Origin: Candidatus Taylorbacteria bacterium RIFCSPHIGHO2_01_FULL_51_15 | GTDB taxonomy: Bacteria > Patescibacteriota > Minisyncoccia > Phycocordibacterales > UBA10002 | Reading direction: 5' to 3' | Assembly: GCA_001820935.1 (NCBI GenBank) | Contig: MHRI01000003.1 | Coordinates: 3,903 to 50,383, forward strand | Length of the DNA stretch: 46,481 bases | Part shown: positions 1 through 46,481 of the stretch, one piece after another | How positions within the stretch are numbered: position 1 is the first letter of the stretch | Layout: the number at the start of each line of letters is the position of its first letter | The notes under the pieces: generated by a model | Database searches by the model: none | What the model saw: only the letters and a program-made list of their open reading frames with translations | Told to the model about the DNA's origin: nothing | Program-made: the position numbers and the translations under genes

Positions 1-1
1 C

Positions 2-175
2 TCGAAAAATATGGCTGAGGCGGCACGAACACTCTCCGAAGTTCCGGGTGCGCTACATCTCCGCACCCTTCAGTCCATAAACGACATCTCGTCCGACCAG
101 TCCAATACCATCGTCTTTACCGTTCCTCTCGAAATCATGCAGGCGTTCACGGGATTCCTGAAGAAGAAAGAGTAA
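2..175 (+). CDS. 3' end of SPFH/stomatin (slipin) family protein, partial
   Basis: Frame 2 reads SKNMAEAARTLSEVPGALHLRTLQSINDISSDQSNTIVFTVPLEIMQAFTGFLKKKE*, resembling the stomatin C-terminal ALxLRxLQxLxxIxxxxxxTIVFPxP motif; not in ORF track. Confidence 0.85.
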   Translation, partial: SKNMAEAARTLSEVPGALHLRTLQSINDISSDQSNTIVFTVPLEIMQAFTGFLKKKE

Positions 176-185
176 CGATTTTGGT

Positions 186-345
186 TTCTCCTTTCCGCCT
201 CCGTCAGTTGACGGATGGGGATAAAGGAGGTGGTGAGTTTGCTCGCCCGCGCAAGTTTTGCCCCGCAAAATTTCTTCGGGCAAGGCCGGAGGATTTAAAT
301 CCCTCCTGCATAAGAATGCAGTGCTCCCTTTAGTAAAGGGAGAAT
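186..345. repeat. Mosaic of nested GC-rich hairpin repeats
   Basis: Reverse-oriented module CTCCTTT..AAAGGAGGTGG..GCCGGAGGATTT (cf. 27611-27660, 24644-24695) interrupted by TCCGTCAGTTGACGGA and a second hairpin; followed by CCCTCCTGC..GCAGTGCTCCCTTTAGTAAAGGGAG (cf. 23673-23713). Confidence 0.75.
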
Positions 346-369
346 CAAAGATTTGCTGATACTTTCACT

Positions 370-1242
370 ATGTCTGACGAACGAGAAAAACGAATCGTTG
401 AAATAGAAACGCTCATGGCGAGCGGCGATTTTTGGTTGGATAAAGACAAAGCACAGGAACTCGTCCGCGAATACAACGAGTTAAAGAAAGGGGGTGATGG
501 TGAGAATTTTGATGGAGGCGACGCGATCATGACCATTTTCTCGGGCGCGGGCGGAGACGACGCGGAGGATTTTACGGGCATGCTCCTTACTATGTACCAA
601 AAATACCTGGTGAATCATCGATTGGATATTTCGAACGTGAACGGCAGCGAGAATGATCATGGCGGTTGGCGGAACATAACCTTTGAGATATTAGGCAAGA
701 ATGCGTATGGTACACTGAAGAACGAGAGCGGCGTACATCGTTTGGTGCGCATTTCCCCGTTCAACGCGCAGAAGAAACGGCAGACATCTTTCTCCATGGT
801 GGAGGTGATTCCGAAATTACTTCCCACGGACAAACATGTGGAGATTTCGGAGAGTGAACTTGAAGTTACGACCGCGCGCGCCGGCGGGCCCGGTGGCCAG
901 AATGTCAATAAACGCGAGACCGCGGTACGTATCGTGCATACACCAACAGGTATTTCAGTGCATGTAACCTCCGAGCGCAATCAGGCACAGAATAAAGAAA
1001 AGGGGATGCAGATCATTAAGGGGAAACTATTCAAACTACGAGAAGAAGAACGACTTGCGAAAGAAAAGGGAATACAGGTCTCCAAGACGACCGCGAACGA
1101 ATGGGGAAGTCAGATCCGTTCTTATGTACTCCATCCCTACAAGATGGTCAAAGATCATCGCACTGGTGTTGAAACTACGCAGACAGACAAGGTCTTGAAT
1201 GGAGAACTCGATGAGTTTATCGAGGCGGAAAGAGGGCTTTAA
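370..1242 (+). CDS. prfB: Peptide chain release factor 2, compact N-terminal domain
   Basis: [13 protein letters not shown] (SPF motif of RF2), [10 protein letters not shown] (GGQ), [13 protein letters not shown]. Confidence 0.95.
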
Positions 1243-1264
1243 GGCACGGGAATGGTACGGGAAT

Positions 1265-1293
1265 TTGACATGAGGATCCTCTCATGTTATCAT
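1265..1293 (+). promoter_or_regulatory. Sigma70-type promoter
   Basis: TTGACA (1265-1270), 17-bp spacer, TATCAT (1288-1293) preceded by TG. Confidence 0.6.
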
Positions 1294-1376
1294 ATTGACG
1301 GTGTCATAGCGTGTTTGTAAGCGACTCTTTGCGAGATTGCTGGCACACTGTGCGAACAACCGGTTGGTTTTCTGTT

Positions 1377-1808
1377 ATGAAAAAGTTTCTTGCGGCCATT
1401 GGCGTGCTTACGGTTCTCTACTTTCTGTGGGTCGGAGTCAGTGATTACTCGCTGCGCGACGCCTGCGGAGGGTTAATGTGGTACACAGCACATCCCTCTC
1501 TCATTGGGGACACGTGCGCATTTCTCACCACGGTCTCGCCAGAAGAGATCTGGTCAGGGTGGGCATGTAGGATAGGTGACAAGGTCCTCTACATCTCTCA
1601 CGATGTGCCGACCCTTGCCCTCGGCATTTTATGGGGCATATCGGCTCTTTGTGTGCTCATATGGGGCGCTCGATGCATAGCACGAGCGCGCCTTTTCTTT
1701 ACAGGATTTGCTATACTTGGGAGACCTTTTTACATCCATGAAAAGAAATTCTCTTTGCCGGAATATACCGGTTTTAGCCCATTGTTGCTTCTTTCTCTTT
1801 GTTTTTAG
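1377..1808 (+). CDS. Hypothetical membrane protein; 3' end uncertain
   Basis: ATG 1377 gives MKKFLAAIGVLTVLYFLWVG, with a second hydrophobic helix later; a terminator-like hairpin (1665-1700) lies inside the ORF and the tail overlaps the next gene by 71 nt. Confidence 0.5.
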   Translation: MKKFLAAIGVLTVLYFLWVGVSDYSLRDACGGLMWYTAHPSLIGDTCAFLTTVSPEEIWSGWACRIGDKVLYISHDVPTLALGILWGISALCVLIWGARCIARARLFFTGFAILGRPFYIHEKKFSLPEYTGFSPLLLLSLCF

Positions 1809-4800
1809 TGTCGCGCCTATCACACACGCGGCTTCCGACGCTTTCTTGGGGAAGAATGTTCGTATTGAATTTTCTGCTTTGCCCGCTCCATGGGCCACTT
1901 TTGTTCCACTTCAGGCGGGGGAGAAACCAATTGATCCACTTCTCTGTCTGGATAAGGCGACTTTAGAGCGGAAATATGATAATGATCGTAATACATACCG
2001 TCTCGCCCTTGATAAGGAATCGGAAAAGGTGAGAAATAAGGTAGAGGTGACCGTTCTCTCGCGGCAGAAAGATGACTTGTATAACAGCATCGCGTACCTC
2101 GACCGATTTATTGAAGCGCTACGGACGACAAAGGCGAGTCTTGATACGGCCACGACCATGAGCGGACTTGAACTTATCGCAGTTCCGCTGGGCGGTGATA
2201 TTGCAAAAAAGTATGAAAAACCAAGAACTATTCAAATTAGATGCGTAGAACATAGGAAAAACGATTCACGCACCCCCGAGGTGCCTCTTGGAGTTGGGGA
2301 CGTTGTCACCGAAAAGACTATATATGAGTCAGTTACGGATCAGCAGAAGAAGGAAATAGCCGTTATCAAAAAGACACTTGCCAGTCTTGCGGGAAACATG
2401 GAGAAGAAAATCGCTGATGGCAACATTAACTTACTTTTTGAGTTGCCGGGACTCGTGAAGTCTGCCTTTTCGTTGTTTGGGACTATCGATAAGATCAAAG
2501 AGAACATGGTCCCAGTCACCAGGAAAGCTTTTCAGGAAAGACTTTCCGATCTGCCGCCAGATACAACCTCCTCCTTTCTTTTCACGAAGGTAGCTTCAGG
2601 AAAGAATGTCTTCCCGCCAGTGTCTTCGTGGCCAGACTGGGCAGGGAGTCTCATGCCTGATAGTCGGGTAAAAGATAAAAATGATCTTCAAGAAGGAACA
2701 CTCACGTTAGGCGAGGTGTCGCTTAAACTTGCCATGATTCCTGATAAGCAAACATTAGCTGAAACACGTCTCGAGCTCGCCACGAAAATTCTTGGACTTG
2801 AAAGGCAAAGAAAGGAGTACGAATTAAAGCGCAAGGAAATTTGTAAGAAAATTAATACACTACTCGACACGCTTGCATTGGAGAAGGCGATATATGGTTG
2901 CCCTGATTTGATCCCCGTCAGTCTAGGCGGTGTCACTGGGTATACGAACACCATTGGAGAAACGGTGACGATAAAGGGAAACGGGTTTTCGCCGCAGGGT
3001 AATAGCATTTCCTTTGTGAGCGGGGACGGTGTCGCCCTCGGTTCACTGCGCGATCTCTCTTCCGATGGTGAATCCCTCTCTCTGGTTATCCCCTCGGAGA
3101 TTTTTGAGAAGGGGTCTGTCTCTTTTTATATTTCGGTCAAAAATGCCTCCGGCATCGAAAGCACTCCTCTATGGATTAGGCCCCCTACTATACAAAGGAG
3201 ATCCGATTCCTCACCTTCAGAGACATTGTTTAGCCCCAATCAAAGATATTGCGGAGAAACGGCGACGGATAAACGGATTTTTACGGGAGTGGCTCATGAC
3301 CAAAGCGGAGCGCCGAAGATTGAGGTTCTAGTTGACCCTGAATTTGAAAGAGACACTCTACGGGGGGAGCGGAAAATTACGGGCGATATTCCACTCACAC
3401 CGGTCTATGATTTGGTTGTTCGAGTGACACCCACCATCAATGAATACTGCCTCCCCCAATGGGATGGGAATGATCAGAAAGTGAGTGGGGTGTTGCCACC
3501 AAGCGAGCTACCATTCGATGCTTTTTTGATGGTCGGCGTGAAGGAAGAAGCAATACTGCTCGGTAAGCTGTTGCGCGTCGATAAGAATCCCGTAACTCAA
3601 GAATGGCGTTATGAATGGAAGTTGAAAGGTTGGCAAAATGGAATAGTAGATGCCGCAAAAATGGAAAAACTAATTCTTTCCATTACAAACAACGAGCCTG
3701 TTTACTTGGGTGTACTTACGTATCAAGAGGTGAACGGAGAGCGCGAATTTAAATGGGAAAAATCAAGTGTGTCTTTTTCAGTATGTGCTCCCATGTGGGG
3801 GAGTGGACAACATAAAGTCGTGTTTGGCCGAATGGACAATACAGACTATAGTCTCCCCAAATTTATTCAGGATGCAGAATCAGTGCGAACCAGTGGATTT
3901 GAGAAGACGGACCCATTCAATCAATACAGGAGGTACTTTTCTCATCTTTTGGATTTGCATCTTTCGGATCCGATGCCGTTCAATAATTCATTAATTAAAC
4001 TTGCCAACCCTGTTTCTGGCGGACCACGCTATAACTTAAGAAGACACAACGATACTTTTGCGAATCTTTCCGCTATCGGATCTTCCTGTGGAAATAGTAG
4101 TGTGACGGTGGCGCTCGGTAAGACACTCAATCCGGGCCAAGCGGCCATGAAAGGAAAAGCTTTATTTGTAAATAAGGAAGTAGAAAGGATATTAAAAGCC
4201 GAAAAGTATCATGGATCATTGCCAATCGTTGTCTTGCATGAATTTGGACACGCATTTGCCGGACTCAACGATGAATATGAGTATGGCGGGCCAGACAAGG
4301 AGATACCAATGCCATTTAGAAATTGTAGTACCGTCCCGCAAAGTGCTTGGACGTACAATAATGTGCGTTATGGAGACACGGTACACAAGGGGTGCTCGTA
4401 TTCTTCTGTGTATCGAATTGGCACGGGAGCCAACAAGACGGCGGTGCCTATCTATCGGCCTTCCGACAAAAGCATGATGAAGGCAGCGCAAAGTGGCGAA
4501 TTCCGATTCAATGTTGTTTCTTGCGGATATATTATTGAGGCAATTAAGGGCGGAAAGGCGCAAGATTATTGGCAGGAGTGTATGGGATACGATACGGTCA
4601 AACCGACGGGTGTTGGGGCGTTAAGATATATTTTTAGTCCGCTTCTTTCATTGTTTGATAGAGATTCATCAGGATTGACAGCCCAAGTGGGAGGAGCGAA
4701 TGATACTGATACGACAAATGAAAACGACTATCTAATTATAGAAAGTTTTGACCCGAATGATCCATGGGGCCAGATTATCGAAATCGTGCCGGATTCAGAG

Positions 4801-7800
4801 GCTCCACCGATGGATCCTCCCGAGCAGGAGGTGTCTTTTTGGCAAAGATTTCTAGACTTTTTCTTCCCTAGCAAAGTACCTGTTTCCGTCACTTCTATAA
4901 CGGGCTACACTGGCATCGCGGGCCAGACTGTTACTATAAAGGGCACTGGGTTTAGCGAAACAGGAAACACCCTTTCAGTCACTTCAACAGATAACATTTA
5001 TTTCTCATCTGTTAAAGCAGATTCTTCCGATGGTACCACGTTAACATTCAAAGTACCGCAAGCGCTTATTGACGATGGATACCTTTCATTTTTTGTTTCC
5101 GTGAAAAATGTGACTGGTGTAGAGTCAACTCCCTACTTCCTACGCCCGCCAACGACGCAGCAGCGAAGAGACTCGTCTCCTGCAGGTACTAATCTCGGAC
5201 CCAACCAGAGATATTGCGTGGCTGATACCACCGATACCCGGGTTATTACGGGTGTTCAGGAGCATCTTGACGGATCGCCCAAGATAAAAGTTGTGATTGG
5301 GCAGAAATCTGGGAACAATCTTTTGTGCGGTGGAACGAGTTCGGTGTATGATTTGACTCTCCGTGTGACGCCTATAATCAACGATTACTGTCTTCCGCAT
5401 TGGGATGAAAATGACCAAAAAATCTCGCCAGCGGCTCTTCCTCCGGAGGATTTGCCTTTTCCTGGGCATATCGTCATAGGGGAGTCGCTTGAGTTACAAA
5501 ATGTTCTAGTAGGTCCGGGAGTCCTTAAACGGACAGAAAAGGATGAAAACGGCAATTGGGTATATGAATGGAAGATTGAAAAGTGGCCAGAGGAGGCAAT
5601 GTCTGCCGACAAGTTGAAAAAACTTTTTGAAGCTCTCGGTAGAAATGAACCGATTAATGCTTTATTTGAAATTCCACAACCTGAAGGAAGCCGTGAGAAA
5701 GTTACCGCCTCTATTCCTTTTGATACCAAAGTCCCTCCCGCGCTTGGATTGTATCGAGAGAAACTTTCCCGATTGCAAAATAGTATCGCGGCGGCGCTCG
5801 CGGTGTTTAAACAGAAACAAGACGCGTGGCGTCGAACGCCGAAAAAAGCAGGCGAGATGTCGGTAGGGAATCCCACTATCGATACCCCTCTCTACATTTT
5901 GCGGAAAATGGCCCTAGAAGTGGAAACGGATGGAAATGGGAGTCTGAAAGATCATGCAGGGTTGGTCAAATTCTTTTCACATTTAAAATCACTCCAGTCT
6001 TTTCGTGACGCAACTCTTTCTTCCATCTCCCAGTTTGCAGGGGAGCTTTTGGGCTTTTCCTATCTTTATCCGCCTTCTCCCGCAAAGCCTTTGCTTATAT
6101 TTATACCGGGAGTCGGAGGCGAGCCCGGGTGGAGAGGTGCCACGGAACTTCTCAAGGGTCAGGCAGAAAAGTTCAATATTATCGGCTATACCTATAACCC
6201 CAACGATACACAATTGGCAGATAATCTTATCGCTTCATGGAGCCAGACAAGACTTAATACACATGAGACTGTTATTGCCACCATCTCGATGGGCAATACC
6301 ATACTTCATTCCGCAATTTTGAAGCAAAACGCTCTTTTTTCCAATTCGCACATAGTGAGTGTGGCGTTACTCCCGGGTGGGTCAGCCAAATTTTTTGAAT
6401 ATCCTAATCCGCCGGAATTTTTCCTTTCAGTCGTCCTTCCCCATGGAAACAATATCGCCGCTTATGTGAATCCTAAAAATCAGGTACACACTGCGATCGC
6501 GCAGAATATGCGAAATATTAAAGATTCCACTGCAGGCATTTGCTATATAAACATTCAAAATGACGAGCACATTAATAAATCCAATACTCGCCCCGCGCTA
6601 TCGCTCGCGTACGGAGATTGGAACGGCTATATCGCGAACCGCGACAAAGTTTTTTCGGGAATGAAAGGGAGCAGCATAGAGGTTTCCGCTCCGCAAAGAT
6701 ACAAAAATAATGATGGCACCACCAGCTATGCTCACCACATCAACGGATTTTACGTTCCCGAGCTCAAAACAATAATTGATTCTCTGTGGAGAAAAATCCG
6801 CGTGTTTAAACCCGTGCCCCAATCGTCCGCTCCAAGTCAACTTGCGGCGGTGGGTGCGGCTTTCGGTATCGAAACAAGCGGCGGAAGCGGCAGCTCAATC
6901 GAAACTCTCCAATCGCTTTTAGGGGATTCGACATTTGATGAGTGTGCATACCTGAAAGAGAGATTGGAAGACGGCATGATAATACAAGGGAAAGATTACA
7001 ATGCAATTGCAGATACGGTGAGAGACTATTTAGAATTGATGGGAATCGCTTGTTCGTTTGAAACGCTTGAAAGCGGTGCAAAGCGCGATTTGCAGGAAAT
7101 GGGTTTTGACCCGGATATCGGAGCTGTAGGGATCATGGAAAAAGACATCATTCCCACCATCACCTCCTTTACCGGTTACAGCGCGACTCCGGGCGAGATC
7201 GTGACAATACACGGGAGCGGGTTTTCGCTCCAAGGTAATACCGTGTTTCTGGATGATGGCGACAACCAGTATACGCTGTCCGCCGAGGTCAAGGACAGTA
7301 AGACACTCACGTTTCAAATACCGAGGGGTGCCATCCCACCCGAATACATTTCACTCAAGTCGTTCAATGTGAGCGTCACAAATGCGAGCGGGGGAGTTGC
7401 TTCCAAGTACCTTAGGGCCCCATCAACCACTCGACGCTCGGACGGCTCGCCGGCTACCTCCCTAGGCACGGGAGGAGACAGCCCTAGTGATACCTCTCAA
7501 AATGCGTCGTCGCTCTCCCTTCCAGGATTCTTGCAACGTCTAAGCGGCCTTTTGGATCGTTTTGTCCCGTTCATCATCGGACTCGCGGTCTTCGTCATCT
7601 TGTGGGGCATCTTCATCTATATCACCAAAGCCACTGATGAAGAAAAACGCGCGGAAGCGAAGCAGTTCATTATCTACGGCATTATCGGCGTCTTTGTCAT
7701 GCTCTCCCTCTGGGGGTTTGTTAACTTGCTCCTGAATACCTTTGACATACGGCGGGAGATTGAGGAGGGTGATATTCCTAAAGTTCCAACGATAGAGTAG
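1738..7800 (+). CDS. Giant (~2020 aa) surface protein: IPT/TIG repeats, M64-like zincin, alpha/beta-hydrolase-like domain, C-terminal VirB2/TrbC-like pilin
   Basis: Signal-like N-terminus; three TVTIxGxGFS IPT-like repeats; VLHEFGHAFAGLNDEY; LIFIPGVGG..TISMG; two-TM tail FIIGLAVFVILWGIFIYITKATDEEKRAEAKQFIIYGIIGVFVMLSLWG. Confidence 0.8.
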   Translation: MKRNSLCRNIPVLAHCCFFLFVFSVAPITHAASDAFLGKNVRIEFSALPAPWATFVPLQAGEKPIDPLLCLDKATLERKYDNDRNTYRLALDKESEKVRNKVEVTVLSRQKDDLYNSIAYLDRFIEALRTTKASLDTATTMSGLELIAVPLGGDIAKKYEKPRTIQIRCVEHRKNDSRTPEVPLGVGDVVTEKTIYESVTDQQKKEIAVIKKTLASLAGNMEKKIADGNINLLFELPGLVKSAFSLFGTIDKIKENMVPVTRKAFQERLSDLPPDTTSSFLFTKVASGKNVFPPVSSWPDWAGSLMPDSRVKDKNDLQEGTLTLGEVSLKLAMIPDKQTLAETRLELATKILGLERQRKEYELKRKEICKKINTLLDTLALEKAIYGCPDLIPVSLGGVTGYTNTIGETVTIKGNGFSPQGNSISFVSGDGVALGSLRDLSSDGESLSLVIPSEIFEKGSVSFYISVKNASGIESTPLWIRPPTIQRRSDSSPSETLFSPNQRYCGETATDKRIFTGVAHDQSGAPKIEVLVDPEFERDTLRGERKITGDIPLTPVYDLVVRVTPTINEYCLPQWDGNDQKVSGVLPPSELPFDAFLMVGVKEEAILLGKLLRVDKNPVTQEWRYEWKLKGWQNGIVDAAKMEKLILSITNNEPVYLGVLTYQEVNGEREFKWEKSSVSFSVCAPMWGSGQHKVVFGRMDNTDYSLPKFIQDAESVRTSGFEKTDPFNQYRRYFSHLLDLHLSDPMPFNNSLIKLANPVSGGPRYNLRRHNDTFANLSAIGSSCGNSSVTVALGKTLNPGQAAMKGKALFVNKEVERILKAEKYHGSLPIVVLHEFGHAFAGLNDEYEYGGPDKEIPMPFRNCSTVPQSAWTYNNVRYGDTVHKGCSYSSVYRIGTGANKTAVPIYRPSDKSMMKAAQSGEFRFNVVSCGYIIEAIKGGKAQDYWQECMGYDTVKPTGVGALRYIFSPLLSLFDRDSSGLTAQVGGANDTDTTNENDYLIIESFDPNDPWGQIIEIVPDSEAPPMDPPEQEVSFWQRFLDFFFPSKVPVSVTSITGYTGIAGQTVTIKGTGFSETGNTLSVTSTDNIYFSSVKADSSDGTTLTFKVPQALIDDGYLSFFVSVKNVTGVESTPYFLRPPTTQQRRDSSPAGTNLGPNQRYCVADTTDTRVITGVQEHLDGSPKIKVVIGQKSGNNLLCGGTSSVYDLTLRVTPIINDYCLPHWDENDQKISPAALPPEDLPFPGHIVIGESLELQNVLVGPGVLKRTEKDENGNWVYEWKIEKWPEEAMSADKLKKLFEALGRNEPINALFEIPQPEGSREKVTASIPFDTKVPPALGLYREKLSRLQNSIAAALAVFKQKQDAWRRTPKKAGEMSVGNPTIDTPLYILRKMALEVETDGNGSLKDHAGLVKFFSHLKSLQSFRDATLSSISQFAGELLGFSYLYPPSPAKPLLIFIPGVGGEPGWRGATELLKGQAEKFNIIGYTYNPNDTQLADNLIASWSQTRLNTHETVIATISMGNTILHSAILKQNALFSNSHIVSVALLPGGSAKFFEYPNPPEFFLSVVLPHGNNIAAYVNPKNQVHTAIAQNMRNIKDSTAGICYINIQNDEHINKSNTRPALSLAYGDWNGYIANRDKVFSGMKGSSIEVSAPQRYKNNDGTTSYAHHINGFYVPELKTIIDSLWRKIRVFKPVPQSSAPSQLAAVGAAFGIETSGGSGSSIETLQSLLGDSTFDECAYLKERLEDGMIIQGKDYNAIADTVRDYLELMGIACSFETLESGAKRDLQEMGFDPDIGAVGIMEKDIIPTITSFTGYSATPGEIVTIHGSGFSLQGNTVFLDDGDNQYTLSAEVKDSKTLTFQIPRGAIPPEYISLKSFNVSVTNASGGVASKYLRAPSTTRRSDGSPATSLGTGGDSPSDTSQNASSLSLPGFLQRLSGLLDRFVPFIIGLAVFVILWGIFIYITKATDEEKRAEAKQFIIYGIIGVFVMLSLWGFVNLLLNTFDIRREIEEGDIPKVPTIE

Positions 7801-7833
7801 ATTTTCCCCCTCATTCTCTGCTACAATAAGGAG

Positions 7834-8514
7834 GTGATTTCATTTGAAAAAGTTTCAAAAATCTATAGCGACAGTTCAGCGGCTCTTGATGAGGTTTCGC
7901 TTACCATCCGGACTAAAGAGTTCGTTTCCATTGTGGGCCACTCCGGAGCGGGGAAAACGACTTTGCTTAAAATGATTCTCGCGGAAGAACGTCCCACGAG
8001 TGGGAACATTCTCTTCGAATCAACCAACATTCACAAGCTGAAACGCCACAAGCTCCACGAGTATCGGCGGAAAATAGGAGCTATTTTTCAGGATTTTCGC
8101 CTGTTATCGGGGAAAACAGCCTTTGAAAACATCGCCTTTGCCATGGAGATGGCGGGGCGGAGCAACAAAGAGATTGCCGCCGACGTACCCTACGTGCTCG
8201 AAATGGTTGATTTGGGAAGCAAGATGTGGAACTTCCCACATGAGCTCTCGGGAGGCGAAAAACAACGAGTCGCGATCGCTCGGGCAATTGTGAATCAACC
8301 TGACCTCGTGATCGCCGATGAACCAACAGGCAGCCTTGATCCGATTAACACCTACGACATCGTGCAGATTTTGAAGAAGATAAATGATCTTGGTACCACG
8401 GTTATTCTGACTACGCACAATAAGGGGGTGATCGATTCTTTGGGGAAGCGGGTGATTACCATGGAAAAAGGGAAAGTGATACGCGATGATCCCACCGGCA
8501 AATACGTTTTATAA
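7834..8514 (+). CDS. ftsE: Cell division ATP-binding protein FtsE
   Basis: GHSGAGKT Walker A, IFQDFRLL, LSGGEKQRVAIARA, IADEPTG; upstream of ftsX. Confidence 0.93.
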   Translation: MISFEKVSKIYSDSSAALDEVSLTIRTKEFVSIVGHSGAGKTTLLKMILAEERPTSGNILFESTNIHKLKRHKLHEYRRKIGAIFQDFRLLSGKTAFENIAFAMEMAGRSNKEIAADVPYVLEMVDLGSKMWNFPHELSGGEKQRVAIARAIVNQPDLVIADEPTGSLDPINTYDIVQILKKINDLGTTVILTTHNKGVIDSLGKRVITMEKGKVIRDDPTGKYVL

Positions 8515-8533
8515 GAATAAAACGCATTTGCCG

Positions 8534-8688
8534 GAATATCGAATATCGAATTTCAAATCTCTAAAAACGAAAAAGCAAAAGAATTAAAATAAATTTTATG
8601 GTTATGTGCTAATCTTATTCCGTATTCCCTATGCTTTTCCATCTCATTCTTCATTCATACTTCATATTTCATACTTCATAATTCATTC
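8534..8688. repeat. Two heptamer tandem arrays between ftsE and ftsX
   Basis: GAATATC GAATATC GAATTTC AAATCTC (8534-8561); TTCATAC TTCATAT TTCATAC TTCATAA TTCATTC (8654-8688), ending 3 nt before the ftsX ATG. Confidence 0.8.
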
Positions 8689-8691
8689 TCT

Positions 8692-9615
8692 ATGTGGACT
8701 TCAACTAAGCGCGTAATCAAGGCAGGTTTTATGAGTTTCTATCGAAACGGCTTTGTTTCGCTTGCCTCGGTACTCATCATGACCATCACGCTTTTCGTCA
8801 TAGGAAGCGTCATCTTCCTTTCGGCGACACTGACCGCCTCTCTCGAAGAAATAAAGAGCAAAGTTGATGTGAACGTGTACTTTCTCACGAGCGCCTCTGA
8901 AGCAGAAGTGCTCGCGCTCGCGTCCTCGCTCCGCGTCCTTCCGGAAGTGCAGGAAGTGGAGTATATCTCGCGCGAACAGGCGCTCGAGAATTTCAAGAAA
9001 CGACATGAAAACGACGAGCTCACCCTGCAGGCGCTTTCGGAACTTTCAGAAAACCCACTCGGCGCGGTACTCAATATTCGCGCTAAAGAACCTTCCGAAT
9101 ATGAGGGTATCGCCAACTTCTTGAAGCGAGACAGTGCCCTTTCCAGTACGCAAGAAAACATCATTGATGAGGTAAACTACTATGACAACAAAGCCTCGAT
9201 CGATAAGCTCTCCGGCATCATGAACGCGGCGGAGCGCCTTGGATTTGGCTTCGCACTTCTCCTCGTCATCATCTCGATACTCATCGCGTTCAACACGATT
9301 CGCCTCGCGATCTATATCTCGCGAGACGAAATTGGGGTGATGCGCCTTGTCGGAGCGAGTAACACCTACATCCGCGGGCCCTTCGTGGTCTCGGGAGTGC
9401 TCTACGGTACCCTTGCCGCGCTCCTCACGCTTGCTCTCTTTTACCCGCTCACGTATTATCTGGGGGATGCGACGGAAGCGTTCTTCAGCGGACTGAACCT
9501 CTTTGCGTACTACCTGTCGCACTTTGGCGACTTCTTTCTTATTATCATAGGTTCCGGCATCATCCTTGGGGCTCTCTCAAGTTTCCTTGCCGTTCGTCGG
9601 TATCTAAATGTATAA
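8692..9615 (+). CDS. ftsX: Cell division permease FtsX
   Basis: 4-TM layout, VEYISREQALENFK, FNTIRLAIYISRDEIGVMRLVGASNTYIRGPF. Confidence 0.93.
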   Translation: MWTSTKRVIKAGFMSFYRNGFVSLASVLIMTITLFVIGSVIFLSATLTASLEEIKSKVDVNVYFLTSASEAEVLALASSLRVLPEVQEVEYISREQALENFKKRHENDELTLQALSELSENPLGAVLNIRAKEPSEYEGIANFLKRDSALSSTQENIIDEVNYYDNKASIDKLSGIMNAAERLGFGFALLLVIISILIAFNTIRLAIYISRDEIGVMRLVGASNTYIRGPFVVSGVLYGTLAALLTLALFYPLTYYLGDATEAFFSGLNLFAYYLSHFGDFFLIIIGSGIILGALSSFLAVRRYLNV

Positions 9616-9796
9616 AACACAAAGCACAATACCCAAAGACCAAACAAAATACAAAAATTCCAGATATACAAACAAAGAAGAAGGCCGGCATCATACGTTT
9701 TGAGTAACTTGTGTCTCTGTTTGGTTTTTGTGAGGTCTGTGGTTTGCAAGTCTTGCAGAACAGTATCTCGAATCTCGATCTTAGGATTTCGAATTT
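9615..9796. repeat. Degenerate heptamer arrays with inverted arms between ftsX and pyrG
   Basis: AAACAC AAAGCAC AATACCC AAAGACC.. left arm and TTGTG..TTTGGTTTTTGTG..GGTTTG right arm; then TCGAATCTCGATCTTAGGATTTCGAATTT. Confidence 0.65.
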
Positions 9797-9802
9797 ACAA
9801 AA

Positions 9803-11458
9803 ATGGCACCTAAAAATAGAAAGTATATTTTTGTAGTTGGAGGCGTTATGTCGAGCGTCGGCAAAGGAGTCGCCGCCGCCTCAATCGGCACCATTCTGCA
9901 GGGCAAGGGATTCAAAGTCACGGCGATGAAAATAGACCCGTACGTCAATGTAGACGCGGGCACCATGAACCCCACCGAGCACGGCGAGGTTTTTGTGTTG
10001 AATGACGGGATGGAGTGCGATCAGGACATGGGTAATTATGAACGGTTCCTCGGCATCGATCTTACCCGAACAAATTACATGACTACGGGGAGCATCTATC
10101 TTCGAGTCATTCAAAAAGAGCGCAATTTGGAATACAAGGGAAGATGCGTGCACGTGGTGCCCGATATTCCGCTCGCGGCCATTGAACAAATCAAAAAGGC
10201 GGGAGAAGAGGCCGATGCCGATATCGTCATCATCGAAGTCGGGGGAACCGTGGGCGATTACCAAAATGTGTTATATCTCGAGGCGGTTCGATTCATGAAG
10301 TTCGCGGAGCCCGATGACACGCTTCTCGTGCTCGTAAGCTACATACCGGCGCTTGGCGTAGGGGGCAACGAGCTCAAAACCAAACCGACCCAGCACGCGG
10401 TTCGGTTTCTCAACGCCTCCGGGCTTCACCCCGACATGGTCCTTGCTCGTTCACCAGTTGCGATTGATGAAAAACGCAAGGAGAAACTTGAATACATGTG
10501 TGGGCTCGCGAAAGGGAGCATCATTTCTGCTCCGGATGTGGATTCCATTTACGACATCCCTCTCAATTTTGAGAAAGATGACCTCAGCGGTTTCATCCTA
10601 AAGAAGCTCCGTTTGGAGTCGTCAACGAAAGACTTAAAGGAGTGGAGAGCGCTCTCGGAGAAAAGACGCGCGACGACGGAAACGATAAGCATCGGCATTG
10701 TCGGCAAGTATTTTGATACCGGCAATTTCGTGCTCTCTGACGCGTACATTTCGGTCATCGAGGCCGTAAAGCATTCGGCTTATTTCATCGGGAGAAAACC
10801 GGTCATGACGTGGATCAACTCAAAAGATTTTGAGACGGGGGCGAAGGATGTCTCGATGCTCAAAGAGTTTGACGGTATCCTCGTACCGGGTGGATTCGGG
10901 GAGAGCGGGATTGAGGGTAAAATTAAGGCGATACAATTCGCGCGCGAAAATAAGATACCCTACTTCGGCCTCTGCTACGGTATGCAACTTGCGGTCATTG
11001 AATACGCACGACATGTTGCTAATCTCACTCTCGCAAATACCACAGAAATAAAACCGGACACAGCGCACCCGGTCATTGACATCATGCCGGAGCAGAAAAA
11101 ACACATGGCGGAAGGAAAGTACGGTGCCACTATGCGTCTTGGAGCATATCCTGCACATCTTACAAAAGGAACCATCGCCGCAGAGGCGTATGGCAAGGAA
11201 GAAATCTCCGAGCGTCATCGACACCGCTTTGAAGTAAACCCGGAATATATCGAGAAACTTGAAAAGGCCGGCCTCGTCTTCTCCGGGCGTTCTCCGGACG
11301 GGGTACTCATGGAGATTGCTGAACTCCCGCGCGAAGTACACCCATTCTTTCTCGGTACGCAGTTCCACCCCGAGCTCCAAGCAAGACCGCTTGCGCCGCA
11401 CCCGCTTTTCACCGCCTTCTTAAAGGCAGCCAGCGCACGTAAGAAAATCGGTGTATGA
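9803..11458 (+). CDS. pyrG: CTP synthase
   Basis: GGVMSSVGKG, KIDPYVNVDAGTMNPTEHGEVFV, GLCYGMQ, ERHRHRFE, QFHPE. Confidence 0.97.
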   Translation: MAPKNRKYIFVVGGVMSSVGKGVAAASIGTILQGKGFKVTAMKIDPYVNVDAGTMNPTEHGEVFVLNDGMECDQDMGNYERFLGIDLTRTNYMTTGSIYLRVIQKERNLEYKGRCVHVVPDIPLAAIEQIKKAGEEADADIVIIEVGGTVGDYQNVLYLEAVRFMKFAEPDDTLLVLVSYIPALGVGGNELKTKPTQHAVRFLNASGLHPDMVLARSPVAIDEKRKEKLEYMCGLAKGSIISAPDVDSIYDIPLNFEKDDLSGFILKKLRLESSTKDLKEWRALSEKRRATTETISIGIVGKYFDTGNFVLSDAYISVIEAVKHSAYFIGRKPVMTWINSKDFETGAKDVSMLKEFDGILVPGGFGESGIEGKIKAIQFARENKIPYFGLCYGMQLAVIEYARHVANLTLANTTEIKPDTAHPVIDIMPEQKKHMAEGKYGATMRLGAYPAHLTKGTIAAEAYGKEEISERHRHRFEVNPEYIEKLEKAGLVFSGRSPDGVLMEIAELPREVHPFFLGTQFHPELQARPLAPHPLFTAFLKAASARKKIGV

Positions 11459-12156
11459 CATTTCCGGTCCAGTATGCATACCTTGCACTAGGTCTCTTGT
11501 ACTTGATTTTTTGGCTTATACTTTTTCTCTCCCGCCGTGATCTACGGCGGGAAATGCTCATTTCCAGTTTGCTTGCAGGTTTTTTGGCTATAATTTTGGA
11601 GCCGTTCTTCTTGAAGGATTATTGGACACCGGAGCTTATCAACGGCTGGAGCGTTGGCATTGAAGATTTCTTATATGGTTTTGCAATAGGGGGCATCGCC
11701 AATGTTCTGTACGAGGAATTCTTTAAGAAAAGGTTCATCCGTAAAAGATCGGAGAGGTACCATTGGCGCTTTCTCTTGATTCTCTATATCGTTTCCTTTT
11801 CCGTGTTGCTTCTTGGAAGGGAGTTCTGGGGTTTGAATACAATGTACGCCACACTCGGGGCACTGGGAGCCGCTTTTTTATCCATTATGTTGTTTCGCCC
11901 CGATCTTGCACGGGATGCCATCTGGAGCGGGATATTATTTACGATGATAACCGCACTGGTCTACATTCCTGTGATACTGTCGTTTCCAGATTTCATCACT
12001 TCTTTTTGGCACCTCAAGAATTTAAGCGGGATACTCCTTGGCGGAATACCTTTAGAAGAATTTCTCTGGGCGTTCATGTTCGGACTCGTTGCAGGACCGT
12101 TTTACGAAGCATGGGCCGGCCTTAAGCTTCGAAAAGTTCGTTATTCTAAACTATGA
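11455..12156 (+). CDS. Membrane protein with two lycopene-cyclase-like repeats
   Basis: About 7 TM helices; repeated GIEDFLYGF and GIPLEEFLWAF motifs. Confidence 0.65.
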   Translation: MTFPVQYAYLALGLLYLIFWLILFLSRRDLRREMLISSLLAGFLAIILEPFFLKDYWTPELINGWSVGIEDFLYGFAIGGIANVLYEEFFKKRFIRKRSERYHWRFLLILYIVSFSVLLLGREFWGLNTMYATLGALGAAFLSIMLFRPDLARDAIWSGILFTMITALVYIPVILSFPDFITSFWHLKNLSGILLGGIPLEEFLWAFMFGLVAGPFYEAWAGLKLRKVRYSKL

Positions 12157-13031
12157 CCATAAGTGTTGGAGTCGGATTTGCGTTTGTCGCGATGCTTTGC
12201 TGGGGCATTGGGGATTTTCTCATACAGAAATCCACGCGTAGAATTGGAGACTTCGAAACACTCTTTCTTATTACGTTTTTTGGTGCCGCACTCCTCCTCC
12301 CGTTCGTGTATCAAGACATTCCAGACCTTTTCGAGGCTGATGGAAAGAATAGTCTGCCGGTGCTTGTTGGAGGGTCCCTCATCCTCTTTCTTGCTGCCGT
12401 GCTTAACTTTGAGGCGCTTCGACGAGGTAAAATCTCAGTCGTGGAACCGATATGGTCCTTCGAAATTGTGGCGGCCTCACTCTTTGCATTTTTTGTACTT
12501 GGCGAGCGCCTAAGCGTTGAGGAAATTGCACTGGTAATTCTTCTTATGCTCGGTCTTTTTCTCGTCTCGTTTCGTGGCAAAATCCTCTCACACCGCCACT
12601 TTCTTGAACGAGGCGTCTCACTCGCTTTTTTAGGGGCTGTTGCTATGGGTATCGCGAACTTCTTTGTCGGCTGGGGAGCGAGGCTCACCGACGCCCTCGT
12701 AGTTAACTTTGTCTTCAACGTCGTCATCGCGATACTTTCTGGCGTCTATCTCCTCGTTCACGGCCGATTATTTCAATCATTTCGCGATCTTATGCGCTAT
12801 CGAGTGTCGGTCATCCCCATGATCATCACCGATAATGCGGCGTGGATCGCGTACGCGTTTGCGATGAGTCTTATCCCTATAGGCATCGCAACGGCTCTCT
12901 CCGAAAGCTACATTATCATCGCAGTTATTCTCGGGTTTGCGCTCGGTCGGGAGAAACTCGGGCTCCATCAAAAAGTGGGACTCATAGTTGCTTTGATTAC
13001 CGCGATTACCCTTGCTACTATTAGCGCGTGA
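12153..13031 (+). CDS. DMT/EamA family transporter
   Basis: About 10 TM helices in two repeats; AMLCWGIGDF, ALRRGKISVVEPI, LGERLS / LGREKL. Confidence 0.85.
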   Translation: MTISVGVGFAFVAMLCWGIGDFLIQKSTRRIGDFETLFLITFFGAALLLPFVYQDIPDLFEADGKNSLPVLVGGSLILFLAAVLNFEALRRGKISVVEPIWSFEIVAASLFAFFVLGERLSVEEIALVILLMLGLFLVSFRGKILSHRHFLERGVSLAFLGAVAMGIANFFVGWGARLTDALVVNFVFNVVIAILSGVYLLVHGRLFQSFRDLMRYRVSVIPMIITDNAAWIAYAFAMSLIPIGIATALSESYIIIAVILGFALGREKLGLHQKVGLIVALITAITLATISA

Positions 13032-13588
13032 TAGACATCTTTGATGCTAAAACAATCTGGACCATTGCGCACCTTTTAGGTGTCGCGATCGGAGCCGGCG
13101 GGGCATATCTTGGCGATGTGCTCTTTTTGTCCTCGGTGCGGGATGGCGTGATTTCACACACCGAGTTTTCATTTCTGAAACGCACAGGACTTTTTGTCTG
13201 GCTGGGAGTTGGTATCCTCACTCTAAGCGGCGCGGGATTATTCTTCCTCGATCCATCGTACTATCTTGGTTCCTCGAAATTTCTCGCAAAGGTATCGATT
13301 GTCGTCGTCATTGTGATTAATGGAGTAGTATTTCACCTTGTTCATTTTAAGATGTTACAGCGGCTCATTGGCATAGAGCTCAAGACCTCGCAAGAATTTC
13401 GGCGTACAAGCGCGACCCTCTTTGCAAGCGGAGCTGTTTCGGTTATTTCTTGGACGAGCGCGCTCATACTCGGCTCACTCCGGTCGCTCCCGTTTTCCGT
13501 TTCGGAGATTCTTAGCGTGTATGGTATTCTAATCGGGATCGGTATCGTCATGGCGATGCTGTTTCGCAAGAGATTTTTATCCCGCTAA
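13028..13588 (+). CDS. Hypothetical integral membrane protein
   Basis: GTG start overlapping the previous stop; about 5 hydrophobic helices with intramembrane His (AHLLGVAIG, NGVVFH). Confidence 0.75.
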   Translation: MIDIFDAKTIWTIAHLLGVAIGAGGAYLGDVLFLSSVRDGVISHTEFSFLKRTGLFVWLGVGILTLSGAGLFFLDPSYYLGSSKFLAKVSIVVVIVINGVVFHLVHFKMLQRLIGIELKTSQEFRRTSATLFASGAVSVISWTSALILGSLRSLPFSVSEILSVYGILIGIGIVMAMLFRKRFLSR

Positions 13589-13597
13589 CTCACTTTC

Positions 13598-14599
13598 GTG
13601 ACCCTCCAAAGCATCGCAGAGCAATTAGTCGCCAAAGGAAAGGGCATTCTCGCCGCGGATGAGAGTGATTCGACGTGTGCCAAACGCTTTGACGCGTACG
13701 ACATCGAGAAAACACCGGAAATGCGGCGCACCTGGCGTGAGCTCCTTTTCACCACTCCCGGCATCGAGAAAGGACTCTCCGGAGTCATCCTTTACGACGA
13801 AACTATCAGGCAGAAGACGAGCACTGGAGTTCCATTCGCGACATTCCTCACGAGCCGCGGCATCCTCCCTGGCATCAAGGTGGATCAAAAGACCGAGCCT
13901 CTTGCAGACTCGGAGGAGGAAGAGGTAACCAAAGGACTTCTTGGTCTCCAAGAACGGTTGCGCGAATACGTCGGCTTGGGCGCGACCTTTACCAAATGGC
14001 GGGCCGTCATCCGGATTGGAGACGGACTCCCAACAAGCGCGTGTCTTCAAGAAAATGCCGTTCGTCTCGCAAAGTACGCGAAGGAGAGCCAGGCGGCGGG
14101 ACTTGTGCCCATCATCGAGCCAGAAGTACTTCTCGACGGAGCGCATACACTGAAGCGCTCGGAGGAGGTCCTCACTGAAACACTTCTGGCCGTGTTTGCG
14201 GAAGTTGAAAAAGCGAACATCGATCTTTCCGGTCTTATTTTGAAATCCAGCATGGCGCTTCCCGGGAAAGATTCCGGCCTTTCAGCGAGTCCACAGGAAG
14301 TCGCTAAGGCGACTCTGCGGGCGTTTTCGAGCGCGGTGCCGAAGGCCACTCCAGGCATCGTGTTTCTCTCCGGCGGACAGACCCCAGAAGACGCGACACT
14401 TCGCCTGAATGAAATAGTGAAGGAAGCGAGGACACAGAATGCGCCGTGGCGCATCACGTTCTCATACTCACGCGCGTTACAAGACCCAGTACTCAAGGCG
14501 TGGGCAGGGAAGAAGGAGAATGTGAAGTCCGCGCAGGCGATCTTCGCGAAGCGGGTTGAAGACACATCCCGAGCGTCTGAAGGGAACTACGGTGAGTGA
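13598..14599 (+). CDS. Fructose-bisphosphate aldolase class I
   Basis: GKGILAADES, GVILYDETIRQ, PGIKVD, FTKWRAV, VPIIEPEV, FLSGGQ, FSYSRALQ. Confidence 0.95.
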   Translation: MTLQSIAEQLVAKGKGILAADESDSTCAKRFDAYDIEKTPEMRRTWRELLFTTPGIEKGLSGVILYDETIRQKTSTGVPFATFLTSRGILPGIKVDQKTEPLADSEEEEVTKGLLGLQERLREYVGLGATFTKWRAVIRIGDGLPTSACLQENAVRLAKYAKESQAAGLVPIIEPEVLLDGAHTLKRSEEVLTETLLAVFAEVEKANIDLSGLILKSSMALPGKDSGLSASPQEVAKATLRAFSSAVPKATPGIVFLSGGQTPEDATLRLNEIVKEARTQNAPWRITFSYSRALQDPVLKAWAGKKENVKSAQAIFAKRVEDTSRASEGNYGE

Positions 14600-14625
14600 A
14601 TTATGAATTAGGAATTATGAAGTAA
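14598..14625. repeat. Heptamer array starting in the aldolase stop codon
   Basis: GAATTAT GAATTAG GAATTAT GAAGTAA. Confidence 0.7.
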
Positions 14626-14673
14626 GCGGAGGGAAAACAATTCGCACACTTTAGTGTTCAAGTTGCGCATGTC

Positions 14674-15438
14674 ATGGAATTTCTAGATATTGCTGTTGAG
14701 GCGGCCAAGAAGGGAGGAGCGATTCTCGACCGGTACTTCGAGACGTCGCTCTCTCGCGAGGTAAAAGCGGACAAGAGCTTTGTGACAAAAGCGGACACCG
14801 AGGCCGAGGCCGCGATTATTGCCGAAATAAAGAAATCGTTTCCCGACCATGGCATCTTGGGTGAAGAGAGCGGTGAAGAAAAGAGCAGTTCGCCCTTTAC
14901 GTGGATTATTGACCCGCTCGATGGCACCGGGAATTTCGTCAACGGTATCCCGCTTTTTTCGGTCTCGATTGCTGTGCTTAAAAGCAGTGTACCTGTGGCC
15001 GCCGTCGTGTATAACCCGTCGAGCGATTCGCTCTACGCGGGAGCGAAGGGGAAGGGCGTGCTCTGGAATGGGAAGCGCGTGCGAGTTTCAGACGGAGATA
15101 CGGAGCACGCGATGATCTCTTTTGGACCCGGGAAGGGAGAGAAGGAACGTCTGAATCGGCTCATCTCGTCCGCCGAGCTTTTTGTAAAATCAAAGCGCTA
15201 TCTTGGCGCGTGCGCGCTCGAACTCGCATACGTCGCGCGCGGCGGCACTGAAGGATTCATTTGTCTTGGACTTAACAAGTGGGACTACGCCGCCGGCGTG
15301 CTTCTCGTTGAAGAGGCAGGGGGCAAGATTACGGATGTTGAGGGAAATCCGTGGGTATTCGGTTCGAGAGATTACTTCATCGCGTCGAACGGGAAAATTC
15401 ACGACGCGCTTCTTAAGCTCATCAAGAAAGCCGCGTGA
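14674..15438 (+). CDS. Inositol monophosphatase family protein (SuhB / FBPase-IMPase-like)
   Basis: FVTKAD, ILGEE, WIIDPLDGTGNF, WDYAAGVLLVEEAGG. Confidence 0.92.
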   Translation: MEFLDIAVEAAKKGGAILDRYFETSLSREVKADKSFVTKADTEAEAAIIAEIKKSFPDHGILGEESGEEKSSSPFTWIIDPLDGTGNFVNGIPLFSVSIAVLKSSVPVAAVVYNPSSDSLYAGAKGKGVLWNGKRVRVSDGDTEHAMISFGPGKGEKERLNRLISSAELFVKSKRYLGACALELAYVARGGTEGFICLGLNKWDYAAGVLLVEEAGGKITDVEGNPWVFGSRDYFIASNGKIHDALLKLIKKAA

Positions 15439-15533
15439 GTTGAGAAAAAGGGGCTTTTCAAGTATTCTCTATCTTAATGGCCTGGGATTTGTAACTTGAA
15501 GATGAACGCACGAATTCCAGGTCTTTTTAGCAT

Positions 15534-15605
15534 TGCGGGGTCTGCTAACCGGTAGGCAACATGGCTCTGAACCATGGAATCTAGGTTCGATTCCTAGCCC
15601 CGCAG
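15534..15605 (+). tRNA. tRNA-Gln(CTG)
   Basis: Acceptor TGCGGGG/CCCCGCA, anticodon arm CATGG-CTCTGAA-CCATG, T arm CTAGG-TTCGATT-CCTAG, discriminator G, CCA not encoded. Confidence 0.93.
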
Positions 15606-15700
15606 CTGGTATAAAATCTTTCTACTTTTAGTGGATTAGATTTTAACCATCCCGCACAGCAACCTGTGCGGGACAGATTTCAAGTATAAAAATTCAGCTC

Positions 15701-15850
15701 CCCGAGGCTTTGCGAGGGGCAACCTAAAACCAACGAGCGTCTTCGCGACTTTGGTTTTGGACGTCCCGAGTCCTTGCGAGGGGCAACCTAAAACCAACGA
15801 GCGTCTTCGCGACTTTGGTTTTGGACGTCCCGAGTCCTTGCGAGGGGCAA
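15701..15850. repeat. 64-bp tandem repeat, about 2.3 copies
   Basis: CCCGAG units begin at 15701, 15765, 15829; unit holds CCCGAGTCCTTGCGAGGGG and AAAACCAA..TTGGTTTT hairpins. Confidence 0.9.
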
Positions 15851-15886
15851 GAAGTGTAACGAGCGAAGCGACAGGGGGCAGTCTTT

Positions 15887-16141
15887 ATGAAATATTTTGT
15901 CTACATCTTGAGATGCTCCGATACATCTCTCTATGCTGGTTGTACCAACAATCTCGGACGAAGAGTTAACGAGCACAATCATTCAAAACGGGGCGCACAC
16001 TATACAAAAATCCGCAGGCCTGTAATTTTAAAATATTCTGAATCGTTTTCTACTCTGAAAAAGGCCCGTCGTCGCGAACACGAGATTAAAAGTTGGACAC
16101 GACAAAAGAAACTCGACCTCATAGAGCTCGGTCTGCAGTGA
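15887..16141 (+). CDS. Small stand-alone GIY-YIG nuclease (UPF0213/YhbQ-like)
   Basis: YFVYILRCSDTSLYAGCTNNLGRRVNEHN..GAHYTK..A.RREHEIK. Confidence 0.9.
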   Translation: MKYFVYILRCSDTSLYAGCTNNLGRRVNEHNHSKRGAHYTKIRRPVILKYSESFSTLKKARRREHEIKSWTRQKKLDLIELGLQ

Positions 16142-16220
16142 GTTTTTCGCCTCCTCTCACACCACCGCCTTCGGCGGTGGCTCCATGCAAGACTCTATCA
16201 TTGCATTCCAATCATTCACA

Positions 16221-16256
16221 TTTAGCAATAGTATACGTTCGTACACTATTGCTAAA
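16221..16256. repeat. 36-bp imperfect palindrome
   Basis: TTTAGCAATAGT-ATACGTTCGTAC-ACTATTGCTAAA. Confidence 0.8.
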
Positions 16257-16356
16257 CACCGGAAAAACCTGCACCACATGGAGTGGACACACTACGTCTT
16301 GATAGAAGACACCCTGCGCTCGCCGTGCAGGGAAGTCGGAGTCACTCTTTAATTCA

Positions 16357-16518
16357 CTAGCCGCATGAACAGCCTACTTCCGCCTTTCCGCAGGCCTTGC
16401 ATTTCGGCATGCAATGTTCGCCACCGCATGAATGTTCGTTATCGTGCTCTTCGGCTTCCGCGCCGCACACATCGCACTTATACCCTTCCGTATCTCCTTC
16501 GCATGTTTTACATGACAT
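16357..16518 (-). CDS. 53-aa Cys/His-rich metallothionein-like or zinc-binding protein
   Basis: Hand translation MSCKTCEGDTEGYKCDVCGAEAEEHDNEHSCGGEHCMPKCKACGKAEVGCSCG*; 10 Cys, 3 His; AT-rich leader; hairpin after stop (16312-16332). Confidence 0.75.
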   Translation of the reverse strand: MSCKTCEGDTEGYKCDVCGAEAEEHDNEHSCGGEHCMPKCKACGKAEVGCSCG

Positions 16519-16623
16519 ACGTATTTTTTTGTTTACTTTTTAATGAGACCTTTGTGTTAATCTTACGTTAGATAGTAATACCGCGCAAAGTGAGCGGGCA
16601 TGTTATTTTTTTTAATATCTCTC

Positions 16624-16929
16624 ATGAGTGAATCAAAACGTACATACCGCATGCGCTCCGAGGTCTGGCCATATCCCGGCATGGCAGGGTGGCGTTTCCT
16701 GACTCTCCCCAAGAAAGACGGTCAGGAAATCAGGCAAAAGTTTGGCAAACAGGCGAGGGGGTGGGGGTCGCTCCCCGTCAGCGTAACTATAGGAAACACC
16801 ACTTGGAACACTTCAATCTTCCCTGATAAGAAATCAGGATCATACGTGCTCCCGCTTAAGGCCAAGATAAGGAAAGCCGAGGGTATATCTGACCACTCGC
16901 GCGTTACGTTTACTCTCACGCTACGGTAG
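16624..16929 (+). CDS. DUF1905 family protein
   Basis: GWRFLTLP..RGWGSLPVSVTIGNTTWNTSIFPD..YVLPLKAKIRKAEGI; start taken at MSESK. Confidence 0.8.
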   Translation: MSESKRTYRMRSEVWPYPGMAGWRFLTLPKKDGQEIRQKFGKQARGWGSLPVSVTIGNTTWNTSIFPDKKSGSYVLPLKAKIRKAEGISDHSRVTFTLTLR

Positions 16930-17085
16930 CACCGCGCTCCGCATTAGGTAGATAAATCCTCCGACCTCGCCACTCCCACCACCCCGTCTCGGAGACTCGA
17001 CACCCCTCCTCGGGCAGGAGGGGATGGCGGACCTCATTTAGCAAAGGAGGAATTAAGGCCCCTCTTCGGGGGTTTGGAGAGCTAC
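16926..17085. mobile_element. MITE-like hairpin repeat, copy 1 (left end degenerate)
   Basis: Shares GATAAATCCTCCGACCTCGCC, the CTCCCACCACCCCGTCTCGGAGACTCGACACCCCTCCTCGGGCAGGAGGGGATGGCG module and the AAAGGAGGAATTAAG..TGGAGAG(C/T)TAC end with 24539-24725. Confidence 0.65.
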
Positions 17086-17216
17086 TGGTGCGTATCTGGA
17101 CATTGGATTGCCTCCGTGTTATACATGTACCCGGCTCGCTCTTTGTACAACCCAGTTAATCTGGCTAGTGTGTAGGGCGAGAAAACAACTGAAACTACAG
17201 ACATACTGACACAAAC

Positions 17217-17765
17217 ATGAAGAAAACAATCAAGACGCGATTAATCGCATTTATCACACTACTCACACTGACGCTCGGCGTCTTCACTGATCCATTTCAA
17301 GCCATCGCCGCGCAAACGACGGTCCCCGGCCACTCGGGCTCGCGGACGGATAAAGACAACAACGGCATCTCTGACGCTGGGGTGTACGTGAACGGACACT
17401 ACGAGTCGACGTTCGCGTATGACGCGAACGGTGATTATTACTGGGATCTTGGCGACGGCAGGGTGTTCAAGACAGTTCCGTCTATCGCCGACCTGGATCA
17501 GGACACACTCACGGTCTGCGAGTATGTAATCAACTACCGGGCGGATTTCGGCAACGATCCGTTCATGAATCAAGGGTGGATTCAGAATCATATCGTATGT
17601 CGGGGATACGACTACCCAAAGGGCGCGGTGTTCTACTACCTTATCGTGAGCGACACCGACCCGCGCTACACCGGCGACCCTGACTGGGCCATCTGGGGCA
17701 ATTGGGAATACTTCGTGCTCGTCGTCAGTGGGGAAGGGAATCTCCCACGACTCCCGCAGTACTGA
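17217..17765 (+). CDS. Secreted hypothetical protein
   Basis: Signal peptide MKKTIKTRLIAFITLLTLTLG..AIAA; Asp/Tyr/Gly-rich; possible promoter TGGACA-17-TATACA (17097-17125); terminator follows. Confidence 0.8.
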   Translation: MKKTIKTRLIAFITLLTLTLGVFTDPFQAIAAQTTVPGHSGSRTDKDNNGISDAGVYVNGHYESTFAYDANGDYYWDLGDGRVFKTVPSIADLDQDTLTVCEYVINYRADFGNDPFMNQGWIQNHIVCRGYDYPKGAVFYYLIVSDTDPRYTGDPDWAIWGNWEYFVLVVSGEGNLPRLPQY

Positions 17766-17796
17766 CCCTAGGCCGCAATTGCTACGGACAACGCAC

Positions 17797-17828
17797 CGCC
17801 AGCTCTCAAACGGGAGCTGGCGTTTTTT
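17797..17828 (+). terminator. Rho-independent terminator between convergent genes
   Basis: CGCCAGCTCTC-AAAC-GGGAGCTGGCG-TTTTTT. Confidence 0.8.
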
Positions 17829-17868
17829 GCATCTAATCGAACTCGAAAATGGGAGCCCTCAACCTAGG

Positions 17869-20800
17869 TTAACGCCTAAGCGCTTGAAGGGAGGCGAGAA
17901 TACCCTGCAGACTCTCGAGAATACTCGCGAGCTTTGAAGAAGTGTTGGAATCAAACGCACTCGCGGTGCCTCCATACAGGGAAGAGATTTCAGAATCCGA
18001 CAGCGGGCGATTGTACACGCGCACTTCGTCAATTGCGCCGTGGAAAGCCTCACCTTGACTATCATTGCCGATGCTATTTGCCGTATAGCCGATCGCTTCG
18101 CTGTAGCGATTGGTCGCTTTGCCATCAATGTATAGTGTTGCAGTTCCGCCGTTTTTCACTACCGCTACATGGTGCCATGAATCAGTGCTGACAGGAGCAG
18201 AGTCATTGTTATTTGTGCCGAATCCGTAAAAGCGCACGACGCGAGTATCTCCCATGAAGTAGAGCCCGGCGCTCGCGTTCCCATTTACAAAGAGTCCCCC
18301 ATAGGTATCGAGCGGAGAGACTGCGTTAATCCACATCGAAATGGTGTGGGTGTTGCCGAGTGTAATGTTAGGAAGAGAGATCGCATCGTCAACGCCGTCA
18401 AAGGAGAGGGCTTGGCCGATTTTGCCTGTCGTGGAGGTCGGGCCATTTTGAAGCACGCCGTGGTTTCCACTGCCCGAAGCGTCCGTCGCCGTGCCATCGT
18501 CAAATTTCCAATGTCCAACAAGTCCCACCGAGAGGGAACTCCCACTCGAAGATCCTGAGCTTGTCGAAGGACTCCCCCCAACCACAATCGAGACGCTGTC
18601 GGAAGCGTTCTCGCCATTATCTTTGTAGCAACGGACACCGAAGCTAAGCGTCGAGGGGAGCGTGTCGGCGGAGAGGGTTGCCTTAGTGGTTACCGTGGTA
18701 GACCACTTTCCCGAACTTCCCGCTCCGACCCAATAGAGACCGCTTTCGGTTTTTGCGTTTGCGCCAAAGGCCGTACAGTAGGTGGCATTTTGCGAAGTCC
18801 ACGAGAAGGTGACGCTCGCGCCATTTGCCACAGATGCCGGCGCATCCGACCCGTCTATCTTGAAATCAACGGAAACGGGACCGGTTACAGGCACGGGGAC
18901 CACATTGGTACTGCATGTGGCGGTCGCGGACCCTGCGGCGGAACTTGCCGTTACAGAGATGTTTTTGGAGCCCGTCGTGCTGTAGGAATTCCGCAGTGAG
19001 CTTGAGTGTCTGTAGGTGCCATCCGAGGACAATTTGCTAAAGCCCGTAGTCGTCACGGAATTTATGTCTGTCCCCGTCCAGAAATAGTTGAAGGACTCGC
19101 CGTTTCCAGAATGGCTTGCCGTCCAGAGAACTTCTTTACCAACTTGAGGATTCGCCTCGCTCGGTGAGCAGGAGACGGTGAGTTGTGCAGGAGGAACTAA
19201 GTTGAAATACCCGCTCCACGCTTCATCGCTTGACGAGAATGGACCAGTTTGATCGGGGAACATATGTGCTCTGAACTTGCCATTTACTATCCCTGTATTC
19301 ACGTTTACATTGTAATACCCGAGGTACGATTCATAATTACGCGCTATCGGAAGGACGGTTCCATCTGATTTTACGAGTTCAATGACCAATTTTCTTGATA
19401 GGTCCCAACCTTCCGCCTTCCATTGAAATTTGATCACTCCATACTTACCGCTAATCACATCTCCCTCGAGTGGCGAGAGGACGGTGAGAGAGGATGCTGA
19501 TCCCGTAGAACCTGAAATGCTTACCGTCGGACCTTTTTCTGCGGTAAGAATGTAAGGTGAAATCCGAGTGCCTGAAGCGACACCAAAGACATTACTTTGT
19601 GAGGAAGAAAGTAAGGAAAGACCCCATTGATACGAATTTCCTTGAGGGGCGCCGGCACGCACGTCGCATTTAAGCAGAATATTATCAACAGTTCCACCCT
19701 TCATCAAAAACCCTCCGCCATCAAGAGTGAAGACATACTGTGTACTTAGTGCGCCGCTTGGGTTCACTGTGTTAGAGCCCGTTGTCAAACGTATTCCGCT
19801 CTTCTCTGAATACAGCGCACAGTTGCTTAGATCGGTTGCCCGAGCTCCTGTGGTATCCGTGTAATAGAGAGGAAAGGAGAGATTCACCATACGAGCATCT
19901 TCGCTTATTTGAGTTGCATCAAACTGATACTTCGTAAACAGTAATTGACTTACACCATCAGGAGTCTTGGACGAACCCGTCGCATTCAGTATTCCTATCA
20001 TCAGCTTTCCTGCTGTGTTCGGTTTGACGATGGTAAAATGAGAGTCGCTTGTATCGGATATTGAAGTCGTCCCATCCGAACCACGAATACTTATAGTGTA
20101 ACGGCCAGGAGATAGTGTACTCGGGATATTCCACACATATGAACTAGTATTTATATTTTCAGCTATAATCCCTGTGGATTTAGTGTCCACATTTTCGTAT
20201 GTGATGTGGAAGTTGGATACGCCAGCAGCTAACAATCGTATGGTATATGGTACACCAATTGTGAGCACTTCGTCCCCATTCGGGCTAGCGACAATAACTT
20301 CAATAATCTTCACATTTTGCACCTGGGTCGTAGTCACCCCTTTACAGTCAGAAACTGTTACTACTACTTTGTAAGTGCCAACTTCGGACCATGCATGACT
20401 CGCACTGAAATTCCAACCCGCACCTGTCTGATTGCACACTCTTGGAGTGGGGGCGAGAGCAGTGCCATCGCCCCAATCGACTGACCAAGCCAAGTCATCG
20501 TTGTCTGCATCTTTGGCAGTCCAGGAAAAATTAACAATCTTTTTCTTTGTTATACTTTCGGTATTGGTAACACTGGTTACAATCTCTGGTGGACGATTGG
20601 TGGTAGTATCCCACGGACGCGGCTGTGCGTTTTTAGCGGTGGAGCCGTAATACTTCACCGAAGCGGGCAGAGTGAATGTGCTATTCGAACCGGAATTTCT
20701 GCGGACGATGAAGTAAGGGGAAGTAAGGGTACTTGGGTCAACACTTGTGGCGAGGCCAATTTGCCGCCATTGTCCTTGCCAGCGATATAGTGTAGCGCTA

Positions 20801-23373
20801 GCAGAATCTAATCTATCGGGAGGATTGGAAGCAAAGAAGAAAAGCTCATCGAGACGAATGCCAGGGAATGCAGATTCCACAAAACCGTAGTCGCTTAAGT
20901 CTTTCAAGGTAATCGGTCCTTTGAAGTAGTGGTCGTTGCCGACAGTGATGGGGACGGTTTGAAGGTAAGGTCTCTCTGCTACATCCAAATAATAGAAGCG
21001 TTCAACCGTTGTCGAACCCGGATCTTCGAATTTGAGCACTCCGTTAACACCGGCTATTCCCGTACCTACATATACCCAGCTTGTCTGATCCGTTGAAGCG
21101 TAGATGTTAACGGATAGTTTCGGCTGGGTGGAAAAAGTAACGTTCCAATGACCGTTATCGAGTAGCGTCTTTGAAACAACATTTTGGGAAGGAATTATTC
21201 TCCTAACGGTAATCAACACTTTTGAAGTCGCGAATCTACCTTTGCCATCAGTAATAATATAGGTAAAACTATCATCACCTACATATCCAACTGGAGGGGT
21301 GTAGTTTATGTGCATGTCTGTTAATTGTATAGTTCCTCCCCTCTCACTTGAAGGACCAATAGAAGAGATACTGAGAGGAACTCCGCCATTTCTACTACTG
21401 GCCTGACTCTCGGGACCCACCACTTTCGCCACAAGAAGATTTGCAGTCTCGTACGTCCTCACTTCCATTGAAGTCGTGTCGCCGACTAAGGTTGAACCTC
21501 CCACATTCACACTCGCGCTGGTTTTGGCGGAGAGACCGCTTGCATCCATTACCGTAAAGACGGGCGTAAAGACACCCGAGCGGCTATAGGTGTGGGTGAA
21601 AGTGCTTGTTTGAACAAAAGAAGGTGAAATCGAGGAAGAACTTACTACGCCAGAAGACGCAGTGGAAACCTCATCACCCCACACGACTGAATACTTGAGT
21701 GAAGTGCCGTCGGGGTCATACGCTTTCACTGTCCAAGTTCCTGTCTGACCAACCTGCAAGGAAGTCGGCGCTTCAAGTCCGGAGATGACGGGAGTACCTG
21801 TTTGAGTTGCAGTGGATGTAATCTTAAAATACGAATCGCTTGAGTCGCAGATACCTGTACCCGACTGACAGACTTGCATGGTGTACGCGCCGTCTGGTGC
21901 AAGGCCATCAAAAAGGTTTGTAACCTTACCCACATGCCAGGAATACGACGACCCACTAACGCCTGTGGCAATGGGATAGGAAGTTTGCCGAACATTCGTT
22001 GTTGGATCATTGACACACGCAATTCCTATTTTGCACGGTGCAGGGTAGGGAGAAGAGTAAGGCGTGAGTGTTAGGTCATAGGATGGCGACGGAAAACCAG
22101 GCGTACAATTAACAGGAGAACTTCCTAAACAGGTGCGAAGTGGAGTATTATCTTCCCACTTAATCGTCTGTGTCGTTCCTTTTTGCCAAACTTCTCCACC
22201 ATTTGGTGAGCTGACGATTATGGAAGAAGGAGGTGTCACCGGCGGTATCTCCCTTAAATCAATTGTCCTTCGATCATCGTTTACAGTGAGAGAAGCAACC
22301 TCCTCATCACGAAGCTCTCCAGAAGAAGAAACACTTCGAATCTTAAAGGTGTACTTCCCGGGGTTACTGTTCCAGAAGGGACCGATGCCATCTTCAAGAA
22401 ACGGGTTTATTGAAATGCCACTTTCGGATACGAGATTGAGGAAGAAGATCTCCGGATCTCTTCCCCCCTCCTCTGGCGCCACAGAGACTTTTACGTCCTT
22501 TCCGTGAATTGATATGTTGGTCACAAATGGCTGCCTTTCTCCTCTTCTTGCGTCCAGGACATTTGTAATACGATAGCCGTTTGGATCGACAAACAGGTCA
22601 GCGGAGAAATACTCCGGTTGCCCACCCCCTTGCTCTCGCATCATAAACTTCACGACATACACACCAATGCTTAGATTTGGGAAATTGAATGTATCGAGGC
22701 GAACTGGCGTACCGTTTTTATACACAGCGAGAAAGAGTTCATTCGTAACCGTGCCGCTTGAATTCATCACGCGAAAGCGCGTGGCAGTGTTAGTGTCTAT
22801 AAAATTGCTTAAATTGGAGTCGCATCCATACAAAGCATTTAGCTTTGCCAGTGTGGATTTACCGACAAACCCCGTACCGCGGGTGAGGCCAGCGGGGGTC
22901 AATATTTCAGAAGCATACCGTTCCTGAAAACCAACAACAGCCGCCGCGGTGGCTTCGCCGAAGTAGCCATCATATTCAGCCTTGAGAAATCCACCCAAGC
23001 TAAGCACATACTGAAGTGCTTTGACGTCAGTCCCCTCGTCGCCGACTCGCAAAGGCTCTGTAAAGTTGTGGCAGTAACGCGCTGGGCTCGTCGGACTTGT
23101 CGAAACACCCCCGGAAGAAGAACCTCCTGATGATCCTCCTCCACCCGAAGATCCGCTACTTGATGTGGAAGGAACCGAAGGGGTTCCTCCGTTCAGAGAT
23201 ATCTCCACATTTTGCGTGACCACCTCGTCGGCTCCAAATGAACGCAGGAGCGAGAGAATCGCCTGAATTTGATCGGAGGTCAGGCCGGCAGCTTGCGCGA
23301 AAGAGAAGGTTGGTGAAAAGACGAATGCAAACGAGAGAAGACCGACGACGGCGAGTTTGGCGAGATATTTCAT
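17869..23373 (-). CDS. Giant (1834 aa) cell-surface protein: PG-binding, Ser/Thr-rich Ig-like, PKD, cadherin-like and C-terminal LamG domains
   Basis: Signal peptide; LRVGDEGTDVKALQ..DGYFGEATAAAVVGFQ; SPNGGEVW repeats; YSVVWGD and WSVDWGDG; YTPPVGYVGDDSFTYIITDG; GLVGHWKFDD..ALSFDG..GAIDEVRVYNRPLS. Confidence 0.88.
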   Translation of the reverse strand: MKYLAKLAVVGLLSFAFVFSPTFSFAQAAGLTSDQIQAILSLLRSFGADEVVTQNVEISLNGGTPSVPSTSSSGSSGGGGSSGGSSSGGVSTSPTSPARYCHNFTEPLRVGDEGTDVKALQYVLSLGGFLKAEYDGYFGEATAAAVVGFQERYASEILTPAGLTRGTGFVGKSTLAKLNALYGCDSNLSNFIDTNTATRFRVMNSSGTVTNELFLAVYKNGTPVRLDTFNFPNLSIGVYVVKFMMREQGGGQPEYFSADLFVDPNGYRITNVLDARRGERQPFVTNISIHGKDVKVSVAPEEGGRDPEIFFLNLVSESGISINPFLEDGIGPFWNSNPGKYTFKIRSVSSSGELRDEEVASLTVNDDRRTIDLREIPPVTPPSSIIVSSPNGGEVWQKGTTQTIKWEDNTPLRTCLGSSPVNCTPGFPSPSYDLTLTPYSSPYPAPCKIGIACVNDPTTNVRQTSYPIATGVSGSSYSWHVGKVTNLFDGLAPDGAYTMQVCQSGTGICDSSDSYFKITSTATQTGTPVISGLEAPTSLQVGQTGTWTVKAYDPDGTSLKYSVVWGDEVSTASSGVVSSSSISPSFVQTSTFTHTYSRSGVFTPVFTVMDASGLSAKTSASVNVGGSTLVGDTTSMEVRTYETANLLVAKVVGPESQASSRNGGVPLSISSIGPSSERGGTIQLTDMHINYTPPVGYVGDDSFTYIITDGKGRFATSKVLITVRRIIPSQNVVSKTLLDNGHWNVTFSTQPKLSVNIYASTDQTSWVYVGTGIAGVNGVLKFEDPGSTTVERFYYLDVAERPYLQTVPITVGNDHYFKGPITLKDLSDYGFVESAFPGIRLDELFFFASNPPDRLDSASATLYRWQGQWRQIGLATSVDPSTLTSPYFIVRRNSGSNSTFTLPASVKYYGSTAKNAQPRPWDTTTNRPPEIVTSVTNTESITKKKIVNFSWTAKDADNDDLAWSVDWGDGTALAPTPRVCNQTGAGWNFSASHAWSEVGTYKVVVTVSDCKGVTTTQVQNVKIIEVIVASPNGDEVLTIGVPYTIRLLAAGVSNFHITYENVDTKSTGIIAENINTSSYVWNIPSTLSPGRYTISIRGSDGTTSISDTSDSHFTIVKPNTAGKLMIGILNATGSSKTPDGVSQLLFTKYQFDATQISEDARMVNLSFPLYYTDTTGARATDLSNCALYSEKSGIRLTTGSNTVNPSGALSTQYVFTLDGGGFLMKGGTVDNILLKCDVRAGAPQGNSYQWGLSLLSSSQSNVFGVASGTRISPYILTAEKGPTVSISGSTGSASSLTVLSPLEGDVISGKYGVIKFQWKAEGWDLSRKLVIELVKSDGTVLPIARNYESYLGYYNVNVNTGIVNGKFRAHMFPDQTGPFSSSDEAWSGYFNLVPPAQLTVSCSPSEANPQVGKEVLWTASHSGNGESFNYFWTGTDINSVTTTGFSKLSSDGTYRHSSSLRNSYSTTGSKNISVTASSAAGSATATCSTNVVPVPVTGPVSVDFKIDGSDAPASVANGASVTFSWTSQNATYCTAFGANAKTESGLYWVGAGSSGKWSTTVTTKATLSADTLPSTLSFGVRCYKDNGENASDSVSIVVGGSPSTSSGSSSGSSLSVGLVGHWKFDDGTATDASGSGNHGVLQNGPTSTTGKIGQALSFDGVDDAISLPNITLGNTHTISMWINAVSPLDTYGGLFVNGNASAGLYFMGDTRVVRFYGFGTNNNDSAPVSTDSWHHVAVVKNGGTATLYIDGKATNRYSEAIGYTANSIGNDSQGEAFHGAIDEVRVYNRPLSDSEISSLYGGTASAFDSNTSSKLASILESLQGILASLQALRR

Positions 23374-23414
23374 TGAAATTAGCTAAAGTGTTAATAATAT
23401 TACCTAGGACCACG

Positions 23415-23464
23415 CACACCCCTCCACTCGAAGACTCGTGTGCTCCCCTTATTAGGGGAGAATT
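23415..23464. repeat. GC hairpin repeat module
   Basis: CCCTCCACTCGAAGACTCGTGTGCTCCCCTTATTAGGGGAGAAT; same architecture as 301-345 and 23673-23713. Confidence 0.7.
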
Positions 23465-23509
23465 AAGAAAAAAGTGCATAGGTTCTATTAGGGTTAAACG
23501 GCCACCATC

Positions 23510-23539
23510 ACAGTACCACATGCTCGAGGGGGGGGGCAA
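23510..23539 (-). promoter_or_regulatory. Putative promoter of the 1834-aa gene with a C9 tract
   Basis: Minus strand: TTGCCC, 18-nt spacer, TACTGT preceded by TG; G9 run at 23528-23536 on +. Confidence 0.45.
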
Positions 23540-23635
23540 TCTACGGTGGGTGTATAATTACCCTTGTGTAGGACTTGCCTTTGTGAAGTGTCGTGGACTT
23601 GAGGCGGCTCATAGGACGAGGGTTTTAAGGGAACA

Positions 23636-23770
23636 ACAACCCCCTGACCCCCCTTTAGTAAGAGAGAAACATCCCTCCTGCCGAAGACGGCAGTGCTCCC
23701 TTTGATAAGGGAGAAACAACCCCCCGCCGCTCCCACCCCTTCATTCATAATTCTTACTTCTTGATTCTTT
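23636..23770. repeat. Hairpin repeat cluster plus heptamer array upstream of the tRNA-like gene
   Basis: ACAACCCCC twice, CCCTCCTGCCGAAGACGGCAGTGCTCCCTTTGATAAGGGAG, then TTCATAA TTCTTAC TTCTTGA TTCTTT. Confidence 0.7.
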
Positions 23771-23778
23771 GTAGTGAC

Positions 23779-23852
23779 TGCCGGGTCGTCCAACTGGACA
23801 GGGCACCGCGGAACTGAACCGCGGGATCTAGGTTCAACTCCTAGCCCGGCGA
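23779..23852 (+). tRNA. Non-canonical tRNA-Gln(CTG)-like gene or pseudo-tRNA
   Basis: Acceptor TGCCGGG/CCCGGCG, D stem GTCC/GGGC, anticodon arm CCGCGG-AACTGAA-CCGCGG, T arm CTAGG-TTCAACT-CCTAG; lacks U33. Confidence 0.7.
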
Positions 23853-23857
23853 AACAA

Positions 23858-23962
23858 ATGAAAAATGAAATCGCAGTTTTAGGCGGAGGTTCCCCGAAGC
23901 AAAGCCGAAGACGGCTTGCCACGGGGCATGGCTTCTTCCAAAAACAGTCCAGGTATTTTTGA
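23858..23962 (+). pseudogene. Possible relic msrA 5' end disrupted by a hairpin insertion
   Basis: MKNEIAVLGGG resembles MSEVVVFGGG of the msrA just downstream, then runs into TCCCCGAAGCAAAGCCGAAGACGGCTTGCCACGGGG. Confidence 0.4.
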
Positions 23963-23972
23963 TTCCAATTTT

Positions 23973-24536
23973 ATGGGTAGTGAGAAAAAAGATATGAGCG
24001 AAGTAGTTGTGTTTGGTGGGGGCTGTTTTTGGTGCACCGAAGCCATATTTATAATGCTTCGAGGTGTTTCTCTCGTACTGCCCGGCTATGCCGGAGGCAA
24101 GGTAGAGAATCCCACGTACGAGCAGGTCTCAAGCGGCAGGACGGGACACGCGGAGGTCATTAAGATTGAATTCGATCCCCACCAAATTACGTTCCGGGAC
24201 CTCCTCACGGTATTTTTCGCCTCGCATGATCCGACAACTCTCAATCGACAAGGAAATGATGTGGGCACACAGTACCGCTCGGTCATTTTCTACACCACTC
24301 CTCGGCAGAGGGAAGAAGCCGAGAAGTTTATCAAAGAGCTGAATGCGTCGACTAAGCAGGGTAAACCGATTGTTACGGAGCTCACGCCGTTACAGAAATT
24401 TTTCGAAGCTGAAAACTATCACAAAGATTATTTCAGTACGCACCCCGGGAACCCTTACTGCGAGCTTGTGATCAATCCTAAACTCGAAAAAGTCCAGCAG
24501 AGGTTCGCCGGACTTTTGAAGACACACTCGGTATAG
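23973..24536 (+). CDS. msrA: Peptide methionine sulfoxide reductase A
   Basis: GGGCFWCTEA, GYAGG..NPTYEQV, TGHAEV, HDPTTLNRQGNDVGTQYRS, AENYH; start 23973 or 23994. Confidence 0.96.
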   Translation: MGSEKKDMSEVVVFGGGCFWCTEAIFIMLRGVSLVLPGYAGGKVENPTYEQVSSGRTGHAEVIKIEFDPHQITFRDLLTVFFASHDPTTLNRQGNDVGTQYRSVIFYTTPRQREEAEKFIKELNASTKQGKPIVTELTPLQKFFEAENYHKDYFSTHPGNPYCELVINPKLEKVQQRFAGLLKTHSV

Positions 24537-24538
24537 GC

Positions 24539-24725
24539 GTAATTATGCACACCTCCCGCCGCTCCCACCACCCCGTCTCGGAGACTCGACACCCCTCCTC
24601 GGGCAGGAGGGGATGGCGAGCCTCCCCCTATTAAAAGGGAGATAAATCCTCCGACCTCGCCGACTCGGCCACCTCCTTTAAGAAAGGAGGAATTAAGACC
24701 ATTCCTTTGGGGCGTGGAGAGTTAC
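24539..24725. mobile_element. MITE-like hairpin repeat, copy 2
   Basis: Left end GTAATTATGCACACCTCCC, right end GTGGAGAGTTAC; internal modules shared with the other copies. Confidence 0.7.
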
Positions 24726-24769
24726 AAACGTCTCGCTCGGGCGGCTTTCATATAGTATGATGATCCCTA

Positions 24770-25315
24770 ATGGCCCTTAGAGCCGTTTCTGAAAAATATC
24801 TCGCGGAGTTCGTCTATGGGGCGATTGACGGCACCGTAACCACCTTCGCGATTGTCTCGGGAGTTGTCGGTGCCAGCCTCTCTCCCTCGATCGTGCTTGT
24901 GCTCGGTCTTGCCAACGTGCTCGCTGACGGATTTTCCATGGCTTCTTCGAATTTCTTGGCGGAGCGTTCGGAGCAGGCCCTTCAGCACGGCCTTCCCGCA
25001 TCTCCTTTCGAACACAAAGCGCCGCGGAAGACAGCTTTGATCACGTTTCTCTCATTCGTTTCGGTGGGATTCATCCCGCTCCTTCCGTTCGGGCTCGCCT
25101 TTTTTCTTCCCGCCATCGTGCCGATTCAATTCGGACTTTCGATCGTACTCACGGCCTTTGCTTTCATCGGCATCGGTGCGGTGCGCGGTATCGTGACGCG
25201 GCACGAGCCGGTGCGAAGCGCGCTCGAGACGCTTCTTATCGGAGGGTGCGCCGCGCTCATCTCCTACCTCGTCGGTTACTTTCTCCGAGGTCTTGTGGGG
25301 GGCGTATCGTCATGA
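24770..25315 (+). CDS. VIT1/CCC1 family Fe/Mn transporter
   Basis: VYGAIDGTVTTFAIVSG, GLANVLADGFSMASSNFL, GFIPLLP. Confidence 0.92.
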   Translation: MALRAVSEKYLAEFVYGAIDGTVTTFAIVSGVVGASLSPSIVLVLGLANVLADGFSMASSNFLAERSEQALQHGLPASPFEHKAPRKTALITFLSFVSVGFIPLLPFGLAFFLPAIVPIQFGLSIVLTAFAFIGIGAVRGIVTRHEPVRSALETLLIGGCAALISYLVGYFLRGLVGGVSS

Positions 25316-26154
25316 AGAAATTTTCTATAGCGTTTGCTCTCTTTCTCGGTTTTCCCGCATTCGTTTTTGCCGCATCTCTCTCCATAACTCCGGAGCGGCC
25401 TCTCCAAGGGGAGCCGGTGATGATGGTGGTGGAGGGCGCGGGTATTCCTGATATTTGGAGCGCTACTTTTTCTCTGAAACCCGTGAGCTTCTTCCTCTAT
25501 CGCGGCAAACCAACCGCGCTCGTCGCGGTTGATCTCGGCGCTCGGGTAGGGGAGTATGAAGCCAAACTACGCCTCAAAAGCGGCGAGACGCTTAGAAAAA
25601 AGATCACCGTGTTTCGTCGAGAAAAAATCACCGCTCCGCTTGGCATTCCGCAAAAACTTGGAGGAAACACAAAACCGGCGCAGGACAATCTCGTCACCCT
25701 TCTCTCGAAGGAGAATATGTTGCTTGCGAAGGCGAAAACAACGTCGCTTCCTTGGTGGGGAACTCCTTTCACGTTTCCACTCGCGAAAACAGATGTGGTT
25801 GACTCATATGGCTACACTCGTCACACAGGTTCCTATTCCATTCCGCACAAAGGAGTGGATTTTCGCGCGGAGAGCGGCACTGACGTTACCGCGATAAACG
25901 CCGGGGTGGTGCGTCTCGCGCGGGAATTCGTCGTGTACGGAAAAACCGTCGTCATTGATCATGGAGGAGGTGTGTCGAGTCTTTCCCTGCACCTCTCAAA
26001 GATTCTGGTACGGGAGAGAGAGAGGGTAGCGCAAGGACAAACGATTGGGCTCTCCGGAGAGAGCGGCTACGCGCTCGGCCCGCATCTGCATCTTTCTGTG
26101 CGCGTCGGAGGCATCTCGATTGACCCCATGAAATTCTTCGAGCTTTTCGACTAA
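25312..26154 (+). CDS. M23 family metallopeptidase, secreted
   Basis: Signal peptide from ATG 25312; HKGVDF, YGKTVVIDHG, HLSK, GPHLHL, IDP. Confidence 0.9.
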   Translation: MKKFSIAFALFLGFPAFVFAASLSITPERPLQGEPVMMVVEGAGIPDIWSATFSLKPVSFFLYRGKPTALVAVDLGARVGEYEAKLRLKSGETLRKKITVFRREKITAPLGIPQKLGGNTKPAQDNLVTLLSKENMLLAKAKTTSLPWWGTPFTFPLAKTDVVDSYGYTRHTGSYSIPHKGVDFRAESGTDVTAINAGVVRLAREFVVYGKTVVIDHGGGVSSLSLHLSKILVRERERVAQGQTIGLSGESGYALGPHLHLSVRVGGISIDPMKFFELFD

Positions 26155-26227
26155 TCATCTATTTTCTAATTCGCGCGCCGTGCCCTTCCGTAGCTTTACG
26201 CGAAGGGGGGAATAAGCACATAGACAT

Positions 26228-26258
26228 AAAAAACCCGCCGTCCTGCGGAGGACGGCGG
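26228..26258 (-). terminator. Rho-independent terminator
   Basis: CCGCCGTCCT-GCGG-AGGACGGCGG with an A6 run on its left (U-tail on minus strand). Confidence 0.75.
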
Positions 26259-26285
26259 CGATGTGATCGAAATTCTCGGAAGCCC

Positions 26286-27035
26286 TCAAGACGCCGGGAC
26301 TTTCTTGTATTCGTTGATGATGTGCACAGTGGATTTCCCCGTCGCCCTCTCGATGTACTTCACCGCAAGGGCGACACGGTTTTCTGCATTGAGGTGCTGC
26401 CAATAGAACGTAGCATTCGATCCGCCCCAGTCGCACGGTATGCGTACTTCGCGCGGTTCGCCACGAAAGGCAGGGAGCGGCTTCCCATCGCCCATGTATG
26501 TGTGCACCAAGACCCCAAAACCGGGCTCAATGTGTGGGTACTCGAAGAACAGTCGTTCACACGCGTCACTCCCCCTCGCTTTTCGCAAAACGCCGATGAT
26601 CGCAAGCGGTTTTTCAAGCCCTAGCCACGCGCCAGTGATTCTCGGAGTGAAATTTGGCGCGTCGGGTTCGTACTTCCACGGCTCCTTAAGGATATCGGAG
26701 AAGCTATCTCCGCGCCACAACTGCGTACTCACAGTGCAAGTCTGTCGGCCGTTACTGACCACAAAGTTTTCTTCCTTTTCGAGCATGGCGTCATAAATGG
26801 TCAAATACGGATTCCCGGACTCTTTCGACGCATCAGCTGGCTCTGTAGAAAGTTTCCCACTTCCCGGGGAGATAAGCACTCGATTTCTACTCGGCGCGCT
26901 CCTTCCCATAAGCCAGTAAATCTGCACGAGATTCTTCCCGTCCGGCGTTACGCCGAGCACGAATCCTCTTCCAGGGTATGAGGTATTTCGAAGCACGGAT
27001 AGATTCTGTTCCGCAAGTTCTGCAAGTGGCATCAT
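26286..27035 (-). CDS. IMP cyclohydrolase-like protein (PurO-like Ntn hydrolase)
   Basis: YPGRG, YWLMGRSAPSRNR, VVSNGRQT, YEPDAPNFTPRITG, HTY, NRVAL; ORF extension to 27392 is antisense to the DUF559 gene and was dropped. Confidence 0.85.
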   Translation of the reverse strand: MMPLAELAEQNLSVLRNTSYPGRGFVLGVTPDGKNLVQIYWLMGRSAPSRNRVLISPGSGKLSTEPADASKESGNPYLTIYDAMLEKEENFVVSNGRQTCTVSTQLWRGDSFSDILKEPWKYEPDAPNFTPRITGAWLGLEKPLAIIGVLRKARGSDACERLFFEYPHIEPGFGVLVHTYMGDGKPLPAFRGEPREVRIPCDWGGSNATFYWQHLNAENRVALAVKYIERATGKSTVHIINEYKKVPAS

Positions 27036-27143
27036 AGATTCAAGAGGTCTGGTGTTTTTGTGTACGAGTGGTTTCGTACTCTGCCGACCATACTCCTCCT
27101 CGAGGTGGGTTTTGTCAAATAAAATAGAGACTATAATGATGGT

Positions 27144-27893
27144 ATGAAAACGGTACTTGTCGGCGTGCTGAAATCGCGGGCTGATCTTACCATCCTCCTC
27201 AAAGAAAAATGGTATCGGATTCCACTCCGGTTTTTGCCGAAGCGACTCTTTACGCACATCGCGTTTTATCAGCCGCTCTCGCTCGGGAGGAAGGGAAAGC
27301 GGATCGAATACTACGCCCGCGTCGCAAAGAGAGAAATAAAAAAGCGCATCGAACTTCTTCCAAGAGAGTCTCTGCACCTTCGCGCCTACCACGACTATCT
27401 CAAATGTTCGTTTCGAAAAGTGGAAAAGCTCGAAAGGCCGATTCGCAATACCATCCCGCGCCGCGTCTCTTTCGGCTTTACCGACCTTAAGACGCTTCGA
27501 TCCGCGAAGGACATCTTAGAGCTCTACCACGTCGCGCCGACCGAACAAATTATCGAACAGGAATTACAACGTCGGAATATCTCGGTAACTTCGCAGTATC
27601 GGCTCTCTCTTAATTCCTCCTTTCCTAAAGGAGGTGGCGAATCTTCGAGCCGGAGGATTTTCCGCCTTGACCTGGCTGTTTTCTGCAAAAACGGCAACCT
27701 CGCCATCGAGTGCGACAACCGCAAAGCCCATGCGTCGAAGCGCCAGAAGCTCTGGGATACGCAAAAAGATACTGCGCTCAAAAGAAGCGGTTGGCGGGTC
27801 ATTCGTCTTACCGAAAGAGATATTCTCGAGGATCTTGATACCTGTATCTCCCGTATTCGCACGCACATCAGATCCTTCGGTGGCACCTCTTGA
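27144..27893 (+). CDS. DUF559 (Vsr-like PD-(D/E)XK) endonuclease-domain protein
   Basis: C-terminal RLDLAVFC..LAIECD..H..DTQKDTALKRSGWRVIRLTE; N-terminal WYRIP domain; in-frame repeat at 27611-27660. Confidence 0.85.
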   Translation: MKTVLVGVLKSRADLTILLKEKWYRIPLRFLPKRLFTHIAFYQPLSLGRKGKRIEYYARVAKREIKKRIELLPRESLHLRAYHDYLKCSFRKVEKLERPIRNTIPRRVSFGFTDLKTLRSAKDILELYHVAPTEQIIEQELQRRNISVTSQYRLSLNSSFPKGGGESSSRRIFRLDLAVFCKNGNLAIECDNRKAHASKRQKLWDTQKDTALKRSGWRVIRLTERDILEDLDTCISRIRTHIRSFGGTS

Positions 27894-28028
27894 TAGCCAC
27901 TCTCTTTCTTTTCGTTTGCTTATCTATGTTCTAATTCGCGCGAATAAGCAAATAGACGCAGTGGGCACATTTGTGAGGTTTTTGCATGTCGTTACACATA
28001 ATTTCATCTCCGTATTATACTCTTTCGT

Positions 28029-29822
28029 ATGACCCAGGAAGAAGCCCTGAACATCCTTAAAACCGGAGCCAATGTATTTTTAACGGGGGAGCCGGGAAGC
28101 GGCAAGACGCATACTGTGAATACGTACGTCTCCTACCTCCACTCCTGCGGCGTGGAGCCTTCAATCACTGCCTCGACGGGTATTGCCTCGACACATATCG
28201 GTGGGATGACCATCCACTCCTGGTGCGGCCTCGGCGTACGTTCGCAGCTCTCACCTTATGACCTCGATACGATCGCAGGGAGCCGCAAAGTGATGGAGCG
28301 GATTGGGAATGCACGCGTACTCATCATTGATGAAGTCTCGATGCTTTCGGCCACGATACTCGCGATGACCGACGCCGTGTGCCGCGAGGTGCGTAAGGGA
28401 CTCCCTCGCGGAGAAGATCCGTTTGGTGGACTCCAAGTCATCTTTGTCGGTGATTTTTTTCAGCTTCCGCCGATACATCATCACGATGCAGACGCAAGTC
28501 AGCGCAAATTTACCCCGCGGGCGAAGCCCTCTACGGAGTTCGCCTTTACCGCTTCTTCGTGGCGGAAGGCGAATCCACTTGTCTGCTATCTTTCAGAACA
28601 GCATCGGCAGGAGGATGAAGCATTTCTTGAATTTTTAGGTGCTATCCGTCGCGGCAACGTGGCTGAGCGACACAAGGCACTGCTTCGCACGCGCTACCAC
28701 AAAATTCCTGAGGCCGGAGTCACGGAGCTCTATTCGCACAACGCAAACGTGGACCATGTTAACACGCTGGAACTCTCTAAGCTTCCAGGTCAGCCTAAGG
28801 CGTTTGTAATGACGGGTCACGGCGGAGATTCACTTGTGGTGTCACTGAAGCGAGGGTGCCTTTCTCCTGAAGTCCTCTCACTCAAAGTGGGTGCGCGGGT
28901 CATGTTTACGAAAAATGATGTCTCGGGGCGGTTCGTGAATGGCACGACAGGATTTATCACGGAATTTTCCAAGGACACCCCAGGATCGGAGGGAGACTTA
29001 GTACGGGACGCAGCGGGTTACCCTATAGTCAAAACGGACAGTGGACAGAGGATCCTCGCCGAGCCGCTCGAATGGCACATACAGGACGGAGGGCGGATTC
29101 TCGCGCGCATCACTCAAATTCCGCTTCGGCTCGCGTGGGCGATCACGGTGCACAAGAGTCAGGGAATGTCGCTTGACGCCGCGCACATGGATCTCTCATC
29201 CGCGTTCGAGTACGGTCAAGGATACGTCGCCCTCTCGCGGGTCCGAACTCTGAAGGGACTCTCTCTTGCGGGTCTTAATGCCCGCGCGCTCGAGGTGCAC
29301 CCGGAAATCAAAGATAAAGACAGAGATTTTAGAGCCGAGTCGGAGATGGTGCGCGAAAAGTTTCGGGGGTTGGATACATCCGAACTTCGGCAGATGCACG
29401 GGAACTTTATCCGTGCGATTGGCGGCAAGGTCGGATCGGGTCGCGCCTCCCATCGAAGAAAGGAAAAGACTGACACGCTCGAAGTGACGAAGACACTTAT
29501 CCTCGAGAAACGATCATTACACTCTGTCGCTAAGGAGCGTGGCGTCACTTTGGGCACCATTGTGCGCCACCTCGAACAGCTAAAAGAGAAGGGACGCATT
29601 GTCCCGGAGCGCGACCTGATGCATCTTTCACCCGATCCCGATCGCCTCGCCCTCATGGAGAAAGCGTTCCGTACGCTCCTCTCGCGCATTTCGAGAGAGG
29701 GAGAGGGCGACCTTCGCGACGCCTCCGGTCTTATCAAACTCTCGCCCGTTCGCGCGCTTCTCGACGATTCCTTTTCGTTCGAGGAACTGCGCCTCGCCCG
29801 CCTTTTCCTGCCGGCGTTTTGA
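28029..29822 (+). CDS. Pif1/RecD-like SF1B helicase with C-terminal HTH
   Basis: FLTGEPGSGKT, TASTGIA, GMTIHSW, LIIDEVSM, PFGGLQVIFVGDFFQLPP, QIPLRLAWAITVHKSQGMSLD, GQGYVALSR. Confidence 0.92.
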   Translation: MTQEEALNILKTGANVFLTGEPGSGKTHTVNTYVSYLHSCGVEPSITASTGIASTHIGGMTIHSWCGLGVRSQLSPYDLDTIAGSRKVMERIGNARVLIIDEVSMLSATILAMTDAVCREVRKGLPRGEDPFGGLQVIFVGDFFQLPPIHHHDADASQRKFTPRAKPSTEFAFTASSWRKANPLVCYLSEQHRQEDEAFLEFLGAIRRGNVAERHKALLRTRYHKIPEAGVTELYSHNANVDHVNTLELSKLPGQPKAFVMTGHGGDSLVVSLKRGCLSPEVLSLKVGARVMFTKNDVSGRFVNGTTGFITEFSKDTPGSEGDLVRDAAGYPIVKTDSGQRILAEPLEWHIQDGGRILARITQIPLRLAWAITVHKSQGMSLDAAHMDLSSAFEYGQGYVALSRVRTLKGLSLAGLNARALEVHPEIKDKDRDFRAESEMVREKFRGLDTSELRQMHGNFIRAIGGKVGSGRASHRRKEKTDTLEVTKTLILEKRSLHSVAKERGVTLGTIVRHLEQLKEKGRIVPERDLMHLSPDPDRLALMEKAFRTLLSRISREGEGDLRDASGLIKLSPVRALLDDSFSFEELRLARLFLPAF

Positions 29823-29860
29823 AATGAGTTCTTGATAATTTTTTTAGATTTTTACCTTTA

Positions 29861-30421
29861 ATGGAAAAAACGATTACGCTCGAGAAGAAAACGGTACGCT
29901 ATACGCTTTTGACAAGTAGGAGAGCGAAGCATTTGCGGCTTTCTATCGCGCGCGGAGGCATCTTTACGGTTACGACTCCGCTAAAGATACCGCAAGGCGT
30001 TGTTGAAGCCTTCATAGTGCGAAAATCGGCATGGGTGCTCCGCAATCTTTCGGAGTTCGGGAGATTGCGACGCCTCCGAAAAGTTCCCTCTCGGGGGAGG
30101 CGCGCTCTCTTACTTAGGGAGAGCACCCGAGCGCTCGTACATGAGCGGCTCGCGCGTTTCAATGCCTTCTATCAGTGTCGCTGGGGGCGCGTTTCGGTTC
30201 GCAATCAAAAGCGCCGGTGGGGAAGTTGTTCGCGAAAAGGTAATTTGAACTTTAACTATCGGATAGCGCTTCTGCCTTCGCACCTCGCCGATTACATCAT
30301 CGTGCATGAACTCTGCCATTTACGGGAGCTCAATCATTCCTCGCGGTTCTGGGATCTCGTCGCGAAGACGTTGCCCAATCACCGCGATCTTAAAAGAGAG
30401 CTACGCGAATTTTGTGTCTAA
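29861..30421 (+). CDS. YgjP/DUF45-like zinc metallohydrolase
   Basis: RNQKRRWGSCS, DYIIVHELCHLRELNHSSRFW. Confidence 0.9.
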   Translation: MEKTITLEKKTVRYTLLTSRRAKHLRLSIARGGIFTVTTPLKIPQGVVEAFIVRKSAWVLRNLSEFGRLRRLRKVPSRGRRALLLRESTRALVHERLARFNAFYQCRWGRVSVRNQKRRWGSCSRKGNLNFNYRIALLPSHLADYIIVHELCHLRELNHSSRFWDLVAKTLPNHRDLKRELREFCV

Positions 30422-30432
30422 GAGTGAACCTT

Positions 30433-30592
30433 GTAACTCTCCAACCTCTTATTCTCCCTTTCCTAAAGGGAGTGGCCGTAGGCCGAGGGATTTTTAAAAT
30501 CCTCCGTCCTCGCGGACTCGGCCACCTCCTTTATCCGCCAGCTGGCGGAAAGGAGGAATTCAGACCATTCCTCGGGAGGTGTGGAGAGTTAC
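30433..30592. mobile_element. MITE-like hairpin repeat, copy 3 (160 bp, best-preserved TIRs)
   Basis: GTAACTCTCCAACCTC ... GAGGTGTGGAGAGTTAC; internal CTCCCTTTCCTAAAGGGAG; TCCGCCAGCTGGCGGA sits in the loop of CCTCCTTT..AAAGGAGG. Confidence 0.8.
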
Positions 30593-30608
30593 CGAGCCTC
30601 GCTCATCC

Positions 30609-30645
30609 AAAAAAAAGACGCGAGGTCGCCTCGACCTCGCGTTTT
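30609..30645. terminator. Probably bidirectional terminator
   Basis: A8-GACGCGAGGTCG-CCT-CGACCTCGCGTT-TT. Confidence 0.75.
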
Positions 30646-30659
30646 CCCTGCTTCATCGG

Positions 30660-30854
30660 TTACGGACCGCCTTCTTTTGAAGCACGCCGCGGGATTTTCG
30701 CTCGCTGACTCCCTGCCGCGGCGCCTCCCGGCTGCGTTGGAGGGTAGGTGTCACGCGATCGCCATACGGAGTGATTCTGCGCCGATCGGAGCACGAGGCG
30801 ATCCGCGGTTGCCAGTTTGAGCCTGTGGTATCGAGGAACAATAGGTGTATTCAT
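30660..30854 (-). CDS. Possible small basic hypothetical protein (64 aa)
   Basis: MNTPIVPRYHRLKL..; fills an otherwise empty gap and ends just before a terminator with a U8 tail on this strand. Confidence 0.35.
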   Translation of the reverse strand: MNTPIVPRYHRLKLATADRLVLRSAQNHSVWRSRDTYPPTQPGGAAAGSQRAKIPRRASKEGGP

Positions 30855-30940
30855 CAGTGCCAGTGAATCATCCCGATAACCCGAAGTCAATATTTCGTCG
30901 TATTTACTACGAGGGACGGTAACAGTGGTACAATGAGGAG

Positions 30941-31807
30941 ATGGGAATTCCCGTCAAAAAATTGAAGAGCGGATTTGCACTTCCGGAACTTGGTTTAGGC
31001 ACCTGGGGGATGGGTGGACGTCACGAACCCGATAGCAGTAATGATGAGGCGGAAATCACGGCGATTAAAGCCGCGATCGACGCGGGACTGACTCACATTG
31101 ATACGGCGGAAGTCTACGGCGTCGGACACTCCGAGGAGCTTATCGGCGAAGCGATCAAGGGAGTGAACCGTAGTAAACTCTTTCTCACATCAAAAGTGGC
31201 GAAGGAGAACCATACTTGCGACGGTATCTTGGAGTCCTGCAAAAAGAGTTTGAAACGCCTTGGCACCAGCTATCTCGATCTCTATCTTCTGCATCATTTC
31301 AGTTCGGAGTGTCCCTTGGATGAAGCGATACAGGCACTCGACATGCTTGTAGATCAGAAACTAGTGAGACACATCGGTGTGTCGAACTTTACCAAAGAAC
31401 ATCTGAAAGAGGCGCAAAAATACGCCAAGCACCAAATCGTCTGCAATCAGGTGTACTACAATCTTCAAGCCCGCGAGCCGGAGTCGAGCAGACTTCTCGA
31501 GTACTGCAAAAAGCACGACGTGCTGCTCGTCGCCTACCGGCCGGTGGAGAAGGGGAAACTTTTAGAGGAAGTTCCTCCTCTCATGGAAGAGATGTGCGTG
31601 AAATATCAAAAAACGCCCGCCCAGATCGCTATAAGTTGGCTCATCTCTCAAGAGAATGTGGTAACGCTGGTCAAGACGAGCAATCCTGCGCACCTTAAAG
31701 AAAATGTGGGCGCCACAGGTTGGTACATGACCAAGGGTGACGTGGAAATTTTGCGCCGCGAGTATCCGGGCCAGGCGGCAGTGCCGGAGCAGAATCGACT
31801 AGGATAA
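30941..31807 (+). CDS. Aldo/keto reductase
   Basis: LGLGTWGMG, IDTAEVYG, SLKRLGTSYLDLYLLH, IGVSNF, TPAQIAISW. Confidence 0.95.
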   Translation: MGIPVKKLKSGFALPELGLGTWGMGGRHEPDSSNDEAEITAIKAAIDAGLTHIDTAEVYGVGHSEELIGEAIKGVNRSKLFLTSKVAKENHTCDGILESCKKSLKRLGTSYLDLYLLHHFSSECPLDEAIQALDMLVDQKLVRHIGVSNFTKEHLKEAQKYAKHQIVCNQVYYNLQAREPESSRLLEYCKKHDVLLVAYRPVEKGKLLEEVPPLMEEMCVKYQKTPAQIAISWLISQENVVTLVKTSNPAHLKENVGATGWYMTKGDVEILRREYPGQAAVPEQNRLG

Positions 31808-31808
31808 G

Positions 31809-31831
31809 AAAAGCCACTCTCGCGAGTGGCT
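31809..31831. terminator. Hairpin between convergent genes
   Basis: AAA-AGCCACTC-TCGC-GAGTGGCT. Confidence 0.6.
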
Positions 31832-31855
31832 CGTAGTCTTGTGGCTCATCAAGGC

Positions 31856-32647
31856 TTAGTTCCGTAGCGCTGGAGGTAACTTCACCTCATACGCTAAGCT
31901 GACATTCTTGAAGGACGCCGGAATGGGGAGCACTTCCCGTAAAGCCGATGTTGCTTTCACTGAACATGAAATGACGAAAATCTTCCCCCCGTCGGCGAAT
32001 GCTCCAAGCCCGCTGTCTCCACCTCTGCTGTCGTACAGAAGTAGGGATGATCGAACTCCGCTGCTTTCTCGTACCTCGCCGAGGATTGGTATGTTCTCTC
32101 CGCTTACGACGGAGCGGAGCACGTTTCCCTCTGTATTCGGCCAAAATGTGGTTTTCTTATTTTGAATGAAGGAGCGGTTGCAGATGCCATGAATAAGGGC
32201 ACTTTCTCCCGGAGTACACCAAACCACATCAATTGACAGGGATCCAAAGACGCGGAAGTCATCAACTCTTTCGATGGGGATCCATACTGCAGCTCTTTGC
32301 TGAAGCGGTTTGTAAAAGCCGCGTCCGCGTGTGATCGATGTGGGAAAAAGGTGCTCGCTTGTAATGATGCCTTTAACGCTCCCTCTCGCATCAAGGACGA
32401 TCGTTCCCGTTCCCATTGTCTTTCGTTTCGACTGTTCGTCGACGAAGGCAACTGCCGCGGGCCGCAGGGTCATTGAGCCGTTCGTTTCGCGCACTTTACG
32501 CAGAATGTGCGGATACACCTCAAGATCAACTGCTCCCGTTTTCTTACTCGCAAGGCCTGAAATGACAAGGAGGAGCGTAGAAGCAAGGATACTTAGCGCA
32601 ATAAGGAGCCTTACCCTCACCGGTAACTCACGGAGTAGATTTTTCAT
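31856..32647 (-). CDS. Membrane-anchored trypsin-like serine protease, putative
   Basis: N-terminal TM; GTGTIV, ITSEHLF, IDVVW, GGDSG in catalytic-triad order; TTGACA-17-TAAAAA (32701-32673) supports start 32647. Confidence 0.6.
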   Translation of the reverse strand: MKNLLRELPVRVRLLIALSILASTLLLVISGLASKKTGAVDLEVYPHILRKVRETNGSMTLRPAAVAFVDEQSKRKTMGTGTIVLDARGSVKGIITSEHLFPTSITRGRGFYKPLQQRAAVWIPIERVDDFRVFGSLSIDVVWCTPGESALIHGICNRSFIQNKKTTFWPNTEGNVLRSVVSGENIPILGEVRESSGVRSSLLLYDSRGGDSGLGAFADGGKIFVISCSVKATSALREVLPIPASFKNVSLAYEVKLPPALRN

Positions 32648-32802
32648 AGTTTCAAAGGATCGTTCGATCTTCTTTTTACCGTTAAAGTGACTTTCTGTCA
32701 ATCCTCCGAACCTGAATTCGCATTCTAAAAGCAACAGGGTTTGCAGGCTAATCGCAGAATGGTTCCGCGGAGAGAGAGAAAAAAAGGCAAGGAAGAAAGT
32801 GA

Positions 32803-32838
32803 TTTAGCATGTAAGCACGGCCGTGCTTACATGCTAAA
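32803..32838. repeat. Perfect 36-bp palindrome
   Basis: TTTAGCATGTAAGCACGG followed directly by CCGTGCTTACATGCTAAA. Confidence 0.9.
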
Positions 32839-32936
32839 AGCGATTTTCGGAAGTGTGTTCTCTGAAATTCGAAGACTCTCACGGCGCAGTCCCTAGGCCC
32901 CTTCGCGGGAGCAGTGGGACATGCTAAAGTCTATGA

Positions 32937-33893
32937 ATGCTACTTGGCGGACACGTCTCCATAGCGGGTGGATACAAGGAAGCGCTCCCTCGCGCAAAGG
33001 CGCTGGGCGGAAACGCACTTCAGATGTTCTCGGGGAGCCCTCGCGGGTGGTATTTGCCGAAAGTAACCCCCGCGGAGGCAGAGGTGTATAAAAACATGGC
33101 ACGGGAACTTGGCATCACGGCCTCGTATTTTCACGCTTCATACCTCATCAATCTTGCCGACGATGGGCCAAATGGGAAGCGATCGGTTGAAGCGCTCATC
33201 GCCGAACTTACTGTTGCCTCGGCGCTTGGAGTTCGGGGAAGTATTATTCATCTCGGGTCCTTCAAAGAAGGAAGAGAGAAGGAATATCGAATATCGAATA
33301 TCGAATATCGAAAAAAGGCAGAAATAGGGAAACCTAAAATTCAAAACCTTTTTGAAGCAAAAGAAAAGACGGAAAATGAGAAGAACCAGCAGACATATAC
33401 AAAGCATGAAAGATATCCCCTGCTTATTTCGAATATCAAAGCGGTGCTTAAGCGATCTCCGGAAGACGTATACTTCGTTATAGAAGGCATGGGGACGCGC
33501 AAGATCGGACGTTCACTTGAGGAAATCGCGAACATCGTGAAGGATGTGGGCGATACGAGGGTGCGCGTATGTCTCGATACCTGCCATTTGCACGCGGCTG
33601 GGTATGACCTCTCGACTTCTAAAAAACTTAACGATTTTCTGCATGAGTTTGATTCGCAGATCGGGCTTAAGCGGCTGGAGTGCTTCCACCTCAATGACAG
33701 CCGTGACGAATTTGGCTCTCTTCGAGATCGGCACGAAAACATCGGGGAAGGCAACGTGGGGAAACAGGTCTTCAAGCTTCTCCTCAACCATCCTAAACTC
33801 CGAGATCTTGCGTTCCTGCTCGAAGTTCCCGGTTTTGCCGATACGGGCCCAGACAAAGAAAATATGGATATCCTCAAGTCTCTTATCGCATAG
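32937..33893 (+). CDS. nfo: Endonuclease IV with low-complexity insertion
   Basis: GGHVSIAGG, HASYLINL, IIHLGS, VCLDTCH, HLNDS, DRHENIGEG, LEVP. Confidence 0.93.
   Translation: MLLGGHVSIAGGYKEALPRAKALGGNALQMFSGSPRGWYLPKVTPAEAEVYKNMARELGITASYFHASYLINLADDGPNGKRSVEALIAELTVASALGVRGSIIHLGSFKEGREKEYRISNIEYRKKAEIGKPKIQNLFEAKEKTENEKNQQTYTKHERYPLLISNIKAVLKRSPEDVYFVIEGMGTRKIGRSLEEIANIVKDVGDTRVRVCLDTCHLHAAGYDLSTSKKLNDFLHEFDSQIGLKRLECFHLNDSRDEFGSLRDRHENIGEGNVGKQVFKLLLNHPKLRDLAFLLEVPGFADTGPDKENMDILKSLIA
33282..33309. repeat. (GAATATC)4 perfect heptamer array inside nfo
   Basis: Four exact copies; same unit as the intergenic array at 8534. Confidence 0.9.
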
Positions 33894-33905
33894 TATACTT
33901 TTCGA

Positions 33906-34718
33906 ATGGACACTATCACCGCGATACTCCTCGGCGTTGTCGAGGGCATCACCGAATTTTTGCCGGTCTCATCCACGGGACATCTTATTCTTGTCTCGGA
34001 TCTTCTTGGTTTAGAGCATACGGAATTTTTGAAGAGCTTCGAAATAGCAATTCAGCTCGGAGCGATTTTGGCGGTGGTGCTCTTGTACTTTAGAAAACTC
34101 TTTTTCGAAAGGGGAGTTCTCGCGCGCGTAGTTACAGCCTTCGCGCCTACCGCGATACTCGGGGGAATCCTTTACCCGGTCATCAAAACGTATCTCATCG
34201 GAAACAGCGGTGTGGTACTCATTGCGTTATTCCTCGGAGGTGTGTTTCTCATTTTCTTTGAGCGTTGGTATAAGAAGAAAAATCCCCTTTCCACAAATGG
34301 AGAGGAGGGGCAGGAAGGGGCGAAATTGGACTTCCCCTCGCTCCAGCGCATCACCTTCCGGCAAGCGTTCATTATCGGCCTCTGCCAATCGGTCTCGATG
34401 ATACCGGGCGTATCGCGCGCGGCGGCGACCATTATCGGCGGCCTCGCCCTCGGCCTTAGTCGGGAAGTCATCGTTGAATTTTCGTTTTTACTCGCGATAC
34501 CCACGATGGCGGCGGCGACCGGATTTGACTTACTGCGGAGTGTGGAATCGTTTTCAGGGAATGACTGGTCTCTCCTCGCCGCAGGTTTTCTCGCCGCCTT
34601 TGCATCCGCTCTCCTCGCGGTGAGGTTCCTTGTTTCATTTATCAAACGCCACACCTTCATCTCTTTTGGTTTTTATCGGATATTTGCCGCGCTGATTTTC
34701 TTTCTTATCTTGTTTTAG
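33906..34718 (+). CDS. uppP: Undecaprenyl-diphosphatase
   Basis: EGITEFLPVSSTGH, IQLGAILAV, PGVSRA, EFSFLLAIP. Confidence 0.95.
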   Translation: MDTITAILLGVVEGITEFLPVSSTGHLILVSDLLGLEHTEFLKSFEIAIQLGAILAVVLLYFRKLFFERGVLARVVTAFAPTAILGGILYPVIKTYLIGNSGVVLIALFLGGVFLIFFERWYKKKNPLSTNGEEGQEGAKLDFPSLQRITFRQAFIIGLCQSVSMIPGVSRAAATIIGGLALGLSREVIVEFSFLLAIPTMAAATGFDLLRSVESFSGNDWSLLAAGFLAAFASALLAVRFLVSFIKRHTFISFGFYRIFAALIFFLILF

Positions 34719-34732
34719 GTATACTCCTTTGC

Positions 34733-35656
34733 ATGAGAAAAATCTGCATAGTAGGCCTGTTCCTTCTCGCTCTCCCCAGTCTCAGTTTTGCCGCGACGAA
34801 CTATGATCCACAGAGCGTCGGGGCGGGGAATCCCGAATTACACATCAAACCGGACGGCTCTGTGGTGCTAAGGAGCGCCCGTGTCGACCAGATAGCCGGC
34901 ACGACGTTGTACCTCGGGATTGTGTGGGGAGCGGTACCGATGCGCTTTACGATGAAAACCGATAGCCGTACGACGCTCACTAAGCGCTTTGGTGGAAGCG
35001 CGTTGATCCCGCAGATACGGATTGGCGACTATATCGATGTCGAAGGTGAATTTTTCGTCGGCTCCGACTTTTTCGGGGTGAACGCGCTTCGCGTGAAGGA
35101 CTGGTCGCTTCAGGAGGAAGCGGGAGCATTTTCCGGCGTCATTGCGGAAGTTCTTTCCGATGAGCGCTTTACACTCCTTACCCCTTCGAAACAGACTATC
35201 TCGGTCCGCCTCTCGACTACCTCCGCCGTCTCGATCAGCAAGGGAGCAGTCACTATTCCGTTTGGTCGTTTGCGAAAAGGCGATGCGATCCCCCTCATTT
35301 CTGGCGTCTATGACCACGCGCAAAACCGACTCACCGCCGATAAGATTCTGATCTATCAGGCAAAAAGCGAATTTACCCCTCGAAATTTCGAGGGAACATT
35401 AAAGCGTGTGGACGCTGGCGCCGCCCCCGAAGACACCTCTTCCGCCAAGCTGGTTGTGGCCGTCGGGGGAGTGGAGTATACGGTACTTGTTGGCCCCACG
35501 ACCGAGGTACTTTCCAAGAACAGGAAAAAGGTGGTTCTCGGACGGTTTGTCGTCGGCGACACTATTCGATTTTATGGGGCCGTTAAAGAGGAAGACAAGA
35601 TACTTCGCGATGAGCTCATCGTGGAAGCGAAGGTTATTCGGAATTTAAACCTCTAG
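34733..35656 (+). CDS. Secreted protein with three OB-fold-like (DUF5666-like) repeats
   Basis: Signal peptide; repeats ending IGDYIDVEG, KGDAIPLISG, VGDTIRFYG. Confidence 0.65.
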   Translation: MRKICIVGLFLLALPSLSFAATNYDPQSVGAGNPELHIKPDGSVVLRSARVDQIAGTTLYLGIVWGAVPMRFTMKTDSRTTLTKRFGGSALIPQIRIGDYIDVEGEFFVGSDFFGVNALRVKDWSLQEEAGAFSGVIAEVLSDERFTLLTPSKQTISVRLSTTSAVSISKGAVTIPFGRLRKGDAIPLISGVYDHAQNRLTADKILIYQAKSEFTPRNFEGTLKRVDAGAAPEDTSSAKLVVAVGGVEYTVLVGPTTEVLSKNRKKVVLGRFVVGDTIRFYGAVKEEDKILRDELIVEAKVIRNLNL

Positions 35657-35697
35657 ATGCTATTGCTTCCCTCGCCCTTTCAGAGTACCTTTCTAGG

Positions 35698-35824
35698 TTA
35701 GGGCTTCACGAGTACATAAAAAAGGAGGGACGTCTCAACGGAAAAAGGGAGATGGCCTCTGGTCCACCTATCTTACATGTTCTCTGTGCATACGGAAACT
35801 GGAAGACTGGACCAGAGGTTTTTT
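35698..35824 (+). ncRNA. Candidate small RNA ending in a long hairpin with U-tail
   Basis: TTGCTT-17-TACCTT at 35663-35691; CCTCTGGTCCA/TGGACCAGAGG stem (35756-35818) with a partly paired 41-nt interior and T6 tail. Confidence 0.3.
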
Positions 35825-35832
35825 ATTGTCCC

Positions 35833-35980
35833 GTAACTCTCCGCACCCCTTATTCTCCCTTTCCTAAAGGGAGTGGGCGTAGGCCGAGGGATTTCTAAAA
35901 TCCTCCGGCCTCGCTGACTCGGCCACCTCCTTTTAAAAAGGAGGAATGAGAAGCATTCTTCGGGAGGTGTGGAGAGTGAC
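35833..35980. mobile_element. MITE-like hairpin repeat, copy 4 (148 bp)
   Basis: GTAACTCTCCGCACC ... GGTGTGGAGAGTGAC; colinear with 30433-30592 but lacks the nested palindrome. Confidence 0.8.
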
Positions 35981-36165
35981 CGCGTGCCCTCTTGCGAGGG
36001 CTCGACAACTCATGGTCTAACCGATTTTTCCACCAACGCACACTCTTGCAAAGCATATTTGGGTGATAGAATAGGCACTACGAATTACGTATTTTTACGA
36101 ATATACGAATCAATTGTCTTCGTTCGTATATTCATACTGATTCAGTGTTCGTAGTTCGTATTGCT

Positions 36166-38868
36166 ATGGAAATTTATATCACAAAACGCGATGGCACTCG
36201 AGAACCGTTTAACGCGGATCGCATCAACCGTTCGATCGAGCGCGCGTGCCGCGGGCTTTCGGATCCCATCTCAATGGTGACACAGATCGCGACGGAGACG
36301 AAGCTCACGCTCTACGATGGCATCACCACCGAGGAAATGGACCAAGCAACCATCAATGCCGCGGTGCAGAACGTCAAAGAAGACATCGAATACGATAAAG
36401 TCGCTACCCGGCTTCTCCTCAAAACCGTATACCGGCGGGTGGTGGGCGATTTCGAGAATAGTGAGGAAACGCTTGATAAAATGCACCGGGACGGATTTCT
36501 TCGATACATCCGAGAAGGCGTTGCCGAAGGGCTCCTCGACGCGCGAATGAGCGAGAAATATGATCTCGAAAAGCTTCGTGACGCGATCGATATTGAGCGC
36601 GATGAATTGTTCCAGTATGCGGGACTCTCTTCCTTGCTCAACCGCTACGCGGTGAAGGATAAGGAACAAGAGCCGCGAGAAACGCCCCAATACTTTTTTA
36701 TGCGCATCGCGATGGGCCTTGCGTACAACGAAAAACATCCGACCGAATGGGCGAAGAAATTTTACGATAAGATGTCGCGCCTCGAGTATATCGCCGGCGG
36801 CTCGACCAACATCCACGCCGGCACGCCTCGCCCCGCGCTTTCCAACTGTTTTCTTCTTGAGATTCATGACGACATCGAGCATATCGCGAAGTCAGTCGCG
36901 GACGTGATCAAGCTCTCCAAGGCATCCGGCGGCATCGGCGCTTCGATCACGAAACTTCGAGCCGCCGGTTCGCCTCTCTCTTCGAACAACACCACCTCGA
37001 GCGGTCCCACACCGTTCGCTAAGATCATCGACACCGCAATTCGCGCGGTACAGCGAGGGGGTAAGAAAAAAGGAGCGCTCTGCTTTTACATGGAAAACTG
37101 GCATTACGATTTTCCGGAGTTTCTCGATTGGAAACACAATGCCGGCGACGATTACCTTAGGATGCGTACCGCGAACACCGCCGTCTTTCTCTCTGATGAG
37201 TTTATGCGCCGCGTCGCGGGGGGAGCCGATTGGTACCTTTTCGATCCTAAGGAGACCCCGGACCTCAATGAACTCTACGGAGACCGCTTTGTTAAGCGGT
37301 ATAACGAGTACGTCGGCATGGCGCAGGCGGGCAAGCTGCGGATTTTCCGAAAGGTTCCCGCCCGCGAGCAATTCCGCCAGATCCTCGTATCTTTGCAAAC
37401 CACCTCACACCCTTGGCTTACCTGGAAGGACGCGATTAACCTGCGCGCTCTTAACAACAACACCGGCACGATCCACATGTCCAACCTCTGTACCGAGATC
37501 ACTCTCCCGCAGGATAAAGATCACATCGCGGTCTGCAACCTCGCCTCGATTAACTTAGCGGCGCACGTGCATAACAAGGAGGTGCATTGGGGCAAGCTCG
37601 ATTCGAGCGTCCGGTTCGCGGTGCGCCAACTCGATAACCTCATCGACATCAACGTGCTTCCCGTGAAGGAAGCCGAGAGTTCGGATAGGGAAAATCGCGC
37701 GATCGGACTCGGGGTCATGGGATTTACCGACACGCTGGAAAAACTCGGCATGGCCTATGACAGCGAGCACGCTGCCGATTTCGCGGACCGCATCTTCGAA
37801 TTCATCAGCTACATGGCGATCGATGAAAGCGCGAATCTTGCAGAGGAGCGAGGCTCGTATTCACACTTCCAGGGGTCGGGCTGGTCGCGCGGCAAAGTGC
37901 CGCAGGATACCTTGGCCCGTCTCGAGCGCGACCGCGGAACCCCCCTTACGGTGATGAAGGAAAGTCGGCATCGTGGCCTCAACTGGGATGTGCTTCGCGA
38001 GAAAGTCAAAAAAGGCATGCGTAACGCGACTCTCATGGCAGTCGCGCCTAACGCCAACATCGGCCTTGTCGCGGGGACGACACCGGGGATTGATCCGCGC
38101 TTCGCGCAGGTATTTTCTCGCAACAAGATTTCCGGCAAATATCTCGACATCAACCACAACCTCGTACTTGATCTCAAGAACATGGGGCTTTGGGAGAAAG
38201 TGCGCGACGAAATTATCGAAGCGCAAGGAGACATCGAACATATCTCCGATATCCCCGAGCACATCAAAAGGATCTATAAAACGTCTTTCACGACCTCGCC
38301 ATTCGCTTTTATCGAAGTCGCGGCTCGAGCGCAAAAGTGGGTTGACCAGGCGCTCTCGCGCAACATGTATCTTGAAACACGCGACATCGACGAGACGATG
38401 AAGATTTATCAAACCGCGTGGGAAAAGGGCGTTAAGACAACTTACTACCTGCACATGAAGCCGCGTCATACGGCCGAGCAATCGACCACGCACGTGAACA
38501 AAGCGCAAAAAATGGGCAAGCTCGGCTTCGCGGCGGCGTTTAGGAGAGCTCCCGTGCCAACCGCGTTCGGCGGTATCTCGAAGCTCCAGCCGCCTCTTCT
38601 TACTCCTCTTACTCCGACTCCCGCAAAAGCAGAGCCGGTCATGGTAAAAGCAGAGACCCCGTCTCCGATACAAAGCGTTCAAGTAGAGGTGAAGGAAACG
38701 GTTATGGCTTCGGTCAATGCCGAGGCTTCGAAACAAGCGGGTTTTGCGTCAGTATCGGATACTCCCTCGGTCAGAAAGCAAATTACCGTCGAAGAGGTCC
38801 TCGCAATGGGAGCAAACGCCGGTCCGGAGGATCCGCAAGATGGACTCATCTGCGACAGTTGCCAGTGA
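36166..38868 (+). CDS. nrdA: Ribonucleotide reductase class I alpha subunit with ATP cone
   Basis: ITKRDG ATP cone, LSNCF, SNLCTEI, VCNLASINL, AVAPNANI, QKWVDQALS, KTTYYL, terminal CDSCQ. Confidence 0.96.
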   Translation: MEIYITKRDGTREPFNADRINRSIERACRGLSDPISMVTQIATETKLTLYDGITTEEMDQATINAAVQNVKEDIEYDKVATRLLLKTVYRRVVGDFENSEETLDKMHRDGFLRYIREGVAEGLLDARMSEKYDLEKLRDAIDIERDELFQYAGLSSLLNRYAVKDKEQEPRETPQYFFMRIAMGLAYNEKHPTEWAKKFYDKMSRLEYIAGGSTNIHAGTPRPALSNCFLLEIHDDIEHIAKSVADVIKLSKASGGIGASITKLRAAGSPLSSNNTTSSGPTPFAKIIDTAIRAVQRGGKKKGALCFYMENWHYDFPEFLDWKHNAGDDYLRMRTANTAVFLSDEFMRRVAGGADWYLFDPKETPDLNELYGDRFVKRYNEYVGMAQAGKLRIFRKVPAREQFRQILVSLQTTSHPWLTWKDAINLRALNNNTGTIHMSNLCTEITLPQDKDHIAVCNLASINLAAHVHNKEVHWGKLDSSVRFAVRQLDNLIDINVLPVKEAESSDRENRAIGLGVMGFTDTLEKLGMAYDSEHAADFADRIFEFISYMAIDESANLAEERGSYSHFQGSGWSRGKVPQDTLARLERDRGTPLTVMKESRHRGLNWDVLREKVKKGMRNATLMAVAPNANIGLVAGTTPGIDPRFAQVFSRNKISGKYLDINHNLVLDLKNMGLWEKVRDEIIEAQGDIEHISDIPEHIKRIYKTSFTTSPFAFIEVAARAQKWVDQALSRNMYLETRDIDETMKIYQTAWEKGVKTTYYLHMKPRHTAEQSTTHVNKAQKMGKLGFAAAFRRAPVPTAFGGISKLQPPLLTPLTPTPAKAEPVMVKAETPSPIQSVQVEVKETVMASVNAEASKQAGFASVSDTPSVRKQITVEEVLAMGANAGPEDPQDGLICDSCQ

Positions 38869-38875
38869 ATCCGAG

Positions 38876-38965
38876 TCTGTAAAGTTAAAAGTTCTTAAAG
38901 TCATAACGCAAGAACTGAATGGTTGACTTTACAAACGTTATAAACCTTATAGACTTTACAGACTT
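38876..38965. repeat. Inverted degenerate ~9-mer arrays between nrdA and nrdB
   Basis: TCTGTAAAGTT AAAAGTT CTTAAAGTCATAA .. GACTTTACA AACGTTATA AACCTTATA GACTTTACA GACTT. Confidence 0.65.
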
Positions 38966-38968
38966 CAT

Positions 38969-39997
38969 ATGGCTCTCATCGGCAAAGCACAACCGGAAGA
39001 CATGAATTTGCACCCCATACGCTACCAGTGGGCGTATGACCTCTATCAGCAAGCGGTGCGGAATACCTGGTTTCCGCACGAGATCGCCTTGAAGGAAGAT
39101 CTCGATGATTGGAACAAAATGACCGAGGACGAACGTCACGCGGTGAAGTTTCTCATGGCGTTCTTCAATCCGGCGGAACTTATTGTCAATCGCTCCATCG
39201 CGCTCGGGTGGTACCCGTACCTGAAGGCGCCCGAGTGCCACCTTTACCTCGCGAAGCAAATGTGGGAGGAAGCGAACCATTGCGTCGCGTTCGAGTACGT
39301 GCTCCAGACATTCCCGCTTGACCGCGAGAAGGTATTCAACATCCATCTTGAAGTGCCCTCGATGAAGGCGAAGGAGGAATACATCTTGAAGTACCTGAAT
39401 CGCATGACCGAAATGATTTTGCCCATTGAAACCATTGAGGGTAAAAAAGATTTCATTCGGAATCTTATCGCCACCAATATCGTCATGGAGGGGATTTGGT
39501 TCTATTCGGGTTTTATGGTGGCGCTTTCGTTCCGGCAACGCAATCAGCTTCGCAACTTCGGTTCGATGATTAACTGGGTGCTCCGAGACGAGTCGCTTCA
39601 CCTGAAGTTTGGCATCAATCTCGTCCACACTGCGCTCGAAGAAAACGCGGAACTCCTCACTCCGGAGTTCGCGAATGAAATTAAAGAAATCATCATTGAG
39701 GGCGTCGAGAGGGAAACCGCCTACAACAAAGATCTCTTCCCCCGCGGCATCCTCGGCCTTAACGCCGATTACGTGAACCAGTATGTGCAGTACGTCACCG
39801 ACAGGCGACTTGAGGAGCTCGGACTCCCCAAGCACTACAACTCGAAAAATCCGGCGAAATGGATGAGTACCGCGACCGATGTCTTTGAGCTCGTGAATTT
39901 TTTCGAGGCCCAAAACACTTCCTACGAAGTGGACGCCACCGCCGGACATGTGAAGAAAGAAAAACCGGCTGAAGGGGTCAAAGAACCGGCTGAATAA
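38969..39997 (+). CDS. nrdB: Ribonucleotide reductase beta subunit, class Ic (Mn/Fe) signature
   Basis: W.PHEI, FFNPAE (Glu as first ligand), EEANHCVAF (Phe at radical-Tyr site), MEGIWFYSGF, RDESLH, NFFE. Confidence 0.92.
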   Translation: MALIGKAQPEDMNLHPIRYQWAYDLYQQAVRNTWFPHEIALKEDLDDWNKMTEDERHAVKFLMAFFNPAELIVNRSIALGWYPYLKAPECHLYLAKQMWEEANHCVAFEYVLQTFPLDREKVFNIHLEVPSMKAKEEYILKYLNRMTEMILPIETIEGKKDFIRNLIATNIVMEGIWFYSGFMVALSFRQRNQLRNFGSMINWVLRDESLHLKFGINLVHTALEENAELLTPEFANEIKEIIIEGVERETAYNKDLFPRGILGLNADYVNQYVQYVTDRRLEELGLPKHYNSKNPAKWMSTATDVFELVNFFEAQNTSYEVDATAGHVKKEKPAEGVKEPAE

Positions 39998-40060
39998 CTT
40001 ACCCAGTAAAACTCGAAGACTCGCCACTGGGCAAGTCACCGATAACTGAATCACTGAATA

Positions 40061-40089
40061 ACAAAAACCCCGAAAGGGGTTTTTGTTTT
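40061..40089 (+). terminator. Terminator of nrdAB
   Basis: ACAAAAACCCC-GAAA-GGGGTTTTTGT-TTT. Confidence 0.85.
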
Positions 40090-40134
40090 GGAAAGGCTTT
40101 GATAAGCTAAAGGAAGCGGCACAAAGGAATACGT

Positions 40135-40368
40135 ATGAACACAACTCGAGAACCATTAAGTAGGAACACACAAAAGAAACGCGATATCTGCAGACGACGG
40201 GGACACAAGCTTATCATTACGAGGAGAGGCGATGCGGAAGTGCCTGACACTTACTCGGACTACTGCGGACGGTGCGGCCATTGCTTTACCCGCAGGGAAT
40301 CAAAGGACATCTTGGATAGCAGTGGCGGATGGACCGAAACGCTAAGGGCAGGAATGGTGAACGATTGA
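40135..40368 (+). CDS. Small hypothetical protein with CxxxGH..CxxC motif
   Basis: ICRRRGHK..YCGRCGHC; AAAGGA upstream; own terminator downstream. Confidence 0.55.
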   Translation: MNTTREPLSRNTQKKRDICRRRGHKLIITRRGDAEVPDTYSDYCGRCGHCFTRRESKDILDSSGGWTETLRAGMVND

Positions 40369-40384
40369 GCCCGTCTTTTAGAGA

Positions 40385-40414
40385 GCCAGTGGCGAAGCGC
40401 CACTGGTCTTTTTT
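40385..40414 (+). terminator. Rho-independent terminator
   Basis: GCCAGTGGCG-AAG-CGCCACTGGT-CTTTTTT. Confidence 0.8.
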
Positions 40415-40546
40415 GCTTCGCAGATCGTTGCAAATTCTTCCGATGGGCCAAATTTGCAACGTTTGGGAGCGACACTTTAACATTTACTCGCCGATTCCTC
40501 ATGAGGAGCCTTTTTTATTGCTCTATATCAGTGTACAATGTTGCCC

Positions 40547-41974
40547 ATGTCTCAAAAACCCCTCACCATCGTTATTTTCGGAGCGACGGGAGATCTCTTC
40601 CAGAAAAAGCTCGCGGGAGCGCTTTTTGACCTCCATGAGAAGAAACTCCTTCCCGAGAGCACCAAGATCGTGGGATTCTCACGAAAATCTTTTTCGCACG
40701 ACCAGTTTCGCGCCTTCATTCAGAATTCTCTTTCCCTGCGAGCGGGGGGGAAGATACTTGAGCCTGATGAGTTCATTGCCAAAGCTTGGTACCACGCGGG
40801 CGATCTTAACAATAAAGAGAGCTATGTGTCGCTAGAGAAATTTCTCGAAGAGCACGATAGACTCCTTGGGGCCTGTAGCGACAAACTCTTCTACCTCGCG
40901 GTTCCGCCCACCCTCTACGAAACGGTGTTTAAGCGGCTTTCCGCTTCAGACCTCACGATTCCGTGCGCTCCCGGACTTCCGGATGAGGAAAAAGCGTGGA
41001 CGCGGGTGCTTGTTGAGAAGCCGTTTGGCAATAATGAAAAAGAGGCGGCTCGTCTCGACCGAATGCTGGGCACTCTTTTTGAAGAGGAGCAGATCTTTCG
41101 GATCGATCACTACCTCGCGAAGGAGACGATGCAAAATATCGTTTCCTTCCGTTTCTCCAACGGACTTTTTGAGCCGCTCTGGAACAGGCGCCATGTGGAG
41201 CGAGTCGAGGTGACTTTCTTGGAAAAGGACGGTGTGTCTTCGCGAGGACCGTCTTACGATCCGGTGGGGGCGCTCCGCGATGTTGGCCAGAATCACCTTT
41301 TACAGATGCTCGCGCTCGTCGCAATGGAAAACCCGAAGGATCTTGACGCAAAGGAGCTTCGCGCCGCTCGGGCAAAAGTGCTCCGCTACGCTTTGCTCGC
41401 GAAGGGCGACCTTGCGCACTCGATCGTTCGCGGTCAATACGAAGGATACAAGGGAGAAGCTGGTATCGCCCCGGATTCGGCGACTGAAACGTACTTCAAG
41501 CTGAAGATGTCGGTAAAGAACAATCGCTGGCGCGGTATTCCTTTTTATCTTGAGAGCGGCAAGGCGCTGAAGGAATCAAACGTCGCCATCTCCGTATTCT
41601 TCAAGCCTACGCCCTGCCTATGTCCGGAGGGACATACAAACGCTCATCAAAACGTTCTCTCTTTCGGCCTCTTCCCCCGAGCGGAGATTTCGATAGTATT
41701 CTGGGCGAAGAAACCGGGATTTCATTTTCAGTTGGAGCCAAAACGCCTCGCGTTTTCCTTCCCGGAAGGCGCGCTCGCGCACGAGGTCCCGGACGCGTAC
41801 GAGAGAGTACTTCTCGACGCCATTCGAGGCGACCAAACGCTCTTTCCTTCCACCGAAGAGGTGAAGCGGCAATGGAAGATCATTACGCCCATACTTGAGA
41901 AATGGACGAGTGTACCCTTGCATGTCTACGAGAAGGGGAGCAAGGGACCTACGATTACAGAGCAATCGAATTAG
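40547..41974 (+). CDS. zwf: Glucose-6-phosphate 1-dehydrogenase
   Basis: IFGATGDL, FYLAVPP, EKPFG, RIDHYLAKE, RDVGQNHLLQ, RGQY, DAYER. Confidence 0.96.
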   Translation: MSQKPLTIVIFGATGDLFQKKLAGALFDLHEKKLLPESTKIVGFSRKSFSHDQFRAFIQNSLSLRAGGKILEPDEFIAKAWYHAGDLNNKESYVSLEKFLEEHDRLLGACSDKLFYLAVPPTLYETVFKRLSASDLTIPCAPGLPDEEKAWTRVLVEKPFGNNEKEAARLDRMLGTLFEEEQIFRIDHYLAKETMQNIVSFRFSNGLFEPLWNRRHVERVEVTFLEKDGVSSRGPSYDPVGALRDVGQNHLLQMLALVAMENPKDLDAKELRAARAKVLRYALLAKGDLAHSIVRGQYEGYKGEAGIAPDSATETYFKLKMSVKNNRWRGIPFYLESGKALKESNVAISVFFKPTPCLCPEGHTNAHQNVLSFGLFPRAEISIVFWAKKPGFHFQLEPKRLAFSFPEGALAHEVPDAYERVLLDAIRGDQTLFPSTEEVKRQWKIITPILEKWTSVPLHVYEKGSKGPTITEQSN

Positions 41975-42007
41975 AATTAAATGGGAGGAATGAGGAGTTA
42001 CGCGTAA

Positions 42008-42031
42008 TTCATAATTCATACTTCATTATTC
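42008..42031. repeat. Heptamer array running into the gnd ATG
   Basis: TTCATAA TTCATAC TTCATTA TTC-ATG; weak GAATTA-type counterpart at the zwf stop. Confidence 0.7.
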
Positions 42032-43021
42032 ATGCATTTGGGTTACATCGGCTTAGGAAAGATGGGACTCGCGCAGGTTGAAAGGCTTCTTGAATATGGC
42101 CACAGAGTGGTTGCGTGGAACCGAAGTGAAAAGCCTCGTCGGGAGGCGAGAAAGGCTGGGGCAGAAGTGAGCGAAACACTGGAAGCTGTGTGCTCGCGAT
42201 TAAACACACCGAGACTCATCTGGCTCATGGTGCCGCATGGGGCGGTAGACGAGGTACTCACAGAGCTTCTGCCGCACCTTTCAAAGGGCGATACTCTCAT
42301 CGACGGAGGGAATTCATTTTATGAGCACTCTATGCGGCGCGCGAAGATTCTTTCCCGAAAGGGAATTAACTTTCTCGATGTCGGTACCTCCGGCGGTCCT
42401 GTAGGCGCCCGAAAAGGCGCCTGTCTTATGATTGGTGGAGAAAAAAAAGTCTACGAAAAATATGAAAAGCTCTTCAGAGACCTTGCGGTTCTCGACGGCT
42501 ACGCGTACATGGGCAAGGCCGGAGCCGGGCACTTTGTAAAAATGGTACATAACGGCATTGAATATGGAATGATGCAGGCAATCGGCGAGGGGTTCGATGT
42601 GCTTCGCACCGCAGAACTACGCGGACTTGACGCAGACAGACGCAGACTCCACCCCCCTCACTCCCCCCTCTTAAGAGGGGGGAAGGAAAGGAGGGTGCGA
42701 TTCGGACTTAACTTAAAACAAATTGCGCGGTTGTATAATCAGGGGAGCGTTATTGAGTCAAGGCTAATTCAGTGGCTCGCGAACGCATTTGAAGAGCACG
42801 GTGAAAAACTCGCGGGCATCTCTGGGTCAGTTGCCCACAGCGGGGAAGGACTCTGGACGGTAGAGACGGCGAAAAAGCTTAGGGTTCCAGTGACGGTCAT
42901 CAAGGATTCGCTTCGGTTTCGCATCAATTCGAAAGGCAATCCTACATTTACCGGGCAAGTGGTGAGTGCGCTTCGAAATCAATTCGGAGGACACAACGTT
43001 TCCAAGAAGAAGACTTCTTGA
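42032..43021 (+). CDS. gnd: 6-phosphogluconate dehydrogenase, short form, with repeat-derived insertion
   Basis: GYIGLGKMG, IDGGNS, DVGTSGG, AGHFVKMVHNGIEYGMMQ, SGEGLWT, ALRNQFGGH. Confidence 0.95.
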   Translation: MHLGYIGLGKMGLAQVERLLEYGHRVVAWNRSEKPRREARKAGAEVSETLEAVCSRLNTPRLIWLMVPHGAVDEVLTELLPHLSKGDTLIDGGNSFYEHSMRRAKILSRKGINFLDVGTSGGPVGARKGACLMIGGEKKVYEKYEKLFRDLAVLDGYAYMGKAGAGHFVKMVHNGIEYGMMQAIGEGFDVLRTAELRGLDADRRRLHPPHSPLLRGGKERRVRFGLNLKQIARLYNQGSVIESRLIQWLANAFEEHGEKLAGISGSVAHSGEGLWTVETAKKLRVPVTVIKDSLRFRINSKGNPTFTGQVVSALRNQFGGHNVSKKKTS

Positions 43022-43026
43022 AAACG

Positions 43027-43079
43027 AATTTCCAATTTCCAATTTCCAATTTCCAAAAAATTTTCAATTACCAATTTCC
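43027..43079. repeat. AATTTCC heptamer array between gnd and pgi/pmi
   Basis: (AATTTCC)4 AAAA AATTTTC AATTACC AATTTCC, ending 3 nt before ATG 43083. Confidence 0.9.
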
Positions 43080-43082
43080 AAA

Positions 43083-44048
43083 ATGGAGGAAGCTATCAGA
43101 AATTTTCATACCCAGTTCTCGTGGAAGCCCGTGATCGTGCACAAAGAGAAACTTCCTTTCGCGAAGGAGTATATTGTTGTGGGGATGGGCGGCTCGCACC
43201 TTTCTGCTGATCTTATCAAGACATACGATCCAAACCTTGATATCGGCGTTTACAGCGATTATGGACTTCCTCCTGTGTCCCCAAGGAGACTTAGAGAGAG
43301 CCTCCTTATCGCGAGTTCCTACTCGGGGAATACCGAGGAGCCGATTGATTTTCTCCGAATTGCCAAAAAGAAAGGCTACGGCGTAGCGGCAATGGGTATC
43401 GGCGGCACACTCATCGAGCTTTCGAGACGATATCGCATTCCTCACGTGGTGATCCCTGACACGAAGATCCAGCCACGCTCCGCCCTCGGTTTTTCGATGA
43501 GTGCGCTCGCGACTCTCATGCGGCATACACGGCTCGCGAGCGAACTTCGTTCGCTTGCAACAGTGCTTACACCCGATTTGCTGGAGCGCGAGGGCAAGAA
43601 GCTGGCGAAGAAGCTAAAGAATTCCGTTCCAGTCATATACGCGTCGGCGGGGAACCGCGCGGTGGCGTATAATTGGAAGATCAAGTTTAATGAGACTGGG
43701 AAAATTCCGGCTTTCTACAATGTGTTTCCCGAACTCAACCATAACGAGATGACCGGCTTTGACCTCATCCCGAGCACCACGAAGCTCTCGAGCGCATTTC
43801 ATTTTATCTTTCTCACTGACACCGCAGATCACCCTAAAAATCAAAAGCGCATGGCTGTCTGCAAGAAACTCTACGAGAAACACGGACTTCCCGTAACCCA
43901 AGTTGCGCTACAGGGGAAAACAGCACTTGAACGCATGTTTCATTCGCTACTCGTGGCCGATTGGACCGCCCTGCATCTTTCGAAAATGTATAGAACAGAA
44001 GCCGAGCAAGTGCCGATGGTGGAAGAATTCAAAAAGCTGATCGCTTAA
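43083..44048 (+). CDS. Bifunctional phosphoglucose/phosphomannose isomerase (SIS)
   Basis: GMGGS, SSYSGNTEE, QPRSA, NETGK, PELNHNE; start at MEEAI. Confidence 0.9.
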   Translation: MEEAIRNFHTQFSWKPVIVHKEKLPFAKEYIVVGMGGSHLSADLIKTYDPNLDIGVYSDYGLPPVSPRRLRESLLIASSYSGNTEEPIDFLRIAKKKGYGVAAMGIGGTLIELSRRYRIPHVVIPDTKIQPRSALGFSMSALATLMRHTRLASELRSLATVLTPDLLEREGKKLAKKLKNSVPVIYASAGNRAVAYNWKIKFNETGKIPAFYNVFPELNHNEMTGFDLIPSTTKLSSAFHFIFLTDTADHPKNQKRMAVCKKLYEKHGLPVTQVALQGKTALERMFHSLLVADWTALHLSKMYRTEAEQVPMVEEFKKLIA

Positions 44049-44190
44049 AAGCACAAAGCACAGCACACAAAGAACAAACAAACATACCAAAGCACAGTAT
44101 CCAAAGAGCCAAACGAGAAAGTAGGTTTGTGTCTTGGGAAATTTGTGCTTTGTTTGGATTTTGGCGAGTTTGTGTTTTATGAAGTTTTAT
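44048..44190. repeat. Inverted AAAGCAC-type heptamer arrays between pgi/pmi and tal
   Basis: AAAGCAC AAAGCAC AGCACAC AAAGAAC.. and TTTGTGTCTTG..TTTGTGCTTTGTTTGG..TTTGTGTTT; same family as 9615-9746. Confidence 0.75.
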
Positions 44191-44197
44191 AAATTTT

Positions 44198-46481: not shown

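Follow-up and report, generated by a model that had tools for sequence, protein, structure and literature searches.

A single reading frame encodes a giant pilin-tailed protein

We analysed a 46,481-nucleotide stretch (the window) of contig MHRI01000003.1 from an ultra-small Candidatus Taylorbacteria bacterium (Patescibacteria), in which a single forward-strand reading frame at 1738-7800 encodes a protein of 2,020 amino acids (Table 1). Its domains run in the order signal peptide, helical N-domain, IPT1, X1, M64-like zincin, IPT2, X2, hydrolase, IPT3, tether and pilin hairpin. Translation from the ATG at 1738 (a TTG at 1708 is an alternative start) gives a classic signal peptide, and residues 10-28 form the sole hydrophobic segment apart from the tail. 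The public gene call begins at residue 37 and would omit the signal peptide.

Contigs from three runs in three studies (X3, X4 and X5), none flagged as a possible source of the sequence, align with the giant frame at 99% identity or more and without indels. These contigs span the zincin-IPT2-X2-hydrolase junctions (4142-5743) and the hydrolase-IPT3-tail junctions (6210-7602 and 6763-7798). Because contigs from other runs bridge its junctions, the frame is a real DNA fusion and no assembly chimera.

Table 1 Features of the giant reading frame in window coordinates
Feature	Nucleotides	Strand	Residues	Basis or remark
Sec-type signal peptide	1738..1830	+	1-31	Basic n-region, hydrophobic core, THA/A; translation
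N-terminal, apparently helical domain	1840..2901	+	35-388	
IPT/TIG 1 and linker RPPTIQRRSDSSP	2902..3231	+	389-498	Pfam TIG, internal repeat
Module copy 1	2914-3700	+	393-655	
Domain X1, beta-rich	3232..3720	+	499-661	PNQRYC...YEWK
M64-like zinc metallopeptidase catalytic domain	3721..4617	+	662-960	
Zincin motif HEFGHAFAGLNDEY	4237-4278	+	834-847	
Post-zincin linker (LTAQVGGA) and conserved beta-hairpin YLIIESFDPNDPWGQIIEIVPD	4618..4866	+	961-1043	Alignment columns
IPT/TIG 2 and linker RPPTTQQRRDSSP	4867..5196	+	1044-1153	Pfam TIG, internal repeat
Module copy 2	4879-5660	+	1048-1308	
Domain X2, divergent orphan copy	5197..5673	+	1154-1312	No zincin behind
Helical sub-domain ahead of hydrolase	5674..6057	+	1313-1440	LGLY..KL..L
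Alpha/beta-hydrolase domain	6058..6942	+	1441-1735	
TISMGN	6280	+	1515-1520	
Conserved post-hydrolase segment	6943..7143	+	1736-1802	QLAAVGAA just upstream
IPT/TIG 3 and linker RAPSTTRRSDGSP	7144..7467	+	1803-1910	Repeat of IPT1 and IPT2
Third IPT as named in the original prediction	7153-7460	+	1806-1908	
Ser/Gly/Thr-rich tether	7468..7515	+	1911-1926	Translation
VirB2-like T4SS pilin module	7516..7755	+	1927-2006	
C-terminal extension EGDIPKVPTIE, then stop codon	7756..7800	+		Conserved motif

The original prediction had described a duplicated module of about 260 residues, each copy followed by a different enzyme, and a pilin-like tail. All of its motifs lie where it placed them, and IFIPGVGG, LTAQVGGA and QLAAVGAA are present in the translation. 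The duplication was borne out (residues 389-655 versus 1044-1306, 43% identity over 272 residues, E = 3e-78), and the third copy comprises the IPT and RRSDxSP linker only (38-44% identity, E = 1e-15 to 5e-21). Pfam TIG recognized three stretches (45 bits; cut-off, 20.9; best stretch, residues 1806-1885). The N-terminal domain gave just a weak coiled-coil match in Pfam (FPP, E = 0.28) and no usable Atlas match; it recurs 3' of the zincin in P0004, P0008, P0013, P0023, P0033 and G001:C59.

An M64-like peptidase with a fixed partner domain

The first enzyme carries HEFGHAFAGLND at residues 834-845, an exact HEXXHXXXGXXD in which H834, E835, H838 and D845 are invariant among 34 aligned sequences. 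This motif is the hallmark of M64 peptidases, with H, H and D as zinc ligands (PMC12402451). Although the Pfam Peptidase_M64 score of the giant (15.9 bits) lies under the cut-off of 26, a profile of the peptidase matched PDB entries 3p1v (E = 1.1e-7), 4df9 (6.3e-6) and the IgA protease 9ekk (0.0088). The AF2 model (pLDDT 80.9, pTM 0.80) retrieved BF3526 in Foldseek at E = 1.1e-10, and VIA aligned the two over 211 residues (Z 16.7, r.m.s.d. 3.0, 21% identity). The predicted M64-like zincin was thus upheld by profile, Foldseek and fold matches.

The repeated module consists of two parts, an IPT/TIG spacer and a 160-residue domain that we term X, modelled in X1 at pLDDT of about 79-98 for most of its length. 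The original prediction took IPT plus X for a generic carrier presenting interchangeable enzymes, in which case the cargo after X should vary. In the giant, X1 does precede the zincin and X2 the hydrolase, and P0003 and P0004 bear two X copies as well. Among 60 non-self representative proteins bearing X, however, 48 have a zincin within 60 residues behind it. The other 12 include ten of at most 241 residues, too short to judge; P0069 has its zincin further downstream, and just P0047 has none. An architecture invariant among homologues, the outcome named beforehand as speaking against the carrier claim, is what we found for X and zincin. We did not find X followed by the hydrolase in any collected relative: the hydrolase lies directly behind the zincin unit in P0004, P0053, P0060, P0076 and G001:C59 and is encoded alone, as a secreted protein, in P0077. 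X2 is also the most divergent X, with an eight-residue deletion at the family's near-invariant VDPxFE...ER helix; it shares 40% identity with X1 and 30-40% with the family, whereas X1 shares 43-47% with the X of other proteins.

The carrier model is therefore largely refuted already, and we regard it as highly improbable. X is the fixed, obligate N-terminal partner of the M64-like peptidase. The most fitting account of the internal duplication is a doubled IPT-linker-X unit; its second X either shed its peptidase or came without one, and then diverged.

A putative alpha/beta-hydrolase

The second enzyme, predicted to be hydrolase-like, is supported as an alpha/beta-hydrolase by its fold and by a Ser/Asp/His set that relatives conserve. 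Its AF2 model, built from six sequences, is of moderate confidence (pLDDT 65.8, pTM 0.70) and places the nucleophile-elbow Ser behind a strand, the acid behind the next-to-last strand and the His behind the last. The candidate triad is S1517 (in TISMG), D1609 and H1667. In the six-sequence alignment S205, H299 and H355 never vary, and D297 alternates with E (segment numbering of S1517, H1611, H1667 and D1609, respectively). The elbow reads T-x-S-x-G, not G-x-S-x-G. Helices modelled ahead of the hydrolase (segment positions 25-124) form a sub-domain kept in six sequences.

Among the Foldseek matches listed from 3fnb (E = 1.5e-5) down, most are alpha/beta hydrolases. VIA gave Z of about 14 to thioesterases, lipases and esterases, with 849 of the 1,000 chains listed at Z of at least 8, and Atlas features gave 0.92 to DUF676/PGAP1-type hydrolases. 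By its modelled fold the domain is a putative esterase/lipase/thioesterase-like enzyme.

Inter-domain linkers and possible processing

Both post-enzyme linker motifs singled out in the original prediction, LTAQVGGA and QLAAVGAA, recur in relatives. The segment after the second accompanies the hydrolase in P0004, P0060, P0077 and G001:C59, and the post-zincin linker is modelled at pLDDT below 50 (segment positions 462-497).

These linkers raise the idea of a polyprotein or giant pro-pilin, cleaved after export at the RRxD(S/G)SP linkers or L-T/A-A-Q/A-V-G motifs. The enzymes would then be set free and a small pilin of the usual kind would remain, in the way that a long leader is removed from classical propilins. 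A dibasic RR linker stands behind each of the three IPT domains and in none of the other collected proteins. In relatives that stand alone, the signal peptide runs directly into X, and cutting at RR would restore that free N-terminus. The LTAQVGGA-type motif follows the zincin in relatives (strictly in six collected zincin homologues) and resembles the end of the signal peptide of P0081, and the linkers are modelled as disordered. Such cleavage nonetheless appears improbable: the motifs are short, and in relatives the enzyme and the tail come from two genes, both with a signal peptide, so the separate parts can be had there without any cleavage.

The C-terminal tail is a VirB2-like pilin module

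Pfam T4SS_pilin (PF18895) matched residues 1946-1998 above its cut-off (35.4 versus 26.6 bits, E = 1.1e-8), and the tail shares 64% identity over 94 residues (E = 1e-46) with array pilin L009:11166-11507. The predicted VirB2-like C-terminus is accordingly a pilin module rather than a generic hairpin. It comprises an amphipathic lead-in, hydrophobic helix 1, loop TKATDEEKRAEAKQ and hydrophobic helix 2. Identities to four array pilins of its own genome are 64%, 49%, 44% and 40% (E = 1e-46 to 2e-24); 47 of 80 core residues match L009:10410-10958, and paralogy extends to the DNA (80% identity over 184 nt).

Related tails sit on very different proteins. Tail-bearing frames at 36 loci of species-representative genomes range from 80 to 372 residues, and P0078-P0083 are proteins of 248-610 residues. 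Ten tail residues are invariant in 12 sequences with unrelated ectodomains. Relatives have Pro-rich tethers where the giant has its Ser/Gly/Thr-rich one.

Of 19 same-genus genomes, six have a small pilin-tailed gene immediately before ftsE. Upstream sequence was long enough in three of these (G001, G003 and G015); in each, the slot from prfB to ftsE is taken by two genes, a giant M64-like one and, behind it, the tail gene with its own signal peptide. In the frame analysed here the two are fused. P0030, P0040 and P0060, M64-like proteins from other clusters, also have a C-terminal T4SS_pilin domain. A pilin tail occurs in only 3 of the 61 relatives that bear X, so most enzymes of the X-peptidase family work without one. 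What varies among relatives is what precedes the pilin tail, not what follows X.

Membrane anchor or pilus component

The hairpin might be a plain membrane anchor that only holds the enzymes, with no T4SS or pilus role and a pilin likeness owed to common descent. The position of the gene, between prfB and ftsEX and far from secretion genes, counts against a pilus link and fits such an anchor. So does the genome's seven-member pilin array, which lies behind a solute-binding-protein gene and away from the ATPases. We found no clear VirB4 in this 91%-complete genome (no match to PF03135), and its five VirD4/VirB4-superfamily ATPases score far under NCBIfam cut-offs. The size of the load also speaks against polymerisation. 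On the side of a pilus link, the genome does encode the array, those five ATPases and, at a contig end, a protein of 1,044 residues that resembles TrbL/VirB6 weakly and has seven membrane segments by prediction. Simple membrane anchors, however, usually drift fast, whereas this tail keeps 58-66% identity in six same-genus genomes and 57-71% in P0078-P0083 despite unrelated ectodomains. The C-terminal G-D-I-P-K-V-P-T is kept past the second helix, and G[DS][IV]P[KT][VA]PT ends P0078-P0082 and the tail genes of G001, G003, G010 and G015. At 64%, the tail is closer to an array pilin than these usually are to one another, exceeding the phylum's within-array maximum of 54% (mean 25%; PMC12102498). 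A plain anchor hence seems unlikely to us.

We judge it somewhat more probable than the reverse that the giant is a modular VirB2-like pilin, exported by Sec and tethering two enzymes at the cell surface through a 1,900-residue ectodomain. The hairpin would insert in the membrane like array pilins, leaving the ectodomain outside, with both hydrolases on a long, articulated stalk. From it the enzymes may cut proteins and ester-linked envelope components, either of a host cell or on the surface of the bacterium itself. Tentatively, T4SS pilus machinery may also incorporate the protein, as an occasional subunit or as the terminal one; a 1,900-residue load on every subunit would be sterically incompatible with a homopolymer, so incorporation must be rare. 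We found no published description of a two-enzyme pilin-tailed protein in the literature. Enzymes fused to a pilin-type tail hint that these little-understood pilins can bring enzymes to a host surface.

Comparison with known systems

Within M64 we compared the Thomasclavelia ramosa IgA peptidase (ThomasA/IgAse), Bacteroides fragilis BF3526 (PDB 4df9/9qdi) and B. ovatus 3p1v. The shared features are the exact motif followed by E-Y, the catalytic fold (Z 15.4-16.7, 21-23% identity) and an extra domain N-terminal to the catalytic domain, to which X is likened by position. The giant's peptidase differs in falling below the Pfam M64 cut-off, in its many conserved cysteines and in its occurrence in Patescibacteria, where immunoglobulin is implausible as a substrate.

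VirB2-like proteins of Patescibacteria are termed predicted pilins (PMC10633639, PMC12857230). Their arrays have been surveyed by Quinonero-Coronel et al. 2025 (PMC12102498), and one is essential in Ca. Southlakia epibionticum ML1 (Wang et al. 2023, PMC10633639). The giant shares with them the PF18895 match and the hairpin of two helices joined by a short, charged loop. Those described from arrays are small (mostly 80-330 residues in the 41 genomes we searched), whereas the giant adds a two-enzyme ectodomain and lies outside an array, between prfB and ftsE. The portions of PMC12102498 and PMC10633639 compared here make no mention of fused pilin forms, and the former reports that adhesins such as PrgB were not detected.

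Type 4 modular pilins such as PilB of Streptococcus sanguinis (Raynaud et al. 2021, PMC8179133) share the concept of a bulky functional module grafted on a pilin, by which a filament system comes to present an adhesin or an enzyme. PilB-type pilins have a class III signal peptide, an N-terminal helix and a C-terminal added module; the giant, unlike them, has a Sec signal peptide, an N-terminal load and a C-terminal pilin hairpin. Fold and machinery are unrelated, and the likeness is one of design and implies no membership of a common family.

An intact frame joins two hydrolase-type domains to a pilin tail

The giant gene is a single frame; its 2,020 codons, beginning with the ATG at 1738, encode a signal peptide and an apparently helical N-terminal domain followed by IPT1, domain X1, a zincin, IPT2, X2, an α/β-hydrolase, IPT3, a tether and a pilin tail. 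Its product is a modular VirB2-like pilin with an M64-like peptidase and a rare α/β-hydrolase. The original prediction had proposed a pilin-tailed carrier of swappable enzymes; the enzymes and the pilin tail held up, and the carrier with swappable cargo did not.

Starting at 1738 gives the protein a typical Sec signal peptide, which is lost in the public call (beginning at residue 37); we prefer 1738. The later public start is probably explained by a possible small membrane-protein gene without a Pfam family, which lies between prfB and the giant gene and overlaps its ATG by 71 nt in another reading frame. A strong sigma-70-like promoter match was also seen just past the prfB stop, ~445 nt upstream of the giant's start. 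P0002 in the collection is not an orthologue; it is the giant itself in its public form, starting at residue 37. Besides the signal peptide, the giant has two strongly hydrophobic segments, both at its extreme C-terminus; its N-terminal domain (aa 35-388) matched no Pfam family and gave no usable Atlas match.

The host assembly, 36 contigs totalling 849 kb, has a completeness of 91%. Contigs from three sequencing runs of three studies (X3, X4 and X5, not flagged as possible sources) align to the giant frame without indels at 99% identity or more, and span domain junctions including zincin-IPT2-X2-hydrolase (4142-5743) and hydrolase-IPT3-tail (6210-7602 and 6763-7798). An assembly artefact is ruled out. 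The neighbours are housekeeping genes, and the named relatives are Patescibacteria metagenome-assembled genomes (Parcubacteria group, Ca. Taylorbacteria, Ca. Nomurabacteria, Paceibacterota and similar labels). Low G+C (~46% over window 2001-7000 versus 48-54% across the genome's contigs) and patchy presence in the genus suggest that the gene is accessory and possibly transferred. Elsewhere in the window we noted a second giant surface protein and an endonuclease/helicase pair that could be a defence or mobile-element remnant.

Coordinates of features in the window and at named loci and contigs of the genomes compared
Feature	Coordinates	Strand	Remarks
prfB	370-1242		neighbour of the giant gene
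Promoter match, sigma-70-like	1265-1293	+	TTGACA, 17 nt spacer, TG, TATCAT; 11/12
Possible small membrane-protein gene	1377-1808	+	~143 aa, MKKFLAAIGVL...
Giant gene	1738-7800	+	2,020 aa
Dibasic linkers RR(S/R)D(S/G)SP	3199-3219, 5164-5187, 7438-7458		aa 488-494, 1143-1150, 1901-1907; one after each IPT
Motif L-T/A-A-Q/A-V-G	4675-4698, ~6860-6885		behind both enzyme domains
ftsE	7834-8514		neighbour
ftsX	8692-9615		neighbour
pyrG	9803-11458		neighbour
Second giant surface protein	17869-23373	-	1,834 aa; PG_binding_1, Big_9/cadherin-like, PKD, C-terminal LamG-type lectin domain
MTES_1575/DUF559 endonuclease-like gene adjoining PIF1-family helicase with HTH_40 domain	27144-29822	+	
Array pilin, own genome	L009:11166-11507 (C9:20165-20506)		64% to tail over 94 aa, E 1e-46
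Array pilin, own genome	L009:10410-10958		49% over 111 aa (47/80 in core), E 5e-33
Array pilin, own genome	L009:12078-12473		44% over 101 aa, E 2e-33
Array pilin, own genome	L009:10009-10368		40% over 91 aa, E 2e-24
VirD4/TraD-like ATPase paralogues, own genome	C30:9607-11805, C35:143-1909, C7:45925-48813, C5:9998-11830, C5:26557-28014		scattered
X and zincin of giant M64-like gene, genome G003	L060 (G003:C29) 2627-3301, 3207-6563		overlapping frames

The prfB-ftsE slot is a variable surface-protein site

We located ftsE in 19 of 20 same-genus genomes. Directly upstream lies a tail gene, 58-66% identical to the giant's tail, in six of these (G001, G002, G003, G004, G010 and G015), and prfB without a tail gene in eight (G005, G007, G009, G011, G012, G014, G016 and G020); the remaining five (G006, G008, G013, G017 and G019) were undecidable. 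Because its contents differ across the genus, the slot is a variable surface-protein site.

Upstream sequence was long enough to check for a giant gene in G001, G003 and G015. Each carries a separate small tail gene with its own signal peptide (267, 202 and 372 aa, respectively), upstream of which stands a giant M64-like gene (>1,204, 1,118 and >1,595 aa), with one extra gene in between in G015. In our genome a single frame encodes both enzyme and tail. Peptidase and pilin-tailed protein are linked by adjacency and by fusion, the latter here and in three other lineages. That processing separates the pilin module from the enzymes of the fused product seems quite unlikely. In G003, X and zincin of the giant M64-like gene occupy overlapping frames, owing to a frameshift (pseudogene) or else to a sequencing error, and the pilin-tail frame begins immediately past the stop codon of that M64-like gene.

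Domain X is a partner of the peptidase, and the IPT-linker unit is the spacer

All sequence motifs named in the original prediction were recovered by translation at the coordinates it gave, and the internal repeat it described is real: aa 389-655 and 1044-1306 are colinear with 43% identity over 272 residues (E 3e-78), and a third, shorter copy (aa 1803-1910) shares 38-44% identity. Three stretches match the Pfam IPT/TIG profile (PF01833; 45 bits against a cut-off of 20.9).

The proposal that IPT plus X carries exchangeable cargo proved wrong. Searching aa 389-661 against 1.84 billion representative proteins (E ≤0.001) returned 74 matches, one of them the giant itself, and most cover only query residues 111-270, namely the 160-residue domain X (PNQRYC...YEWK), which stands directly behind the signal peptide in most relatives. 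When the giant's segments were mapped onto all matches, X was present in 60 non-self proteins, and the zincin segment follows within 60 residues in 48 of them. Among the other 12, ten are 241 aa or shorter, P0069 has its zincin further downstream, and P0047 (683 aa) is the only one without a zincin. Since the zincin follows X so regularly, X is the fixed N-terminal partner of the M64-like peptidase and does not serve as a carrier in general.

The first half of the repeated module, an IPT/TIG domain plus the linker RPPTxxRRxD(S/G)SP, occurs in three copies in the giant and in no other collected protein. It precedes X twice and the tether to the pilin tail once, and is the true spacer. X2 shares 40% identity with X1 and 30-40% with X domains of other proteins, to which X1 is 43-47% identical, and has an 8-residue deletion at the family's near-invariant helix (V34, D35, F38 and R47 of the X-plus-zincin alignment). 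We read X2 as an orphaned, diverging copy. X1 and X2 are not sisters in a FastTree phylogeny of 59 X domains, a tree that is unsupported and midpoint-rooted and on which we base no conclusion.

Two short motifs were noted along the way. The dibasic linker RR(S/R)D(S/G)SP, absent from the other collected proteins, could mark processing sites. Relatives repeat the motif L-T/A-A-Q/A-V-G behind their zincin (QTAAVG, LTAQVVG). It looks like the end of the signal peptide in P0081, a pilin-tailed protein (SLTAQVAGA), and may be a fossil signal peptide or cleavage site.

A divergent M64-like peptidase and a rare α/β-hydrolase

The first enzyme had been called a zincin resembling M64 peptidases, and motif, PDB profile matches and fold agree. 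M64 is defined by HEXXHXXXGXXD; in BF3526 and ThomasA, zinc is coordinated by its two His and its Asp, and its Glu serves as catalytic base (PMC12402451). The giant has this motif exactly (HEFGHAFAGLND, aa 834-845), and its H, E, H and D (aa 834, 835, 838 and 845) are invariant when the X-plus-zincin units of 34 sequences are aligned; many cysteines in this alignment are near-invariant. Pfam Peptidase_M64 (PF09471) scores 15.9 bits at the HEFGH site, below its cut-off of 26, so we call the domain M64-like and not an M64 member; only P0061 among the relatives passes (33.2 bits). In the PDB, the profile matched 3p1v (E 1.1e-7), 4df9 (6.3e-6) and, from T. ramosa, the IgA protease 9ekk (0.0088). 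The AlphaFold2 model of the X1-zincin unit (pLDDT 80.9, pTM 0.80) had BF3526 as its best Foldseek match (E 1.1e-10). VIA alignment, which took in the catalytic domain and not X, gave Z 16.7 to 9qdi_E (rmsd 3.0, 211 residues, 21% identity) and 15.4 to 3p1v, with other metzincins lower (Z 9-11.5). The second structural zinc site of M64 comprises the Glu after the motif and three Cys; E846 and several near-invariant Cys are candidates for it here. These data delineate a divergent subfamily of M64-like peptidases in which the N-domain is obligate.

The second enzyme, predicted to be hydrolase-like, has an α/β-hydrolase fold in its model and a Ser/acid/His set in canonical order. Residues 1313-1735 had no Pfam match, and a sequence search of PDB chains gave nothing below E 1. 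Relatives are P0053 (59% identity), P0076 (40%), P0077 (34%; a 610-aa stand-alone secreted form), P0004, P0060 and a whole-contig open frame in a same-genus genome. The model, built from a six-row alignment (pLDDT 65.8, pTM 0.70), comprises four helices and then an alternating strand-helix core. Foldseek matches, among the rows read, were mostly α/β-hydrolases, many with probability ~1.0, and VIA, in which no one family was prominent, gave Z ~13-14 to thioesterase domains, lipases and esterases. In the model each residue of the candidate triad follows a strand: Ser1517 (T-I-S-M-G) comes directly behind one, Asp1609 behind the next-to-last and His1667 behind the final one. The Ser, the His and also His1611 are invariant across the six sequences, in which the acid is either D or E; the nucleophile elbow (small-x-Ser-x-small) begins with Thr, not Gly. 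A language-model feature search pointed to DUF676/PGAP1-type hydrolases (feature score 0.92), as a lead only. In relatives the unit stands directly behind the zincin unit or alone, never behind X. Found in 3 of 61 related genomes searched, our own included, this is a rare module limited to a few Patescibacteria.

The tail is a relative of the genome's own array pilins

The predicted pilin tail was borne out: T4SS_pilin (PF18895) matches aa 1946-1998 with 35.4 bits against a cut-off of 26.6 (E 1.1e-8; 42.5 bits in the genome scan), and the NCBIfam profile Mbov_0395 pilin-like stays at 29.7, short of its cut-off (40). The last 95 residues run from an amphipathic lead-in through two hydrophobic helices (segments aa 1942-1960 and 1974-2002), joined by the loop TKATDEEKRAEAKQ, to a short extension ending EGDIPKVPTIE. 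Two hydrophobic helices, a short charged loop and close relatives among small pilins match the VirB2-like plan.

Our genome has eight PF18895 matches, namely the giant's tail and seven others that follow a solute-binding-protein gene on contig C9 as an array. Protein identities of the tail to array members reach 64%, and the best pair at the DNA level is 80% identical over 184 nt. Published identities within Patescibacteria arrays average 25% with a maximum of 54% (PMC12102498); because the tail exceeds these values, it is a close paralogue of array pilins. A generic transmembrane hairpin, the alternative posed in the original prediction, does not fit this relationship. The closest array member has a stop-to-stop frame of 116 aa that starts at the amphipathic lead-in and leaves no room for a signal peptide or ectodomain.

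The giant gene sits among prfB, ftsE, ftsX and pyrG, not beside virB4 or other T4SS genes. Such adjacency is not strictly defining, since the same survey gives a pilin gene near virB4 in 1,135 of 1,948 assemblies (PMC12102498). T4SS_pilin genes occur in 37 of 41 related genomes searched, including ours. VirB4 had no match by PF03135 in our genome, and AAA_10 and DUF87 yielded nothing beyond FtsK and VirD4/TraD-like ATPases. Five VirD4/VirB4-superfamily ATPases exceed Pfam cut-offs (TrwB_AAD_bind or TraG-D_C) and fall far below NCBIfam cut-offs. None of the five adjoins pilin or VirB6-like genes, and a hydropathy scan of three (C35, C5:26557 and C7) showed none with a membrane segment at the N-terminus. 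Contig C11 ends in a gene for a 1,044-aa protein that is predicted to cross the membrane seven times and matches TrbL weakly (E 0.007).

The tail recurs as a C-terminal module

Tails 57-71% identical to the giant's terminate six collected proteins, P0078-P0083 (248-610 aa), in each of which a signal peptide is followed by an unrelated ectodomain (coiled coil, IPT/TIG, Pro-rich tether) and the pilin module; the end motif is kept in P0078-P0082. Ten residues are invariant among twelve aligned tails. Tail-bearing frames at 36 loci of species-representative genomes measure 80-372 aa (the match extends beyond the traced frame at L090 and L097, and contig ends cut L075 and L099), and the 2,020-aa giant is the extreme of this size continuum. 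M64-like proteins of other clusters also end in T4SS_pilin, with more distant tails: P0030 (888 aa), P0040 (685 aa) and P0060 (1,568 aa), the last additionally carrying hydrolase and IPT. Of the 61 relatives bearing X, these 3 have a pilin tail. Same-order genomes G021, G022, G027 and G031 also have larger frames with a pilin domain, but it lies near the N-terminus or mid-protein, and these were set aside as another architecture. The literature searched on PF18895/VirB2-like pilins of Patescibacteria contains no description of an enzyme-pilin fusion; Supplementary Table S3 of PMC12102498 may list such proteins.

A possible enzyme-bearing pilus subunit

The giant is an exported protein (signal peptide) combining two hydrolase-type domains that keep catalytic-type residues, three Ig-like spacers and an array-related pilin module. 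VirB2-type pilins have both termini outside, with the loop towards the cytoplasm or pilus lumen. By this topology, the giant's ectodomain would lie outside the cell, held by a flexible Ser/Gly-rich linker. Its most likely role would be to trim, on contact, the proteins and ester-linked components of the host's or its own envelope, an episymbiont having to obtain building blocks from its host.

In the best reading, uptake of the giant into a pilus through its pilin module is a tentative component. The module serving as an anchor only is somewhat unlikely. Co-folding of the tail with three copies of array pilin L009:10410-10958, run without controls, scored 0.00 and speaks neither for nor against uptake. 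Polymerization into a pilus is, in the available text of two papers, not yet shown for any Patescibacteria pilin (PMC10633639, PMC12857230).

In the one Patescibacteria species tested, the epibiotic lifestyle depends on type IV secretion genes and pilin arrays, whose purpose is still puzzling and without which it fails; the phylum-wide survey describes small pilin arrays and, as far as its available text goes, detected no adhesins for the system (PMC12102498). The pilin-tailed family at the variable slot, with ectodomains from a few dozen to 1,900 residues (two-enzyme), provides concrete, testable candidates for what pilins show to the host. More speculatively, and on balance doubtfully, the VirB2-like hairpin could be a portable display module in Patescibacteria, the type IV secretion pilus machinery extruding small pilins together with rare adhesin- or enzyme-bearing subunits, and the giant a natural enzyme-bearing conjugative-type pilin. 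Were the hairpin such a display module, the giant would bring two enzymes, a protease and an esterase/lipase, to the envelope of the host cell and in this way provide the 'missing adhesin/effector' of the Patescibacteria T4SS, which is essential yet unexplained.

In nature the conjugative-type pilin fold can bear very large N-terminal loads, much as modular pilins do in type 4 pili. The likeness is an analogy only: modular type IV pilins of the type 4 filament superfamily have a class III signal peptide and an N-terminal pilin helix, whereas the giant has a Sec-type signal peptide and a C-terminal pilin hairpin.
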